A DNA stretch of 41,826 bases from Kiloniellales bacterium (GTDB lineage: Bacteria > Pseudomonadota > Alphaproteobacteria > Kiloniellales > J153). Positions 1 to 41,826 of the stretch are shown one piece after another. The stretch's first letter is position 1. The number at the start of each line of letters is the position of its first letter. The notes below the pieces were generated by a model that was not told where the DNA came from, searched no databases, and saw nothing but the letters and a program-made list of their open reading frames with translations. A program made the translations under genes and the position numbers. The DNA is taken from positions 1 through 41,826 of the forward strand of contig JAZGBC010000150.1 of NCBI GenBank assembly GCA_036444495.1. The letters run 5' to 3'.

Positions 1-84
1 GTTGCCTGTTTCGGCAGCGAGGATTTCGCAGAGGGCTATCGCTCCTTCCTGGAGAAGCGGAAGCCCGACTTCAAGGGGCGGTAG
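1..84 (+). CDS. Enoyl-CoA hydratase/isomerase (crotonase) family protein, 3' fragment
   Basis: Frame 1 reads VACFGSEDFAEGYRSFLEKRKPDFKGR*, matching the crotonase C-terminal motif SED..EG..aF.EKR.P.F.G; TAG at 82-84. Confidence 0.85.
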   Translation, partial: VACFGSEDFAEGYRSFLEKRKPDFKGR

Positions 85-150
85 TTAGGATTGACCGAAG
101 GATACTCCCTGCCGCTTTCATCCATTCGGTTTGCCGACTCAGATCACCAA

Positions 151-166
151 TAGAACGATCGTCCTA
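151..166. promoter_or_regulatory. Near-perfect 16-bp palindrome TAGAACGATCGTCCTA, possible operator
   Basis: Reverse complement is TAGGACGATCGTTCTA (one mismatched pair); about 85 bp upstream of the ORF at 250. Confidence 0.35.
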
Positions 167-249
167 ATTTCGCTAAACTCGCCTGGATTTCTCGCCGAAT
201 GGTGGCACGAACCTGCCATCCGGCCAAAGGCTCAGGAGCGCAGAAATAG

Positions 250-1071
250 ATGTCTGCCGGTTACGTGTACATTTTGATGAACGCATCACTGCGATCAAAC
301 CAATACAAGATCGGGAAGACCACCAAGCTGCCCGAGCAGAGAGCGCGGGAAATATCGGCGGGCACGGGCGTGCCTCAAGATTTCGAAGTGGTCTATCAAG
401 AGTACGTTGCAGACTGCCATCGTGTGGAACAACTGGTACACGCCAGCCTTGCCAAGTATCGAGTTTCGGGACGAAAAGAGTTTTTTGAAGTTCCATTGCA
501 AGTGGCGATCAAGATTTTGCATGCGGCAGCATTGGAGGTTGGGGTGTTGCCCGAGCCGGACAATGAAGAGCGGACAAATCTGACCCCGGTGGAAGACTCG
601 CGGGAGCCGGTCGACGTTTTCCGGCAGGACAGGGAGATTGATGTGCAGGACCCGGGCAGAACACGTACGGGAAAAAAAACCAACCGGCGGCCCAAGAGAA
701 CTGGTGGAAGTGAGGAAACTAATCTGAGGGTTTGTTCACCCGAAACCACGTCACTTTATTGGGATTTCCGCAGGCGCGTCTTGGCGCTTGATGACAGGCT
801 GCACGTCGTACCACGAACTGTTCGAATTGCGTTCAAACTAGGGACTACGAAACGGTACTACGACATTGCGGCAGTCATACCGCAGAAGAATGAATTGAAA
901 GTTCGAATCAGGGGATGTGTCTACTCGGACCCGAAAGGAAAAGTCCTGGACGGACCGGAAAGCTGGAAGCCGTCCAACAAGATAATCTATATAAGGAACA
1001 AGAGCGAGCTGCAGTACGATATCTCGATCATCAAGCAGTCATATCAGGACGTGGTGCGGAGCTATTCTTAA
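250..1071 (+). CDS. GIY-YIG nuclease (T5orf172/MUG113-like) fused to a C-terminal DUF5655-like domain
   Basis: N-terminus GYVYILMN...YKIGKT...PEQRAREI..GTGVP..F...E..VH..L..YRV...KEFF is the T5orf172 signature. C-terminus (LY..FR.RVLALD....V.PR...IAFK......A.VIPQKN.LKV.I ... I.....L.Y.I.IIKQSY) resembles DUF5655. Visibly lower GC than its neighbours. Confidence 0.8.
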   Translation: MSAGYVYILMNASLRSNQYKIGKTTKLPEQRAREISAGTGVPQDFEVVYQEYVADCHRVEQLVHASLAKYRVSGRKEFFEVPLQVAIKILHAAALEVGVLPEPDNEERTNLTPVEDSREPVDVFRQDREIDVQDPGRTRTGKKTNRRPKRTGGSEETNLRVCSPETTSLYWDFRRRVLALDDRLHVVPRTVRIAFKLGTTKRYYDIAAVIPQKNELKVRIRGCVYSDPKGKVLDGPESWKPSNKIIYIRNKSELQYDISIIKQSYQDVVRSYS

Positions 1072-1181
1072 CCCCTCTACCTTGGCGGATATGTTATTGC
1101 TAAGCGAAAGGTAAAAAAGGAGAAAACCTCAGCGTTGTTCGGCGGTGAAACGGCTCGTTTTTCTTTTATAGGACTATACAA

Positions 1182-2393
1182 GTGACCACGCGCCGCGGAC
1201 CCCTTTCAGGCTTCAAGGTCATCGAGCTGGCCCACGTCATGGCCGGGCCCACATGCGGGCTCATGCTGGCCGACATGGGCGCCGAGGTCATCAAGGTGGA
1301 GAAGGTGCCCGGCGGCGACGTCTCGCGGAACTTCGTGCCTCCCGAGATCGAAGGCGAGTCGGCGGCCTTCATGATGATGAACCGCAACAAGCGCGGCATC
1401 GCGATCGACCTCAAGCACGAAGAGGGCAAGGCGGTGCTGCGCCGGCTGGTGGCTTCTGCCGACGCGCTGATCGAGAATTACCGCACGGGCGCTATGGAGC
1501 GCCTGGGGCTGGGCTACGAGGCCCTGCGCCAGGAGAACCCGGGGCTGATCTACTGCGAGATATCCGGCTTCGGGCGCAGCGGGCCCTATGCCGGGCGCGG
1601 CGGCTTCGATCTCATCGCCCAGGGCATGAGCGGGCTCATGAGCATCACCGGGGAGGGCGAGGGGCGCCCCCCGGTCAAGGTGGGCGCGCCGGTGACCGAC
1701 ATCACCGCCGGCATTCTGGGCGCCATGGGTATCCTGGCCGCCGCCTTGGAGCGCCAGAAGACCGGCCAGGGCCAGCGGGTCGAGACGTCGCTGTTCGAGG
1801 CGGGCATCGTGCACACCTACTGGCAATCGGCGATCGCGCTCGCCACCGGGACGCCGCCGGGACCCATGGGCTCGGCCCATCCGCTCAGCGCCCCCTACCA
1901 GGCCTTCCAGACCGCCGACGGCTGGATCACCGTGGGCGCGGCCAACCAGGCCAACTGGCTGCGCCTGCTGCAGGCGCTGGAGGCCCCCGAGCTGGCCGAG
2001 GACCCGCGCTTTGCCGGGAACGCGGGGCGCATGAGCCACCTGGCCGAGCTGGAGGCGGTGCTCAGCGAGATCATCCGCGGGCGCAGCTCTGCGGACTGGC
2101 TGGAGCGCCTGGAGGCGGCGGGGGTGCCGGCGGGGCCGGTACTCGACGTGGCCCAGATGCACGCCGATCCCCAGACCCTGGCCCGGGACATGGTGGTCAC
2201 CCTCGAGCACGCCCGCGCCGGGCGGGTCAAGGCGCTTGGCCTGCCGGTCAAGTTTTCCGGGAGCCCGGGCGAGGTGTCCCAGGCGGCGCCAGTCTACGGC
2301 GCTGACACGCGCGCCATCCTGGCCGAGCACGGCTACGGCGAGGACGAGATTGAGAAACTGGTGTCCGAGGGCGCGGTGGTGGCGGCCGACTGA
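1182..2393 (+). CDS. CaiB/BaiF family (class III) CoA-transferase
   Basis: GPL.G.KVIELAHVMAGP.C...LADMGAEVIKVE, NRNKR.IA.DLK, GFDLIAQGMSGLMSITG (catalytic Asp); GTG start. Confidence 0.93.
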   Translation: MTTRRGPLSGFKVIELAHVMAGPTCGLMLADMGAEVIKVEKVPGGDVSRNFVPPEIEGESAAFMMMNRNKRGIAIDLKHEEGKAVLRRLVASADALIENYRTGAMERLGLGYEALRQENPGLIYCEISGFGRSGPYAGRGGFDLIAQGMSGLMSITGEGEGRPPVKVGAPVTDITAGILGAMGILAAALERQKTGQGQRVETSLFEAGIVHTYWQSAIALATGTPPGPMGSAHPLSAPYQAFQTADGWITVGAANQANWLRLLQALEAPELAEDPRFAGNAGRMSHLAELEAVLSEIIRGRSSADWLERLEAAGVPAGPVLDVAQMHADPQTLARDMVVTLEHARAGRVKALGLPVKFSGSPGEVSQAAPVYGADTRAILAEHGYGEDEIEKLVSEGAVVAAD

Positions 2394-2547
2394 GCCGGCC
2401 CGAAACTCGGGGCTTTACAAGACCTCGCCAGCGAAGACATGGCGGCCCAGGCGGTCCTTGATTTCGACCACCCGGAGAGTGGGGTCTCGCCGCACCGCAC
2501 GATCGATATTGGCGTCCAATGATGGGAAGGGCGCGGTACTCGGAGCC

Positions 2548-3525
2548 TTAAAACATTTTCATGTAGGTATCCAAGACGTTGAGCACCGCCGTACCGAGCA
2601 GGATGACGAAGAGCGGCGGCAGGATGAAGATCATCATGGGGACGGTGAGCATGGCCGGCAGGCGCGCGGCCTTCTCCTCCGCCTTCATGATGCGTTCGTT
2701 ACGCGATTCAGCCGACATGATACGCAGCGACTGGGCCAGCGGCGTGCCATAGCGCTCGGCCTGGAGCAGGGTGTTGACCACGCCGCGCACCGCCGGGAGA
2801 TCGACGCGCATTCCCAGGTTCTGCAGGGCCTTGCGCCGGTCCGGCAGGAAGCCCAATTCCAGGCCCGTGAGGCTCAACTCGTCGGCGAGTTCGGGATTCG
2901 CCTGCTCCAGTTCCTTGGACACGCGCATCAAGGTGGCGTCCAGGCTCAGGCCCGCCTCGGCGCAGATGACCATGAGGTCGAGCCCATCGGGAAGCGCCTT
3001 GCGAATGGCGTCGTAACGCTTCGTGGTCGCGTTCTTGATCATGATGTCGGGGAGATAGGCGCCGAAGATCACGGCCCCCAGGCAGACGCCGAGCTTCCAC
3101 ATCATGGTCAGCTTGTAGGCATCCAGGCCATAGATCAGGAAGACGGCCGTGCCGCCGAAGGCGAAGGGCAGGGCCACCTTGAGGAAGAGGTAGCGAATGA
3201 TCGCTTCCTTGGAGCGCCAGCCCGCCCGCGCCAGCTTGAGCGAGAGCTTATCGGCCTGGGAACTTTTCAGCAGGTTCAGGCGGTCGACCACCTGACGCAT
3301 CATGCCCATGGTGGGCAGGCGGTCCTGGCGGCGGCGCGGGCCGGCGATGCCCTCTCTCATTTCCGCCCGCTGCCTGGCCATGATCTCAGCGCGTTTGGCC
3401 GCCGGATCCTTGTGCAGGAGCGCGAACCAGACGGTCAGCGTCACCACGCCCGCGGACAAGGCCGACATGATGATCAGCAGGTCCTCGATATTGAGATCGT
3501 AGGGCAGCGTGATCGAGGGAATCAT
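2548..3525 (-). CDS. tadC: Tad pilus inner-membrane platform protein TadC (T2SSF family)
   Basis: LPDGLDLMVICAEAGLSLD, L.QAERYGTPLAQSLR, AEEKAARLPAML.VPM; last gene of the tad operon. Confidence 0.92.
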   Translation of the reverse strand: MIPSITLPYDLNIEDLLIIMSALSAGVVTLTVWFALLHKDPAAKRAEIMARQRAEMREGIAGPRRRQDRLPTMGMMRQVVDRLNLLKSSQADKLSLKLARAGWRSKEAIIRYLFLKVALPFAFGGTAVFLIYGLDAYKLTMMWKLGVCLGAVIFGAYLPDIMIKNATTKRYDAIRKALPDGLDLMVICAEAGLSLDATLMRVSKELEQANPELADELSLTGLELGFLPDRRKALQNLGMRVDLPAVRGVVNTLLQAERYGTPLAQSLRIMSAESRNERIMKAEEKAARLPAMLTVPMMIFILPPLFVILLGTAVLNVLDTYMKMF

Positions 3526-4520
3526 ATCTCGAACTTCACCATTTTGTACATGATGCCCACGCCGATGGTCATCCAGATTAGAGCACCCCCAACCGCGATC
3601 TGGCCGCGCGGGTCCGTGAAGAGGGTGGTGATGTATTCTGGATTCGTGAAGTAGATGAGGCCGGTCATGATGAAGGGCAGGGACCCGATGATGTAGGCGC
3701 TGGCCTTGGCCTCGGACGACATGGCCTTGACCTTGCGCTTGAGCTGGCGCCGGCTGCGGAGCACATCGGCGAGATTGTTCAGGGATTCAGCAAGGTTACC
3801 ACCGGTTTCTGCCTGAATGGACAAGGCGATCGTGAAGAACTTGAACTCCTGCAGATCGAGCCGATGGGCAGTCTCCCACAAAAGCTCGTCCATCTTGCGG
3901 CCCAGCCGGATACCGTCGGTGATGCGGGTAAGCTCGGTGCCCACGGGATCGGGCACCTCTTCGGCCGCCGCCTTCATGGCCTCGATGATCGGCAGGCCGG
4001 CCTTGACCCCGCGTACCATGAGATCGATGGCCTCGGGGAAATACGCGATGAATTTGTTTTTCCGCCTCTGGTACGCCATGCCTACGAACATATGCGGCAA
4101 CAACAAGGCGCAAATAAAACCGAGGAGAAGCGCCACTACGCCCGGCAGCCCGCCGAACTTGGCCAACATGAAGCCCACGAAGCCTATCAGGAGGCTGATC
4201 AGCACATAGACCCCCAAGGACACCTCCATGCCGGCCCGGGCCAGGCGCAAGCGCAGCACATCCTGTTGCGGCAGGTGCTTCTTGATCAACTCGTCGAGCG
4301 CGGGGATGTCGCTGGCGCTCGTCGAGCGCTTGGCGGAGATGCTTCGGACTTCCTCGGCGTCGCGCGAGTGGTGCAGCTTAATTTGATCGATGCGCCGGGC
4401 CATGATCCGCTGCGCATCGTTGACGAAAACCATGGCGACCAGCAGCACCACCAGCCCGAGAGCGATTATCAGGATTAGCGTGCCTTCCGGGCCCTCGCCG
4501 AAGATATTCAGGAACTCCAT
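3522..4520 (-). CDS. tadB: Tad pilus inner-membrane platform protein TadB (T2SSF family)
   Basis: FPEAIDLMVRGVKAGLP, IQAETGGNLAE.L.NLA.VLR.R, KVKAMSSEAKASA; ATG at 4520 overlaps the cpaF stop (TAATG). Confidence 0.92.
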   Translation of the reverse strand: MEFLNIFGEGPEGTLILIIALGLVVLLVAMVFVNDAQRIMARRIDQIKLHHSRDAEEVRSISAKRSTSASDIPALDELIKKHLPQQDVLRLRLARAGMEVSLGVYVLISLLIGFVGFMLAKFGGLPGVVALLLGFICALLLPHMFVGMAYQRRKNKFIAYFPEAIDLMVRGVKAGLPIIEAMKAAAEEVPDPVGTELTRITDGIRLGRKMDELLWETAHRLDLQEFKFFTIALSIQAETGGNLAESLNNLADVLRSRRQLKRKVKAMSSEAKASAYIIGSLPFIMTGLIYFTNPEYITTLFTDPRGQIAVGGALIWMTIGVGIMYKMVKFEI

Positions 4521-6226
4521 TACAGGCACTCCAGGAGCCGCTTCTCCAGACCGAAATAGGCCGCCTTGGGCGCGAAATGCGGGCGCAGGCCGGTGGGCTT
4601 GAAGTTGCCCTTGAGCATGCCGTCCAGGCCCTCGCCTTCGAATTCGAAGTTGAAGAGGTCCTGCGTGGTGATGATGTCGCCCTCCATGCCGACGACCTCG
4701 GTGATGTGGGTAATCCGGCGCATACCATCGCGCATGCGCGAGACCTGGATGATCATATCGAGCGCCGATGCGATCTGGGTCCGCACGGCCTTGGCCGGCA
4801 GGTTGATGCCCGCCATGCCCACCATGTTTTCCAGGCGCGTCAGCGCCTCGCGCGGCCGGTTGGCATGGACCGTGCCCAGCGAGCCGTCATGGCCGGTGTT
4901 CATCGCCTGGAGCATGTCGACCGCCTCGGAGCCGCGTACCTCGCCGAGGATGATACGGTCGGGACGCATACGCAGGGAATTCTTGACCAGATCCCGCATG
5001 GTGATCTCGCCCGTACCTTCCAGGTTTGCCGGGCGGGTCTCCAGACGCACCACGTGCGGCTGCTGGAGCTGCAGCTCGGCGGCATCCTCGATGGTGACGA
5101 TGCGCTCGCGCTCGTCGATCATCTGGGAAAGCGCGTTGAGCAATGTGGTCTTGCCGGAGCCCGTACCGCCGGAGATCAGTATGTTGAGCTGGCTGCGTGC
5201 CGCGATCTTGAGCACGGTGGCCATCGGCTCGGAAATGTTGCTCTGTTGGACCATGATGTCGAGTGTGATTGACTTCTTGGCGAACTTACGAATCGAGATG
5301 GATGGGCCATCGATGGCCAGCGGCGGGATGATGATGTTGACACGGCTGCCATCTTGAAGGCGGGCGTCGACGAGCGGGCTGGTCTCATCCACGCGACGGC
5401 CGATGAAGGACACGATCCGGCGCGAAATGTTGAGCACATGCTCGTTATTGCGGAACCGCACGTCCGTGAGTTCCAGCTTGCCCTTCCGCTCGATGTAGGT
5501 CTGGTAGGGACCGTTGACCATGATGTCGGTAATGTCATCGTCGGCCAGCAACGGCTCCAATGGCCCAAGACCCAGCATGTCGTCGATCAGCAAGTCGACC
5601 ACGGCCTGCTGCTCGACCGCATTGAGGCGCAACTGCTTTTCGGCCAGGACCTCGGAGACGATCTCGCGCAGCTGGGTCTTCAGTTCGTCCCGGGGCAGTT
5701 GTGAGGCGGCCGAGATATCCAGCCGGTCCATGACCAGAGGCTGGATCGATTGCCTGGCGTCATCCACCGTTTGGGAGTAGGCCGTCGACATCGGCTCGCT
5801 GGGTCTCGGTTCTTCCCTACTTTCGCTTTCCCGTGCCGGCGCCTTTTGCGGCTTGCCTTGGCGGGCCGGCGCACTGGATGTAGCGGGGGGCAGGGGTTGG
5901 GGCTCGGCCTCGGCAGGTTTCGGGGGTGCTTTGGGGCTGAAGTGGAGGAGCCACTCGATCAGGCCGCCGACCAGGTTGCGCCGGTCCAGCAGGTTGAGCG
6001 CATCGGAATCCTTTTCGGTTTCGGTCGTGACGATCTGGCCGATGCGGACAGCCAACTCCGGCCGCGCGAGCGCGGACAGATCGTCGTTCTCGAAATCCGA
6101 CAGGACTTTCGGCTTAAGTTCCTCGAGGTACTCGGCAACCTTGCCGCTCTGATTTCGTGAAGCCCCGGCCTTTCCGCTGCGGGTCTTGGGCGCGGCGGAC
6201 CCGGCCTTGGCACCTCCGCCATCCAT
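4520..6226 (-). CDS. cpaF: Tad pilus assembly ATPase CpaF/TadA with an N-terminal extension
   Basis: GLGPLEPLL.D..ITDIMVNG, Walker A GGTGSGKTT, TIEDAAEL, LRMRPDRIILGEVRG.E, AMNTGHDGS..T.HAN. Confidence 0.95.
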   Translation of the reverse strand: MDGGGAKAGSAAPKTRSGKAGASRNQSGKVAEYLEELKPKVLSDFENDDLSALARPELAVRIGQIVTTETEKDSDALNLLDRRNLVGGLIEWLLHFSPKAPPKPAEAEPQPLPPATSSAPARQGKPQKAPARESESREEPRPSEPMSTAYSQTVDDARQSIQPLVMDRLDISAASQLPRDELKTQLREIVSEVLAEKQLRLNAVEQQAVVDLLIDDMLGLGPLEPLLADDDITDIMVNGPYQTYIERKGKLELTDVRFRNNEHVLNISRRIVSFIGRRVDETSPLVDARLQDGSRVNIIIPPLAIDGPSISIRKFAKKSITLDIMVQQSNISEPMATVLKIAARSQLNILISGGTGSGKTTLLNALSQMIDERERIVTIEDAAELQLQQPHVVRLETRPANLEGTGEITMRDLVKNSLRMRPDRIILGEVRGSEAVDMLQAMNTGHDGSLGTVHANRPREALTRLENMVGMAGINLPAKAVRTQIASALDMIIQVSRMRDGMRRITHITEVVGMEGDIITTQDLFNFEFEGEGLDGMLKGNFKPTGLRPHFAPKAAYFGLEKRLLECL

Positions 6227-6232
6227 GATGCG

Positions 6233-7489
6233 TTAGCCTCTCTTGAAGATGCGGGTCCACGACTGCTTGGATTTCTTTTCGTCGGATGCCTGCTTTACCT
6301 GGCCGAATTCTGACGCGATGGATCGCAGGACCTTGCCGGCCTTGCCGCGTGTGCTGATCTGAGTCAGCGGTTTTCCCTCGTTGGCCGCCTTCTGGAAGGC
6401 TTTCTCGTCGTCCGGGATGACGTAGTCGATCTTGCGGCCGAGCGCTTTCTCAAAGTCCTTGGGCTGCATGGCCTGTTTCGTGCTGCCGATCCGGTTGGCG
6501 ACAACGCAAATCGGTGTGCCCAGGGCGACCTCCTCGATGTTGCCCACGATGCGCATGGAGTCGCGCAGACAGGGAAGCGTCATCTCGGTCACCAGGATGA
6601 TCCGGGTCGCATCCTCCATGACCCGCTGACGCACGGAAAAGGCCGAGCGCGGCAGGTCGACGATGATGTTGTCGTTGCTACGGCCCAAGGCGTCGAACAG
6701 AAGATCGACCGCATCGGGGTTGAAGTGGATCTCCTGTGACAGGGTTTCCTCGGTGGCCATGACCGAGAAGGTTTCGCTGAGTTTCGCCGTGGCGCTTTCG
6801 ATGAACAGACTGTCGATCCGGCCCGGGCTTTCCAGGGCTTCACGCAGGCCCCTTGTCGGCTCCAGGTCGAGCGAGAGCGCCACGGTGCCGAACTCCAGGT
6901 CCAGATCGACCAGGGCCGTCGTTTGTTTCATTTCCTGGCCCAGCACCCAAGCGAGATTGACCGCAAGGCTGCTGGCGCCGACGCCGCCACGCGAGCCGAT
7001 CACGGCGATCCTGTTGACCTTGTCGGATGCGGCGGCCTGCTCTTCCTGGCCCGCTCCCTGGCCGGAAGCCACAGGCTCCACGGCGCGTGCAAGGGCGGCG
7101 GCCAAGGCCTTTTCCGTAACCGGCTTGACCAGGTAGTCGGTGATGCCGGCGCCAACCATCTCGCGGTAGAGGTTGATGTCGTTGATCGTGCCGATACCGA
7201 TCAAGCGCGTTTCCTCGGTGAAGGCGGCGGTCAGGGACAGCATGGCGGTCAGCGGCGCCGAGGAGTCGCCGATATCGACGATGATCACCTTGGGCGGCGG
7301 GTTCTCCGCCAGGTACTCCAGAGCCTGCTGGCTGCCGCCGTCACGAATGATCGGCGCGTCGAAGAACTGACGCGCGACGGACTCGATCACGCCGTGCGTC
7401 TGGTTGTCGCTGACGAAGCCGACACACTCGGCCGCCGGCGTCGGCGCCAGATCGTTCTGTGGGTCGAGAAATCCTTCGGCCGAGCTCAT
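6233..7489 (-). CDS. cpaE: CpaE/TadZ: atypical receiver domain + MinD/ParA-like domain
   Basis: N-terminal receiver-like region (GTINDINLYRE....GITDYLVKP), degenerate Walker A GSRGGVGAS, LVDLDLEFGT, IVDLPR. Confidence 0.9.
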   Translation of the reverse strand: MSSAEGFLDPQNDLAPTPAAECVGFVSDNQTHGVIESVARQFFDAPIIRDGGSQQALEYLAENPPPKVIIVDIGDSSAPLTAMLSLTAAFTEETRLIGIGTINDINLYREMVGAGITDYLVKPVTEKALAAALARAVEPVASGQGAGQEEQAAASDKVNRIAVIGSRGGVGASSLAVNLAWVLGQEMKQTTALVDLDLEFGTVALSLDLEPTRGLREALESPGRIDSLFIESATAKLSETFSVMATEETLSQEIHFNPDAVDLLFDALGRSNDNIIVDLPRSAFSVRQRVMEDATRIILVTEMTLPCLRDSMRIVGNIEEVALGTPICVVANRIGSTKQAMQPKDFEKALGRKIDYVIPDDEKAFQKAANEGKPLTQISTRGKAGKVLRSIASEFGQVKQASDEKKSKQSWTRIFKRG

Positions 7490-8193
7490 TGAGTTCTCTC
7501 TATAGGTAAGGCCTTTGTCTTGCCGGCCCGGTAGCGTCGGATCGACCCGCCGGTAGCTGCAGCCTCGGCTGGGCCGGCCGCGCGGCCCCGGACCAGGTCG
7601 ACCGGATCAGCGATCATCTGTCCAAGCGTGGCGGAAGTGGTGCAGCTGAAGACCGCCGCCGGCCGCGTGGCGAACCCCGGTTGCGGCGTGCTGCAGTCGG
7701 GTTGGATAACCATGGCGCGGGTCACGGTGACCGCCACGGCTTCCTCGGGCTTGGCCAGCGTTGTGATGGGCCTGACCGGGACCTCGCTGCGCAAGCCGAG
7801 GCGGGTGATTTCAGTCTCGATCGCGGACAAACGTTCTACCGTCAGGGTGTCGTGATATCCGGTCTTATCGCGCGGCCCGTCGATCTCGATGCGGGCGCCT
7901 TGATGCACGCCGCTCTGCTGAAGAAACTCGAGAAGTTGGTCGAGCTCGCCGGCGGGCAGTTGCGATTCACCCGGCTGGAAACTGACTTGGTGGACAACCG
8001 TGATCTCCTCGACCTGGCTGTCCATGAAAGGCGGCCGCTGGCGCCAGTTCGCATGATCGAAGGTATGGCTGCTGAATGCCTCGATCGGGTTGCTCTGGCC
8101 TTCCGAGACGTGGCAACCGGCGAGCAGGAGCCCAACTCCTGTCAGCAGGATGGAGAGCTTGGCGAAACGAGTCTTGGACTTTGTCTCTGTCAT
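7486..8193 (-). CDS. cpaD: Pilus assembly lipoprotein CpaD
   Basis: ATG at 8193 with a GAGGAGG RBS; lipobox LLAGC; C-terminal C...F.C....LGQMIADP.DL..GR...PA motif; sits between cpaC and cpaE. Confidence 0.8.
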   Translation of the reverse strand: MTETKSKTRFAKLSILLTGVGLLLAGCHVSEGQSNPIEAFSSHTFDHANWRQRPPFMDSQVEEITVVHQVSFQPGESQLPAGELDQLLEFLQQSGVHQGARIEIDGPRDKTGYHDTLTVERLSAIETEITRLGLRSEVPVRPITTLAKPEEAVAVTVTRAMVIQPDCSTPQPGFATRPAAVFSCTTSATLGQMIADPVDLVRGRAAGPAEAAATGGSIRRYRAGKTKALPIERTQ

Positions 8194-8203
8194 CGAGCCC
8201 TCC

Positions 8204-9574
8204 TCAATCCAGAATATAGCCCGCCGTACCCGGCTGGCCGGCGATGCTGGGGCCCGCGGCGGGAACCGGGATCGTGCGCGAGGTTTGTGTCCGCAGCGCA
8301 ACGGCGTTCGGCGGCGACTTCGTATAGGGATCGGTCGGCAGCGGAATACGGTCGCTCACCGGCTTTACGATATAGGGCGTCACGATGATGACCAGCTCGG
8401 TCTCCCGCCGCTCGAAGCGCTCGCTTCTGAACAGCTGGCCGAGAATCGGGAGATCGCCTAGCCCGGGAATCCTGTTGACCAACTCTTGTGAGTTGTCCTG
8501 CAACAAGCCGGCGATGGCGAAGCTCTGCCCGGAGCCGAGCTCGACCGTGGTCTCCGCGCGGCGGATCGACAACGCGGGAATCTCGAACCCGTTGATGCTG
8601 ACGGCGCCCGCGGTGGACAAGGAGCTGACCTCGGGACGGACCCGCAGGTTGATCCGGTTGCCCGAGATGATGGTCGGTGTGAACGACAGGCTCACGCCGA
8701 AGGGGCGAAACTCGATAGTGACACGGTCGTCGGTCGAGGAAACGGGTATGGGGAACTCGCCGCCGGCCAGGAAGCTGGCCGTCTCGCCCGACAGGGCCGT
8801 CAGGTTGGGTTCGGCCAGGATCGTGATTAAGCCGTCGTCGGCGAGCGCATCGATTAGGCCGTCGACGCTATGATTGGCGCTCCCGAAGCCAATGCCCAGT
8901 AGGCTTGTGGCCTCTTCAGTCGGAAATCCCGTGACGAGGGCACCCGCGAATTTGCCGAAATCGAAAATGTAGTCCCAGTTGAACCCGAAGCGGTTGAGTA
9001 CGTCACGCGAAGCCTCGGCCACGCGGACCCGGAGGTTGATCTGGTTGGGCTCCGTGACCGCCAGACGGTTGATGACTTCCTCGCCGCGGCCGATAAAACG
9101 GGCGGCCAGGCGCCGGACGTTTTCCGCTTCCGTCGCGCTTTCCACGGCGCCGTCCAGGATGAGGGCGCCTTCGACCGAGGTGATGCCGATATCGGCTGCC
9201 GGAACCAGGGCATCGAGGGCCTGCTTCAGGCCCGTAATGTTGTGCTGCACCACGACGTCGGTGTTGAGGATGATGTTGTTGGCGGCGTCCAATGCGTAGA
9301 GCGAGGTCCGGCCGGGCCCGCGGCCGAAGAGATAAACCAATTGGTTGGTGCGAACCGTGACGTCGGCCACATTGGGGTTGACGATGAAAACCGAGGCCGC
9401 CGGCTGGGCCAGGCGGAGAAGCTTGCCCTGGTCGAGTTGGATCATGATCTGTTCGCCGGACGGGGGAACGATTTCTCCTGACTGCATCTGTTGCTGCGCC
9501 CCGGCCGCCAACGGCCAGAAGGCGGCGATGACGAGCAGAAGTCTCAGGATTCCCTTACAGCGCGTCTGGTTCAT
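8204..9574 (-). CDS. cpaC: Tad secretin CpaC/RcpA
   Basis: Signal peptide; QINLRVRVAE.SR, LAEPNLTALSGETASFLAGGEFPIP, RRAETTVELGSGQSFAIAGLL, P.LG.LF.S......TELVIIVTP. Confidence 0.95.
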   Translation of the reverse strand: MNQTRCKGILRLLLVIAAFWPLAAGAQQQMQSGEIVPPSGEQIMIQLDQGKLLRLAQPAASVFIVNPNVADVTVRTNQLVYLFGRGPGRTSLYALDAANNIILNTDVVVQHNITGLKQALDALVPAADIGITSVEGALILDGAVESATEAENVRRLAARFIGRGEEVINRLAVTEPNQINLRVRVAEASRDVLNRFGFNWDYIFDFGKFAGALVTGFPTEEATSLLGIGFGSANHSVDGLIDALADDGLITILAEPNLTALSGETASFLAGGEFPIPVSSTDDRVTIEFRPFGVSLSFTPTIISGNRINLRVRPEVSSLSTAGAVSINGFEIPALSIRRAETTVELGSGQSFAIAGLLQDNSQELVNRIPGLGDLPILGQLFRSERFERRETELVIIVTPYIVKPVSDRIPLPTDPYTKSPPNAVALRTQTSRTIPVPAAGPSIAGQPGTAGYILD

Positions 9575-10644
9575 TGTTCTTCCGACTTGTTTTCATCCGA
9601 GCTGCTTCCGCTCGCCGTCTGTTCACCGGGCTTCCGCACGTTGGGACCGGCGCCGGTCCCCGATGGCTGGGCGGTGAAGTCGAAGTTGAGCGAATCCATG
9701 CCGCCGAGGAGGCCACCGAGGAGGTTGCCGACCAGGCCCCCGATGCCTGCGCTTCCGACGCCGCCGCCCCGGTCGACCCGCACCGCCCTGACCTGACTTC
9801 CGCGCTGGACCACCACTGTCTGCTTGTTGTCTCGCCCCTGCTTCTTGGGCCCGGCAAGGAGACGGCTGGCCTCGGTATCCCAGGTGTGTGTGGTGCCGCG
9901 GGCCGGGTCGGGCTCGCCCAGGGGCTCGTCCGAGTTGGCCAGTCGCTCGAGCTCTTCCTCGTCCTTCGCCAAGCTGCGCAGCACGAGCGACAGTCTGCCC
10001 AGCTCGGTCACGACGGCCAGCATCTCGGCCTGCTTCGGCGTCACCTCCAGGGTGGCGTTCTTGCCGACTTTGGGTGAGTTCTTCTGGTCATTGATCCGGT
10101 GGTCGATGGCCAGGACGCGCACATTCGTGAGCACGGTTTCACTGGCCCGGCGCGTGCCGCTCGCGCGCTTGATCTTATGGGTCAAGATTATGTCAACCCG
10201 ATCGCCCGGGAAGACCAGACCGGAGATGCCCGAGGTGGCGTTGACCTTGATCGCCATGGCCCGGTAACCCGGCCGCAGCACGGCGGCCAGGAAGCCGCGC
10301 TCACCAGGCTGGATGATGCGGCCGACAGTGATCGGCTCGCCCGCGGTGATGCCCCGGCGCACGACCGAACCGATGAGCTCCTTCTGGTCCTGCTTGCCCT
10401 TGACCATGTACTTGGGATGCAGCTTTTCGTCCGGCCAGGCTTGCCAGGAGATGTGGTTTTCCTTGAGGAAAGTGCCGCTCGGCAGGTTTTTCTTCGCCAC
10501 CAGGACATAGGTCGCCTTGGGCGCCGGCGCCTCGGGAGCCGCGACCTGGACGCGCTGACTGTTGATCCAGCTGCGCGCCACCAGGCCGGTTCCCGCGGTG
10601 ATGAGAACGGCCGCCAGGATAAGGATTATATTTCGCACCGACAT
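9571..10644 (-). CDS. cpaB: Flp pilus assembly protein CpaB/RcpC
   Basis: N-terminal TM helix, SAF domain (VLVAKKNLPSG), PGYRAMAI.V....GISGLVFPGDRVDIILT, VLTNVRVLAID, TLEVTPKQAE.L. Confidence 0.93.
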   Translation of the reverse strand: MSVRNIILILAAVLITAGTGLVARSWINSQRVQVAAPEAPAPKATYVLVAKKNLPSGTFLKENHISWQAWPDEKLHPKYMVKGKQDQKELIGSVVRRGITAGEPITVGRIIQPGERGFLAAVLRPGYRAMAIKVNATSGISGLVFPGDRVDIILTHKIKRASGTRRASETVLTNVRVLAIDHRINDQKNSPKVGKNATLEVTPKQAEMLAVVTELGRLSLVLRSLAKDEEELERLANSDEPLGEPDPARGTTHTWDTEASRLLAGPKKQGRDNKQTVVVQRGSQVRAVRVDRGGGVGSAGIGGLVGNLLGGLLGGMDSLNFDFTAQPSGTGAGPNVRKPGEQTASGSSSDENKSEEQ

Positions 10645-10648
10645 AGCT

Positions 10649-11155
10649 TCAGTTTAACCTTAACAACGTAAACGCCACGTAAAGCCCGCCCACACCGATG
10701 GCGGCGCCATAGGGCATGGGCTGGCTGCCGAAATCCGGGTCGCTCCCGACCTGAAAGATCATGCTCGGGACCGGCGCCCTGGAGATCCGGTGATGGAGCC
10801 AGAGAAAGGCCACGATCACGCCGCCGGCCAGGGTCGTCAGAACGGTGTAGGGGAGGACCATGTCCGGACCGGCCCAAAGCGCGGCCGCGGCAAAGAGCTT
10901 GGCGTCACCCCCGCCACAGATGCGAAAGGAAAAGAGCAGAAAGCCCAGGGCCAACAGGCCGGTGGCGATGCTGAAGGACATGAGCCAGGCCACCGGCTCC
11001 GGCGCCGAGAGGACGTAGGCCGGATAGAGAAGGCCAATGGCCAGGCACAGCCGGTTCGGCACCGTGAAGGACAGGATGTCGCTCACGGACGCGGAAAAGA
11101 GCAATACCGCGAATGAAAGAATCGCTATGCCCGAGACGATCGCGGAGGCATCCAT
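10649..11155 (-). CDS. cpaA: Prepilin peptidase CpaA/TadV (A24 family)
   Basis: A.VSDI.SF.VPN, GGGDAKL.AA, MPYGAAI; start may be ATG 11155 or GTG 11170. Confidence 0.92.
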   Translation of the reverse strand: MDASAIVSGIAILSFAVLLFSASVSDILSFTVPNRLCLAIGLLYPAYVLSAPEPVAWLMSFSIATGLLALGFLLFSFRICGGGDAKLFAAAALWAGPDMVLPYTVLTTLAGGVIVAFLWLHHRISRAPVPSMIFQVGSDPDFGSQPMPYGAAIGVGGLYVAFTLLRLN

Positions 11156-11177
11156 CGGTTCCAATCGCACTGACTAG

Positions 11178-11220
11178 AAAAATAGGGGCCGGAGGCGAAA
11201 TGCACCCCGGCCCCTTTTTT
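11178..11220. terminator. Rho-independent terminator (possibly bidirectional) between flp and cpaA
   Basis: AAAAAT-AGGGGCCGG-N14-CCGGCCCCT-TTTTT; on the minus strand the stem is followed by ATTTTT. Confidence 0.8.
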
Positions 11221-11280
11221 CAGGTTTATTGGAGACGGCTCCCTAGAAAAGGGGCTCATCCCATTATTGTTCTTTCGGGT

Positions 11281-11469
11281 TTAGCTGCCGGAGGCCGCAA
11301 CCGCGTTGGTCAGCTCGTTAGCCACCGTCCCGAACAGGGTCTTCAGCGAGTTACCCATGGCGGTCAGAGCGCTAATAGCGGCGACCGACACGAGCGCGGC
11401 GATCAAGCCATACTCGATGGCGGTCGCGCCCGACTCGTCGCTGCAGAAATTCTCAAAACGCTTCAACAT
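11281..11469 (-). CDS. flp: Flp family type IVc major pilin
   Basis: DESG|ATAIEYGLIAALVSVAAI Flp motif; AAGGAG RBS upstream of ATG 11469. Confidence 0.96.
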   Translation of the reverse strand: MLKRFENFCSDESGATAIEYGLIAALVSVAAISALTAMGNSLKTLFGTVANELTNAVAASGS

Positions 11470-11528
11470 GAACGTTCTCCTTGTGTACAGCGCATCATCA
11501 TCAGATACCATTATTTAAAGGAAATACC

Positions 11529-11543
11529 TTAATAAAAAGTAAA
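11529..11543. promoter_or_regulatory. CtrA-like site upstream of flp (one mismatch)
   Basis: TTAA-taaaaag-TAAA versus consensus TTAA-N7-TTAA; AT-rich context, so a chance match is possible. Confidence 0.4.
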
Positions 11544-11770
11544 AGAACAACAGAAAGACAATCGCTTCGATAAGTATTCAGACTGTATTTGCGTCGTATT
11601 TTATTTGTATTTGCTTTGAGATAGGAAAGATAAGTCTAAATTATTATTTACTCAGCTAGCTCTTGGGTGAGCTCGGATATCTTGCCCCAATCCCTGAGGA
11701 AGACTCGTATAACTAACTAATTTTAAAGATAAATCTTTACTTGCACGGACGGCAGACCGGCGCGGCCCGT

Positions 11771-12910
11771 TTAAGCCGCCGTAAAATCCGCACCCGGTTG
11801 GGTCGTTCCTACAGCGGGCGCGGCCCGCCGGCTGGCGGCCAGGGCGCGGCCCACGGCCCACCAGATGAGCCAAGTGGCCAGGATCGCCACGTAGCCGTCG
11901 ATGGCGTAATGCCAGCCCAGGTGGACCGAGCCGACCAGGAGCAGGACGAGGAACAAGCAGCTGGCGATCCTCAAGGCCCGGTGCAGGGGCCAAGCCAGTA
12001 GGACCAGCAGGAAGCCCATGGCGATGTGCAGGCTGGGCATGGCCGAGATGCCGGTGCCGATGCCCAGCCGGCCGTTCTCGTACTGTTCGAGCAGGTGGGC
12101 CTGGATAAAGGCCGAAGGCAGATAGGTATCCGCGGCCACCGAGTCCAGATAGGCCATCAGCGGCGCGAAGGGGTTGGGGTCGCCGGCGAAATAGCCGTAG
12201 TAGACCGGGCCCGCCGAGGACAGGACGGTGGCCAGGCCGTTGGCCAGCAGGATCCAGCAGAGCAGCGTGGTGAGCAGGACCTGGAGGCGCCGCGGGTCGA
12301 GCGTGAAGGTCTGCCAGAACAGCAGGAACAACACCACTGCGTACCAGGGCAAGGAGTAGGCGTGCGATATGAGCGTGGTCACGGTTGGCGACCCTAGGAG
12401 GGGCTGCAGCAGCTCCCAGGGGTGATAGCCGCCGTGGAGCACCCGGTCGATCTCGGCCAGCGTCGGATCCCAGCTGAAGGGCGCGATGAGCGGGATCATG
12501 CGTTTGAGCGAGGTCACCGCCGAGTGGACGAGCGGCAGCAGGAAAAAAGCGGGCAGAGCGCTCATGAGCCGGCGGGAGGTCAGGACTTGGCTTCTCAGGT
12601 CGTCCCAGACGAAGCGCAGCGGTCGGCTCGGCCGGTTCTTGGCGATAAGCCAGATGGCGCGTCCCAGAATCCAAGCAACGGCGAAGAACAGGTAGAGGAA
12701 CGTCTGGAACCCGCTATAGAGCGACAGGGTCACGCTCTGGCCGTGCCATCGCCCGATGGTGAAGGCCAGCAGCAGATAGCTCACCGCCAGGGCGATGAAC
12801 CAGCGTTGTTCGTGCAGGACGGCCAGGAACTCGGCGGCGGATCGCCAGGCTCCGCCCCGCGCTTGGGCCGCGCGTGTCGTATCGGGCAGGCTGGCTTGTG
12901 CTCCGGCCAT
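11771..12910 (-). CDS. PAP2 superfamily membrane protein (PAP2_3 / Aur1 inositol-phosphorylceramide-synthase-like)
   Basis: Multiple TM helices; WD..LA..D..LHGG..PW, SAGP.YY, ISAMPSLH (C2 motif), VHLGWHYAIDG (C3 motif); start ATG 12910 or GTG 12931. Confidence 0.85.
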   Translation of the reverse strand: MAGAQASLPDTTRAAQARGGAWRSAAEFLAVLHEQRWFIALAVSYLLLAFTIGRWHGQSVTLSLYSGFQTFLYLFFAVAWILGRAIWLIAKNRPSRPLRFVWDDLRSQVLTSRRLMSALPAFFLLPLVHSAVTSLKRMIPLIAPFSWDPTLAEIDRVLHGGYHPWELLQPLLGSPTVTTLISHAYSLPWYAVVLFLLFWQTFTLDPRRLQVLLTTLLCWILLANGLATVLSSAGPVYYGYFAGDPNPFAPLMAYLDSVAADTYLPSAFIQAHLLEQYENGRLGIGTGISAMPSLHIAMGFLLVLLAWPLHRALRIASCLFLVLLLVGSVHLGWHYAIDGYVAILATWLIWWAVGRALAASRRAAPAVGTTQPGADFTAA

Positions 12911-13060
12911 CTCTTCGCTCCCCTGCGGCACAGGGTTGTCCGCGCGCGGCCGCCGCCTTTGGCCGTGGGACCAGAATTAGTCAGGCCCGGTTTTCAAATC
13001 GTTAATGGCGCTTCGATTGGAGAGCGCGCGGCCCGGGATGGGACCGGCATGAAGAGCCGT

Positions 13061-13534
13061 CTAGTTGATCACCATGGTGGAGCTGCGCCCGAACTGGATG
13101 GGATCGATCGGCAGGAACCCGGTCATGAGAAACTCGTAGGGATAGCCCACCCGTACCGTCACGGTACCGCCTTCGACGTTGCTCGGGGCCCAGGTGACGT
13201 TGACGGTCAATTGCTTGCTGTCCAGCCCCGGCGCCCGGTTCTGGACGTAGGACTTCACGTCCGACTCGGTGGCGACCGTGGGCTTGCCCTGGCCGCGGAT
13301 GGCCGCGTAACGCGCGCCCTCGGCGGCGGCGTGCTCGATGGTGGAGTTGATCCACATGGCCCGCCCGAAATCCATCACGCCGAACATGATCAGAAAGAAG
13401 GCCGGGGCGATGAGGGCGAATTCAACGGCGGCCTGGCCGCTCCGGTCCCTCAGGAGTCGCAGTCCGCGGCTCAGGCGTTCGAGCATTCGCTGCAATCCTT
13501 TTCCATATCCCATCGGGCCCGTGGCTTTCCGCAC
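13061..13534 (-). CDS. TadE-like minor pilin
   Basis: RDRSG|QAAVEFALIAP...MFGVMDFGR...HAAAEGARYA; exact start uncertain. Confidence 0.9.
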   Translation of the reverse strand: MRKATGPMGYGKGLQRMLERLSRGLRLLRDRSGQAAVEFALIAPAFFLIMFGVMDFGRAMWINSTIEHAAAEGARYAAIRGQGKPTVATESDVKSYVQNRAPGLDSKQLTVNVTWAPSNVEGGTVTVRVGYPYEFLMTGFLPIDPIQFGRSSTMVIN

Positions 13535-13535
13535 C

Positions 13536-14045
13536 TCACCGTACCCGCATGGTGTTGGTCGAGGTGACCGGGCGCGGCGAGGTAATGCCCGTGTACTGGA
13601 ACAGGAGGGGCACGTTGTTTGTCACGGTGACTTCCACGTACATGATGGGAAAGATCGAATCGTCGCTGCCTCCGGTACACAGGCCCGTGCAGTCGACCGC
13701 GCCGCTATCGCTGCATACGCAGTACTGCCGGGCGCTGACATCGAGCGCGTTCTGATCGTCGCTGGCATCGTTGCGCGCCGCCTGTTCCATTCCCGCGGTG
13801 TCGGCGGCCACGGAGGAATTCTGCGCCCCGTACTGGGTACCGGCGCGCGCGGCGTTGGCCACGGTGATCTTCTGCAGCCCGAGATTGCCGAAATCGAAGG
13901 CGCCGAGTCCTAGGGATACCAGGATGGGCAGCACGAAGGCGAATTCGATCGCCACGTTGCCGCCCCGGACCCGGCGAAATGCCTCGATCGCCCGAAGGGG
14001 CGCGGCGGCGATGCGGGCCGACTTGCGAATTGTTTCTTTGAGCAT
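13536..14045 (-). CDS. TadE/TadF-like minor pilin
   Basis: RGG|NVAIEFAFVLPIL...GAFDFG...ANAARAGTQYG; Cys-rich loop YCVC...C...C; GGAGG RBS before ATG 14045. Confidence 0.9.
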   Translation of the reverse strand: MLKETIRKSARIAAAPLRAIEAFRRVRGGNVAIEFAFVLPILVSLGLGAFDFGNLGLQKITVANAARAGTQYGAQNSSVAADTAGMEQAARNDASDDQNALDVSARQYCVCSDSGAVDCTGLCTGGSDDSIFPIMYVEVTVTNNVPLLFQYTGITSPRPVTSTNTMRVR

Positions 14046-14076
14046 CGTTTGAGTCCCTCCGCACAAGGATCCGCGA

Positions 14077-15378
14077 TTACTCGATAAGCGTGGCTTCGAT
14101 CAGCAGCGGGTTCTGCAGGATCGGGGTGTCCTCGAAGCCGCCGATGTTCGTGTTGCCGACGAAAGTGACCGTGTCGGCGATGATCAGCGAGGTCGAGGTG
14201 TTGAGCTCCGACCCCCCCGAGAATCTGACGTCCTGGTTGGGGAAGTAGAGGATGCCCTCCAGGTTCATGGTCGAACCGCCCGAGAAGCTATGGGTTATGT
14301 TGCCCACCGTGTTGCGGTCGTGATAGAAAAGGATGCCGGGCATGTCGGCGTTGCCGCCGTCGGCCGTCAGGGTCACGGTGCCGCCGGTGATGTTGATGTT
14401 GTCCGCCGTGCCCGAGTTCTCGGTCAGATAGAAGTTGACGTCCGTTCCGGTCACCGTGGATGCGCCGCCGATGCTGAGACCGGCGCCGTCCAGGATGTAG
14501 AGGCCCGGGTCGAAGTCCAGGGTTCCGCCGTTGACGGTGATTTTGCCGCAGTAGTGACCCGGCGTGAGCGTCAGGGTATCGCCGGCGCCGAGACTGTAGT
14601 TGGTGTTGTCGGTGCAGCCGCCCGGCACATAGCTGCTCGGCGGGCCGAGCGATCCCAGCGGGTCGCTCACCGGCGTCACGCCGGTGACCGGCGTGGAGCC
14701 GAAGCAGTCGCCGGAAGCGCCGCCCACCACCCTGACCTCGGTCGCGTTCAGGCAGGAGGTCGAACCGTTCTCGACCACGCCGCTGGAATTGGACGAGTTG
14801 GAGAGCACGCCGCAGCCCAGGTTCACTTCGGAGGTACCGGAGACCTTGATGGCGCCCGAATCGGTCGAATTGAGCGACCAGACGCAGGTGTCGTTGAGGG
14901 CCGCCATGGCGACCGCGCGCGCCGAGATGGTGGGCGTGCCGCTGAAGACCAGCTGGCTCAGGAAGCTCTGGCTGGTCCGCGTGATGATCACCTCTACCGA
15001 ATCGGTCGAATCTTTGTTCGGACCCGAGGTGGGTGGATAGTAGATTGTGATGGTGTCGCCGTTGGCGTCGGTGAAGCCGTTGACGCCCGCATCAGCGGTG
15101 GCGGAGGCCAGGACCTCGCTCTCCACGCTGTTGGAGCGCAGTATCTGCAAGGCGCCGGAAATGGCGGCGGAATCGGCGGCGCTCTGCGCCATGCGCGCCT
15201 GCGAATACCAGATGCCCACATCGACCGACAGCCCGGCGAAGCCCAACAGCATGGGGGCCGCGATCGCGGTATAGACAAAGATGGTCCCGCGGCGGTCCCG
15301 CCAAAATCGGTGTAGATTGCGTCGTAGGATGCGATTGATCGCCTTCATCACCTGCACGCCTCTTTTCGCCTCTTCCAT
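14077..15378 (-). CDS. TadG-related pilin/adhesin (N-terminal Tad domain, Gly/Ser/Thr/Asn-rich C-terminal beta domain)
   Basis: RDRRG|TI..YTAI..P.LLGFAGLSVDVG..Y......Q.AADSAA..GA; C-terminal LTPGHYCG, FDPGLYILDG, GILF..DR, GILYFPNQ.V.FSG repeats; start 15378 or 15348. Confidence 0.87.
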   Translation of the reverse strand: MEEAKRGVQVMKAINRILRRNLHRFWRDRRGTIFVYTAIAAPMLLGFAGLSVDVGIWYSQARMAQSAADSAAISGALQILRSNSVESEVLASATADAGVNGFTDANGDTITIYYPPTSGPNKDSTDSVEVIITRTSQSFLSQLVFSGTPTISARAVAMAALNDTCVWSLNSTDSGAIKVSGTSEVNLGCGVLSNSSNSSGVVENGSTSCLNATEVRVVGGASGDCFGSTPVTGVTPVSDPLGSLGPPSSYVPGGCTDNTNYSLGAGDTLTLTPGHYCGKITVNGGTLDFDPGLYILDGAGLSIGGASTVTGTDVNFYLTENSGTADNINITGGTVTLTADGGNADMPGILFYHDRNTVGNITHSFSGGSTMNLEGILYFPNQDVRFSGGSELNTSTSLIIADTVTFVGNTNIGGFEDTPILQNPLLIEATLIE

Positions 15379-15491
15379 CGACTCCAGACCCCGTCCGGTC
15401 GATGCCGGATTTCATGGCAGGTGGCTGCCATTCACCCGCGATCGCCCGAGACACAACGGTCTTCCACGCACATGAATTATGCGAAAGCCGG

Positions 15492-15507
15492 GTTAAGGAC
15501 TCGTTTA
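15492..15507 (-). promoter_or_regulatory. CtrA-like binding site upstream of tadG, containing a GANTC site
   Basis: Minus strand reads TAAA-cgagtcc-TTAAC (one mismatch to TTAA-N7-TTAAC), followed 10 nt later by CATAAT; GACTC at 15498-15502. Confidence 0.6.
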
Positions 15508-15657
15508 GGATTGAAGTGGATTTAAGATTTATTCTTGCGGCTGGAATAATATTTCTAGTAATAACACCTATTGTTTACTTGCGGTTGGCGGGGCGGCTGT
15601 GGCGGTTCCGATTCCCGCGCAGGACGCCGGCCATGGCTATCAAAGCCTTAACGGGCT

Positions 15658-17628
15658 ATGCCCATACTCCCGCCCTCGAAACGCTGGCGCCCGGCCTCGA
15701 AACAGATACGGACCGAACCCTTGGCGTCCTCCGATAGTTCAGACCTAAGCACTCTTCGTCACAGCGGCGCACAATGGCGCCAGCTGGACGACGGCCAGGT
15801 GTTCGCGGCCGTGGCCATGGCGTTGTTGCTGGTGATCGTCATCCAGGTGGGCATGGTCCTGCGGGGCGACGCCTCGGTGCTCGATGGTGTACTGGCCGAC
15901 CCCGACGCCTACTTGCGCTTGGCCCGAATCGACCGTCTGGCGGAAACCGGCGCCTGGTTCGATTCGGTAGAGTCCCGGATCAACCCGCCCGGCGGCTTCG
16001 CGCTGCATTGGACCCGGCCGCTCGATGCCCTGATTCTCGGAGGGGCCTACCTGGGCAGCCCGTTCCTAGGCTTTGACAAGGCCTTGTTCTGGTCCGGCGC
16101 CGTCGTCAGCCCCCTGTTGCAGTTGCTCTCCCTGATCGCGCTCGTCTGGGCTAGCCGGCCGGTCCTGCCGCGCCTTTGCCGCTGCCTTCTGGCCTTCTTC
16201 TATGTGGCTCAGCCCGGCATCCTCGCCATGTTCATTATGGGCCGCGCCGATCACCACGGCCTGCTTATCCTGTGCTGTATCCTTCTGCTCGGCCTGACCA
16301 TCCGGCTGCTTCTGAATCCGGACGACCTGGGCAACGCCGTCTGGGCCGGGCTCGTTGCCGCCTTCGCGATTTGGATCAATGTGGAGGCGCTGCTCTTCGT
16401 CGTCGTGACCATAGCCGCGCTCGGACTGTTCTGGCTGCTGGTCGAGGCCCGGCTGGCGCGCGCCTGCCTGGTATATGCCGCGGCGATTTTGGCCAGTCTG
16501 GGCGCGGCCCTGCTGGCCGAACGAGGCGTTGCCGGCCTGGGTGACTATGAGATCGACCGGCTATCCATCGCCCACATCGTTCTGTTCGCCGCCAATTTCA
16601 TCTACTGGGCCGCGATGGACCTGGTGCAGCGGCGGGGCCGGGGATCATCGGCCCTGGGGCCGCGGGCCGTGTGGGCCGGGGCCGGCATTGCGGTGACCCT
16701 GGGCTTGTTGTGGTGGATGCACCCGGCCTTCTTCGCCGATCCCATGGCTCTGGGCGACGAGCTTTATCTGACCAAGCACATGGCCAATATCGAGGAGCTT
16801 CAGCCCCTGTTCGCAGCCCCCGGAGAGGGCGGGAGCTGGCCCAAGGCGCTGGCCAGGCCGGTCCTGTGGCTCGGTATCGCGCTGCCGGCGGTTCCCTGGT
16901 TGCTCCACCTGATGCACCGATCGCCGGGGCCGGAGCGCCGGGTCTGGGTCTTCTTCGCGCTCGGCCTGTTGCTGTTCACGCCGTTCGGCGTCCTGCATTT
17001 ACGCTGGGTCATGTATCCGGAGCTTTTTCTCGTGATTCCCTACGCGGCCCTGGCCGGGGCGTTGGTGGCCAGGCTTGCCGACGCCTTGAGCGAAAACGCG
17101 CTGAGCATCGTCCGGCCTCTTGTGATCGCGGGGTTGGCGATCTGGTTCTACGTCCCGACGTTTGCCACCCAGGCCGGCCCGCCGGTAGGCGCGTCGGAGC
17201 AAAGCGCCGTGAGCTGTCCGCTTCGCACCTTGGCCCCGGTCCTGGACGATCCGGCCGGCCTGGGCGCCGCGCCCAAGCGCGTCCTCGCCTTTATCGATTT
17301 CGGTCCCGAGCTGATCTACCGCACGAAGCATTCCGTCTTCGCTATCCCGAACCACCGGCGCCAGCCGGGCTTTACGCTGGGTTACGGGATCATGACCGCG
17401 ACCGACTTCGGCCGGGCGCGGGACGATCTGCTGCTGGCCGGCATCGATTTGATACTGATCTGTCCGGGGTCGGTCGAAGGCTGGTTCTATTCGACCGAGG
17501 AACCGGGCCGCACCCTGTACCAGACCCTGGCGGCCGATGAGCCGCCCGCCTTCCTCGAACCGATCGCCCTGCCCGGCGTCCTGGCCGAGCACTTTCGGCT
17601 GTTCAGCCTGCGCAAAAGCGCGGAGTGA
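15658..17628 (+). CDS. Polytopic GT-C fold membrane protein, STT3/AglB/PglB oligosaccharyltransferase-like
   Basis: About a dozen hydrophobic segments plus a soluble C-terminal domain; DPDAYLRL, LHWTRPLD, GRADHH, NIEELQPL and FIDFGPEL..RT.HSV.A.PNHR occur in the order of the STT3 motifs; true start may be downstream (about 15799-15818). Confidence 0.65.
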   Translation: MPILPPSKRWRPASKQIRTEPLASSDSSDLSTLRHSGAQWRQLDDGQVFAAVAMALLLVIVIQVGMVLRGDASVLDGVLADPDAYLRLARIDRLAETGAWFDSVESRINPPGGFALHWTRPLDALILGGAYLGSPFLGFDKALFWSGAVVSPLLQLLSLIALVWASRPVLPRLCRCLLAFFYVAQPGILAMFIMGRADHHGLLILCCILLLGLTIRLLLNPDDLGNAVWAGLVAAFAIWINVEALLFVVVTIAALGLFWLLVEARLARACLVYAAAILASLGAALLAERGVAGLGDYEIDRLSIAHIVLFAANFIYWAAMDLVQRRGRGSSALGPRAVWAGAGIAVTLGLLWWMHPAFFADPMALGDELYLTKHMANIEELQPLFAAPGEGGSWPKALARPVLWLGIALPAVPWLLHLMHRSPGPERRVWVFFALGLLLFTPFGVLHLRWVMYPELFLVIPYAALAGALVARLADALSENALSIVRPLVIAGLAIWFYVPTFATQAGPPVGASEQSAVSCPLRTLAPVLDDPAGLGAAPKRVLAFIDFGPELIYRTKHSVFAIPNHRRQPGFTLGYGIMTATDFGRARDDLLLAGIDLILICPGSVEGWFYSTEEPGRTLYQTLAADEPPAFLEPIALPGVLAEHFRLFSLRKSAE

Positions 17629-17673
17629 CGAGTCGATCCGATGAAGAAGGGCCACCCGGCCGGGCGGGTGGCG

Positions 17674-18417
17674 TCAACCGATCCGGCTATTGGACAGGAA
17701 GATCGTCCAATTGAAAATCCCGGGTAGGGTAGGGGCCGGTTCGGGCGGTTGCGGCGCGCGTGCGGGTTGCGCCGCCGTCGCTGCCGAGGGGACCTTGAGC
17801 CGCAGACAGCTACGCAGCTTTTGACTTTCGGGCTCCAGCCCAACGTCCCCGACGAGATCTTCCAGGGGACGGGTCAGGATGTCGGGCAGCTTCTGGAACG
17901 GTTCCGCCGGGGCCGAAAGGGGCGCGGCCGGGGAGGGAGCGGCCGCTTGCGGCGCACCGTTCTGATGGGGCACGGCGCGTTCGAGCAGGTCCAGGATGGC
18001 CACGAGGACCGGTTTGATATCCTCCGTCACCTCGTCGCGCAGCGATTTCTCGAAGCTATTCTGGCTGGGGCCGGCGCCGGGAATGCCGGCGCGTTCGCTG
18101 AGCCGCTCCACCTGGCTCTGCAGTTGCTGACGGAGGACCTGTTCGCGCTGCTGGATTTGCAGGAAGGTCTCGATGCGATCCAGCAAGCGCGCGTTCTCGG
18201 CCGACAGCCGCGCGATCTCGCCCGACTGAACGGTAATGATGCGGTCCAGCGCCTCGTAGGAAACGTCCGGCAAAGCGGCCGCCGGTTGCTCGCTGCCGGC
18301 GGCTGATGCGCCCTGTACCTCGACTGGCGAGGAGGGCTGCGCCGGGCCGCTCTCAGGCTCGGCCGCTGCGTCCGCCGCCGTGGCGGCGCTCGAGCTGTTG
18401 TTCGAGGACTTGTTCAC
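17674..18417 (-). CDS. Hypothetical coiled-coil protein
   Basis: Low-complexity N-terminus; heptad segment QSGEIARLSAENARLLDRIE...QQLQSQVERL; immediately downstream of the TPR-SPOR gene. Confidence 0.65.
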   Translation of the reverse strand: MNKSSNNSSSAATAADAAAEPESGPAQPSSPVEVQGASAAGSEQPAAALPDVSYEALDRIITVQSGEIARLSAENARLLDRIETFLQIQQREQVLRQQLQSQVERLSERAGIPGAGPSQNSFEKSLRDEVTEDIKPVLVAILDLLERAVPHQNGAPQAAAPSPAAPLSAPAEPFQKLPDILTRPLEDLVGDVGLEPESQKLRSCLRLKVPSAATAAQPARAPQPPEPAPTLPGIFNWTIFLSNSRIG

Positions 18418-18439
18418 GGCGAAGAGTTCCGTCTCTTTC

Positions 18440-19930
18440 CTAACCGGCAGAGGAACCGCCCGCTTCCGGCTGTTCCTTGACGATCAGGCAATCCATGCCG
18501 CGTTCCTTGAGCGCCATACACAGGAGGTCGGCCGCGTCCTTGGTCTGGAGACCCGTGCGCAGGCGATAAAATATCCCCTTGTCGGCGCCGAGGTCGGCGC
18601 GCCGTACTTCCGGCTCGATCTCGGCCAGCAGGTCGGGCGCCAGGCGGCGCAGTTCTATCCAGCCTTTCCGCGCCCGCTCCTCGCTGCGGTAGGAGGCGAA
18701 CTGAACGGCGTAGACAACCGCCGGCACCCACTGGGTCATCTCCGGCTGGCTGGACGGCAGCGCCGCAACCCGGGATTCGCGCTGCGAGATGGCGTTATCG
18801 GCTGCCGTGGACGTGCCGCCATTCACGTCGACGGAGAGGTAGTCGCCGAACAGGGCGACGGACCGGTCGGCATCCGTCACGCCCGTGGTCAAGGCGGCGG
18901 TCTGCGTCTGGGTGGGTGAGGCCGGTTCATTGCTGGAGCCCGAATCGGTTTGGTTTTCGCCCCAATCCGGATAGGACCGGCCGGCCGTGGCGTCGGTATC
19001 GAACATGTCATCGCTGGCGTCGGGCTTGCGGGCGTACTGTTCACGCGTCGCCGGCGAGAGAGCGATCGGGGCCGAGGCCGGTTCCTTGAGCGCCGTGGAG
19101 TCGACCGGGCCGGAAACCGCTGCAAGATTCCCGACGGGCATATCGTCGGCCGTGGCGGCCGTCTGGGCCCCGTCCGGCCCGGGTGCGCCGCCGAGCATTT
19201 CGAGGGAGGCGAGGGCCACATCCGACAGGTGGGTGCTGTACAGGCCCTGGGCGAGATCGAGGTTCTGGCGGCTGGTATCGTCGGCCGCCGGATTGGCGGC
19301 GACTTCCTCGAGGATCGTGATGCCTTCCACGTAGCGGCCGCTTAATGCCAGGGACAGGCCCAGGTTGCTGCGCAGCGAGAGATCGCGCGGCGATGCCTTG
19401 AGCCCGGCCCCGAAGGCCTCCTGGGCGGCGGCGTGTGCGCCCAGCAGTCCATTCGCGACCCCGAGGGCATTGTAGATGCGCGGATCTTCGGGCCTGTGCT
19501 TTCGCGCGGTCTCGAGATGGGTCAACGCCAAGTCGTACTGCTCGAGCGAGACATAGGCTTTGCCCAGCCGGTAGTGTGCCTCGGTGTTCTCGGGCGAGGT
19601 ATCCAGAATACGCTTATACGCGATGGTCGCCTGGCCGATCTCGCCCATCTGGGTCAGGATCTCGGCCAGCTTGAACAGGGGCTCGGGGTTCGTGGGGTCG
19701 AGTTGGTGTGCGCGATCGCAAAGCCCGATCGCGGTCGCCAGGTCTCCCCTGCTGTAGAGCCTATCGCAGTATTGAATAAGCTGCCCCGTGCCGCCATCGT
19801 ACTTCTTGTCGATGGCGCCATAGGCCGTCGGAGCCGGGTTGGACAGACCGGCGCAGCTCGCCGTGACGAGCATTGCGCCCAAGGCCGTGACAATCTGTGC
19901 CGGCCGGTTCCTGAGGTGCGTCTTTTTCAT
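18440..19930 (-). CDS. TPR-repeat (TadD-like) lipoprotein with C-terminal SPOR domain
   Basis: Lipobox LVTASC; TPRs (AHYRLGKAY, IYNALGVA, LRSNLGLSLALSG, SRQNL.LA.GL); SPOR AVQFASYRSEERA..GW..L....RADLG..G.FYRLR.G....A..LC..LK.RG.DC; probable start ATG 19930. Confidence 0.88.
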   Translation of the reverse strand: MKKTHLRNRPAQIVTALGAMLVTASCAGLSNPAPTAYGAIDKKYDGGTGQLIQYCDRLYSRGDLATAIGLCDRAHQLDPTNPEPLFKLAEILTQMGEIGQATIAYKRILDTSPENTEAHYRLGKAYVSLEQYDLALTHLETARKHRPEDPRIYNALGVANGLLGAHAAAQEAFGAGLKASPRDLSLRSNLGLSLALSGRYVEGITILEEVAANPAADDTSRQNLDLAQGLYSTHLSDVALASLEMLGGAPGPDGAQTAATADDMPVGNLAAVSGPVDSTALKEPASAPIALSPATREQYARKPDASDDMFDTDATAGRSYPDWGENQTDSGSSNEPASPTQTQTAALTTGVTDADRSVALFGDYLSVDVNGGTSTAADNAISQRESRVAALPSSQPEMTQWVPAVVYAVQFASYRSEERARKGWIELRRLAPDLLAEIEPEVRRADLGADKGIFYRLRTGLQTKDAADLLCMALKERGMDCLIVKEQPEAGGSSAG

Positions 19931-20059
19931 CGTCTTCTGCCCTTTGCACACACGACTTTGTTATTCGTTCGCCGGCCCCTTTTTGTTTCTTCCCATTCTT
20001 CCTGATTGCGGGTTTATCGGGGCCGGGGTAGTTGTGGATTCACATCCCTTCTTTCTCCA

Positions 20060-20767
20060 TCAGCCCTCTCGGCGGACGTGACAGAGAACGTGATCGATCT
20101 TGCTCTGGTCCTCGCCGAACGGCAGCGCGACACCGTGATAGCGGATCGCCCTGCGCTTGCCGGGAAAGGCTTCGCCGTCTTGAACAGGTACCCCGTCGCT
20201 GACAACCTCCTGGGCCAGGGAAAGAAGCCACTGGAGCATCAAGGGAGACAGCTCCACCCCATCGGCTTCCTCGCCGCTGGGCGGCCAGGAGGGCTCCGGG
20301 TTGCTCAAGCCCCTAAAGGTCTGTTCCGGCTGCAGAGCGTCGCTGCCGGCGCGGCAGCGCAATAGTATGGAGTCCGGCCAATTGGCCTCGATTTCCCGGG
20401 TTTCGAGGTCGGATATTGTTGGAATGGGACGGCTTCCGCGCAGCCGGGTCCAGTAATCCACCAGTTGCGCCTGAGTGTGCCGCACGGCCGCTCGTGTATC
20501 CGCCGGGCGGTTTTCGGCATCACCCGCCCTATTCCCTTGGCCATCCACGGCGGCAGCCGGCGCCCGTCTGGCCTTCCGACCAGCCTGTCTTGCCTTGGGC
20601 GGCGTGCGGCGGCGAATCTGCACCGAGGCGAGGGATTCCACCGGGGCGCTGCCGGACCCTGGTTGCAAAGCGTCACCGTCCGCTTCCGGCTCCGCATCGA
20701 AGGGGTATTCGGGATCCCGCGGATTCACCCGTGATGGCTCCATCTCAGTCATTGCTTGCGTCGTCAT
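20060..20767 (-). CDS. PAS_5 (DUF1457)-like protein with disordered N-terminus
   Basis: L..YW..LRG.R..P..SDL.......WP..ILL and Y.GV.LPF..D...IDHVL resemble PAS_5 motifs. Confidence 0.6.
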   Translation of the reverse strand: MTTQAMTEMEPSRVNPRDPEYPFDAEPEADGDALQPGSGSAPVESLASVQIRRRTPPKARQAGRKARRAPAAAVDGQGNRAGDAENRPADTRAAVRHTQAQLVDYWTRLRGSRPIPTISDLETREIEANWPDSILLRCRAGSDALQPEQTFRGLSNPEPSWPPSGEEADGVELSPLMLQWLLSLAQEVVSDGVPVQDGEAFPGKRRAIRYHGVALPFGEDQSKIDHVLCHVRREG

Positions 20768-21209
20768 TCGTAGCCCGGCCTCCGCCCTGGTAGACCGGGG
20801 GGATCGCCTTCAGGACCTCTGGTGCATGCCGCTCGAGATATTCGTCGAGCGCCTGGGTCAAGAGGCTCTGCTGGGTGCGCTCCCCCTGCATGGCCGCCAG
20901 CTTCAACCTCTGGTGACGGGTCAGGTCCAGACGCAGGGAAACGCGTACGCGCTTGCGCTTGCCGCCGCCTCCAGCCTGCGCCCGCTGTCCGGAGCTTGTT
21001 TGATCGGGTCTGGCCGCGCCGGGCCAGGCGAGGGGTTTCTTGGCCAGTCGCGGCTCGCTTTGCGCCGTTGCCGCTGGCTTGTTCGGCGCCGGCTGGGCCG
21101 GGGCCTCGTCGCCCGGCAGGATGCCGTGCCGGTGCGGCGCCGGAACGGCCGGCTGGGCCGATCCCTTGCGGAAAAGCAGGTCGCTGGTCAGGCGTGCAAG
21201 CGGCTTCAT
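20745..21209 (-). CDS. Small protein with N-terminal LT..LL.RKG.A.PA motif and C-terminal ribbon-helix-helix domain
   Basis: ATG 21209 lies just after the parA stop; C-terminus RVRVSLRLD..RHQRLKLAA....RTQQSLLTQALDEYL has the RHH pattern (alternating beta strand, helix, helix). The longer ORF from 21989 overlaps parA and was rejected. Confidence 0.75.
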   Translation of the reverse strand: MKPLARLTSDLLFRKGSAQPAVPAPHRHGILPGDEAPAQPAPNKPAATAQSEPRLAKKPLAWPGAARPDQTSSGQRAQAGGGGKRKRVRVSLRLDLTRHQRLKLAAMQGERTQQSLLTQALDEYLERHAPEVLKAIPPVYQGGGRATNDDASND

Positions 21210-21214
21210 GGCAC

Positions 21215-21940
21215 CTATGCGGTCTCTTTTCTGGGCGGCCCGGAGTACTGGGACAGGGCCGCCGTCTGCCGCGCCTGGAGGCGCGCGCCGGCCCGGATCT
21301 GCTGCCCCTGTGGCCGGGTGCAGCGATCGAGCCGGTCGGCGAGGTAGTCCCAGAGCTGGATCATTTCCTCGGTCGAGCGCTTGGCGCCCGAGATCTCCAT
21401 GACGGTCCGCCCGTCGATCATGCTGGCGGCGTATTCCGTCCGGTGATGGACGGTGACCGGCGCCACGGTCCCGTGCTGCGACAGGGCGATGGCGGCCTCG
21501 CCGGTGATGCGCGCCCGCGGCGTCGCGCCGTTGATGACGAAAACCAGGGGCTTGCTCACCTTCTCGCAGAGATCCACGGTGGCGCCCGCGGCCCTCAGAT
21601 CGTGCGGGCTCGGCCGGGTCGGGATGACCACCAGGTCGCAGACCTTGATGACCTGCTGGATGGTCGCGGTGATTGCCGGCGGCGTATCGAATATCAGGAG
21701 CTCGATGCCGAGATCGCGCATCTTCTGCAGGTCTTCCTGCAGGCGGGAAATGAAGGTCTGCGCGAAGACCGGGGTCTCGGCCCGGCGGGCGTTCCACCAG
21801 TCCGACAGGCTGCCTTGGGGGTCCGCGTCGATGACCGCGACCGGGCCCGCCCCGGCCCGTTCGGCCTGAACCGCCATATGTCCCGCCAGGGTCGTCTTGC
21901 CCGACCCGCCTTTCTGGGACGAAAAGGCCATCACCCGCAT
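21215..21940 (-). CDS. Orphan ParA/MinD family ATPase (short, no N-terminal HTH)
   Basis: MRVMAFSSQKGGSGKTT (deviant Walker A), IDADPQGSL..WW, FDTPP, VIPTRPSPHDL; GAGGAG RBS before ATG 21940. Confidence 0.93.
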   Translation of the reverse strand: MRVMAFSSQKGGSGKTTLAGHMAVQAERAGAGPVAVIDADPQGSLSDWWNARRAETPVFAQTFISRLQEDLQKMRDLGIELLIFDTPPAITATIQQVIKVCDLVVIPTRPSPHDLRAAGATVDLCEKVSKPLVFVINGATPRARITGEAAIALSQHGTVAPVTVHHRTEYAASMIDGRTVMEISGAKRSTEEMIQLWDYLADRLDRCTRPQGQQIRAGARLQARQTAALSQYSGPPRKETA

Positions 21941-22113
21941 GTGAGTCGCGCTCCTCAATGACGCGGCAGCCGCGTCCGCTAAACCGCACGGGGCGCCGCC
22001 GCGGCCTTTGCTCCGGAGCCCCGGATGCCGCCTGCGGCGCCGACCGTTTTTTTGCCTGTTGCGTGAACTGAATAGATAGTCCTCCACAACACTAGAGAAA
22101 GTAGCCAAGAATA

Positions 22114-22130
22114 GTTAAAACTGAATTAAC
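22114..22130. promoter_or_regulatory. Perfect CtrA box upstream of the parA operon
   Basis: GTTAA-aactgaa-TTAAC matches TTAA-N7-TTAAC on both strands; on the minus strand it is followed 10 nt later by TACTTT (GCTACTTT, -10-like). Confidence 0.8.
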
Positions 22131-22425
22131 GACTAGAAACAGAAAAAGTATTTATCTTGCATTATAGATAACAGATATTATTTAGTAAGACTGTGTAATA
22201 AATCCATAACCCCGAATAATTCTCATTAGTATCGCTCGTCCTTTCTAATTCTCACGGGCAATGCCGGCGTCATCACACCTGAGAATTCAGTCCATGCTCC
22301 ACTGACGCCCCACATTTGCCACGGTCTTCTTTCAGGACTTGTACCGGCGATCGGGCGCCTATCCCGAGCCGGCCGCCGCGCTCCACAGCGCGGATGGAAG
22401 CCGCGGGCCAAACCGCAAAAAAACC

Positions 22426-22462
22426 TGACGTTTCCGGGCAAATTTCCGGCGATCTAATGCAA
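22426..22462 (+). promoter_or_regulatory. Tandem 21-bp-spaced sites resembling GlxA/ArgR-type (GATR) AraC binding sites
   Basis: TGACGT-N6-GCAA at 22426 and CGGCGA-N6-GCAA at 22447; similar to the Pseudomonas ArgR TGTCGC-N8-AA tandem repeat; upstream of an operon ending in a GlxA-type regulator. Confidence 0.5.
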
Positions 22463-22554
22463 GTTTTCCGGTATGTCTGCATTAGCGTGGCGGTCTGGCG
22501 CGCGCGGGCGACTCCGCGAGTCGCGCGCGCAGCGGGGCGTTTCGAGGGCAGGAC

Positions 22555-23436
22555 ATGAACCGAGAGGTGATCGTCACCTGCGCGGTAACGGGCGCGGGCG
22601 ATACGCTGGACAGGCATCCGGCCATACCGGTCACGCCCGAGCAGATCTCGGCCTCGGCGATCGAGGCAGCGGCGGCGGGCGCGGCCGTGGTCCATATTCA
22701 CGTGCGCGACCCGGAGACCGGCCAGCCTAGCCGCAAGACCGAACTCTACGCCGAGGTGGTGGAGCGGCTGCGCGATAGCGGCAGCGACGCGGTCATCAAC
22801 CTGACCGCGGGGATGGGCGGCGACTTCTTCCCCGGCGACGACGATCCGGCGGCCGGCGGCCCGGGGACCGACATGGTGGGCCCCGAAGAGCGCCTGGTGC
22901 ATGTGGAGCAACTGCGCCCCGACATCTGCAGCCTGGATTGCGGCACGCTCAATTTCGGCGACGGCGCCTACATCAGCCCGGCGCCCTACCTGCGCGTCAT
23001 GGCCGAACGCATCAAGGACTGCGGCGTCAAGCCGGAGCTCGAATGCTTCGATCTCGGCCACGTACGCCTGGCCAATCATCTCATCGAGGAGGGCCTGGTG
23101 CTGGCGCCGCCCCTGTTCCAGATTTGCCTGGGCATCCCCTGGGGCGCGCCGGCCGACACCGGCACCATGAAGGCCATGGTGGACGCCCTGCCGGAGGGCG
23201 CCGTCTGGGCCGGCTTCGGCATCTCGGCCATGGAGATGCCCATGGTGGCCCAGGCGATTCTGCTCGGCGGGCATGTGCGCGTCGGACTCGAGGACAATCT
23301 CTATCTCAAGAAGGGCGTCTTTGCCAGCAACGCGCAACTGGTGGAAAAAGCTATTAAAATCATAGAGTTGCTTGGTGCGCGTGCGCTCAGCCCCGGCGAG
23401 GCCCGCGTCAAGTTCGGTCTCAATACCACCGGCTGA
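22555..23436 (+). CDS. Beta-keto acid cleavage enzyme (BKACE/DUF849), probable 3-dehydrocarnitine cleavage enzyme (CdhC-like)
   Basis: [17 protein letters not shown]...[52 protein letters not shown]; carnitine gene context. Confidence 0.92.
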
Positions 23437-23468
23437 TCTGCCGCCTTGGCCAGGAAAGGACCGCTGTC

Positions 23469-25034
23469 GTGAGTGAGGCTCAGTCAGGCAACAGGCGGCG
23501 CGGTGGCCGCCAGGCGCGGCGCGAGTTGCGCGCGGCACCCCCCGCCGAGGACCAACGCGCGGTACAGGCCGGCATGTCCGGCGGGCTCTATCGGCCGCTC
23601 AACGAGGCCGAGGTGAGGCGCATCCATCAGGCCGCGCTCGATGTTCTCGAACGGATCGGCCTGAGCGATGCTATCCCCTCCTGCGTCGAGCTGGTGACCG
23701 GGGCCGGCGGCAGGCTGAGCGAAGAGGGCCGTCTTCTCTTCCCCAGGGCGCTGGTGGAGGACACCATCGCCAAGGCCGCGCGGCGCTTTCCGCTCTATGG
23801 CGCCGACCCCAAGCACGACATGGAGCCCTGGGACAAGCGGGTCTATTTCGGCACGGCGGGAGCGGCGGTGCACATGGTGGATGCCGTGACCGGCGCCTAC
23901 CGGGAATCCACGCTCGCCGACCTCTACGACGTCGCGCGCCTGGTGGACGCCCTGGACCACATCCATTTCCTCCAGCGCCCCATCGTGCTGCGCGACCTGG
24001 AGGACAGCCGCGATCTGGACTTCAACACCTGCTACGCCGCGGTCTCCGGCACCAGCAAGCATGTGGGCACCAGCTTCTTCCAGCCCGAGCACGTGGCGGA
24101 GGCGCTGGAGATGCTGCACCTCATCGCCGGCGGCGAGGAGAAGTGGCGCGCCCGGCCCTTCGTCTCCATGTCCTGCTGCTTCGTGGTGCCGCCGCTCAAG
24201 TTCGCCGAGGACGCCTGCCGCTGCATGGAGGCCGGGGTGCGCAGCGGCATGCCCATACTCCTGCTCGCCGCGGGTCAGGCGGGCGCGACCAGCCCGGCCG
24301 CGCTAGCCGGGGCGGTCGCCCAGGAGGTGGCCGAGGTGCTGGCGGGTTTGGTCTACGTCAACCTGATCGTGCCCGGGCACCCCTGCATCTTCGGCGCCTG
24401 GCCGCTCGTCTCGGATCTGCGCACCGGCGCCATGAGCGGGGGCAGCGGCGAGCAGGCGCTGCTGAGCGCGGCCTGCGCCCAGATGGCCCACTACTACGAC
24501 CTGCCGGGCAGCATTCCCGCGGGCATGACGGATTCCAAAGTTCCCGACGCCCAGTCGGGCTACGAGAAGGGCTACACCGTGGCGCTCGCCGCCCAGTCGG
24601 GGGCCAACTTGATCTACGAGTCCGCGGGCATGCACGCCAGTCTTCTCGGCTTCTGCCTGGAGAGTTGCGTCATCGACAACGACATGCTGGGCTCCATCAT
24701 GCGCACCGTGCGCGGCATCGAGGTGAGCGAGGACAGTCTCTCGGTCGAGGCCATGCGCCAGGTCTGCGAGGAGGGGCCGGGGCATTTCCTGGGCCACGCC
24801 CAGACGCTCGATCTCATGCAGAAAGACTATGTCTATCCCGACGTGGCCGACCGCACGAGCCCGAAGGAGTGGCTCGAGCAAGGCTCCACCGATGTCGTTC
24901 AACGCGCGCGGGCGCGGACCCAGGAAATACTGACGCGGCACTATCCTGCGCACATCGGCGGAGCCCTGGACGCGCAACTGCGTGAACGCTTCCCGGTCAA
25001 GCTGCCGCGTGGCAACATGCGGCCCAAACAATAA
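23469..25034 (+). CDS. Trimethylamine methyltransferase (MttB) superfamily protein, non-pyrrolysine
   Basis: RR.GR.AR...R N-terminus, IHQAALDVLE.IG, GATSPA.LAG..AQ..AE.LAG, SDLRTGAMSGG.GE, DSK.PDAQ.GYE, GPGHFLG..QT; no in-frame TAG. Confidence 0.92.
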   Translation: MSEAQSGNRRRGGRQARRELRAAPPAEDQRAVQAGMSGGLYRPLNEAEVRRIHQAALDVLERIGLSDAIPSCVELVTGAGGRLSEEGRLLFPRALVEDTIAKAARRFPLYGADPKHDMEPWDKRVYFGTAGAAVHMVDAVTGAYRESTLADLYDVARLVDALDHIHFLQRPIVLRDLEDSRDLDFNTCYAAVSGTSKHVGTSFFQPEHVAEALEMLHLIAGGEEKWRARPFVSMSCCFVVPPLKFAEDACRCMEAGVRSGMPILLLAAGQAGATSPAALAGAVAQEVAEVLAGLVYVNLIVPGHPCIFGAWPLVSDLRTGAMSGGSGEQALLSAACAQMAHYYDLPGSIPAGMTDSKVPDAQSGYEKGYTVALAAQSGANLIYESAGMHASLLGFCLESCVIDNDMLGSIMRTVRGIEVSEDSLSVEAMRQVCEEGPGHFLGHAQTLDLMQKDYVYPDVADRTSPKEWLEQGSTDVVQRARARTQEILTRHYPAHIGGALDAQLRERFPVKLPRGNMRPKQ

Positions 25035-25067
25035 CCGGCGCGGCTTGCCGCCTAGGGGAGGACAGGA

Positions 25068-27494
25068 ATGCAGACACAGGCCCGTGTGGTGGTGATCGGT
25101 GGCGGCATGATGGGTGCCGGCCTGCTCTATCACCTGGCCCAGGAGGGCTGGACCGACAGCCTGCTGATCGAGAAGGGCGAGCTCACCTCGGGCTCCACCT
25201 GGCACGCGGCCGGCCTCTGCGCCAGCTTCATCGCCGATTTCAACATGGCCAAGATCCATGACTACGGCGTCAGGCTCTACCCCAGGCTCGAGGAGCTCAC
25301 CGGGCAGTACGTGGGCTGGCACGGCTGCAGCGGAATCCGCTTCGCGACCACGCCCCAGGAGGTGGAATGGTTCCACCACGTGGCCGGCGTGGCCAAGCTG
25401 ATCGGCTTTCGCATGGAGGTGATCGACCCCGAAAAGATCAAGCAAATCAATCCCTTCGTAACCACCGAGGGTGTCCTGGCCGGGGCCTGGACCCTGGACG
25501 ACGGGCACGTGGACCCGGCGGGCTGCTGCAATGCGCTCGCCAAGGGTGCGCGCGACATGGGGGCGAGCATCATCCTGCGCAACCGGGTCACGGACATCAA
25601 ACAGCGCCCGGGCGGCGAGTGGGAGGTCGTCACCGAACAGGGCAATGTGGTTTGCGAGCACCTGGTCAACGCGGCCGGCTGCTACGCGCGCCAGATCAGC
25701 CGAATGGCCGGGACCGACGCGCCCATCATCAACATGGAACACAGCTATATCGTCACCGAGCCGATCAAGGAGTTCATCGAGCGCGACGAAGAGATGCCGG
25801 TGATGCGCGATCCCTATGCCTCCGCCTATTTCCGCCAGGAGCAGAAGGCGGGCATGATCGGCATCTACGAGACCGCGAACTCTCAGGAATGCTGGACCCA
25901 CCGGGGAGGCTGGCCCGAGTGGGACTCCGAGAGCGAGCTGTTTTCCGGCGACCTGGACCGCATCGGTCCTTTCGTGGAGCGGGTCCTGGAGCGCATGCCC
26001 ATCTGGGCCGAATCCGGCATCAAGCGCATCGTTGCCGGCGCCATCCCGCACACGCCCGACAACAATCCGCTCGTGGGCCCCGCGCCTGGCCTGCGCAACT
26101 TCTGGCAGTGCTGCGGCTCGGCTATCGGCATCGCGCAAGGGGCGGGCTGCGGCAAGTACCTGGCCCAATGGATGGTGCACGGCGACGCCGAGATCAACAT
26201 GGCCGGCCTCGATCCACGGCGTCTCGGCGGCCATGCCCCGGGCGATTACACCAAGGCGAAGGCGCACGAGGACTACGAGCACATGTACGACCTGCACCTG
26301 CCCGGAGAGGAGCGTCCGGCCGCGCGTAAAGTCCGCGTCACGCCGCTCTACGACAAGCTGGCGGCGCGGGGCGCTGTGCACACCGCGGCCAACGGCTGGG
26401 AGCGGCCCAAGTGGTTCTCCCTCGACGGCCGCGAGGAGGAGCCGGGCTTCCGCCACAACAACGTCTTCGAGGTGGTGGCCGGGGAATGCCGCGCCGTGCG
26501 CGAGCGCGTCGGCCTGCTCGACCTCTCCAGCTTCGCCAAATACGACGTGACCGGCGCGGACGCCGAGGCTTATCTCAACCGCATCTGCGCCAACCGCATG
26601 CCGCGGCGCGAGGGCGGCATCGCGCTGGCCCACTTCCTCTCCGGGGAGGGCCGCATCGCCGGCGAGGCGACGATAACGAAACTAGGCGAGGGGCGCTTCT
26701 ACGTGCTCTCGGGCGCGGCCGCCGAGGATCGCGACCTGGATCACCTGAGCCGGGGCATTCGCGACGGCGAGGACGTGCGCGTTGCCAACATCACCGACGA
26801 TTGGGGCGTGCTGGTGCTGGCCGGGCCGAAGTCGCGCGCCCTCCTCGCCAAGCTGACCGCTGCGGAGCTGGGCAACGAAACCTTCCGCTGGCTCACCGGC
26901 AAGGAGATCGAGGTGGCCGGCGTGCCCCTGCGCGCGCTCAGGGTCAACTACGTGGGCGAGCTGGGCTGGGAGCTGCACTGCTCCATGGACCGCCTGGCCG
27001 AACTCTACGACGCGGTCTGGTCGGCGGGCGAGGCCTTCGGCATCGCGAATTTCGGAGTCTACGCGGTCAACTCCCTGCGCATGGAGAAAGCCTACAAGGG
27101 CTGGGGCGCGGAGCTGACCAACGAGATCACGATGATCGAGGCCGATATGGAACGCTTCGTGGCCTACGACAAGGAGGACTTCCTCGGCAAGGCGGCGACC
27201 CTCAGGGTGAAGCAGGCGGGTGTGACGACGCAGCTTGTCTACCTCGAGGTGGAGCCCGGCGACTGCGACGTGCACGGCGGCGAGCCGGTCATTTCCAACG
27301 GAAAGGTCGTGGGCGTGACCACCTCGGGCGGTTACGGGCACGCCACGGGAAAGAGTCTGGGGTTCGCCTATGTGGAGCCGGCGCTCGCCGCCCCGGGCAG
27401 CGCTTTCCAGATCGATCTTTTAGGCGCGCCCCGCGCCGCAACGGTCCTGGCCGAGCCGATCTACGACCCCAAGAACGAACGCCTCAGGGCGTGA
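25068..27494 (+). CDS. GcvT-family FAD oxidoreductase (dimethylglycine dehydrogenase-like)
   Basis: VVVIGGG..G...LYHLA..GW, ELTSGSTWHAAG, DGHVDP, GWERP.WF, RVNYVGELGWELH, NSLRMEKAY..WG.EL, YDP.N.RLRA. Confidence 0.92.
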   Translation: MQTQARVVVIGGGMMGAGLLYHLAQEGWTDSLLIEKGELTSGSTWHAAGLCASFIADFNMAKIHDYGVRLYPRLEELTGQYVGWHGCSGIRFATTPQEVEWFHHVAGVAKLIGFRMEVIDPEKIKQINPFVTTEGVLAGAWTLDDGHVDPAGCCNALAKGARDMGASIILRNRVTDIKQRPGGEWEVVTEQGNVVCEHLVNAAGCYARQISRMAGTDAPIINMEHSYIVTEPIKEFIERDEEMPVMRDPYASAYFRQEQKAGMIGIYETANSQECWTHRGGWPEWDSESELFSGDLDRIGPFVERVLERMPIWAESGIKRIVAGAIPHTPDNNPLVGPAPGLRNFWQCCGSAIGIAQGAGCGKYLAQWMVHGDAEINMAGLDPRRLGGHAPGDYTKAKAHEDYEHMYDLHLPGEERPAARKVRVTPLYDKLAARGAVHTAANGWERPKWFSLDGREEEPGFRHNNVFEVVAGECRAVRERVGLLDLSSFAKYDVTGADAEAYLNRICANRMPRREGGIALAHFLSGEGRIAGEATITKLGEGRFYVLSGAAAEDRDLDHLSRGIRDGEDVRVANITDDWGVLVLAGPKSRALLAKLTAAELGNETFRWLTGKEIEVAGVPLRALRVNYVGELGWELHCSMDRLAELYDAVWSAGEAFGIANFGVYAVNSLRMEKAYKGWGAELTNEITMIEADMERFVAYDKEDFLGKAATLRVKQAGVTTQLVYLEVEPGDCDVHGGEPVISNGKVVGVTTSGGYGHATGKSLGFAYVEPALAAPGSAFQIDLLGAPRAATVLAEPIYDPKNERLRA

Positions 27495-29002
27495 CAAGCG
27501 ACGTGACGGACAAGGGAACGGGCATCCGCCGCATCGCCGTCGTCGGCACCGGCGTCATCGGCGGCGGCTGGGCCGTGCGTTACCTGGCGCGCGGCTACGA
27601 CGTGGTGGCCTGGGACCCGGCGCCGGGCGCGGAGACGCGCCTGCGCGAGACGGTGGACAGGACCTGGGCCGCCGCGCGCCGCCTGACCCAGGCGCCCGGG
27701 GCAGACCCGGCGCGCCTGAGTTTTACCGATGATCTGGAGTCCGCCGTCGCCCAGGCCGACTTCGTGCAGGAGAACGCGCCGGAGAACGAGCAGCTGAAGC
27801 GCGAGTTGCTGGCTCGCATCGACGCCGCCGCGCGTCCTGAGGTGGTGATCGCCTCGAGCTCCTCCGGGCTTCTGCCCACGCGCATCCAGGCGGATTGCGC
27901 GCATCCGGAACGCATCGTCATCGGCCATCCCTTCAATCCGGTCTATCTCCTGCCGCTGGTCGAGGTGCTGGGCGGCGAGCGCACGCAAGAACGCGCCATC
28001 GATGAAGCCATGACCTTCTACCGGGCGCTCGGCATGCATGCCCTGCGCGTGCGCAAGGAGGTGCCGGGCTACATCTCCGACCGCTTGCAGGAGGCGTTGT
28101 GGCGCGAGGCCCTGCACATGGTGGCGGACGGCGTGGCCAGCAGTGCTGAGATCGACGACGCGATTCTCTACGGCCCCGGCCTGCGCTGGGCCTTCATGGG
28201 GCCGTGCCTGACCTTTCACCTGGCCGGCGGCGAGGCAGGCATGGCCCACATGCTGGAGCAGTTCGGCCCGGCCCTGAAACTGCCCTGGACCAAGCTGGAA
28301 GCGCCCGAGCTGACCGATGAATTGGCCGGGCGCATGATCGAGGGCACCAAGGCGCAGGCCGCGGGGCGCTCTGTCGCCGAGCTGGAGCGCCTGCGCGACG
28401 ACGCCCTGATCGGCATCCTGCAAATTCTTCGGCAGCAGGGCGTGGGCGCGGGCGCGGCCGTGGGCCGGGACGAGGGCAGCCAGTACCAGCGCGGTACGTA
28501 CCGGGCCTGGCGGGCGGGCGACAAGGTGGAGGCGCCGCTGGCGCTGTTCGAGATGCCGGTCAAGCCCGAATGGCTCGACTACAACGGCCACGTGGGCGAG
28601 TCTTTTTACCTGCTCGCCTTCGGCTACGCTTCCGACGCGCTGTTCCGCTACGTGGGTATCGACGAGGCCTACCGTGCCGCGCAGCGGTCCTTCTATACGG
28701 TGGAAAGCCACCTCAACAACTACCGTGAGGTGGGCGGCGGCGAGAGCCTGCGCTTCACCACCCAGCTCCTGGACCTGGACGAGAAACGCCTGCACCTCTT
28801 TCACGCCATGTACCACGGGCGCGAAGGACACCTGCTGGCCAGCGCCGAGCAGATGCTGCTGCACGTGGATATGAGCGTGCCGCGCGCGGCTCCCATCGAG
28901 CCGGAGGTTCACCAGGCACTGGCCGCGGTCGTGGCGGCGCACGAGGATTTGCCGCCGCCGGAGCAGGCCGGGCGCAGGATCGGCATCAAACGCAAAGAGT
29001 GA
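27491..29002 (+). CDS. lcdH: L-carnitine 3-dehydrogenase fused to a C-terminal hotdog thioesterase
   Basis: GTGA overlap with the preceding stop; GTGVIGGGW, FVQENAPE, GHPFNPVYLLPLVE, DRLQEALWREALH, GPGLRWA.MG; then EWLDYNGHV.E..Y, YTVESH, EQMLLHVD thioesterase. Confidence 0.9.
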   Translation: MTSDVTDKGTGIRRIAVVGTGVIGGGWAVRYLARGYDVVAWDPAPGAETRLRETVDRTWAAARRLTQAPGADPARLSFTDDLESAVAQADFVQENAPENEQLKRELLARIDAAARPEVVIASSSSGLLPTRIQADCAHPERIVIGHPFNPVYLLPLVEVLGGERTQERAIDEAMTFYRALGMHALRVRKEVPGYISDRLQEALWREALHMVADGVASSAEIDDAILYGPGLRWAFMGPCLTFHLAGGEAGMAHMLEQFGPALKLPWTKLEAPELTDELAGRMIEGTKAQAAGRSVAELERLRDDALIGILQILRQQGVGAGAAVGRDEGSQYQRGTYRAWRAGDKVEAPLALFEMPVKPEWLDYNGHVGESFYLLAFGYASDALFRYVGIDEAYRAAQRSFYTVESHLNNYREVGGGESLRFTTQLLDLDEKRLHLFHAMYHGREGHLLASAEQMLLHVDMSVPRAAPIEPEVHQALAAVVAAHEDLPPPEQAGRRIGIKRKE

Positions 29003-31158
29003 TTGCCGTGGGGCGGGAGACAGCGAGCAACCTGGAGACGGCGCAAGCGCCCGAGAGCGGCGCCGGGCTGCGCGCTGCGCGGCGCGCCAACCTCAAGCGC
29101 CTGCTCGCGCCCCGCCGGATCGCGGTGATCGGCGGGCGCGAGGCCGAGGCGGTGCTGCGACAGTGCGACCGGGTCGGCTTCCAGGGCGAGATCTGGCCGG
29201 TAAACCCCAAGCGCGACAGCCTGGGCGGCCGGCCCTGCCATGCCTCGCTCGCCGAGCTGCCGGGCGTGCCGGACGCCGCTTTCATCGCCGTGCCGGCCCC
29301 GGTGACGGTGGAGGTGGTGCGCGAGCTGGCCGCGTTGGGCACGGCGGGTTGCGTCTGCTACGCGGCGGGTTTCGCCGAGCTGGGCGCCGGGGGGGCGGAA
29401 CTCCAATCGCGCCTCATCGAGGCCGCGGGGGAGATGGCGCTGGTCGGGCCCAACTGCTACGGCCTGCTCAACTACCTGGATGGGGTCGCCCTCTGGCCCG
29501 ACGCCCAGGGCGGCGCGCGGGTCGAGCGCGGCGTGGCGATCGTCACGCAAAGCGGCAACGTGGGCATCAATCTCACCATGCAGGATCGCTCCCTGCCCAT
29601 CGCCACCGTGGTCTCCCTCGGCAATCAGGCTTGCCTGGATTTCGCCGATTACGTGGAAGTCCTGGCCGGGGATGAGCGGATCAGCGCCATCGGGCTCTGC
29701 ATGGAAGGCTTGTCCGATGTCGCCGCCTTCTCCCGCGCCGCCGCAACCGCGCGCGCGCACCGCGTGCCGCTGGTCGCGCTCAAGAGCGGCAGTTCCGATC
29801 TGGGCAAGCGCATCGCGCTCAGCCACACCGCCTCCCTGGCCGGCGCCGAGGAGCTGTACGAGGCACTGTTCGCGCGTCTGGGCGTCCTGCGCGTGCCCTC
29901 GCTGGATGCTCTGGTGGAGACGCTCAAGCTCTTCAGCGTGACCGGGCCGCTGCCGGGCCGGCGCCTGGCGCTGATGAGCTGTTCGGGCGGGGAGGCGGTG
30001 CTGGGCGCCGATCTGGCCGGCGAGCAGGGCTTCACCCTGCCGCCCTTCAGCGAAGGCCAGGCCGCCGAGCTGCGCGGGCAGCTCTCGGACTTCGCCGTGG
30101 TGTCCAATCCCCTGGACTACAACACGGCGATCTGGGGCGACCCCGCGGCGCTGGAGCGCTGCTTCACCACGGTCCTGCGCGAGAGCTTCGACGTCTCGGT
30201 CCTGGCCATCGATTATCCGCGGCCCGGCGTGGACGGCGAAGAGGATTGGGATGCGGCGCTGGAGGCCTATCTGAGCGCGGCCAAGACGACGGGCACCACC
30301 GCCGTGGTCATGTCCACGCTGACCGAGCTGCTGCCCGAATCGCCGCGGGAAAAAGCGATCGCGGCCGGTGTAGCGCCGCTACAGGGCTTGCTGGAAACCA
30401 TGACCGGACTCGGTGCCGCGGCGCGCTATGGCGAATGGCTCGAACAAGACCTCGCCGGGGAGATCGCGCTGCCCGAACCCGGACCCGAGCCCAAGGATGC
30501 CAAGGCACTCGACGAGTGGCGGAGCAAGCAAGCGCTCGCCCATTACGGGCTGGTCATCCCTGAAGGCGATCTGGTCGAGGCGGAGGATGCGGCCGAGGTG
30601 GCCGGCGCGCTCGGCTTCCCTGTGGCGCTCAAGGCCGTGGGGCCGGATCTGGTGCACAAGAGCGAGCGGGGCGCGGTCGTGCTCGGCCTGGACAGCGGGC
30701 CCGAGGTGGCCGCGGCGGCGGCCGGGATTCGCCAGGCGCTGGCCGGGACGCCGGCGGGCGAGGGTCCGCTCCTGGTCGAGCGCATGGTGCAGGACGCCGT
30801 GGCCGAGCTCATCATCGGGGTCAAGTTCGACCCGCAGTTCGGCCTGGCCCTGGTGCTGGGCTCGGGCGGCGTTCTGGTGGAGCTGGTGGGCGATGCGCGC
30901 AGCCTCTTGCTGCCGGCGAGCCGGCGGGAGATCATCGCGGCGCTGGATGGCCTGAAAGTGGCCCGGCTGCTCGCCGGCTACCGCGGCCGGCCCGAAGGCG
31001 ACCGGGAGGCGGTACTGGCGGCGGTCGAGGCGGTGGCCCGCTTCGCCGAGGCCCAGCGGGGCCGCCTGCTTGAGTTGGATATCAACCCCTTGCTGGTCCG
31101 GCCGCGCGGCAAAGGCGCCGTCGTGGCCGATGCCTGGATCAAAATGGCGCAGGAATGA
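28999..31158 (+). CDS. Acetate-CoA ligase family (ADP-forming acyl-CoA synthetase, fused alpha/beta)
   Basis: [36 protein letters not shown] (phospho-His), SCSGG, NPLD, HKSE.GAV, ELDINPL. Confidence 0.9.
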
Positions 31159-31168
31159 GGCGAAGATC

Positions 31169-31957
31169 ATGAGCGATGCCGTACGCAGCGAGCGCCGGGG
31201 CGCGGTGCTCGAAATCACCCTGGACCGGCCCAAGGCCAACGCGATCGATTCGCTGACCAGCCGCGCGCTGGCCGAGGCCTTTCTCTCCCTGCAGAACGAT
31301 CCCGAACTGCGCGTGGCCATCATCACCGGCGGGGGCGGGAAGTTCTTCTCCGCCGGCTGGGACTTGAAGGCCGCCGCCGCGGGCCAGGAGACGCTGGATG
31401 GGGACTATGGGCCGGGCGGTTTCGCGGGCCTCACCGAACTCTTCGAGCTGGACAAGCCGGTCATCGCCGCGATCAACGGCCTGGCCGTGGGCGGCGGCTT
31501 CGAGCTGGCGCTGGCTTCGGACATGATCGTGGCGGCCGAGCACGCCGAATTCTTCCTGCCCGAGATCAACCTGGGCATCATCGCCAACGGCGGCGGCGTC
31601 CTGCGCCTGCCGCAGCGCATACCCCAGGCCATCGCCATGGAGATGCTGCTCACCGGCCGGCGCATGGGCGCCAAGGAGGCCGCCCACTGGGGCCTGGTCA
31701 ATCTCATGGTCCCGGCTTCGGACCTGATGGCCACGGCGCGCAAGATGGCGGCGCAGGTTGCCGCCGCCGCGCCGCTTTCCATTCGGGCCACGAAGGAAGT
31801 GGTGCGCGCCACCCGGCAGCTGAGTGTGGAGGAGGGCTACGCGGTCATGAACGGCGGCGGGTTGGAGGTGTACGAGCGCATGCTGGCCTCCGAGGACGCC
31901 AAGGAGGGCGCGCGCGCCTTCGCAGAGAAACGCGAGCCGGTCTGGCGGGGCGCCTGA
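31169..31957 (+). CDS. caiD: Carnitinyl-CoA dehydratase (crotonase family)
   Basis: [65 protein letters not shown]; closely matches the CaiD pattern. Confidence 0.85.
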
Positions 31958-32064
31958 TCGCTTCCTGGCTTCACAAGGCCTGGACAAAGCCGTCCGGCCG
32001 GGCCAAGACTTGCGAATCGCACGGGCCCGGAGCCCCCCGGTGGGGTCGGGCGGGTCCGCGCGTC

Positions 32065-33108
32065 TTGCTAGGGTGGCCGGCCTTGTTCGACGGACAGAGC
32101 CCCGACGGCCCGGAGCGTCTCGGGTTCCTGCTGGTCCCGGGCTTCTCCATGATCGGCTTCTTCTCGGCTATCGAGCCGCTGCGCGTGGCCAACCGCCTGA
32201 AGGGCCGCCAGCTCTATAGCTGGCGCATCTTCTCGCTGGACGGCGAGCCGGTCGCGGCGAGCAACGGCATGACCATCGTGGCCGATGCCTCCATATCCCA
32301 GGTGGAGCGCTTTCCCACCGTCATCGTTTGCGCCAGCTACGAGCCCGAGCGTTACCTGAGCAAGCGCCTGCTCGCCTGGCTGCGCAGGCTGGACCGCCAG
32401 GGCGCGCGGTTGGGGGCACTGGAGACCGGCGCGCATGTCCTGGCGCGAGCGGGCCTGCTCGACGGCTACCGCGCCACCCTGCACTGGGAGAGCGCCCCGG
32501 CCTTCGCCGAGAAGTTCCCCACCGTGGAGGTCAGCCACGAGCTCTTCGAGATCGACCGCAAGCGCATCACCTGCTCCGGCGGCACGGCGGCCATCGATCT
32601 CATGCTGCACCTCATGGCCGGACGTCATGGGCAGCAGCTGGCGCTGGACGTCTCCGAGCAGCTGCTGCACGCCCGCATCCGCAACCCCGATGACCATCAG
32701 CGCATGGCCCTGGGCCAGCGCCTGGGCGTGCGCCACCCCAAGCTGATCCGCATCGTCGAGGCCATGGAGGAGAACCTGGAGGAGCCTTTGCGCCTGGACG
32801 GGCTCTCCGCCCTCGGCGGCATCTCGCGGCGTCAGCTCGAGCGCCTGTTCCGCAACCATCTGGCGGACACGCCCAGCGGCTATTACCTCAAGCTGCGCCT
32901 CTACCGCGCGCGCCAGTTCCTCGAGCAGACCGACATGAGCGTGCTCGACGTCTCGCTGGCCTGCGGCTTTATCTCCGCGCCCTACTTCTCGCGCGCCTAT
33001 CGCGCGCTCTTCGGCCGGGCCCCGCGCGACGACCGGCGCAACCTGCGCCTGGGCGTCGGCCGCACCGGCTGGTTCATGCCCGGGGCGGAAGGTCTCGACC
33101 TGCTATAA
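32065..33108 (+). CDS. GlxA-family AraC regulator (GATase-like + HTH; CdhR/GbdR-like)
   Basis: FLLVPGFSM.....AIEPLR.AN, TGA..LA.AGLLDGY.AT.HWE, TCSGG.A..DLML, SRRQLERLF, ACGF.S..YFSRAY; start uncertain (32065-32083). Confidence 0.92.
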   Translation: MLGWPALFDGQSPDGPERLGFLLVPGFSMIGFFSAIEPLRVANRLKGRQLYSWRIFSLDGEPVAASNGMTIVADASISQVERFPTVIVCASYEPERYLSKRLLAWLRRLDRQGARLGALETGAHVLARAGLLDGYRATLHWESAPAFAEKFPTVEVSHELFEIDRKRITCSGGTAAIDLMLHLMAGRHGQQLALDVSEQLLHARIRNPDDHQRMALGQRLGVRHPKLIRIVEAMEENLEEPLRLDGLSALGGISRRQLERLFRNHLADTPSGYYLKLRLYRARQFLEQTDMSVLDVSLACGFISAPYFSRAYRALFGRAPRDDRRNLRLGVGRTGWFMPGAEGLDLL

Positions 33109-33125
33109 TCCGGAGCTACGGCGCG

Positions 33126-33824
33126 TTACGGCCGGGTGTCGGCCATGACCTCTTCGGTCAGGAGCGAACTCACGAGGTCTATGAAGACGTTGCCCTGGAC
33201 GCTGACGTGCTGGCGCATCAGCTCGTCGGTGCGGTCCCCATCGCCCGCGAGGATAGCCGCGATGATCGCCTCGTGCTCCTCGTGCGATTCGAACAGCCGG
33301 CCGCGCTGCTGGAGCTGGTGCCGGCGGTAGGCCGAGAGACGGGTGCGGATGTTGCGCGTCGTCTCGTAGAGGAAGGGATTGTGCGCGCCGGCATAGATGT
33401 GGTCGTGAAACTTGGCGCTCAAGGCATAGCATTCGGCGACGTCGGGCGTTTCGGCGCCGGCGGCGCGGCCGTATTCCTCATGTGCCTCTCTAAGCCGTAT
33501 CCGTTCCCCCTCCGTCATGCGGCGGGCGGCCAGGCGCGCGCAGAGGCCCTCCAGCACCGACATGACCTCGAACATCTGGATCATGGCCGGAATCGAGATA
33601 TCGGCCACGACCGCGCCCCGGCGCGGGCGCAACTCCACCGGACCGGCGGCTGAAAGATGCCGAAGGGCTTCGCGCACCGGCGTGCGCGAGGCGCCGAACT
33701 GGACCGCGAGCGTCTGTTCGTCCAATCGCTCGCCGGGCTTCAGGACGCCGGTGAGGATTTCCTGCTCCAGGCTCCGGACGATCGTCTGTACGAGGCCGCC
33801 GTGTTTTGTCCGCTGAGTTGCCAT
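33126..33824 (-). CDS. GntR family regulator (FCD domain)
   Basis: I..G.L.PGERL.E..LA..FG.SRTPVREAL, LEG.CARLAA.R, FH..IY....N..L, EH..I..AI..GD. Confidence 0.93.
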   Translation of the reverse strand: MATQRTKHGGLVQTIVRSLEQEILTGVLKPGERLDEQTLAVQFGASRTPVREALRHLSAAGPVELRPRRGAVVADISIPAMIQMFEVMSVLEGLCARLAARRMTEGERIRLREAHEEYGRAAGAETPDVAECYALSAKFHDHIYAGAHNPFLYETTRNIRTRLSAYRRHQLQQRGRLFESHEEHEAIIAAILAGDGDRTDELMRQHVSVQGNVFIDLVSSLLTEEVMADTRP

Positions 33825-34224
33825 CTTGGGGGCGCTCCCAAACTTCTTCCCCCTGGAATCGAATCGAAGTTATATACTAGTTATAGTAGAATGCATACGA
33901 ATATTTGCCCTTATTATTATTGTGTGAATTTTTATTTCCTTATATTAGAAGTGGAATAGACTTGTTCCTATTTTCGTAGGTTTTCTCTAGGAATATGGCA
34001 GTAAATATACCGGATTATTATTTGTCCATAACATGGGTGTGGGAATTTTCGTGCGGCCTTAGGGGGGGCAGGGATGGGTACTTCTCTCAACCGGCGGATG
34101 ACCGCTGCGGCTTTTGTCTACTCGGCGGGATGGGTTGTGCCCGCAGCAGCCCGCGCATCGAGTTGCCAAGGTAGGGCACATTGAATGACGGTCCGGGCTT
34201 CACCGGCGCCAAGGACCGGGGCGT

Positions 34225-35130
34225 CTAGCTTTCCGGCCCCTTGACGAACTCCGCGATGACATCGGCCAGATCCTCGCCGAAAAGGTCGAGGAAAAAATGG
34301 CCGGCGTCCTCGATTTCCACGTACTTCAGCTTCTTCCCGTCGGCCAACGGCTGGACCACCGGACGCAGACCGGTAACGACGCGGTCCTCCGTTCCCGCGA
34401 CCACCAAGACCGGCTTCTTGATCTTGGGTAGGTGATGCGGCGTGCTCTTCGCGGGATCGCCGCCGTAGTAGCTGACGAAGGTCGCCGCGCTCACGCTCGC
34501 CTGCGGGCAATAGAGAAAATCCGTCTCGGCGAGCATCGTATCTCCCTTGCCCGCGTCCACCAGGGACTGCGCCTTGGCGACCTGTGGCGCCAGGTCCTTC
34601 TTGTATCTTTCTTTATAGCTTCGGCCGACCACGTCCGCGGACCAAAGGCCCGGCGCAATCAGGATCACCTTTTTGACTGCCGGAATGTCCCGCTCGGCGG
34701 CGAACCACGCGGTATCTCGTCCACCACTGGAATGGCCGGCCAGGATGATGTCTTTGGCGCCCTTCTTGTCGAGCCATGCGATCCAGGCGCCGATCTCGTC
34801 GAGCGCATCGGCCGCCTTGTGGGTATGGGGCACGGCACAGTCATACATGCCGTGGCGATCACCCAAGCCAAGACTCAAGCTAATCGCGAGGCTGTTGAGG
34901 TTGCGTTCCCCGAGCAGCTTCTGCAGGGTCGCGATGATCTCCATGCCGTTGTGCGCCAGCAAGCCGTGGGTGATCAGCACGACCCCGTCGGCCAAGCCGT
35001 TGTCGCTGGCAATTTCCAGGTTGGCGTTCAGGGTCAGGCCGTCGTGGGACAGCTTGAACTCCTCGGCCCGGAGGGAAACCACCGAACCAAGGAAGAGCAT
35101 CGCAGACAGCACGAACGGCAGCGTTTTCAT
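34225..35130 (-). CDS. Secreted alpha/beta-fold hydrolase
   Basis: Signal peptide; HG oxyanion motif, nucleophile elbow GHSSGG, GTEDRVV (Asp), AGHFF (His). Confidence 0.85.
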   Translation of the reverse strand: MKTLPFVLSAMLFLGSVVSLRAEEFKLSHDGLTLNANLEIASDNGLADGVVLITHGLLAHNGMEIIATLQKLLGERNLNSLAISLSLGLGDRHGMYDCAVPHTHKAADALDEIGAWIAWLDKKGAKDIILAGHSSGGRDTAWFAAERDIPAVKKVILIAPGLWSADVVGRSYKERYKKDLAPQVAKAQSLVDAGKGDTMLAETDFLYCPQASVSAATFVSYYGGDPAKSTPHHLPKIKKPVLVVAGTEDRVVTGLRPVVQPLADGKKLKYVEIEDAGHFFLDLFGEDLADVIAEFVKGPES

Positions 35131-35220
35131 GGCGCAGCCTCCGGCCCGAGGATAGCATGCCCGGGTGCGGCGCGGCCACTGTCGAGGGAGGGAAACCTGT
35201 CGATTCGCGCGTGAGCGGCC

Positions 35221-35362
35221 CTAGAGCAGCATCCGTTCAGATGGAATCGCTTTCAGCGATCCAACTGAAGGGATAAAGCTGCTCTACCTATTGAAAAGTA
35301 GAGCAATTTTATCCGAACGGATGGAGCCGGGCCGGTTCCATCCGGTTCGGATATTGCTCTAG
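35221..35362. repeat. 142-bp double-hairpin palindromic element with CTAGAGCA termini (RIME/MITE-like)
   Basis: Starts CTAGAGCA and ends TGCTCTAG; two long imperfect hairpins, each bounded by TAGAGCA...TGCTCTA, joined by an AT-rich spacer. Confidence 0.8.
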
Positions 35363-35694
35363 ACGTGGAATGATTCGCCGCAGCCGCAGCGGCCGGTCTC
35401 GTTGGGATTGTTGAAGACGAAGCCGGTGTGGAAGCGCTCCTCCACGTAGTCCATCTCCGAGCCAAGCAGGAACATGATCGCCGTGGGATCGATGAATATC
35501 TTGACCCCCTGGTCCTCGATCACGTCCTCGAAGCGCTTCTGCTCCTCGGCGTATTCGACGAAGTAGCTGAGGCCGGAACAGCCCTTGCTGTTCACGCCGA
35601 CGCGCAGGCCGAGCACCGGCTTCTCGCTCTTGGCGATCAGGTCCTTGACCCGCTGGGCGGCGGCGTCGGTCAGGGTGATGATGGGTGCGGCCAT
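35359..35694 (-). CDS. sufA: A-type Fe-S carrier (SufA/IscA, HesB family)
   Basis: ITLTDAA..R, LRVGV...GCSGLSY, F.F.NPN....CGCGESF. Confidence 0.93.
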   Translation of the reverse strand: MAAPIITLTDAAAQRVKDLIAKSEKPVLGLRVGVNSKGCSGLSYFVEYAEEQKRFEDVIEDQGVKIFIDPTAIMFLLGSEMDYVEERFHTGFVFNNPNETGRCGCGESFHV

Positions 35695-35750
35695 TCGTCT
35701 CGGTCTCCAGTCCTTTGCGGCAGGCTGTCGGGGCCTCCCGATATATAAGC

Positions 35751-36149
35751 TCAGAACATGCCAAGTGCGAGCTTGGCGTCCTCGGACATGCGCTCGGGCG
35801 TCCAGGGCGGGTCCCAGACCAGGCTCGCCGTGACCTCGCCTGCGCCGGGCAGCGCGGCCACGGCATCGGCCACCATCCCCGGCATCTCGCCGGCCACCGG
35901 ACAGCCCGGCGCGGTCAGCGACATCTGGATATCCACCTTGCCGTCCCGGGCGATGGCGATCTCGTAAATGAGCCCAAGGTCGTAGATGTTCACCGGAATC
36001 TCCGGGTCGAAGACGGTCTGCAGGGCAACGACCACCTCGGCCTCCGTCGCCACCGGCGCGCCGGCTTCGAGCGGTGCGCCGGCTGTGGCGCTGAACTCCT
36101 CCGGCTCGCCGGGGGGCGGGGGGTGTCCGAAGGATCCTTGATCGTACAT
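35751..36149 (-). CDS. sufT: DUF59 Fe-S assembly protein SufT
   Basis: AL.TVFDPEIPVNIYDLGLIY, MSLTAPGCPVAG.MP, VWDPPWTPERMSE.AKLALG; ATG 36149 with RBS. Confidence 0.9.
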   Translation of the reverse strand: MYDQGSFGHPPPPGEPEEFSATAGAPLEAGAPVATEAEVVVALQTVFDPEIPVNIYDLGLIYEIAIARDGKVDIQMSLTAPGCPVAGEMPGMVADAVAALPGAGEVTASLVWDPPWTPERMSEDAKLALGMF

Positions 36150-36169
36150 GGCGCCTCTCTCTAGGTTCT

Positions 36170-36637
36170 TTACTCGGTGGAGGTCTCGGTTTCGCCGGAC
36201 ATGGCCGCGTTCATCGTGTGCCAGGCCAGCGTCGCGCATTTGACGCGCATGGGAAACTGGCGCACGCCCGAGAGCACCTGCAGGCGTTCGAGCGCGTCTA
36301 CGTCGCCGTTCGCGGCGCTCGCGTCGAAGTCGTCCTTGGTGCACATCTCGTGGAAATCGTCGAACAGGGCGCGGGCCTCGTCTTTCGTCTTGCCCTTCAG
36401 GATTTCGGTCATGAGCGAGGCCGAGGCGATGGAAATGGCGCAGCCCTTGCCCTCGAAGGCGACATCGCGAATGAGGCCGCTGTCGTCCACGGTCAGATGC
36501 ACCACCAGCTTATCGCCGCAGATGGGGTTGTTGCCCTGGGCGTGGCGGTTGGCCTCCGCCGGACAGCGGTGGTTCCGCGGGTCGCGGCCATGGTCCAGGA
36601 TGACCTCCTGATAAAGCTCGCGCAGCTCGTCCATCAT
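36170..36637 (-). CDS. sufU: SufU-type sulfur transfer/scaffold protein
   Basis: LRELYQEVILDH...PRN, NPICGD, GCAIS.ASASLM, GV..FP.RVKCATLAWH; lacks the IscU LPPVK motif. Confidence 0.92.
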   Translation of the reverse strand: MMDELRELYQEVILDHGRDPRNHRCPAEANRHAQGNNPICGDKLVVHLTVDDSGLIRDVAFEGKGCAISIASASLMTEILKGKTKDEARALFDDFHEMCTKDDFDASAANGDVDALERLQVLSGVRQFPMRVKCATLAWHTMNAAMSGETETSTE

Positions 36638-37899
36638 CAGCCGAATAGCTCCGAAACCGTACCCAGCGCCTCGGCCAGCGCGTCTACCTCGGCGCGCGTG
36701 TTGTAGATGCCGAAGGAAGCGCGTGCCGTGGCCGTCAGCCCGAAGCGTTGCAGCAGGGGCTGGGCGCAGTGGTGTCCGGCCCGGATCGCCACGCCCGCGC
36801 GGTCCACGATGGTGCCCACGTCGTGGGCGTGGGCCTGCTCCATGACGAAGGAGACGATGCTCGCCTTCTCCCTGGCCGTGCCGATGATCGTAAGCCCCGG
36901 CAACTGGGACAGGCGTGTCGTGGCGTAGGCGAGCAGACCGGCCTCATGGGCCGCGATGTTGTCCCGCCCCAGCGCCTCCACGTAGTCCAGCGCCGCGCCC
37001 AGGCCGATGACCTCGACGATGGCCGGCGTGCCGGCCTCGAAGCGGTGCGGCGCCTCCTTGAACTCGCTCTTCTCGAAGGTGACCGAGGAGATCATCTCGC
37101 CGCCGCCCTGGTAGGGGGGCATGGCGTTCAGGAGATCGCGCTTGCCGTAGAGCACGCCGATGCCGCTGGGCCCATAGAGCTTGTGGCCGGTAAAGACGTA
37201 GAAATCCGCGTCCAGCTCGCGCACGTCCACCATCCTGTGCTGCACGGCCTGGCTGCCGTCCACCAGCACGGGCACGTCGCGGGAGTGGGCGAGGGCGATG
37301 ACCTGCTCGATCGGCACCACCGTGCCGATGGCGTTGGAGACATGGAGCATGGCGACCAGCCGCGTGCGCGGGCCGAGCAGGGCCTCGAACCCGTCGAGCA
37401 GCAGGTTGCCCGCATCATCGATGGGCGCGACCTTGAGCACGATGCCGATGCGCTCGCGCAGGAGCTGCCAGGGCACGATGTTGGAGTGGTGCTCGAGGGT
37501 CGAGAGGATCACCTCGTCGCCCTCCTTCAGGAAGGCCTGGCCATAGCAGGCCGCCACCAGGTTGATCGCCTCGGTGGCGTTGCGGGTGAAGACGATCTCT
37601 TTGTCGCTCTCGGCGTTGATGAAGCGGGCGACCTTCTCGCGGCCCGCCTCGAAACCGTCGGTCGAGAGCTGGCTCAGGCGGTGCAGCCCGCGGTGCACGT
37701 TGGAATAATAGGTCTCGTAGGCCTCCTGCATGACGTCCAGCACCTGGCGCGGCTTTTGTGCGCTGGCGGCGTTGTCCAGGTAGACCAGCGGGCGGCCGAA
37801 GACCTCCTGCTTGAGGATGGGGAAATCGGCGCGCACGGACTCCACGTCGAAGGCCAGGGTGGAGTTGCCGCCGGCGGCGATTTCCATCGCCTCGCTCAT
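36637..37899 (-). CDS. sufS: Cysteine desulfurase SufS
   Basis: R.DFPIL, LVYLDNAASAQKP, EHHSNIVPWQ, TGHKLYGP.GIG (PLP Lys), RAGHHCAQP; ATG 37899 overlaps the sufD stop. Confidence 0.96.
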   Translation of the reverse strand: MSEAMEIAAGGNSTLAFDVESVRADFPILKQEVFGRPLVYLDNAASAQKPRQVLDVMQEAYETYYSNVHRGLHRLSQLSTDGFEAGREKVARFINAESDKEIVFTRNATEAINLVAACYGQAFLKEGDEVILSTLEHHSNIVPWQLLRERIGIVLKVAPIDDAGNLLLDGFEALLGPRTRLVAMLHVSNAIGTVVPIEQVIALAHSRDVPVLVDGSQAVQHRMVDVRELDADFYVFTGHKLYGPSGIGVLYGKRDLLNAMPPYQGGGEMISSVTFEKSEFKEAPHRFEAGTPAIVEVIGLGAALDYVEALGRDNIAAHEAGLLAYATTRLSQLPGLTIIGTAREKASIVSFVMEQAHAHDVGTIVDRAGVAIRAGHHCAQPLLQRFGLTATARASFGIYNTRAEVDALAEALGTVSELFG

Positions 37900-39221
37900 G
37901 ACCTTTCCCCATTGGTCGCGCGTGACAGCCAGTGTCCGACGCTGGCCATGAGCGCCGGGCAGAGGCCCTCGGCGGCGATCCCGTTGATGGTCTCGCCCAG
38001 GAAGGCCTCGATCAGCATGTGACGCGCCGTGCTCTCCGGAATGCCGCGCGAGCGCAGATAGAAGAGCGCTTCGTGGTCCAGATCGCCCGTGGCCGCCCCG
38101 TGGCTGCACTTCACGTCGTCGGCGTAGATCTCCAACTCCGGCTTGGCGTCCACCTCGGCCCGGTCGGACAGCAGGAGCGCCTTGCTGAGCTGATGGCCGT
38201 TGGACTTCTGCGCGCCGGGATGCACCGTGATGCGGCCCTGGAAGACGGCGCGCGCCTCGTCGTCCACCACGCCCTTGAAGACCTCGCGGGAGGTGGTATG
38301 GGGCGTCAGGTGATCGATCACGCTCGTGGTGTCCCAATGCTGCTTGCCGCGCAGCATGTAGGCGCCGTTCAGGTGGCATTCGGCGCCCGGGCCGGCGAGC
38401 TGGACCGAGGCCTCGTTGCGCGCCAGCTTGGCGCCGGTGCTGAGGGTGAAGCTGTCATAGACCGCGCCGCGCTCCAGCCGCGCGTGCAGGGTGGCGATAT
38501 GCACCGCCTCGGGACCTTCCTCCTGGACCTTGTAGTGATGCAACTCGGCATCTTCCTGGACCAGGATCTCGGTCACGCTGTTGGCGAAATAGGCGCCCTC
38601 GCCGAGCCCCACGTGATGCTCCACGACGGTGGCCCGGCTGCCCGGCTCGAGCACGATAAGATTGCGCGGGTGATAGGAGATGGGCTCGGCGCCCGCCGCG
38701 CCCACGTAGACCACCTCGATGGGCAGCGGGATGGTGACGCCGGCCTTGACCCTGAGCAGCAAGCCGTCGCGCATCATGGCGGTGTTCAGCGCCAGCAGGG
38801 ATTGGCCGTCGAGCCGGCCGATGCGTCCCAGGCGTTCGGCCATGCCCTCGGGATCGCGCCCCAGCGCCTCGGCCAGGCCGCCCAGTTCGGCGCCCTCGGG
38901 CAATTCGCCGGGCAAGAAGGAGATGCATTGGCGCAGCCGGCCGTTGACGAAGATCACCCGGTGGCCCATGCCGCTCTGCGGGAAGAGCGCGGGCAGGCGA
39001 TCGATGCTGACCGTGTCGGCCGCCGGCGCCGGGGCGAAGCCGGTCTGCTCCAAGGGGCGCAGGCGCGTGTACTTCCAGGACTCTTCCTTGGGTCCGGGCA
39101 GGCCGAGCGAGCCGAAGCGCTCGATCCCGGCGTCGCGCAACTCGCGCAGCCAGGGCAGGGCGGCGCCCGGCAACTCGCCCCGCAGGGAGTCGAACTGCTC
39201 GGTGAAGGACTGGGCGGGCAT
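37896..39221 (-). CDS. sufD: Fe-S assembly protein SufD
   Basis: GLP..K.E.WKYT, VFQGRI.V...AQK, LLLS..A..DAKPELEIYADDVKCSHGA, FYLRSRGI. Confidence 0.95.
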   Translation of the reverse strand: MPAQSFTEQFDSLRGELPGAALPWLRELRDAGIERFGSLGLPGPKEESWKYTRLRPLEQTGFAPAPAADTVSIDRLPALFPQSGMGHRVIFVNGRLRQCISFLPGELPEGAELGGLAEALGRDPEGMAERLGRIGRLDGQSLLALNTAMMRDGLLLRVKAGVTIPLPIEVVYVGAAGAEPISYHPRNLIVLEPGSRATVVEHHVGLGEGAYFANSVTEILVQEDAELHHYKVQEEGPEAVHIATLHARLERGAVYDSFTLSTGAKLARNEASVQLAGPGAECHLNGAYMLRGKQHWDTTSVIDHLTPHTTSREVFKGVVDDEARAVFQGRITVHPGAQKSNGHQLSKALLLSDRAEVDAKPELEIYADDVKCSHGAATGDLDHEALFYLRSRGIPESTARHMLIEAFLGETINGIAAEGLCPALMASVGHWLSRATNGERS

Positions 39222-39224
39222 GTC

Positions 39225-39974
39225 CTAGGCCGCCTCTCCGGTGAAGGCCGCGTAGCCGGTCTTTTCCAGCTCGCGCGCCAGTTCCTTGTCGCCGCTGCGC
39301 ACGATGCGCCCGCCGGCCAGGACGTGCACCTTATCGGGCACGATGTAGTCGAGCAGGCGCTGGTAGTGGGTGATGATCAGGGTGGAGCGCTCCGGCGATC
39401 GCAGGGCGTTGACGCCATCGGCCACGGCTTTGAGCGCGTCGATGTCCAGGCCGCTGTCGGTCTCGTCGAGCACCGCGAGTGTGGGCTCGAGCACGGCCAT
39501 CTGCAGCACCTCGTTGCGCTTCTTCTCGCCGCCGGAGAAGCCCACGTTCAGAGGCCGCTTGAGCAGATCTTCCGAGACGCCCAGCTCCTTCATCCTCCGG
39601 CGCGCCAGCTTGACGAACTGCATGGCGTCCAGCACCTCCTCGCCGCGGTACTTGCGCACGGCGTTGAGGGATTCCTTCAGGAAGGTGGTGTTGGGCACGC
39701 CGGGGATCTCGACCGGATACTGGAAGGCCAGGAACAGGCCTTCGCCCGCACGCTCCTCCGGGCTCATGGCGAGCAGGTCGCGGCCCTTGTAGACGATCTC
39801 GCCCTCGGTGACCCGATAGCCGTCGCGTCCGGTCATGACGTAGGCGAGCGTCGACTTGCCCGAGCCGTTCGGGCCCATGAGCGCATGCACCTCGCCGGCT
39901 CCGATGGACAGATCCAGGCCCTTCAGGATCGCCTTGCCGTCCACGCTGGCATGCAGGTTCTTGATCTCAAGCAT
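39225..39974 (-). CDS. sufC: Fe-S assembly ATPase SufC
   Basis: MLEIKNLHA, GPNGSGKST, AFQYPVEIPGV, GFSGGEKKRNE, LDETDSGLDIDAL, ITHYQRLL. Confidence 0.97.
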   Translation of the reverse strand: MLEIKNLHASVDGKAILKGLDLSIGAGEVHALMGPNGSGKSTLAYVMTGRDGYRVTEGEIVYKGRDLLAMSPEERAGEGLFLAFQYPVEIPGVPNTTFLKESLNAVRKYRGEEVLDAMQFVKLARRRMKELGVSEDLLKRPLNVGFSGGEKKRNEVLQMAVLEPTLAVLDETDSGLDIDALKAVADGVNALRSPERSTLIITHYQRLLDYIVPDKVHVLAGGRIVRSGDKELARELEKTGYAAFTGEAA

Positions 39975-40017
39975 CAAAGTTTTCGTCCCTCTCCCTGACT
40001 CCAATCACCTTGCCGTC

Positions 40018-41481
<1,464 letters not shown>

Positions 41482-41514
41482 GATCGTTTCTCTTTCGCTA
41501 TCTGACGGCTTGGT

Positions 41515-41826
41515 TCAGCCGTTTGTCCCTTCGCTCGGCGCCTGATGCATGGCGCTGGCGCTGGCGCCACGGGCGGCGAACGGTTGAACCTGGTTGGAAA
41601 TTTCGGCCAGCGACACGCCCTCGAGCGACCGGCGCAGGGTGTCGTTGATCACCTGCCAGCCATGACGGGACGGGCAAAGGGGCTCGATGTCGCAACATCC
41701 AAGGGCGTGGTCCATGCATTGGGTGAGCGCAATCGGACCTTCGATGGCGCTGATGATGTCGGCGACGGAAATGTTCTGCGGGCTTTGGGCGAGCTTGTAA
41801 CCTCCCTTGGCGCCGCGGACCGAGCG
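41515..41826 (-). CDS. Rrf2-family SUF regulator (IscR-like), 5' truncated by the window edge
   Basis: RSVRGAKGGYKLA.SP..ISVADII.AIEGPIALTQC.....CC.....C; open to the end of the window. Confidence 0.9.
   Translation of the reverse strand, partial: RSVRGAKGGYKLAQSPQNISVADIISAIEGPIALTQCMDHALGCCDIEPLCPSRHGWQVINDTLRRSLEGVSLAEISNQVQPFAARGASASAMHQAPSEGTNG

Follow-up and report, generated by a model that had tools for sequence, protein, structure and literature searches.

Type IV pilins and archaellins are substrates of the archaeal glycosyltransferase AglB, and type IVa pilins are glycosylated by TfpW, the GT-C arabinosyltransferase of Pseudomonas aeruginosa group IV, and by the O-oligosaccharyltransferases PilO/TfpO and PglL. 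The N-oligosaccharyltransferase PglB of Campylobacter is encoded in the pgl glycan-assembly cluster, uses pyrophosphate-linked donors, and requires a D/E-x-N-x-S/T sequon; Gtr-type three-component systems consist of the flippase GtrA, the GT2 enzyme GtrB, and the GT-C enzyme GtrC (cf. ArnC/ArnT). PptA, the pilin phospho-form transferase of Neisseria, belongs to the sulfatase/alkaline-phosphatase superfamily and not to PAP2, and we know of no PAP2 enzyme that modifies a protein. Both phosphorylcholine and glycosylation are reported on Flp1 of A. actinomycetemcomitans, and the available part of that source assigns an enzyme to neither (PMC6182317). The cryo-EM map of the Caulobacter Tad pilus, as described in the accessible part of its report, has a pilin without extra density (PMC10710030), and Flp modification is therefore not general. 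We found no publication on a Tad link of the two enzymes considered here, one STT3-like and one of the PAP2_3 family.

The DNA that we analyzed, a stretch of 41,826 nucleotides from a Kiloniellales bacterium (hereafter, the window), contains a complete Tad/Cpa pilus locus, the pilin end of which carries two genes for putative accessory inner-membrane enzymes. We suggest, with a probability of roughly 0.6, that these represent two classes of Tad accessory enzyme that recur independently of each other: an AglB-fold pilin glycosyltransferase and a separate PAP2_3 transferase/hydrolase. Based on Pfam and NCBIfam matches, the tad machinery at 2548–11170 on the minus strand comprises tadC (2548–3525, T2SSF), tadB (3522–4529, T2SSF), cpaF (4520–6226, T2SSE), cpaE (6233–7489, CbiA/ParA), cpaD (7486–8301, Pilus_CpaD), cpaC (8204–9574, Secretin), cpaB (9571–10644, RcpC), and cpaA (10649–11170, Peptidase_A24). 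The adjoining pilin block (11281–17628) encodes, also on the minus strand, the major Flp pilin (flp, 11281–11511; PF04964, E 3.8e-18), the 386-aa PAP2_3 membrane enzyme (11771–12931; PF14378, E 4.2e-23, 82.6 bits against a cut-off of 27), a TadE-like pseudopilin (13061–13534; PF07811, E 3.8e-18), a TadE/TadF-like pseudopilin (13536–14066; PF07811, E 7.8e-11), and a large TadG-like pseudopilin of 433 aa (14077–15378; PF13400, E 7.7e-8). Divergent from tadG, a plus-strand gene (15658–17628) encodes the STT3-like membrane protein of 656 aa; the intergenic region between the two (15379–15657) has one plus-strand sigma-70-like site at 15522–15550, seen only as a match to the consensus. Beyond it, on the minus strand, lie genes for an unnamed 247-aa protein (17674–18417) and a TadD-like protein with TPR families and SPOR (18440–19951; SPOR E 5.7e-6), both with homologues at the same place in the relative locus L006. 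The gene map and Pfam bore out the six genes of the block at the positions given in the first-pass annotation, and also its statement that the window lacks glycan biosynthesis and flippase genes, none of which was found among all large ORFs scanned. It was mistaken in setting the block apart from the motor genes: the block directly abuts cpaA-cpaB-cpaC-cpaD-cpaE-cpaF-tadB-tadC, which continue unbroken on the same strand from 10649 down to 2548.

The 656-aa protein had no Pfam match, PF02516 included, and reached TIGR04154 (archaeo_STT3) at E 0.04. Its predicted model (pLDDT 90, pTM 0.91) matched A. fulgidus AglB over the whole length (Z 30.0, 576 residues aligned, rmsd 3.6), followed by other AglB structures (Z 27.3, 26.9, and 26.8), eukaryotic STT3 (23.9–26.6), DPY19 (about 22), PglB (20.8–21.6), and PMT and ArnT (at most 18; ArnT 16.8). 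Foldseek ranks 1–16 were all STT3/AglB (E 8.6e-13, TM 0.66–0.68), and the small C-terminal domain matched the AglB-S2 domain (Z 12.9). Judged by this model, the protein is a GT-C glycosyltransferase and has the complete AglB architecture, i.e. a multi-helix membrane domain and a small periplasmic C-terminal domain, and its predicted topology is compatible with an N-in, C-terminal-domain-out orientation. Its first description as OST-like thus holds for the fold, as the AglB/STT3 structure matches show, and is not backed by Pfam. Among 31 family members, three reached PF02516 (best E 8.6e-7), and the family profile matched the AglB C-terminal domains 3vgp (8.3e-5) and 3vu0 at the WWDYG region. 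Across 31 sequences, D83, R87, D123, D198, E243, D300, E380, R449, and H566 are invariant; the conserved acidic and histidine residues of the 656-aa protein form D81-P-D83, D198-H-H, and I378-x-E380, and the family conserves acidic residues in the first periplasmic loop and, in the long fifth loop, an IxE motif. In place of a canonical WWDYG acceptor motif, the protein has the degenerate F-I-D-F-G, of which the family retains only D and G (xxDxG). Members of this uncurated family, which has no name in public records, come from bacteria, chiefly Alphaproteobacteria; the Atlas record of the 656-aa protein begins at residue 48, where a GTG codon provides an alternative start.

Relatives of the STT3-like gene were Tad-linked in 23 of 40 loci. 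In the clade of the window's gene, 18 of the 27 rows were Tad-linked, seven had a GT2 or methyltransferase only (five of them on short contigs), and two had neither. Of 31 Tad-linked loci, 25 had flp as the tad gene nearest to the STT3-like gene, among them loci without tadE/F/G within 10 kb; in 10, flp lay within 1 kb. The wider family is mostly not Tad-linked (in the class sample, only 8 of the 46 genomes for which gene places were retrieved), and many of its members adjoin GT2/GtrA only. A GT2, methyltransferase, or GtrA gene adjoined the STT3-like gene in 27/40 loci, the usual neighbors being an AglJ-like GT2 and a methyltransferase, sometimes GtrA, and also a small membrane protein; the best NCBIfam model of the GT2 was AglJ (E 1e-27 to 1e-33), a match that falls short of the model's cut-off. 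In three of the five closest relatives, a GT2 orthologue is present elsewhere in the genome. The first-pass annotation had expected GT2/GtrA donor genes outside the window, and a search of this 81%-complete genome found neither an AglJ-like GT2 (best E 3.7e-4) nor GtrA, Bac_transf, or orthologues of the small membrane protein and the adjoining methyltransferase; its three GT2 genes were HpnB and two TIGR04283.

In the PAP2_3 enzyme, the active site is intact (Lys, PSxH, and HYxxD) and predicted to face the periplasm; K143, P299, H302, H341, and D345 are invariant in the alignment of 23 sequences, and few Lys/Arg residues occur in the catalytic loops. At the sequence level, the protein matched no solved structure. 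The closest folds to its model (pLDDT 86) were the IPC synthases 9vj4 (Z 16.0) and 9ivc (Z 15.4), over 249 residues at 13–14% identity, compared with Z 11.6 for LpxE and 10.2 for PgpB; this modeled likeness does not by itself establish the function of the enzyme. Of 20 genomes with PAP2_3 relatives, nine had them beside tad genes, one of these only weakly, as did 32 of 79 metagenome loci. Where the flank was at least 6 kb, 20 of 33 loci were Tad-linked and 13 (about 40%) were not, and Tad-linked rows were scattered across the whole tree.

We also considered an envelope-remodeling function without pilin modification, in which the STT3-like enzyme would glycosylate a different acceptor in the periplasm or at the surface (e.g., TadG-type pseudopilins, secretin-complex proteins, lipopolysaccharide, or glucans), the PAP2_3 enzyme would make or hydrolyze a membrane lipid, and proximity to tad genes would reflect co-regulation during surface attachment. 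The 38 of 46 genomes with the STT3-like family gene away from tad genes fit this explanation, as does the orientation of the gene, which diverges from tadG and not from flp in the window, L004, L007, and L008. Moreover, the TadG-like pseudopilin has 10 N-x-S/T sequons (5.9 expected from composition, P about 0.05) and the window's Flp pilin has none, and Tad-linked PAP2_3 genes often have TadG-like Tad+VWA genes as neighbors, and a few lie near genes for lipid enzymes (LPG_synthase_TM in two cases, PEMT-like in two, and a diacylglycerol kinase in L108). The prevalence of flp as the nearest tad gene argues against it, and tad linkage recurs on deep branches of both families, which exceeds what a co-regulated general envelope enzyme predicts. 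We therefore regard envelope remodeling as a minority possibility and rather doubtful.

The first-pass annotation had proposed a single dedicated Tad modification cassette, with phage evasion or adhesion tuning as possible roles, and had named rare co-occurrence of the two enzymes as evidence against it. Among 400 other genomes sampled from the class, a PAP2_3 relative was present in 20 and the STT3-like family in 49; both occurred in two of the 20 PAP2_3 genomes (2.45 expected by chance), unlinked in both. The STT3-like gene was found in 0/79 metagenome PAP2_3 loci, and a PAP2_3 gene in only 4/40 STT3-like loci. We conclude from the chance-level co-occurrence and the lack of shared metagenome loci that the enzymes are independently recruited Tad accessories; the proposed link to Tad pili stands for each enzyme beyond the window, and the single cassette is not supported. 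Each enzyme looks like a candidate pilus modifier on its own rather than part of a paired system. A coupled pathway, in which the STT3-like enzyme would transfer a glycan from undecaprenyl pyrophosphate to pilins and the PAP2 enzyme would recycle the released undecaprenyl pyrophosphate or trim a phosphorylated lipid-sugar intermediate, is consistent with the loci that hold both genes (the window, L006, L007, L030, and L031), which include distant lineages (PAP2 identity 31–44%), and with the activity of PAP2 enzymes such as PgpB, a fold match here, as undecaprenyl-pyrophosphate phosphatases. In L103 and L109, a PAP2_3 paralogue follows a module of GT2, GtrA, and an unnamed membrane protein, and an Atlas cluster of 78 members consists of GT87 (GT-C)–PAP2_3 fusions, which hint that PAP2_3 can work with GT-C enzymes and count against strict independence. 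Nevertheless, the co-occurrence counts, the Tad-linked STT3-like genes without PAP2 in the closest relatives L004, L005, and L008, the monophosphate (AglJ/GtrB) type of the relatives' donor module, which leaves no pyrophosphate to recycle, and a PAP2_3 fold nearer to head-group transferases than to PgpB make such coupling unlikely. The adjacency in the window exceeds chance, given that members of both families turn up repeatedly next to tad genes of unrelated genomes. An association without functional meaning, in which two unconnected genes travel beside a mobile 'widespread colonisation island', is highly improbable: the genes between flp and the STT3-like gene vary even among close relatives, and a transposase adjoins one unlinked homologue (L032), but a tad locus with 10 kb on each side makes up roughly 1% of a genome, far below the linkage of PAP2_3 (9/20 genomes, 20/33 well-flanked loci) and of the STT3-like clade (18/27).

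Returning to two independent accessory enzymes, we infer that either may modify pilins. The STT3-like enzyme would use a polyprenyl-phosphate-linked donor at the periplasmic face and transfer its sugar to a Tad pilus subunit that is not yet assembled. The adjacent AglJ/GtrB-type GT2, together with the methyltransferase and small membrane protein, apparently makes the donor in related lineages; here, the donor genes may be unlinked or in the unassembled part of the genome. The likeliest acceptor would be the Flp pilin tail, with the pseudopilins as alternative, at a site other than a classical N-x-S/T sequon. Because Flp homologues begin at the MLKRF methionine, flp probably starts at the ATG at 11469, giving a 62-aa prepilin, and we placed cleavage after the Gly preceding ATAIEYG. 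The 25 Flp pilins adjoining either enzyme share no invariant Asn, Ser, or Thr, and therefore the acceptor site cannot be named. The PAP2_3 enzyme would act separately, at its periplasm-facing His-His-Asp site, probably as a phosphoryl/phospho-head-group transferase or hydrolase with a lipid substrate where the pilus is assembled, and may put a phospho-form on pilins.

Compared with known systems, the 656-aa protein shares with the AglB/STT3 catalytic subunits (CAZy GT66, PF02516) the whole-length fold, the small C-terminal domain, the first-loop acidic residues, and the fifth-loop IxE, and the GT2 beside its relatives has its best match in AglJ, the dolichyl-phosphate hexose transferase of archaea; it differs in its low identity (about 13–14%), bacterial family, altered WWDYG, lack of a PF02516 match, and linked pilin without sequon. 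PglB shares the GT-C/STT3 fold and the bacterial periplasmic setting but is a more distant fold match than AglB or STT3, and the STT3-like gene here neighbors tad genes, its relatives also a GT2 of the monophosphate type. As with TfpW, PilO/TfpO, and PglL, a polytopic membrane glycosyltransferase gene adjoins the major pilin gene, and a lipid-linked donor, known for type IVa pilins and proposed here, would be used at the periplasmic face before assembly; however, this is a Tad/type IVc pilus with a 45–50-residue pilin without globular head and an enzyme of another family, without a Wzy_C or ArnT-type Pfam match. Like Gtr and ArnC/ArnT systems, the STT3-like relatives are accompanied by a small membrane protein and a GT2 of the polyprenyl-phosphate sugar synthase type, at times also by GtrA, implying a single sugar on undecaprenyl monophosphate, but the fold is that of STT3 and not of GtrC/ArnT, the context is a pilus locus and not O-antigen or lipid A, and the donor module is absent from the window. 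The PAP2_3 enzyme shares PF14378 membership, the His-His-Asp site in PSxH and HYxxD, and IPC synthase fold matches with the head-group transferases Aur1 IPC synthase and sphingomyelin synthases (PAP2_3/PAP2_C), and differs in being bacterial, without a Kei1-type partner or ceramide evidence, and with a pilus locus as genomic partner. Finally, Neisseria PptA and, in the available part of its report, A. actinomycetemcomitans Flp1 provide precedents for phospho-head-groups (phosphocholine) on pilins, Flp1 included (PMC6182317).

The window, which derives from a metagenome-assembled genome of 2.4 Mb that is 81% complete, carries a Tad/Flp (type IVc) locus, all components of which were matched in Pfam or NCBIfam (Flp, the TadV/CpaA peptidase, CpaB/RcpC, the secretin, CpaE/TadZ, the CpaF/TadA ATPase, TadB, TadC and the TadE/F/G pseudopilins). 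On the minus strand, a TadG-like gene (15378 to 14077) is first in transcription order and is followed by two TadE-like genes (14066-13536 and 13534-13061), by the PAP2_3 gene (12931-11771; Pfam match), which lies between these and flp, by flp itself (11511 or 11469 to 11281) and, uninterrupted from flp, by cpaA, cpaB, cpaC, cpaD, cpaE, cpaF, tadB and tadC (11170 down to 2548). Divergently from tadG, 15658-17628 on the plus strand encodes a 656-aa polytopic protein without a Pfam match, here referred to as STT3-like; after it, on the minus strand, lie genes for an unnamed 247-aa protein and then a TPR+SPOR protein. The first-pass annotation had described the pilin genes and the two membrane enzymes as a six-gene block set apart from the motor genes. 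The gene map and domain matches bear out the six genes, but the block is continuous with cpaA-tadC. The accompanying statement that the window is free of glycan-biosynthesis and flippase genes agrees with our scan, in which no such domain was found in the other large ORFs; these are Suf, MttB, dimethylglycine-dehydrogenase-type, CoA-ligase and regulator genes.

Several smaller features of the region were recorded. The flp ORF contains 14 codons (11469-11511) upstream of the start common to all homologues (the methionine of MLKRF) and, judged from this alignment, the true start is probably 11469; for the STT3-like gene, one public record places the start at codon 48. An Rfam search of window 10000-20000 found no RNA family; terminator-like sites were at chance level, and promoter-like sites numbered 4 versus 1.6 expected. 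A ParA/MipZ-type ATPase gene is located near the Tad locus (21215-22108), and in one relative a response-regulator-MipZ fusion is encoded directly 3' of the STT3-like gene (L006:11827-13224). The closest relative of the window has three tandem TadG-like paralogues of 423 aa each between the PAP2_3 and STT3-like genes (L007:5698-9817). At the contig end, the gene for a T5orf172/MUG113-domain protein (250-1071) lies in a stretch of 53% G+C, compared with ~65% in the remaining window, and may be foreign DNA.

The STT3-like protein has 123 detectable relatives in a large protein collection; nearly all are unnamed, and for a few a PF02516 match had been precomputed or the label 'Stt3' assigned. The window protein itself matched no Pfam family even at E up to 1, did not reach the PF02516 gathering score and scored 12.2 bits against TIGR04154 (cut-off 450). 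An AlphaFold model built on 31 relatives was confident (pLDDT 90, pTM 0.91) and has, over its whole length, the GT-C fold of STT3/AglB/PglB (GT66), with a multi-helix membrane domain, long periplasmic loops 1 and 5 and a C-terminal periplasmic domain. In Foldseek searches with this model, ranks 1-16 were all AglB/STT3 proteins (E 8.6e-13 to 1.5e-9, TM 0.58-0.68); DPY19 and PglB came next, ahead of other GT-C enzymes. A second aligner gave Z 30.0 with A. fulgidus AglB (576 of 656 residues, rmsd 3.6), Z 24-26.6 with eukaryotic STT3, ~22 with DPY19, ~21 with PglB, 17-18 with PMT and 16.8 with ArnT. At the sequence level the link to AglB/STT3 is thin but specific: at E up to 0.1, PF02516 was matched by 3 of the 31 family members, the best having an E of 8.6e-7, and the AglB_core-like model by one of the 31, and the family profile matched two short AglB paralogues in their C-terminal domains (3vgp and 3vu0; E 8.3e-5 and 1.8e-3). 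A search of the PDB with the single sequence returned a chance match only (E 1.5).

STT3, AglB and PglB share an acidic DxD-type motif in periplasmic loop 1, a second D-x-D/H motif and a TIxE/SVSE-type motif in loop 5, and the WWDYG motif in their C-terminal domain is the reader of the +2 Ser/Thr in the sequon. In the alignment of the STT3-like family, D81-P-D83, D198-H199-H200 and I378-E379-E380 are invariant or nearly so; strictly invariant residues include D83, D198 (in R-A-D-H-H), E380 (in N-I-E-E), R449 and H566, and by the positive-inside rule the invariant residues are predicted to lie in periplasmic loops. We infer that they correspond to AglB catalytic residues. In the profile alignment, the family motif l-i-D-l-G (F545-I-D-F-G549 in the window protein) falls on WWDYG, with only D547 and G549 conserved, and therefore the motif that reads the sequon Ser/Thr is not kept in the family.

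As to the genomic company of the STT3-like gene, a pattern scan with one genome per species gave 41 loci of relatives, in 40 of which tblastn recovered the gene (L037 was dropped). Within the stored flanks, flp or at least two core tad genes were found in 23 of the 40 loci, a GT2, methyltransferase or GtrA gene in 27 and a PAP2_3 homologue in four (L006, L007, L030 and L031); among the 17 loci without Tad linkage, full 10-kb flanks on both sides were available only for L032, L033 and L039. In a quick maximum-likelihood tree of 72 rows, the window protein belongs to a 27-row clade (SH-aLRT 94) with 18 Tad-linked rows, seven rows with GT2/methyltransferase genes only (five of them on contigs of at most 8.4 kb) and two with neither, and further Tad-linked groups occur elsewhere in the tree; because related sequences share labels, these labels are descriptive and do not constitute a test. 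Where the gene is Tad-linked, flp is the nearest tad gene in 25 of 31 loci and lies within 1 kb in 10. Tandem or convergent pairs of STT3-like paralogues are present in seven loci (L013, L030, L036, L038, L040, L127 and L144); in L036, L038 and L040 the pairs follow GtrA and a flavin amine-oxidase-like gene, without nearby tad genes. An unbiased sample of 400 other genomes of the class contained the family profile in 49, and 20-kb regions were taken for 46 of these (G082, G283 and G384 had fragmentary matches only and were excluded). Because Tad linkage is confined to 8 of the 46 and many others have GT2 or GtrA genes as neighbours, we predict that the family in general consists of lipid-linked-sugar transferases with several acceptor contexts. 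The window protein belongs to the Tad-linked part of this family.

Candidate genes for a sugar donor lie in a recurrent four-gene module composed of the STT3-like gene, a GT2 of 330-400 aa, a SAM methyltransferase and an unnamed protein of 310-325 aa. The module is found beside flp-cpa operons in MAGs titled Inquilinaceae, Geminicoccaceae and Kiloniellaceae (for example at L011:5636-11899, L015:9896-14500, L003:96-4829 and L009:568-5670) and usually sits between the STT3-like gene and flp; GtrA occurs in other branches of the family. One MAG has two STT3-like copies, the first as part of the module (L003), the second next to the tad locus (L004). The best NCBIfam models for the module GT2 were AglJ (E 1e-27 to 1e-33), PpgS, dolichyl-phosphate hexose transferase and ArnC. 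Because all of these matches are below the curated cut-offs, we regard the GT2 as a predicted polyprenyl-monophosphate sugar synthase by type rather than as one of proven identity. In the genome of the window, the best AglJ-like GT2 match had an E of 3.7e-4, the three GT2 genes being HpnB and two of TIGR04283 type, and with the queries used no GtrA, Bac_transf, unnamed-protein orthologue or close methyltransferase was found in the 81%-complete assembly. A Gtr/Arn-type set (GT2 and flippase with a GT-C enzyme) was likewise absent from the window and not found in this genome. The search for GT2/GtrA donor genes proposed in the first-pass annotation thus returned none with these queries, with 19% of the genome missing from the assembly, and its remark that any donor must be encoded elsewhere stands because the module is missing from the window and was not found in the assembly. 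Among the five closest relatives, three have an orthologous GT2 (at least 49% identity) elsewhere in the genome, one has a weak match and in one none was found.

The sequences of the candidate acceptors were considered next to those of the enzyme. Flp has no N-x-S/T sequon, and TadG has 10 versus 5.9 expected from composition (P about 0.05). Some Flp pilins beside relatives of the STT3-like gene contain N-A-T, N-Q-T or N-L-T and many contain none; among 25 aligned Flp pilins from loci with either enzyme, no Asn, Ser or Thr is invariant beyond the processing site. Canonical N-glycosylation of Flp was dropped as the default, given that Flp is without N-x-S/T and that, of the Flp pilins beside relatives, only some have N-A-T or N-L-T. 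A non-canonical acceptor would fit the degenerate WWDYG position. A complex prediction of Flp with residues 40-656 of the STT3-like protein, run without controls, gave a median score of 0.30 against a mark of 0.32 and is given no weight in either direction. Glycan transfer by the STT3-like protein is putative, as is any acceptor protein or site.

The second enzyme is a clear member of PF14378 (82.6 bits; cut-off 27). In an alignment of 23 sequences, K143, P299, H302, H341 and D345 are invariant and S300 is nearly so (PSxH and H341-Y-x-x-D345), and the location of these catalytic motifs in Lys/Arg-poor loops predicts a periplasmic active site. Its model (pLDDT 86) gave weak Foldseek matches only, headed by Aur1 and another IPC synthase (E 0.037 and 0.09). 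The likeness to IPC synthases rests on the second aligner, in which two of them reached Z 16.0 and 15.4 over 249 residues, with lower scores for LpxE (11.6), G6PC1 (11.2), PgpB (10.2) and a sphingomyelin-synthase-related protein (10.1). Z values of this size are moderate for helical membrane proteins, and we take them as support for the Pfam assignment rather than as a functional call. A profile search against solved structures gave no match at E up to 1, and close clusters are listed in the Atlas as PAP2_3 or 'Aur1/Ipt1 domain' proteins.

Relatives of the PAP2_3 protein (E up to 1e-5) were present in 20 of the 400 other genomes of the class, and all 27 places were taken. Nine of these genomes have a copy and tad genes no more than about 10 kb apart (G050, G242, G084, G097, G194, G004, G375, G025 and G285, the last linked only via TadE-like and TPR genes). 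A metagenome scan, which took the best 80 of at least 590 relatives and yielded 79 loci, found Tad linkage in 32 of the 79; where the total flank was 6 kb or more, 20 of 33 loci were linked. About half of the examined loci place a member of the family next to tad genes, the usual neighbours being flp, a prepilin peptidase gene or TadG-like Tad+VWA genes. In a FastTree phylogeny of 92 rows, Tad-linked copies are scattered across the entire subfamily, and the window copy falls in a five-row clade with four Tad-linked rows. Occasional neighbours are PEMT/ICMT-like membrane methyltransferases in two Tad-linked loci (L117:8777-9490 and L239:11523-12143), LPG_synthase_TM proteins in two more (L104:1769-2734 and L252:6320-7594), a diacylglycerol kinase after a tandem PAP2_3 pair (L108:7790-8683) and one GT87 gene; the lipid enzymes among them would fit a reaction that consumes phospholipid and releases diacylglycerol. 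In a MAG titled Acidobacteriota, a 631-aa sulfatase-family (PF00884) protein is encoded directly before a PAP2_3 homologue (L031:4142-7122), and the distance of this pair to an STT3-like gene and a tad operon is about 3 kb. Neisseria PptA, a pilin phospho-form transferase, belongs to the same superfamily as this sulfatase family.

The proposal that pilins, PAP2 and OST-like enzyme form a single pilus-decoration cassette did not survive the co-occurrence analysis. The STT3-like family was found in 2 of the 20 genomes with PAP2_3 (G047 and G293), with 2.45 expected by chance, and there the two genes lie on separate contigs or some 770 kb from each other; it was found in none of the nine genomes with a Tad-linked PAP2_3 copy and in none of the 79 metagenome PAP2_3 loci (from the best 80 of at least 590 relatives). 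In the close relatives L004, L005 and L008, the STT3-like gene lies beside tad genes without PAP2. A minority view is that PAP2_3 enzymes can serve GT-C pathways, and it draws on a 78-member Actinomycetota cluster of GT87 (GT-C)-PAP2_3 fusion proteins in the Atlas, which we treat as a lead only, and on the gene order GT2-GtrA-unnamed protein-PAP2_3 in the loci L103 and L109. What stands of the original interpretation is that each enzyme, by the Tad linkage of its family, is a candidate Tad accessory; the coupling of the two does not. Their co-location in the window, L006, L007, L030 and L031 would be an occasional product of two independent Tad accessories. We conclude that the locus contains two independent candidate Tad-modifying enzymes, a glycosyltransferase of AglB fold from a Tad-linked clade and a PAP2_3 enzyme, for both of which we infer chemistry and substrate, and the tempting reading of the two as one pathway is corrected.

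Taken jointly, these data would allow a wider reading, to which we assign a probability of only about 0.15, in which Tad pili would be served by two dedicated modification enzymes that had gone unrecognised, namely an AglB-like transferase acting on Flp and a PAP2_3 phospho-head-group transferase acting on a pilin. The former, devoid of WWDYG, would glycosylate the 45-50-residue Flp at a non-canonical site from a lipid-monophosphate sugar donor; the latter would perform sphingomyelin/IPC-synthase chemistry on protein, moving phosphocholine, phosphoethanolamine or phosphoglycerol from a membrane phospholipid to the pilin. A literature search found no publication linking an STT3-like or PAP2 enzyme to tad loci. 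In A. actinomycetemcomitans, phosphorylcholine reactivity is reported to depend on flp1; Flp1 is also described as glycosylated with reference to earlier work, and pptA homologues are the only candidate enzymes named (PMC6182317). Glycosylation and phosphorylcholine have thus been reported for Flp pilins without an enzyme behind them. For the Caulobacter Tad pilin, no extra density is described (PMC10710030).

Across a very broad spectrum of bacteria, Tad/Flp pili drive adhesion and the formation of biofilms. The outcome of this analysis is two testable candidate enzyme families, namely a GT-C family that is AglB-like and uncurated, in which one clade is Tad-linked and relatives have a donor module, and PAP2_3. 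If confirmed, the enzymes would explain variation in the surface chemistry of Tad pili, with a bearing on adhesion, aggregation and pilus-specific phages, and would extend STT3-type and PAP2-type chemistry to new acceptors. An archaeal ancestry has been proposed for Tad systems, and the AglB-like transferase, if the joint reading were true, would fit this as a bacterial counterpart of archaeal pilin N-glycosylation. The PAP2_3 protein would in that case be the first protein-modifying enzyme of PAP2 type and a candidate to explain the phosphorylcholine of Flp pili. Going by modelled fold, it may resemble the Aur1-type IPC synthase, in which the phospho-head-group of a glycerophospholipid is passed to a hydroxyl group on a lipid.

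Follow-up and report, generated by a model that had tools for sequence, protein, structure and literature searches.

A predicted STT3/AglB-like GT-C glycosyltransferase without the WWDYG sequon reader, encoded beside Tad pilus genes in a Kiloniellales bacterium

Introduction

The closest described relatives of the protein reported here are archaeal AglB (GT66), especially the short AglB-S forms of Archaeoglobus fulgidus, Campylobacter PglB and eukaryotic STT3. Euryarchaeal AglB uses monophosphate-linked donors, and the Archaeoglobus fulgidus enzyme has a second motif of the D-x-H type. The C-mannosyltransferase DPY19 is likewise an STT3-like GT-C enzyme; it takes a polyprenyl-monophosphate monosaccharide donor, as given in the title of its structure entry, and recognizes a protein motif other than N-X-S/T. 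According to one report, the WWD residues are strictly conserved in STT3 proteins and bind the Ser/Thr at position +2 (PMC10859629). More distant systems include GtrA/GtrB/GtrC, ArnC/ArnEF/ArnT and Rgt, in which a GT2, a GtrA-family protein and a GT-C enzyme form a set and the acceptors are lipid A or O-antigen, as well as the ArnT/PMT_2 proteins (GT83/GT39-like) and the O-OSTs of the Wzy_C type (PglL/PilO/TfpO).

A GT-C enzyme has been described for a bacterial pilin. According to bioRxiv 10.1101/2020.04.19.049825, TfpW of Pseudomonas aeruginosa is Emb-like with a TPR domain, is encoded beside pilA and glycosylates type IVa pilins of group IV from a polyprenyl-phosphate sugar, in a pathway that has a PAP2-type phosphatase homologue. 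Tad (type IVc) systems are derived from an archaeal Epd-like pilus (PMC6668835), the Epd major pilin bears an AglB-dependent N-glycan (PMC3875500), and the Tad pilus of C. crescentus is reported to show no additional density that could be put down to glycosylation (PMC10710030).

Here we describe STT3L, a predicted STT3/AglB-like GT-C glycosyltransferase encoded next to tad genes in a 41,826-nucleotide stretch of DNA from a Kiloniellales bacterium (the window). Its best structural match is A. fulgidus AglB, and its C-terminal domain matches that of AglB-S2. Like that AglB, STT3L has a second motif of the D-x-H type, and the partner GT2 of its relatives resembles AglJ and the Dol-P-hexose synthases; unlike AglB it is bacterial, carries GPELLYRT instead of WWDYG and is not reached by the Pfam STT3 model. 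It shares its fold with PglB and eukaryotic STT3, and its acidic motif aligns to the D-N-E of STT3A, but it lacks their WWD reader, has no pgl-type genes among the neighbour ORFs scanned, carries a much smaller periplasmic domain and probably uses a monophosphate sugar as donor. Structurally, DPY19 is farther from it than AglB or STT3, and STT3L has no Pfam Dpy19 match. In contrast to TfpW, it is STT3-like, has no TPR domain by Pfam and occurs in Tad loci. The set of GT2, GtrA-family and GT-C genes is seen among STT3L relatives, but STT3L has the STT3 fold rather than the ArnT or Gtr type; it has no Pfam match to PMT_2, PMT or Wzy_C, and neither ArnT nor PMT is among its closest folds.

Results

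A 656-aa ORF at 15658..17628 on the plus strand, which a sequence-only reading of the window had described as lying head-to-head with tadG, was found, and the divergent ORF at 14077..15378 (-) scored over the Pfam cut-off for Tad PF13400 (33 bits vs 22.3) and encodes a tadG-like pseudopilin. The two genes are separated by an AT-rich spacer of 279 bp (15379..15657), which contains a single sigma70-like match on the plus strand at 15522-15550, a consensus match only. Translation of STT3L probably begins at a GTG, codon 48 of the ORF (15799), which would give a protein of 609 aa. This start is favoured because GC3 is 0.70 across 15658-15798 vs 0.84-0.87 over the remaining gene, because alignments of relatives begin at residues 41-50, and because the ESM Atlas entry for STT3L begins at residue 48.

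The tad genes all lie on the minus strand. Following tadG are a tadE/F-like (13536..14066, PF07811, 42.4 bits) and a tadE-like pseudopilin gene (13061..13534, PF07811, 65.8 bits), a gene of the PAP2_3 membrane phosphatase/phosphotransferase family (11771..12931, PF14378, 82.6 bits) and the Flp major pilin gene (11281..11511, probable start 11469), whose product has the processing site G/ATAIEYGLIA. The core tad/cpa genes span 2548..11170 and comprise a prepilin peptidase (10649-11170), cpaB/rcpC (9571-10644), a secretin (8204-9574), cpaD (7486-8301), tadZ/cpaE (6233-7489), tadA/cpaF (4520-6226), tadB (3522-4529) and tadC (2548-3525). The PAP2_3 protein has no sequence relative in the PDB; we considered its gene as an obligate partner of STT3L within the window's family and rejected this, as it is kept in 3 of 4 tad loci without STT3L. 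On the other side, a GC-rich hairpin (17651-17672) lies between STT3L and a convergent gene for a 247-aa protein with no assigned function (17674-18417, -). In the window's family this gene and the one for a TPR+SPOR protein (18440-19951, -) flank the locus conservedly.

The AlphaFold model of STT3L (pLDDT 91.7, pTM 0.92) shows 14 long helices in the span from residue 45 to residue 504, in agreement with the polytopic membrane protein read from the sequence, and then a small alpha/beta domain (512-656). This architecture agrees with the GT66 pattern of about 13 TM helices and an extracytoplasmic domain at the C terminus. Foldseek matched the model to yeast STT3 (8agc, E 6.8e-13) and A. fulgidus AglB (7e9s, E 2.1e-12), with ArnT at E 3.7e-4. 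VIA-align placed A. fulgidus AglB first (3waj, Z 30.6, rmsd 3.1 A over 519 residues), followed by yeast STT3 (Z 29.4; STT3 structures 28-29), PglB (23.9; PglB structures 23-24), DPY19 (21.9), ArnT (21.1) and PMT (about 19). The C-terminal periplasmic alpha/beta domain (residues 513-652; 17194..17613, +) is homologous to the globular core domain of AglB-S, since it aligned to AglB-S2 (3vu0) with Z 13.6 and rmsd 2.3 A over 126 residues, and the family profile matched two solved AglB-S C-terminal domains (E 8.2e-6 for 3vgp, and 4e-5), its only significant sequence matches in the PDB. Used singly in sequence searches of the PDB, the window protein gave a chance match only, and phmmer with one relative (P0092) gave no useful match. 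With AglB and STT3 ranking first by both structural methods and the predicted fold being GT-C, we conclude that STT3L is almost certainly a member of the STT3/AglB superfamily, as had been proposed from the sequence.

Conservation was counted over an alignment of 55 STT3L relatives. The four motifs named in the sequence-only reading occur in the order given there and, judging from the aligned sequences, are not due to chance. DPDAYLRL (residues 81-88; 15898..15921, +) lies in the first periplasmic loop and supplies D83 (55/55) as a candidate catalytic or metal-binding Asp; R87 is kept in 54/55, and Y85, R87 and R90 are near-invariant. D83 opens a loop helix at 82-97 in the model and matches the first-loop Asp of the GT66 type at the sequence level. 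The second acidic motif, GRADHH (residues 195-200; 16240..16257, +), retains D198 in 55/55, H199 in 54/55 and H200 in 52/55 relatives, and its 'aGraDHH' block aligns to 'AGSYDNE' (D-N-E) of STT3A, within a full-length match that is weak (E 0.24). Another Glu, E243 of NVEA (residues 241-244; 16378..16389, +), is invariant (55/55). In NIEELQPL (residues 377-384; 16786..16809, +), E380 is present in 53/55 relatives and sits in a long EL5-like loop (378-393) with helices 368-377 and 394-405 on either side. The profile alignment is offset by six residues at E380, so its pairing with the TIXE/SVSE Glu is a candidate one; its E-x-Q-P presumably resembles SVSEHQP.

The fourth motif, FIDFGPEL (residues 545-552; 17290..17313, +), occupies the WWDYG slot. 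The 'fiDlGPeLlY' of the family profile aligns onto the 'WWDYGnwilY' block of AglB-S with the motif in register, and in this slot Trp is found in 0/55 relatives at both positions, Asp in 37/55 and G549 in 53/55. The replacement is itself conserved, as GPELLYRT followed by P-Y/N-H-R (P-Y-H-R-N). The suggestion that the acidic positions are retained while WWDYG is degenerate thus extends from one protein to its relatives, where the acidic residues are near-invariant and the WW pair is lost family-wide. Because the slot never has Trp and has Asp in 37/55 only, STT3L is very probably not a sequon-dependent OST.

The family comprises 8,569 clusters at 50% identity and is mostly alphaproteobacterial in the samples searched. 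STT3L has no match in Pfam, which has no model for the family; PF02516 has no match in the own genome of STT3L and was reached at E<=0.01 by 3/55 relatives, PF10034 was carried by one ESM Atlas neighbour cluster, and NCBIfam archaeo_STT3 gave 12 bits against a cut-off of 450. Names in databases vary, with one relative (P0113) called 'Glycosyltransferase RgtA/B/C/D-like' in UniRef and two labelled 'asparagine N-glycosylation enzyme membrane subunit Stt3' by JGI. Paralogue pairs were present in 7/57 sources, and one genome (G401) has three closely paralogous copies, one tad-linked and two GT2-linked. Single-protein searches for related loci found one distant Gemmatimonadales locus among genome contigs and none among metagenome contigs, and plasmid records held no STT3L homologue. 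The sequence-only reading knew of no characterised example, and our search of the openly accessible literature likewise found no paper on the family.

The commonest neighbour of STT3L relatives is a GT2 resembling AglJ and the Dol-P-hexose synthases (cluster c1 in 12/40 class-sample loci), and a GT2 lies within 2 kb, with no tad gene, at 26/64 copies plus one further locus (L088). Among solved structures it comes closest to the P. furiosus Dol-P-Man synthase (E 9.6e-13), ArnC and GtrB. In NCBIfam the top models are AglJ (E as good as 1.8e-57, below the cut-off), dolichyl-phosphate hexose transferase and PpgS. The neighbour set also includes a GtrA-family protein, PAP2 phosphatases and SAM methyltransferases. 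A scan of 119 neighbour ORFs found GtrA-family genes at L034 and L035 only, and L034 has four same-strand genes in the order GtrA, UGM-like, STT3L and PAP2_3. The same 119 ORFs contained no pgl-like oligosaccharide assembly genes. This commonest neighbour points to a polyprenyl-phosphate sugar as the donor, which we consider probable, and a polyprenyl-monophosphate sugar is more likely than an oligosaccharide-diphosphate. Neither the AglJ-like GT2 nor GtrA was found in the window's own 81%-complete assembly. We also considered an unlinked GT2 as the source for tad-linked STT3L in two sister genomes (G403 and G408), which is unsupported: the GT2 orthologues there adjoin a different, PMT_2-like GT-C gene of their own.

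A tad gene lies 0-1634 bp away from 14/64 STT3L copies, within 420 bp in 12 of these 14. The nearest is flp in 9/14; seven relatives have flp within 420 bp, while the window copy adjoins tadG instead. One locus (L047) has a same-strand STT3L-flp-flp cluster with no further tad gene found in 20 kb. Tad-linked copies are scattered over several separated clades of the tree, on which the tad label changes 8 times, at least 6 of them forced by supported branches (gains or losses), and a single origin of linkage was allowed in 0/200 bootstrap trees. Of the loci retrieved for the window's family, 6/9 lie inside tad loci, where the position of the gene varies. Flp was found in 41/50 carrier genomes vs 154/351 non-carriers, the latter including one unpublished genome, in raw counts that ignore phylogeny and genome size. 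The co-occurrence with tad loci that the sequence-only reading would predict holds in part: linkage is recurrent and independent, but 50/64 copies have no nearby tad gene, 9/50 carrier genomes have no Flp match, and four genomes of a sister genus (g312) keep a syntenic tad locus with neither STT3L nor a remnant of it. RcpC too is missing from two of the Flp-less carriers (G023 and G203, each 87% complete), whose T2SSF proteins are of the PilC-type two-domain kind only. As the g312 tad loci are without the gene, Tad pili do not need STT3L; this and the Flp-less carriers make STT3L an accessory gene.

No obvious conserved acceptor residue was seen in 13 STT3L-linked Flp pilins, in which N40 is present in 8/13 and sequons are mostly absent. 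Ser/Thr density in Flp tails did not differ (0.25 linked vs 0.29 control). For Asn, the density in exposed tails of Flp was 0.143 in linked pilins vs 0.089 in non-carriers vs 0 in the sister genus without STT3L, a comparison that ignores phylogeny, and this excess may offer a weak and modest lead for sequon-free Asn glycosylation. A predicted complex of STT3L with the Flp prepilin reached a best score of 0.22, below the mark of 0.32, and speaks neither for nor against binding.

Discussion

We tentatively suggest, as the best overall explanation, that STT3L is an STT3/AglB-derived GT-C enzyme that moves a polyprenyl-phosphate sugar to a non-sequon acceptor and serves as a Tad accessory in the window's lineage. 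STT3L would be an inner-membrane enzyme descended from the STT3/AglB lineage, with a full transmembrane catalytic core and a minimal periplasmic domain of the AglB-S type. It may act on the periplasmic face and take its sugar off a polyprenyl-phosphate carrier, which, given the AglJ/Dol-P-hexose-synthase-like GT2, would most likely be a monophosphate bearing a mono- or short saccharide; some lineages might first use a UDP-galactopyranose-mutase-like step and GtrA-type flipping. Transfer would be metal-dependent and directed to an acceptor outside the classical sequon. In the window's lineage STT3L would belong to the Tad pilus locus as an accessory gene. Its acceptor could be a periplasmic Tad protein, either Flp (in its tail) or the TadE/F/G pseudopilins, modified ahead of assembly or while it proceeds. 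That tad-linked members have a Tad protein as acceptor is quite possible, if somewhat doubtful.

Alternatively, STT3L could modify an envelope lipid or glycan (lipid A, LPS core, a periplasmic or capsular glycan, or a glycosphingolipid) in the manner of ArnT, RgtA-D or GtrC, with its position at tad genes reflecting co-regulated surface remodelling. The set of GT2, GtrA, PAP2 and GT-C genes is equally typical of lipid A and glycan modification, as are SAM methyltransferases. The Rgt-like name of P0113, the many copies away from tad genes, the carrier genomes without Flp and a Z score of still 21 for ArnT all agree with such a role. However, the fold is nearer the protein-modifying AglB, STT3, PglB and DPY19 (Z 22-31) than ArnT, with Foldseek values of about 1e-12 vs about 4e-4, and the AglB-type periplasmic domain, which forms the peptide site, has been kept under constraint with new conserved motifs. 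Close adjacency to flp or tadG also arose or persisted in at least six separate events, including the STT3L-flp-flp cluster away from tad machinery. We regard an envelope acceptor as unlikely, if still a serious contender.

AglB, PglB, PMT and DPY19 each act on many proteins, and STT3L might similarly be a general periplasmic protein glycosyltransferase with a non-sequon rule, for which Tad proteins would make up no more than one target class, tad linkage in some lineages being a matter of convenience or co-regulation. The great size of the family, most of it outside tad loci, is in keeping with this, the paralogue pairs would fit diversified specificities, and in G401 the tad-linked and GT2-linked copies are closely related. 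The repeated direct adjacency to flp nonetheless argues for a dedicated relationship with the pilin, at least in those members, and a general role is in our view distinctly unlikely.

The favoured reading, of a polyprenyl-phosphate sugar passed to a non-sequon acceptor, can also be drawn more sharply: a bacterial offshoot of archaeal AglB that still has the Asn-activating Asp/Glu pair, has lost the +2 Ser/Thr reader and glycosylates Tad pilins sequon-free from a polyprenyl-monophosphate sugar. We consider this full version improbable. A canonical N-OST, transferring a diphosphate-linked oligosaccharide to the Asn of N-X-S/T as PglB does, would share the STT3 fold and the acidic residues, could have its polyprenyl diphosphate recycled by the nearby PAP2 genes and would suit the JGI 'Stt3' name, but the loss of both WWD Trps in all 55 relatives, the lack of pgl-like genes among the neighbours scanned and the mostly sequon-less linked Flp pilins make it very improbable. 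A catalytically dead scaffold or Tad assembly factor, to which the embedding in the tad locus and the lack of a donor-synthesis gene in the window's own assembly might point, is just as improbable, given candidate catalytic residues that are all near-invariant in 55 divergent relatives, the pairing of relatives with a sugar-carrier synthase and sister genomes that keep tad loci without the gene.

STT3-type enzymes are defined by their reading of N-X-S/T, and STT3L appears to represent a very large bacterial branch that retains the catalytic core along with the domain of the peptide site but has a replacement for the reader. If STT3L acts on proteins, it would bring a new acceptor rule to the OST fold, of interest to glyco-engineers; if envelope lipids are the acceptor, the OST fold would have been put to use on something other than protein. 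A role on Tad pilins would make STT3L the first system dedicated to their glycosylation, with a tie to the archaeal ancestry of Tad. Sequon-free glycosylation of Tad pilins, if true, would add a third route, based on STT3, to bacterial pilin glycosylation, and STT3L would be the first bacterial STT3-family enzyme with a non-sequon acceptor rule. Tad filaments, of archaeal Epd descent according to the report cited above, would then be modified by a relative of AglB, the enzyme whose substrates include their archaeal counterparts.

STT3L is encoded beside a complete tad locus

The STT3L gene (15658..17628, +) encodes 656 amino acids and carries four motifs in the order that the sequence-only reading had described: DPDAYLRL (residues 81-88, counted from the ORF start at 15658), GRADHH (195-200), NIEELQPL (377-384) and FIDFGPEL (545-552). 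The true start is probably the GTG at 15799, judging from sequence features; GC3 rises from 0.70 over codons 1-47 to 0.84-0.87 beyond them, alignments to relatives begin at residues 41-50, and the ESM Atlas entry begins at residue 48. The divergent neighbor (14077..15378, −) matches the Pfam Tad family above cut-off (33 bits), which upholds the proposed head-to-head arrangement with tadG. A complete minus-strand tad/cpa locus fills the left part of the window and contains tadC, tadB, tadA, tadZ, cpaD, a secretin gene, cpaB, a prepilin peptidase gene, flp (11281-11511, −), tadE, a tadE/F-like gene and tadG, with a gene for a PAP2_3 membrane protein (11771-12931, −) between flp and the pseudopilin genes. 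A GC-rich hairpin separates STT3L from the convergent gene for unk247 (17674-18417, −), 45 bp away. This 247-aa protein matches no Pfam or NCBIfam family; in sister genomes it is kept beside a TPR+SPOR gene at the tad-locus edge, with STT3L present or absent.

Elsewhere in the window, a T5orf172/MUG113 (GIY-YIG-like) domain protein is encoded at the left edge (250-1071, +) beside a CoA-transferase gene. The block at 23469-31957 (+), a probable catabolic cluster of quaternary-amine or carnitine type, encodes an MttB-family methyltransferase, a fusion of an FAD oxidase with a GcvT-like aminomethyltransferase, a 3-hydroxyacyl-CoA dehydrogenase with a thioesterase, an ADP-forming acyl-CoA synthetase and an enoyl-CoA hydratase; next comes a suf Fe-S cluster operon (36170-41481, −). 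The genome holds three Flp_Fap matches in all, the others beyond the window (for example G000:C125:2032-2166, −), so a second pilin locus is possible.

STT3L is a full STT3/AglB-type enzyme by fold

A Pfam scan of STT3L gave no match, and an NCBIfam scan gave the archaeal STT3 model at only 12 bits (E 0.04). A word-indexed search returned 123 relatives, almost all without names; precomputed PF02516 was present on three, the JGI name 'Stt3' on two and 'RgtA/B/C/D-like' on one. A profile of 55 relatives matched the C-terminal globular domains of A. fulgidus AglB-S (3vgp, E 8.2e-6; 3vu0, E 4e-5), which are solved domains of two AglB-S proteins. When the AlphaFold model (pLDDT 91.7, pTM 0.92) was searched with Foldseek, the top matches were yeast STT3 (E 6.8e-13), AglB (2.1e-12) and human STT3A/B, followed by DPY19 (1.4e-8) and PglB (8.5e-7), with ArnT distant at 3.7e-4. 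VIA-align ranked AglB best (3waj, Z 30.6, rmsd 3.1 Å over 519 residues), then yeast STT3 (29.4), human STT3A (28.8), PglB (23.9), DPY19 (21.9), ArnT (21.1) and PMT (~19), and placed residues 513-652 on the AglB-S2 globular domain (Z 13.6, rmsd 2.3 Å). By its fold scores and C-terminal domain match, STT3L is a full STT3/AglB-type GT-C enzyme with a minimal AglB-S-like periplasmic domain, in agreement with the structural class first proposed for it. One relative (L059:9004-12126, −; 1041 aa) has an N-terminal extension of ~400 aa before the STT3L body.

The family keeps the catalytic core and has lost the sequon reader

Across 55 aligned sequences D83, W118, R120, D123, D198 and E243 are invariant, and H199 (54), R87 (54), E380 (53), G549 (53) and H200 (52) nearly so; the acidic positions thought to be retained are thus conserved family-wide. 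A weak full-length profile alignment (E 0.24) sets D-H-H opposite D-N-E of STT3A. The family profile's 'fiDlGPeLlY' falls exactly on AglB-S 'WWDYGnwilY', and the degeneracy of WWDYG noted in the single protein extends to the family: Trp occupies neither position in any of the 55 sequences, and Asp is kept in 37. Conserved instead are GPELLYRT and, 10 residues further, P-Y/N-H-R. A review describes WWD as strictly conserved in STT3 proteins and hydrogen-bonding the +2 Ser/Thr (PMC10859629). With WWD absent and the catalytic core kept, the family, as aligned, lacks a defining feature of sequon-reading OSTs. We conclude that STT3L descends from and works like AglB/STT3 and, since that feature is missing, stands functionally outside the group.

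STT3L belongs to a large family, sampled mostly from Alphaproteobacteria

When 1.84 billion representatives were searched exhaustively with the profile, 8,569 proteins scored E<=1e-3, of which 6,315 reached E<=1e-10 and 3,397 E<=1e-30. STT3L occurs in 50 of 401 genomes, and in 43 of 308 genera, sampled evenly from the window's class; in a phylum sample, 46 of 401 genomes carry it at E<=1e-20 (42 of the same class, counting the window's own genome, and 4 of other classes; the unpublished G813 is included). One relative occurs in a Gemmatimonadales MAG, and nine of the 13 genomes from the window's own family are carriers. Tandem or divergent paralogue pairs were found in 7 of 57 sources; L035, L042, L052, L060, L062, L064 and L084 show such pairs. 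Of the three copies in genome G401, one is tad-linked and the other two lie near a GT2 gene.

Linkage to tad genes is recurrent

We fetched ~20 kb around 40 class-sample matches (five on contigs <8 kb) and 17 closer matches. Six of the 40 loci are tad-linked (tblastn identified L039, L042, L043, L057 and L063; Pfam and HMM identified L047), as are six of nine fetched from the window's own family, where STT3L lies inside the tad locus at differing positions: adjoining three tadG paralogues (L072), divergent from tadG (L073) or flp (L077, L078), between unk247 and PAP2-flp (L076), or after two PAP2 genes (L087). Genome G407 has a partial copy with an RcpC gene ~6 kb away on the same contig. Among 64 full-length copies, 14 have a tad gene 0-1634 bp away, 12 of them within 420 bp, the nearest being flp (9), tadG (4) or tadB/C (1). 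We would expect adjacency this tight to be rare if the overlap of a tad locus with a ±9-kb span were due to chance. In L047, the genes for STT3L, a Flp pilin and another, Flp-like pilin cluster on one strand, and 20 kb of sequence there yielded no further tad gene.

Mapped onto a tree inferred from the 64 copies by maximum likelihood, the tad label takes 8 gains or losses, of which supported branches (UFBoot>=95 and SH-aLRT>=80) force at least 6; long-branch rows such as L042_10002 and L088 are placed uncertainly. A single origin fits none of the 200 bootstrap trees, and the label nevertheless clusters more than shuffled labels do (4/500 shuffles as low). The expected co-occurrence of homologues with tad loci is therefore found as a recurrent one. 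By raw counts, uncorrected for phylogeny and genome size, Flp genes occur in 41 of 50 carrier genomes versus 154 of 351 non-carriers (unpublished G240 included).

STT3L is an accessory gene of tad loci

No tad gene lies near the other 50 of the 64 copies. Nine carriers have no Flp match (G018, G023, G052, G199, G203, G225, G254, G334, G354), and RcpC is absent from G232, which has a TadB/C-like pair, and G023 and G203, which have two-domain PilC-type proteins only. All four genomes of the sister genus g312 lack STT3L, yet have RcpC and a fully syntenic locus (parA / PAS / TPR-SPOR / unk247 / PAP2 / flp / cpaA...tadC) with no STT3L remnant at E<=10. These intact loci mark STT3L as accessory cargo at the variable end of the locus, near flp, and Tad assembly does not require it.

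PAP2_3, which has no PDB sequence relative and resembles NCBIfam phosphoinositol-dihydroceramide synthase weakly, recurs in L072, L076, L087, L095, L096, L098, L034 (8069-9046) and L086. Outside tad loci it also stands directly beside STT3L, in the L034 operon and as two copies in L085/L086. In sister tad loci it recurs beside flp, also in three of the four g312 loci, which keep PAP2 without STT3L; there it is not an obligate partner of STT3L.

Neighboring genes point to a polyprenyl-phosphate-sugar donor

GT2 is the commonest neighbor by ORF clustering (12/40 class-sample loci), and by HMMs 26 of the 64 full-length copies have this GT2 gene within 2 kb and no tad gene. We scanned 119 of 154 ORFs within two genes of STT3L, omitting most of the short ORFs and most of L062 and L064, which are near-duplicate loci. 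The best solved relatives of the GT2 are P. furiosus dolichol-phosphate-mannose synthase (E 9.6e-13), ArnC and GtrB; its best NCBIfam models are AglJ (to E 1.8e-57, below cut-off), a haloarchaeal dolichyl-phosphate hexose transferase, and PpgS. The pairing resembles archaeal AglJ/AglB. A second recurrent neighbor (7/40 loci) is a ~525-aa flavoenzyme that passes NF005546 ('hypothetical protein') and is closest to eukaryote-type UDP-galactopyranose mutase (UGM; E 7e-20), which hints that some members transfer a furanose; it occurs in L034 (10901-12475), L035, L038 (7422-9020), L039, L049, L060 and L061. GtrA-family genes lie near STT3L in L034, where GtrA / UGM-like / STT3L / PAP2_3 share a strand, and in L035. 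Other neighbors are SAM methyltransferases (L045, L046, L065), PAP2 (L054) and GT87 (L057). In L057, from genome G069, a flp-STT3L pair is flanked by GT87, another GT-C (10821-11999, −), and an isoprenylcysteine-carboxyl-methyltransferase-like gene (7771-8499, −). By analogy, the neighbor set follows the logic of polyprenyl-monophosphate-sugar systems, in which the carrier sugar is made inside, flipped and transferred outside.

No AglJ-like GT2 or GtrA was found in the window's own 81%-complete assembly, in which HpnB and two TIGR04283-type genes account for the three weak GT2 matches. In sisters G403 and G408, GT2 orthologues (52-53% identity) adjoin a different, PMT_2-like GT-C of ~575 aa, with a second GT2 and a methyltransferase (L092:4039-5766, L093:577-2331, L094:7111-8823), which suggests that these genomes have a separate polyprenyl-phosphate-sugar system. 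Given both circumstances, we infer the donor of tad-linked copies from paralogues such as those of G401, where the tad-linked copy is sister to two copies linked to GT2.

A Tad pilin or pseudopilin is the most likely acceptor of tad-embedded members

The best-supported reading is that STT3L would transfer sugar in the periplasm from a polyprenyl-phosphate carrier to a non-sequon acceptor. The 13 STT3L-linked Flp pilins share a G/ATAIEY site and Ser/Thr/Asn-rich tails, with no invariant candidate acceptor residue among them (N40 occurs in 8/13). Linked pilins (n=14) have an Asn density of 0.143 in the exposed tail and unlinked pilins of carriers (n=11) one of 0.159, against 0.089 for non-carrier genomes (n=29) and 0 for g312 (n=4). 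With a Mann-Whitney p of 0.006, uncorrected for phylogeny and with near-duplicates included, this is a weak lead to the acceptor; Ser/Thr density does not differ. The C. crescentus Tad filament is reported to show no density attributable to glycosylation (PMC10710030). The main rival is that STT3L modifies an envelope lipid or glycan. For tad-embedded members a Tad pilin or pseudopilin is the most likely acceptor, and the pilin-glycosylation hypothesis, strengthened by the recurrent tad linkage, is unproven.

Relation to known glycosylation systems

DPY19 combines an STT3-like architecture with a monophosphate-linked monosaccharide donor and a different protein motif, according to structure entry titles. 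TfpW, a GT-C encoded beside a pilin gene, uses a polyprenyl-phosphate sugar to glycosylate the pilin (bioRxiv 10.1101/2020.04.19.049825); unlike STT3L, it is described there as Emb-like with a TPR domain. Literature searches, with subscription journals and supplementary files outside their reach, returned no description of STT3L, and within that reach the family appears to be a new branch of the STT3 superfamily with a replaced acceptor reader. Tad systems are reported to descend from an archaeal Epd-like pilus that was transferred to bacteria (PMC6668835), and N-glycan attachment to the M. maripaludis Epd major pilin is likewise reported to need AglB, which piliation does not (PMC3875500). 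STT3L parallels that system as an AglB-like, dispensable, accessory enzyme encoded beside Flp pilins, whether by ancestry or by convergence.

Follow-up and report, generated by a model that had tools for sequence, protein, structure and literature searches.

A ParA operon behind a CtrA-type box, next to a tad locus, carries the single TadD homologue of a Kiloniellales bacterium

The operon and its surroundings

The window, i.e. the whole stretch of 41,826 nt (41.8 kb) that was analysed, contains five tightly spaced, co-oriented genes on the minus strand between 17674 and 21940, as identified by ORF calling (Table 1). These encode a ParF-like ParA ATPase, a ParG-like ribbon–helix–helix (RHH) protein, a divergent PAS_5-like protein, a TPR/SPOR lipoprotein and a helical protein here denoted 'CC', and in this order they are separated by 5 nt, a 23-nt overlap, 129 nt and 22 nt. 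The terminator-like hairpin behind the last gene is common to the operon and a convergent gene ending at 17628, and a second, weaker terminator-like match falls within the ParA gene. That convergent gene (15658–17628) is the only one lying between the operon and a tad/cpa locus, in which the Pfam search found no tadD. The original observation of five co-oriented genes behind a perfect CtrA box and beside a tad cluster was confirmed by the ORFs, the box search and Pfam; the five genes form a single CtrA-box-preceded operon, which we infer to be co-transcribed.

Table 1. Features of the operon, its upstream region and the neighbouring tad locus (positions in the window)
Feature	Position	Strand	Basis or remark
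tad/cpa locus	2548–15378	-	tadG, tadE/F, PAP2, flp, cpaA–F, tadB, tadC (Pfam, flp ORF)
flp pilin gene	11281–11469	-	within tad locus
Terminator-like hairpin	17651–17672	-	directly 3' of the operon's last gene
Family-specific 'CC' protein, 247 aa	17674–18417	-	ORF; present in family loci
TadD-type TPR lipoprotein with C-terminal SPOR, 496 aa	18440–19930	-	Pfam, AF2, homology
Divergent PAS_5-like, MopJ-family protein, 235 aa	20060–20767	-	hhalign and AF2
ParG-like RHH protein, 154 aa	20745–21209	-	Pfam (sub-threshold) and profile search of PDB
ParA1, ParF-like deviant Walker-A ATPase, 241 aa	21215–21940	-	Pfam and NCBIfam
GC-rich 5' leader	21941–22097	-	fold -73.1 kcal/mol, z -2.1 versus shuffles
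GCTA(A/C)CTT element	22098–22105	-	9 nt downstream of box; columns conserved in alignment A3; candidate -10
Perfect CtrA-type box TTAATTCAGTTTTAA	22115–22129	-	starts 189 nt upstream of ParA ATG

The ParA ATPase and its ParG-like partner

ParA1 matches the Pfam families AAA_31, CbiA and VirC1, and its best match in the PDB is ParF of TP228 (4dzz; E 1e-18, residues 1–189). Its best NCBIfam family is ParA_partition, with a score of 161 against an equivalog cut-off of 180, which is not reached. The RHH protein begins with an LTSxLLxRKGxAxP peptide, followed by a disordered linker and the C-terminal ribbon–helix–helix; its RHH_10 score of 22.7 bits is under the Pfam cut-off of 27, and a profile of 13 sequences (A4) run against the PDB found ParG (1p94; E 0.003) and omega (E 0.027). 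R14 and K15 of the peptide and L92 and R93 of the predicted strand are invariant, and S91 almost so. ParA and RHH are counted as a pair because the PDB proteins that they match best, ParF and ParG, come from one plasmid, TP228. The ParA was originally described as an orphan, which was wrong, as a ParG-like partner is encoded immediately downstream, just as in a type Ib partition pair. The conserved N-terminal R/K peptide is probably the contact through which the RHH protein binds ParA and stimulates ATP hydrolysis.

A new observation is that this peptide recurs on the partner of a paralogue, ParA2, in the same genome. ParA2 pairs with an FtsN-like TM-SPOR membrane protein beside mipZ, and this protein too has the N-terminal LLxRKG peptide. 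The pair beside mipZ is present in the organism's own genome and in 7 of the 14 fetched loci, and a variant of the peptide (LL/LF, then A/V/T/S, then R/K/N, then KG) occurs in downstream ORFs of 10 of the 14. The combination of a ParA-type ATPase and a partner with an N-terminal, here putative, stimulating peptide, in a gene neighbourhood that hints at the cargo, is shared with the ParA/MinD cargo-positioning systems McdAB, PpfA–TlpT, PomXYZ and MipZ; unlike these, the module described here has an RHH partner of the plasmid kind and a distinct, ParF-like ParA subfamily.

The resemblance to ParF–ParG of TP228 (4dzz, 1p94, 5u1g) extends to a small ParA that lacks a DNA-binding domain at its N-terminus and, directly after it, a small RHH protein with a flexible basic N-terminal tail. 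ParG is also an autorepressor of parFG, and ParF enhances the repression. One reading of the locus is a type Ib cassette that has been domesticated and acts chiefly as a transcriptional switch, without spatial patterning: the RHH protein would repress the operon, and possibly the tad promoters too, with ParA as co-repressor and the PAS protein as signal input. R/S/R side chains alternate along the RHH strand, as in DNA readers, and short repeats are present in an AT-rich leader (three copies of TGAGAATT, and TACTT-type elements that are conserved across A3), both of which would suit a switch. We nevertheless consider it improbable, given that the ATPase is conserved far more strongly than its partners (59–79% identity to ParA1 in the module ParAs of five sampled families versus 24–46%) and that its motifs are invariant (KGGSGKTT in alignment A6, apart from the serine), which fits a motor better than a co-repressor. 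Furthermore, no convincing repeat is common to the ParA, flp and tadG promoters, and another partner of this ParA family is a membrane protein devoid of a DNA-binding domain.

A further reading is that ParA–RHH is a decaying, functionless remnant of a partition locus brought in by an integrated plasmid or ICE. In the plasmid collection, the DNA closest to the ParA gene is that of plasmid ParA genes (64–70% identity over 8–13% of the query), the best NCBIfam family is a partition family, as mentioned, and a RadC neighbour is found at one distant locus. Yet the reading frames are intact and the gene order is fixed across at least ten families, ParA is strongly conserved, the promoter box is conserved too, the GC content of the module resembles that of the remainder of the window, and the setting is chromosomal, complete chromosomes included. 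This reading is already disfavoured, and we give it very little credence. In contrast to ParF–ParG, the module is a chromosomal one conserved across families, it falls short of the equivalog cut-off, it has a CtrA box upstream and apparently no recognisable repeat centromere or operator, and it includes a third conserved gene (PAS_5) as well as an RHH protein twice the length of ParG.

The PAS_5-like protein

The third protein consists of a disordered N-terminus of about 95 aa, with an SL.S.QIRRR motif, and a C-terminal PAS domain. Its Pfam PAS_5 score (19.2 bits) is under the cut-off of 22; hhalign of A1 against A7, the canonical PAS_5 proteins of its own genome and relatives, gave a probability of 98.9% (E 1e-17). 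Residues 99–233 of the AF2 model mostly have pLDDT >90, with a loop at 156–167 below 50, and the top Foldseek matches of the model are PAS/LOV domains. PMC4432633 describes MopJ of Caulobacter crescentus as a polar, cell-cycle regulated PAS_5 (pfam07310) protein of 165 aa with a single domain, acting on CtrA accumulation. The operon protein has in common with it a PAS_5-type domain, an alphaproteobacterial origin and a cell-cycle/CtrA context; it differs in its disordered N-terminus with the basic motif, in scoring below the Pfam cut-off and in being always encoded behind ParA–RHH. As four canonical PAS_5 genes are present elsewhere in the genome, the operon gene was rejected as a MopJ orthologue.

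The TPR/SPOR lipoprotein as TadD

The lipoprotein encoded by the fourth gene has a lipobox (LVTAS-C26), a TPR domain (residues 48–246), a disordered linker (256–401) and a SPOR domain (406–486). Among the domain labels first given to the five proteins, those of ParA, TPR and SPOR are upheld by Pfam, and those of RHH and PAS, with RHH_10 and PAS_5 scores below the cut-offs, are backed by profiles. Here the TPR families and SPOR score above the cut-offs (27.0 against 21 for SPOR), and the AF2 model reaches a pLDDT of 96–98 in the TPR domain and of about 95 in SPOR. In PDB searches by sequence and fold, designed TPRs, OGT and MamA came out on top and PilF ranked 36 and 40, with no TadD among the top 50–60 matches. 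TPR similarity is generic, which counts against TadD identity.

The TPR part is 36–48% identical to lipoproteins encoded directly after tadC in the tad loci of 6 of 12 relatives, and it is the sole homologue of TadD-type lipoproteins in its own genome; most of the 32 genomes having any TadD-like gene contain one strong homologue. Two genomes (G014 and G035) have a tad locus without a TadD-like gene and a ParA module that carries one, and a third (G027) has the TadD-like gene in the tad locus and a ParA module without it. In the TPR tree the short and long forms are interleaved, and one family has both (support 100/99). At the sequence level, position and single-copy pattern together show the TPR/SPOR gene to be the TadD orthologue of this organism. 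What is new is that the genome's single TadD homologue sits in the ParA operon and that the adjacent tad locus has no tadD.

In Tad systems elsewhere, TadD is a TPR outer-membrane lipoprotein that aids secretin assembly. TadD is cited in PMC13170226 as the pilotin for RcpA in P. aeruginosa. According to the same paper, Caulobacter can form pili without its orthologue, CpaO, which is not part of the machine and whose expression follows that of the remaining outer-membrane components; a TadD homologue therefore need not be a pilotin. The operon protein resembles TadD/CpaO in being a single-copy, CtrA-box-associated TPR lipoprotein homologous to the gene after tadC. It differs in its linker of about 150 aa with SPOR and in being encoded in a ParA operon outside the tad operons, and its role as a pilotin is putative.

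The fifth gene

In the 'CC' protein, a helical segment with a weak heptad pattern covers about residues 55–110; a conserved LPxILTRPLEEL stretch and a C-terminal F.WT motif are also present. Pfam and NCBIfam searches gave no family and an Atlas search no credible relative. A crude heptad test found its best window at residues 64–105 (p 0.07), which, with no Pfam family, leaves the coiled-coil label given to this gene weakly supported.

The CtrA box

The box upstream of ParA, TTAATTCAGTTTTAA, is the sole full TTAA-N7-TTAA match in the window, where 0.02 would be expected from shuffles (at least one box in 2 of 100 shuffles). Chance TTAA-type matches are raised in AT-rich intergenic DNA, which counts against evidence from boxes. 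A full box precedes ParA in 9 of the 10 family relatives, with a one-mismatch box in the tenth, and all seven loci from other families have a one-mismatch box at -171 to -197. The nine class-level loci comprise two with a full box, five with one mismatch and two with none, one of which has only 68 nt of upstream sequence. The box is the sharpest conserved block of the upstream alignment A3, and a CtrA equivalog is encoded in the genome (427 bits against a cut-off of 350). The proposed CtrA control thus holds as a phylogenetic footprint together with a CtrA in the genome, binding being a prediction, and the timing of the operon is probably tied to the cell cycle. On the model of Caulobacter promoter architecture, GCTA(A/C)CTT is a possible -10 element of a promoter whose -35 would overlap the box. 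An Rfam search of the 5' leader gave no match.

Genome-wide there are 32 full boxes, 31 of them intergenic, and the genes behind them include those for flagellar rod, MotA, MCP, two REC proteins, MraZ, SLT_2, a cell-wall hydrolase, an M23 peptidase and a histidine kinase. Within the tad locus, one-mismatch boxes are found at 11529 (upstream of flp) and 11771 (3' end of the PAP2 ORF), and two more (15493 and 15511) in the tadG promoter. Among 16 TadD-like genes, 15 have a full or one-mismatch CtrA-type box within 300 nt upstream.

Distribution of the operon and of the ParA–RHH–PAS_5 triad

Of the 13 family relatives (Kiloniellaceae MAGs), 10 have the same gene order, and 'CC' is present in 9 of the 10 family loci, the tenth contig stopping short of its position; the relatives are kin, such that these counts are not independent. 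As predicted, the five genes are kept together across the family. The module adjoins tad in six of seven assessable family loci as well as in the window itself, and independently in another family (G029); in one member of the same family (G005) the roughly 19 kb downstream of the module contain no tad gene. Since tad is common in the relatives (RcpC in 32 of 41), many of which have no module, co-occurrence of the two carries little weight.

The first three genes have a wider distribution. Among 301 alphaproteobacterial genomes sampled, 12 have ParA–RHH–PAS_5, in most cases at a distance from tad, and the three genes stay together in 9 of 11 class-level loci. It is found in loci of nine other families, and none of the six with flanks examined adjoins tad; the short loci of eight other families have the triad without a detectable TPR/SPOR gene, also in unrelated contexts. 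The triad is thus an older unit than the five-gene operon, a further new result.

The varied non-tad contexts of the triad raise the question of whether it is a cell-cycle, polarity or division device with nothing pilus-specific about it, TadD-SPOR and the fifth gene merely sharing its CtrA-timed promoter in this family. The task of such a device could be to position or control a MopJ-like factor in the CtrA circuit, or it could cooperate with the division apparatus. The mipZ-linked ParA2 pair with its FtsN-like partner would fit, as would the additional ParA copies that adjoin MipZ-like genes and one triad (in G022) that adjoins a REC–MipZ fusion. MopJ works on the CtrA pathway (PMC4432633) and CpaO is unnecessary for Caulobacter pili (PMC13170226). 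Moreover, stand-alone TadD-like genes have a CtrA-type box of their own, so that joining the triad operon could be simple promoter sharing. However, in at least four families the TPR/SPOR gene is a neighbour of ParA–RHH, arranged either in tandem or divergently, and the module adjoins tad in two families, a neighbourhood pattern that exceeds what one chance fusion would yield. We regard a device of this kind as possible, though unlikely.

A proposed working of the module

The reading that we prefer, tentatively and at a little under an even chance, is that of a module timed by CtrA, in which the envelope arm (TadD-SPOR) guides assembly of the Tad secretin to septal peptidoglycan. Phosphorylated CtrA would switch on the operon late in the cell cycle, along with the tad genes. 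In the envelope arm, which comprises TadD with its long linker and SPOR and then the lineage-specific helical protein, the SPOR domain would retain TadD on denuded glycan strands at the constricting septum, so that CpaC secretins, and hence Tad machines, would be laid down at the future new poles. In the cytoplasmic arm, the old unit of ParF-like ParA, ParG-like RHH and MopJ-family PAS_5 protein, ParA/RHH would act on the nucleoid in the manner of a type Ib ParF/ParG pair and may pattern or regulate the MopJ-like protein, or the locus itself. The two arms may be coupled. A protein that would span the membrane and link them is not encoded in the operon, a point against the model. A concrete link to Tad that escaped the original reading is TadD, of which the TPR protein is the genome's sole homologue; a role of ParA in positioning the Tad machine is not supported, and the tad locus encodes its own ParA/MinD-type protein, CpaE/TadZ, which counts against such a role.

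PodJ of Caulobacter is a polarity factor whose periplasmic part contains TPRs as well as a peptidoglycan-binding domain and is required for the formation of pili. On that description, the operon has a similar combination of TPRs, a peptidoglycan-binding domain and a possible coiled-coil, in a proposed connection with polar Tad pili under CtrA; it differs in having these elements on separate proteins, and SPOR rather than PG_binding_1. A precedent is the type IVa pilus of P. aeruginosa, the machinery of which is recruited to future division sites by the AMIN domains of PilQ, according to PMC5285504, which names SPOR, AMIN and LysM as binders of denuded peptidoglycan. By analogy, a domain binding septal peptidoglycan on an outer-membrane component would pre-install the pilus machine at the future pole, here for a Tad pilus, with SPOR in place of AMIN and the domain on a putative pilotin and not on the secretin. 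If correct, this would give a hint as to how pili come to be placed at new cell poles.

Organisation and setting of the operon

The putative operon begins with the gene for ParA (here ParA1) and runs through genes for an RHH protein, a PAS_5-like protein and a TPR/SPOR protein to a fifth gene, behind which lies a terminator-like hairpin; one weaker terminator-like match falls inside the ParA gene, and the operon is preceded by an AT-rich stretch of ~170 nt in a genome of 65% GC. This genome is metagenome-assembled, measures 2.4 Mb and is 81% complete. The organism is known from metagenomes only, and the named relatives nearest to it are Kiloniellaceae MAGs, which are called the family relatives here. 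The ParA locus has a chromosomal setting, and a plasmid origin of the 4.46-kb operon was considered and rejected, as a distant blastn search against 72,556 plasmids matched the ParA gene only (30 records, 8–13% of the query at 64–70% identity, none covering at least 80%).

Features of the window discussed in the text, with their coordinates
Feature	Position	Strand	Remarks
T5orf172/MUG113 (GIY-YIG-like) domain gene	250-1071	+	in the first kilobase of the window, 53% GC
tad/cpa locus	2548-15378	-	same strand as operon; tadG, tadE/F, flp, cpaA-F, tadB, tadC
One-mismatch CtrA-type box	11529-11543		~60 nt upstream of flp pilin gene
PAP2-superfamily membrane phosphatase gene	11771-12931	-	within tad locus, between tadE/F and flp
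tadG/STT3-like divergent promoter	15493-15525		two one-mismatch CtrA-type boxes, 4 nt apart
656-aa membrane-protein gene	15658-17628	+	convergent; between tad/cpa locus (tadG) and operon
Terminator-like hairpin	17651-17672		3' of five-gene operon
Fifth protein	17674-18417	-	22-nt gap ahead of it
TPR/SPOR protein	18440-19930	-	129-nt gap ahead of it
PAS-like protein	20060-20767	-	23-nt overlap with RHH gene
RHH protein	20745-21209	-	starts 5 nt past ParA stop
ParA	21215-21940	-	241 aa; first gene of operon
ParA leader	21941-22097	-	~150 nt
CtrA-type box TTAATTCAGTTTTAA	22115-22129	-	sole full TTAA-N7-TTAA within 41.8 kb
TGAGAATT repeats	22210-22290		three copies, each 8-9 nt: two direct, 29 nt apart, and one inverted; upstream of CtrA box

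None of the 24 sequencing-run matches listed is an RNA run containing the operon locus, all being marked 'DNA?'; 19 of the 24 contain the stretch or part of it (seven of them at least half its words) and the rest almost none. Apart from one chance-level hit outside the operon (E 0.86), no Rfam family was matched between 11000 and 23000. The ParA leader, likewise lacking an Rfam match, is GC-rich, has moderate structure (z −2.1) and is partly kept in close relatives.

Several neighbouring genes deserve mention in their own right. The 656-aa polytopic protein matches nothing in Pfam or NCBIfam, and in the ESM Atlas it resembles STT3/AglB-like oligosaccharyltransferases (feature score 0.99), its ten best hits belonging to one clan; its gene is at the same place in three family loci. 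It is a possible glycosyltransferase acting on pilins or some other surface protein. The PAP2 gene has a homolog in the same place in one relative (G027), and the T5orf172/MUG113 gene, at the far end of the tad locus, may represent mobile DNA.

Conservation of the module

The order ParA–RHH–PAS–TPR/SPOR is identical in all ten family loci that were fetched, and the fifth gene follows in nine of them, the contig of the tenth stopping before it. In a search of 40 relatives, the PAS-like protein turned up in 10 of the 13 genomes of the family, the other three being 59–90% complete, and strong matches were also obtained in three other families. A second family has the first four genes at three loci, and a third has ParA–RHH–PAS with a divergent TPR/SPOR gene at two. 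Across 301 evenly sampled genomes of the class the PAS-like protein was found at E ≤1e-12 in 12 (own genome included), and in 9 of the 11 foreign class-level loci its gene stands behind those for ParA and RHH. Since the order of the ParA–RHH–PAS_5 triad is kept in the family, in other families and at class level, the sequence comparison identifies it as an old, stable unit, to which the TPR/SPOR and fifth genes are later additions. The relative G022, an unpublished genome, has the triad beside a REC–MipZ fusion and a stand-alone TPR–SPOR gene. A word-index protein search returned 62 relatives only, all unnamed or 'hypothetical'.

The fifth protein is largely low in complexity, is conserved within the family only and matches no Pfam or NCBIfam family. 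The original prediction took it for a coiled coil, and the heptad test gave a weak pass (best window p 0.07). An Atlas search returned nothing credible (best feature score 0.84, structural TM ≤0.37), and a 'PopZ' row in it was dismissed as noise (TM 0.32).

Predicted control by CtrA

The full box in front of ParA, for which shuffled sequences give a chance expectation of 0.02 in the window, recurs among relatives. It stands upstream of ParA in nine of ten family relatives, at −77 to −210, the tenth having one mismatch, and a one-mismatch box is found at −171 to −197 in all seven loci examined from four other families. Nine further ParA loci, eight from the class-wide sample and one from G029 (a relative of another family), gave a full box in two, a one-mismatch box in five and none in two, one of the box-less pair having supplied 68 nt only. 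When seven upstream regions are aligned, sharp conservation is confined to the box and to GCTA(A/C)CTT 9 nt downstream.

By NF045991 a CtrA equivalog is present in the genome (427 bits; the cut-off is 350), and 31 of the 32 full boxes of the genome are intergenic by crude gene calls. Behind them lie genes for a flagellar rod protein, MotA, an MCP, two receiver proteins, MraZ, a lytic transglycosylase, a cell-wall hydrolase, an M23 peptidase and a histidine kinase, among others, a set that resembles those controlled by CtrA elsewhere. Allowing one mismatch raises the count in the window to five, where 0.93 would be expected, bearing in mind that counts of TTAA-type boxes are inflated by AT-rich spacers; of the four besides the full box, one precedes flp (11529), one coincides with the 3' end of the PAP2 ORF (11771) and two belong to the tadG promoter (15493 and 15511). 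Taken together, the conservation of the box, the CtrA equivalog, the genome-wide box set and the near-boxes at tad make control of the operon by CtrA well supported as a prediction, and the tad genes and the operon may share a common CtrA timing. A paper on the Hyphomonas CtrA regulon (PMC7200025) yielded no relevant passage on ParA, SPOR, pili or TPR proteins.

Further upstream, the TGAGAATT repeats, whose conservation in relatives is not obvious, are possibly an operator or a product of chance, and no convincing k-mer is shared among the ParA, flp and tadG promoters. Where a type Ib partition system would have its centromere of repeats, beside the genes, these short copies were the only repeats to be found.

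The TPR/SPOR protein as a candidate TadD

The protein encoded by the fourth gene has a lipoprotein signal peptide with the lipobox LVTAS-C, the cysteine of which (Cys26) is invariant in 22 sequences. Its TPR families score far over the Pfam cut-offs, and the TPR domain is modelled over residues 48–246 as 11 helices at pLDDT 96–98, followed by a disordered linker of 150 aa. The C-terminal SPOR domain is recognised by Pfam at residues 413–492 (27.0 bits against 21) and is modelled over residues 406–486 as E-H-E-E-H-E, with four strands and two main helices at pLDDT ~95. Going by the known behaviour of the SPOR family, which is named in PMC5285504, this domain would bind denuded glycans and localise at the septum.

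TadD, the TPR outer-membrane lipoprotein of Tad systems, has no recognisable gene in the tad locus of the window, and the TPR/SPOR gene lies within the ParA operon, 2.3 kb past tadG and not after tadC. Directly after tadC, a TPR lipoprotein of 268–320 aa is encoded in 6 of the 12 tad loci fetched from relatives, and these proteins share 36–48% identity with the TPR part of the window protein (E 1e-23 to 1e-42). When 41 genomes (40 relatives and the own genome) were searched with the TPR part, 32 gave a match, usually a single strong one. The placement is complementary: a TadD-like gene is present in the ParA module and absent from the tad locus in the own genome and in two relatives (G014 and G035), and in G027 it is present at the tad locus and absent from the module. 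In a maximum-likelihood tree of 22 TPR domains the short and the long forms are intermingled, and both occur in one family (support 100/99). From the post-tadC homologs, the mostly single copy per genome, the complementary placement and the interleaved tree, the TPR/SPOR protein is best read as a TadD ortholog that gained a SPOR domain, or whose relatives lost it, with the caveat that TPR similarity is generic. Sequence and fold searches of the PDB returned generic TPR proteins, with no TadD among the matches listed and PilF at ranks 36 and 40.

TadD-like genes (loci L079–L098) almost always carry a CtrA-type box 68–130 nt upstream, whether they are of the short or the SPOR-fused form and whether they lie at a tad locus or alone; several have the variant TTAG-N7-TTAA. 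Within 300 nt upstream, a full or one-mismatch box was present in 15 of 16 TadD-like genes standing apart.

The module adjoins tad in the window, in six of seven assessable family loci (the exception is G005) and, independently, in G029. Of 41 relatives, 32 have RcpC, and tad is common even where there is no module, so that co-occurrence of module and tad is uninformative. CpaO, the TadD ortholog of Caulobacter, is described as dispensable and as expressed after the other Tad outer-membrane components (PMC13170226).

The ParA–RHH pair and the PAS_5-like protein

ParA1 has the deviant Walker A motif, SQKGGSGKTT, which fits KGGxxK[ST] with its signature lysine, and residues K10, G11, G12, G14, K15, T16 and T17 do not vary across 18 sequences; that the ParA–RHH pair is a mere relic is a reading to which we give very little credence. 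The closest protein of solved structure is ParF from plasmid TP228, onto which residues 1–189 align (ParF 1–192, E 1e-18); ParA1, at 241 aa, lacks an N-terminal HTH extension, and ParF has 206 aa. Against the NCBIfam ParA_partition equivalog (NF041546) it scores 161.3 bits, under the cut-off of 180, and it is 59–79% identical to module ParAs from the five families sampled.

The RHH protein falls below the Pfam cut-off for RHH_10 (22.7 bits against 27). A profile of 13 sequences matches ParG, from the same plasmid as ParF, at E 0.003 and omega at E 0.027, and the strand-helix-helix pattern of the C-terminus is kept in the alignment of RHH proteins. The pair, or the whole triad, might be thought of as chiefly a transcriptional switch, a reading that we regard as quite improbable. 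At its N-terminus the RHH protein reads LTSxLLxRKGxAxP, with R14 and K15 invariant, and an LLxRKG peptide is also carried by the unrelated partner of a second ParA. The occurrence of the same peptide on unrelated ParA partners is the best available evidence for LLxRKG as a putative ParA handle, which would correspond to the flexible N-terminal tail whose basic residue stimulates the ATPase in ParG/omega-type proteins.

The PAS_5-like protein scores 19.2 bits against Pfam PAS_5 (PF07310), under the cut-off of 22 and over profile positions 4–47 only, and two close homologs (73–80% identity) have a precomputed PF07310 hit. By hhalign its PAS domain matches canonical PAS_5 proteins of the own genome and relatives with a probability of 98.9% (E 1e-17, 125 columns). 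The domain is modelled over residues 99–233 as a five-stranded sheet with flanking helices, mostly at pLDDT >90, and Foldseek places PAS/LOV domains on top (E 3e-3 and weaker). The N-terminal half is disordered, with a conserved SL.S.QIRRR motif, and the protein differs from single-domain PAS_5/MopJ proteins by this extension of ~95 aa. MopJ of Caulobacter, the characterised PAS_5 protein, is described in PMC4432633 as polar, cell-cycle-regulated and single-domain, binding DivJ and promoting CtrA accumulation. A predicted complex of ParA, RHH and the PAS_5-like protein, with the last as scored partner, gave scores of 0.29 and 0.04, the mark being 0.32, and counts neither for nor against such a complex.

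ParA paralogs in the same genome

Two further ParAs of this family are encoded in the genome. ParA2, 62% identical to ParA1, belongs to a trio on contig C235 (L099, 9016–12114), in which the next gene encodes an FtsN-like protein of 430 aa with an N-terminal LLARKG, a single TM segment and, at its C-terminus, a SPOR domain (41.6 bits), ParA2 being convergent with mipZ. This trio of ParA2, SPOR partner and MipZ is found in 7 of the 14 loci fetched from relatives; three more have the SPOR partner and no MipZ in the trio position (two without a hit, one with MipZ ~2 kb upstream). ParA2 may belong to a ParA system with a client that attaches to septal peptidoglycan. Other ParA-family copies adjoin MipZ-like genes, and the ParA1/ParA2 family evidently lives in a neighbourhood of division, septum and polarity. 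It is here that a rival reading is to be weighed, in which the triad is a device of the cell cycle or of division and tadD-SPOR merely shares its promoter; we consider it rather unlikely.

Beside further ParA copies at two loci (L157, G033:C28; L156, G038:C84), MipZ-like and 238-aa proteins start with an LTxxLL-like sequence, which hints that a handle of this type is portable between clients. The third ParA of the genome (contig C129, L100, 8229–9305) is 45% identical and has a C-terminal PilZ fusion (45 bits); with the Walker A degenerated to DLPGSGKT, this points to a c-di-GMP-linked and possibly non-catalytic ParA.

A proposed two-arm module and its possible meaning

The original prediction envisaged a cell-cycle-timed module that places an envelope structure, possibly the Tad machine, at the septum or new pole. 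We now read the operon as a CtrA-timed module with two arms, a reading whose chance of being right we put a little short of even. The envelope arm, TadD-SPOR, is better founded than the cytoplasmic one. In it, a lipoprotein of the pilotin type, anchored on the peptidoglycan of the septum, would nucleate Tad secretins where the new pole is to form, which parallels the PilQ AMIN mechanism (PMC5285504). The cytoplasmic arm would consist of a functional pair resembling ParF/ParG, joined by a MopJ-like protein as third member; the operon encodes no membrane-spanning connector.

A wider proposal is offered as speculation that we consider improbable. A new ParF-like family of ParA proteins would use the portable LLxRKG peptide to drive an RHH protein with a MopJ-like PAS protein, an FtsN-like SPOR membrane protein beside mipZ, and MipZ-like proteins, coupling the nucleoid to septal peptidoglycan; the CtrA-timed version in Kiloniellaceae would add a TadD-SPOR that pre-installs Tad secretins at the septum, a PodJ-independent route to polar pili. 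Neither the triad nor a TadD–SPOR fusion was found in the literature covered, which takes in few subscription journals. The individual parts are of known kinds; what is new is their combination, the SPOR-bearing TadD and the peptide-tagged family of clients.

To our knowledge, polar placement of Tad pili is understood in Caulobacter only, where it works through PodJ, CpaE, ZitP and CpaM. If the present reading is true, a SPOR-bearing pilotin is a simple and directly testable alternative for polar Tad placement, and a function is gained for TadD/CpaO, whose role in Caulobacter has lately been questioned. The triad and the ParA2/SPOR/MipZ paralog form an uncharacterised, conserved ParA set in the neighbourhood of CtrA, division and polarity, one that would enlarge the catalogue of ParA/MinD cargo systems and connect a partition pair of the plasmid type with cell-cycle control on the chromosome.
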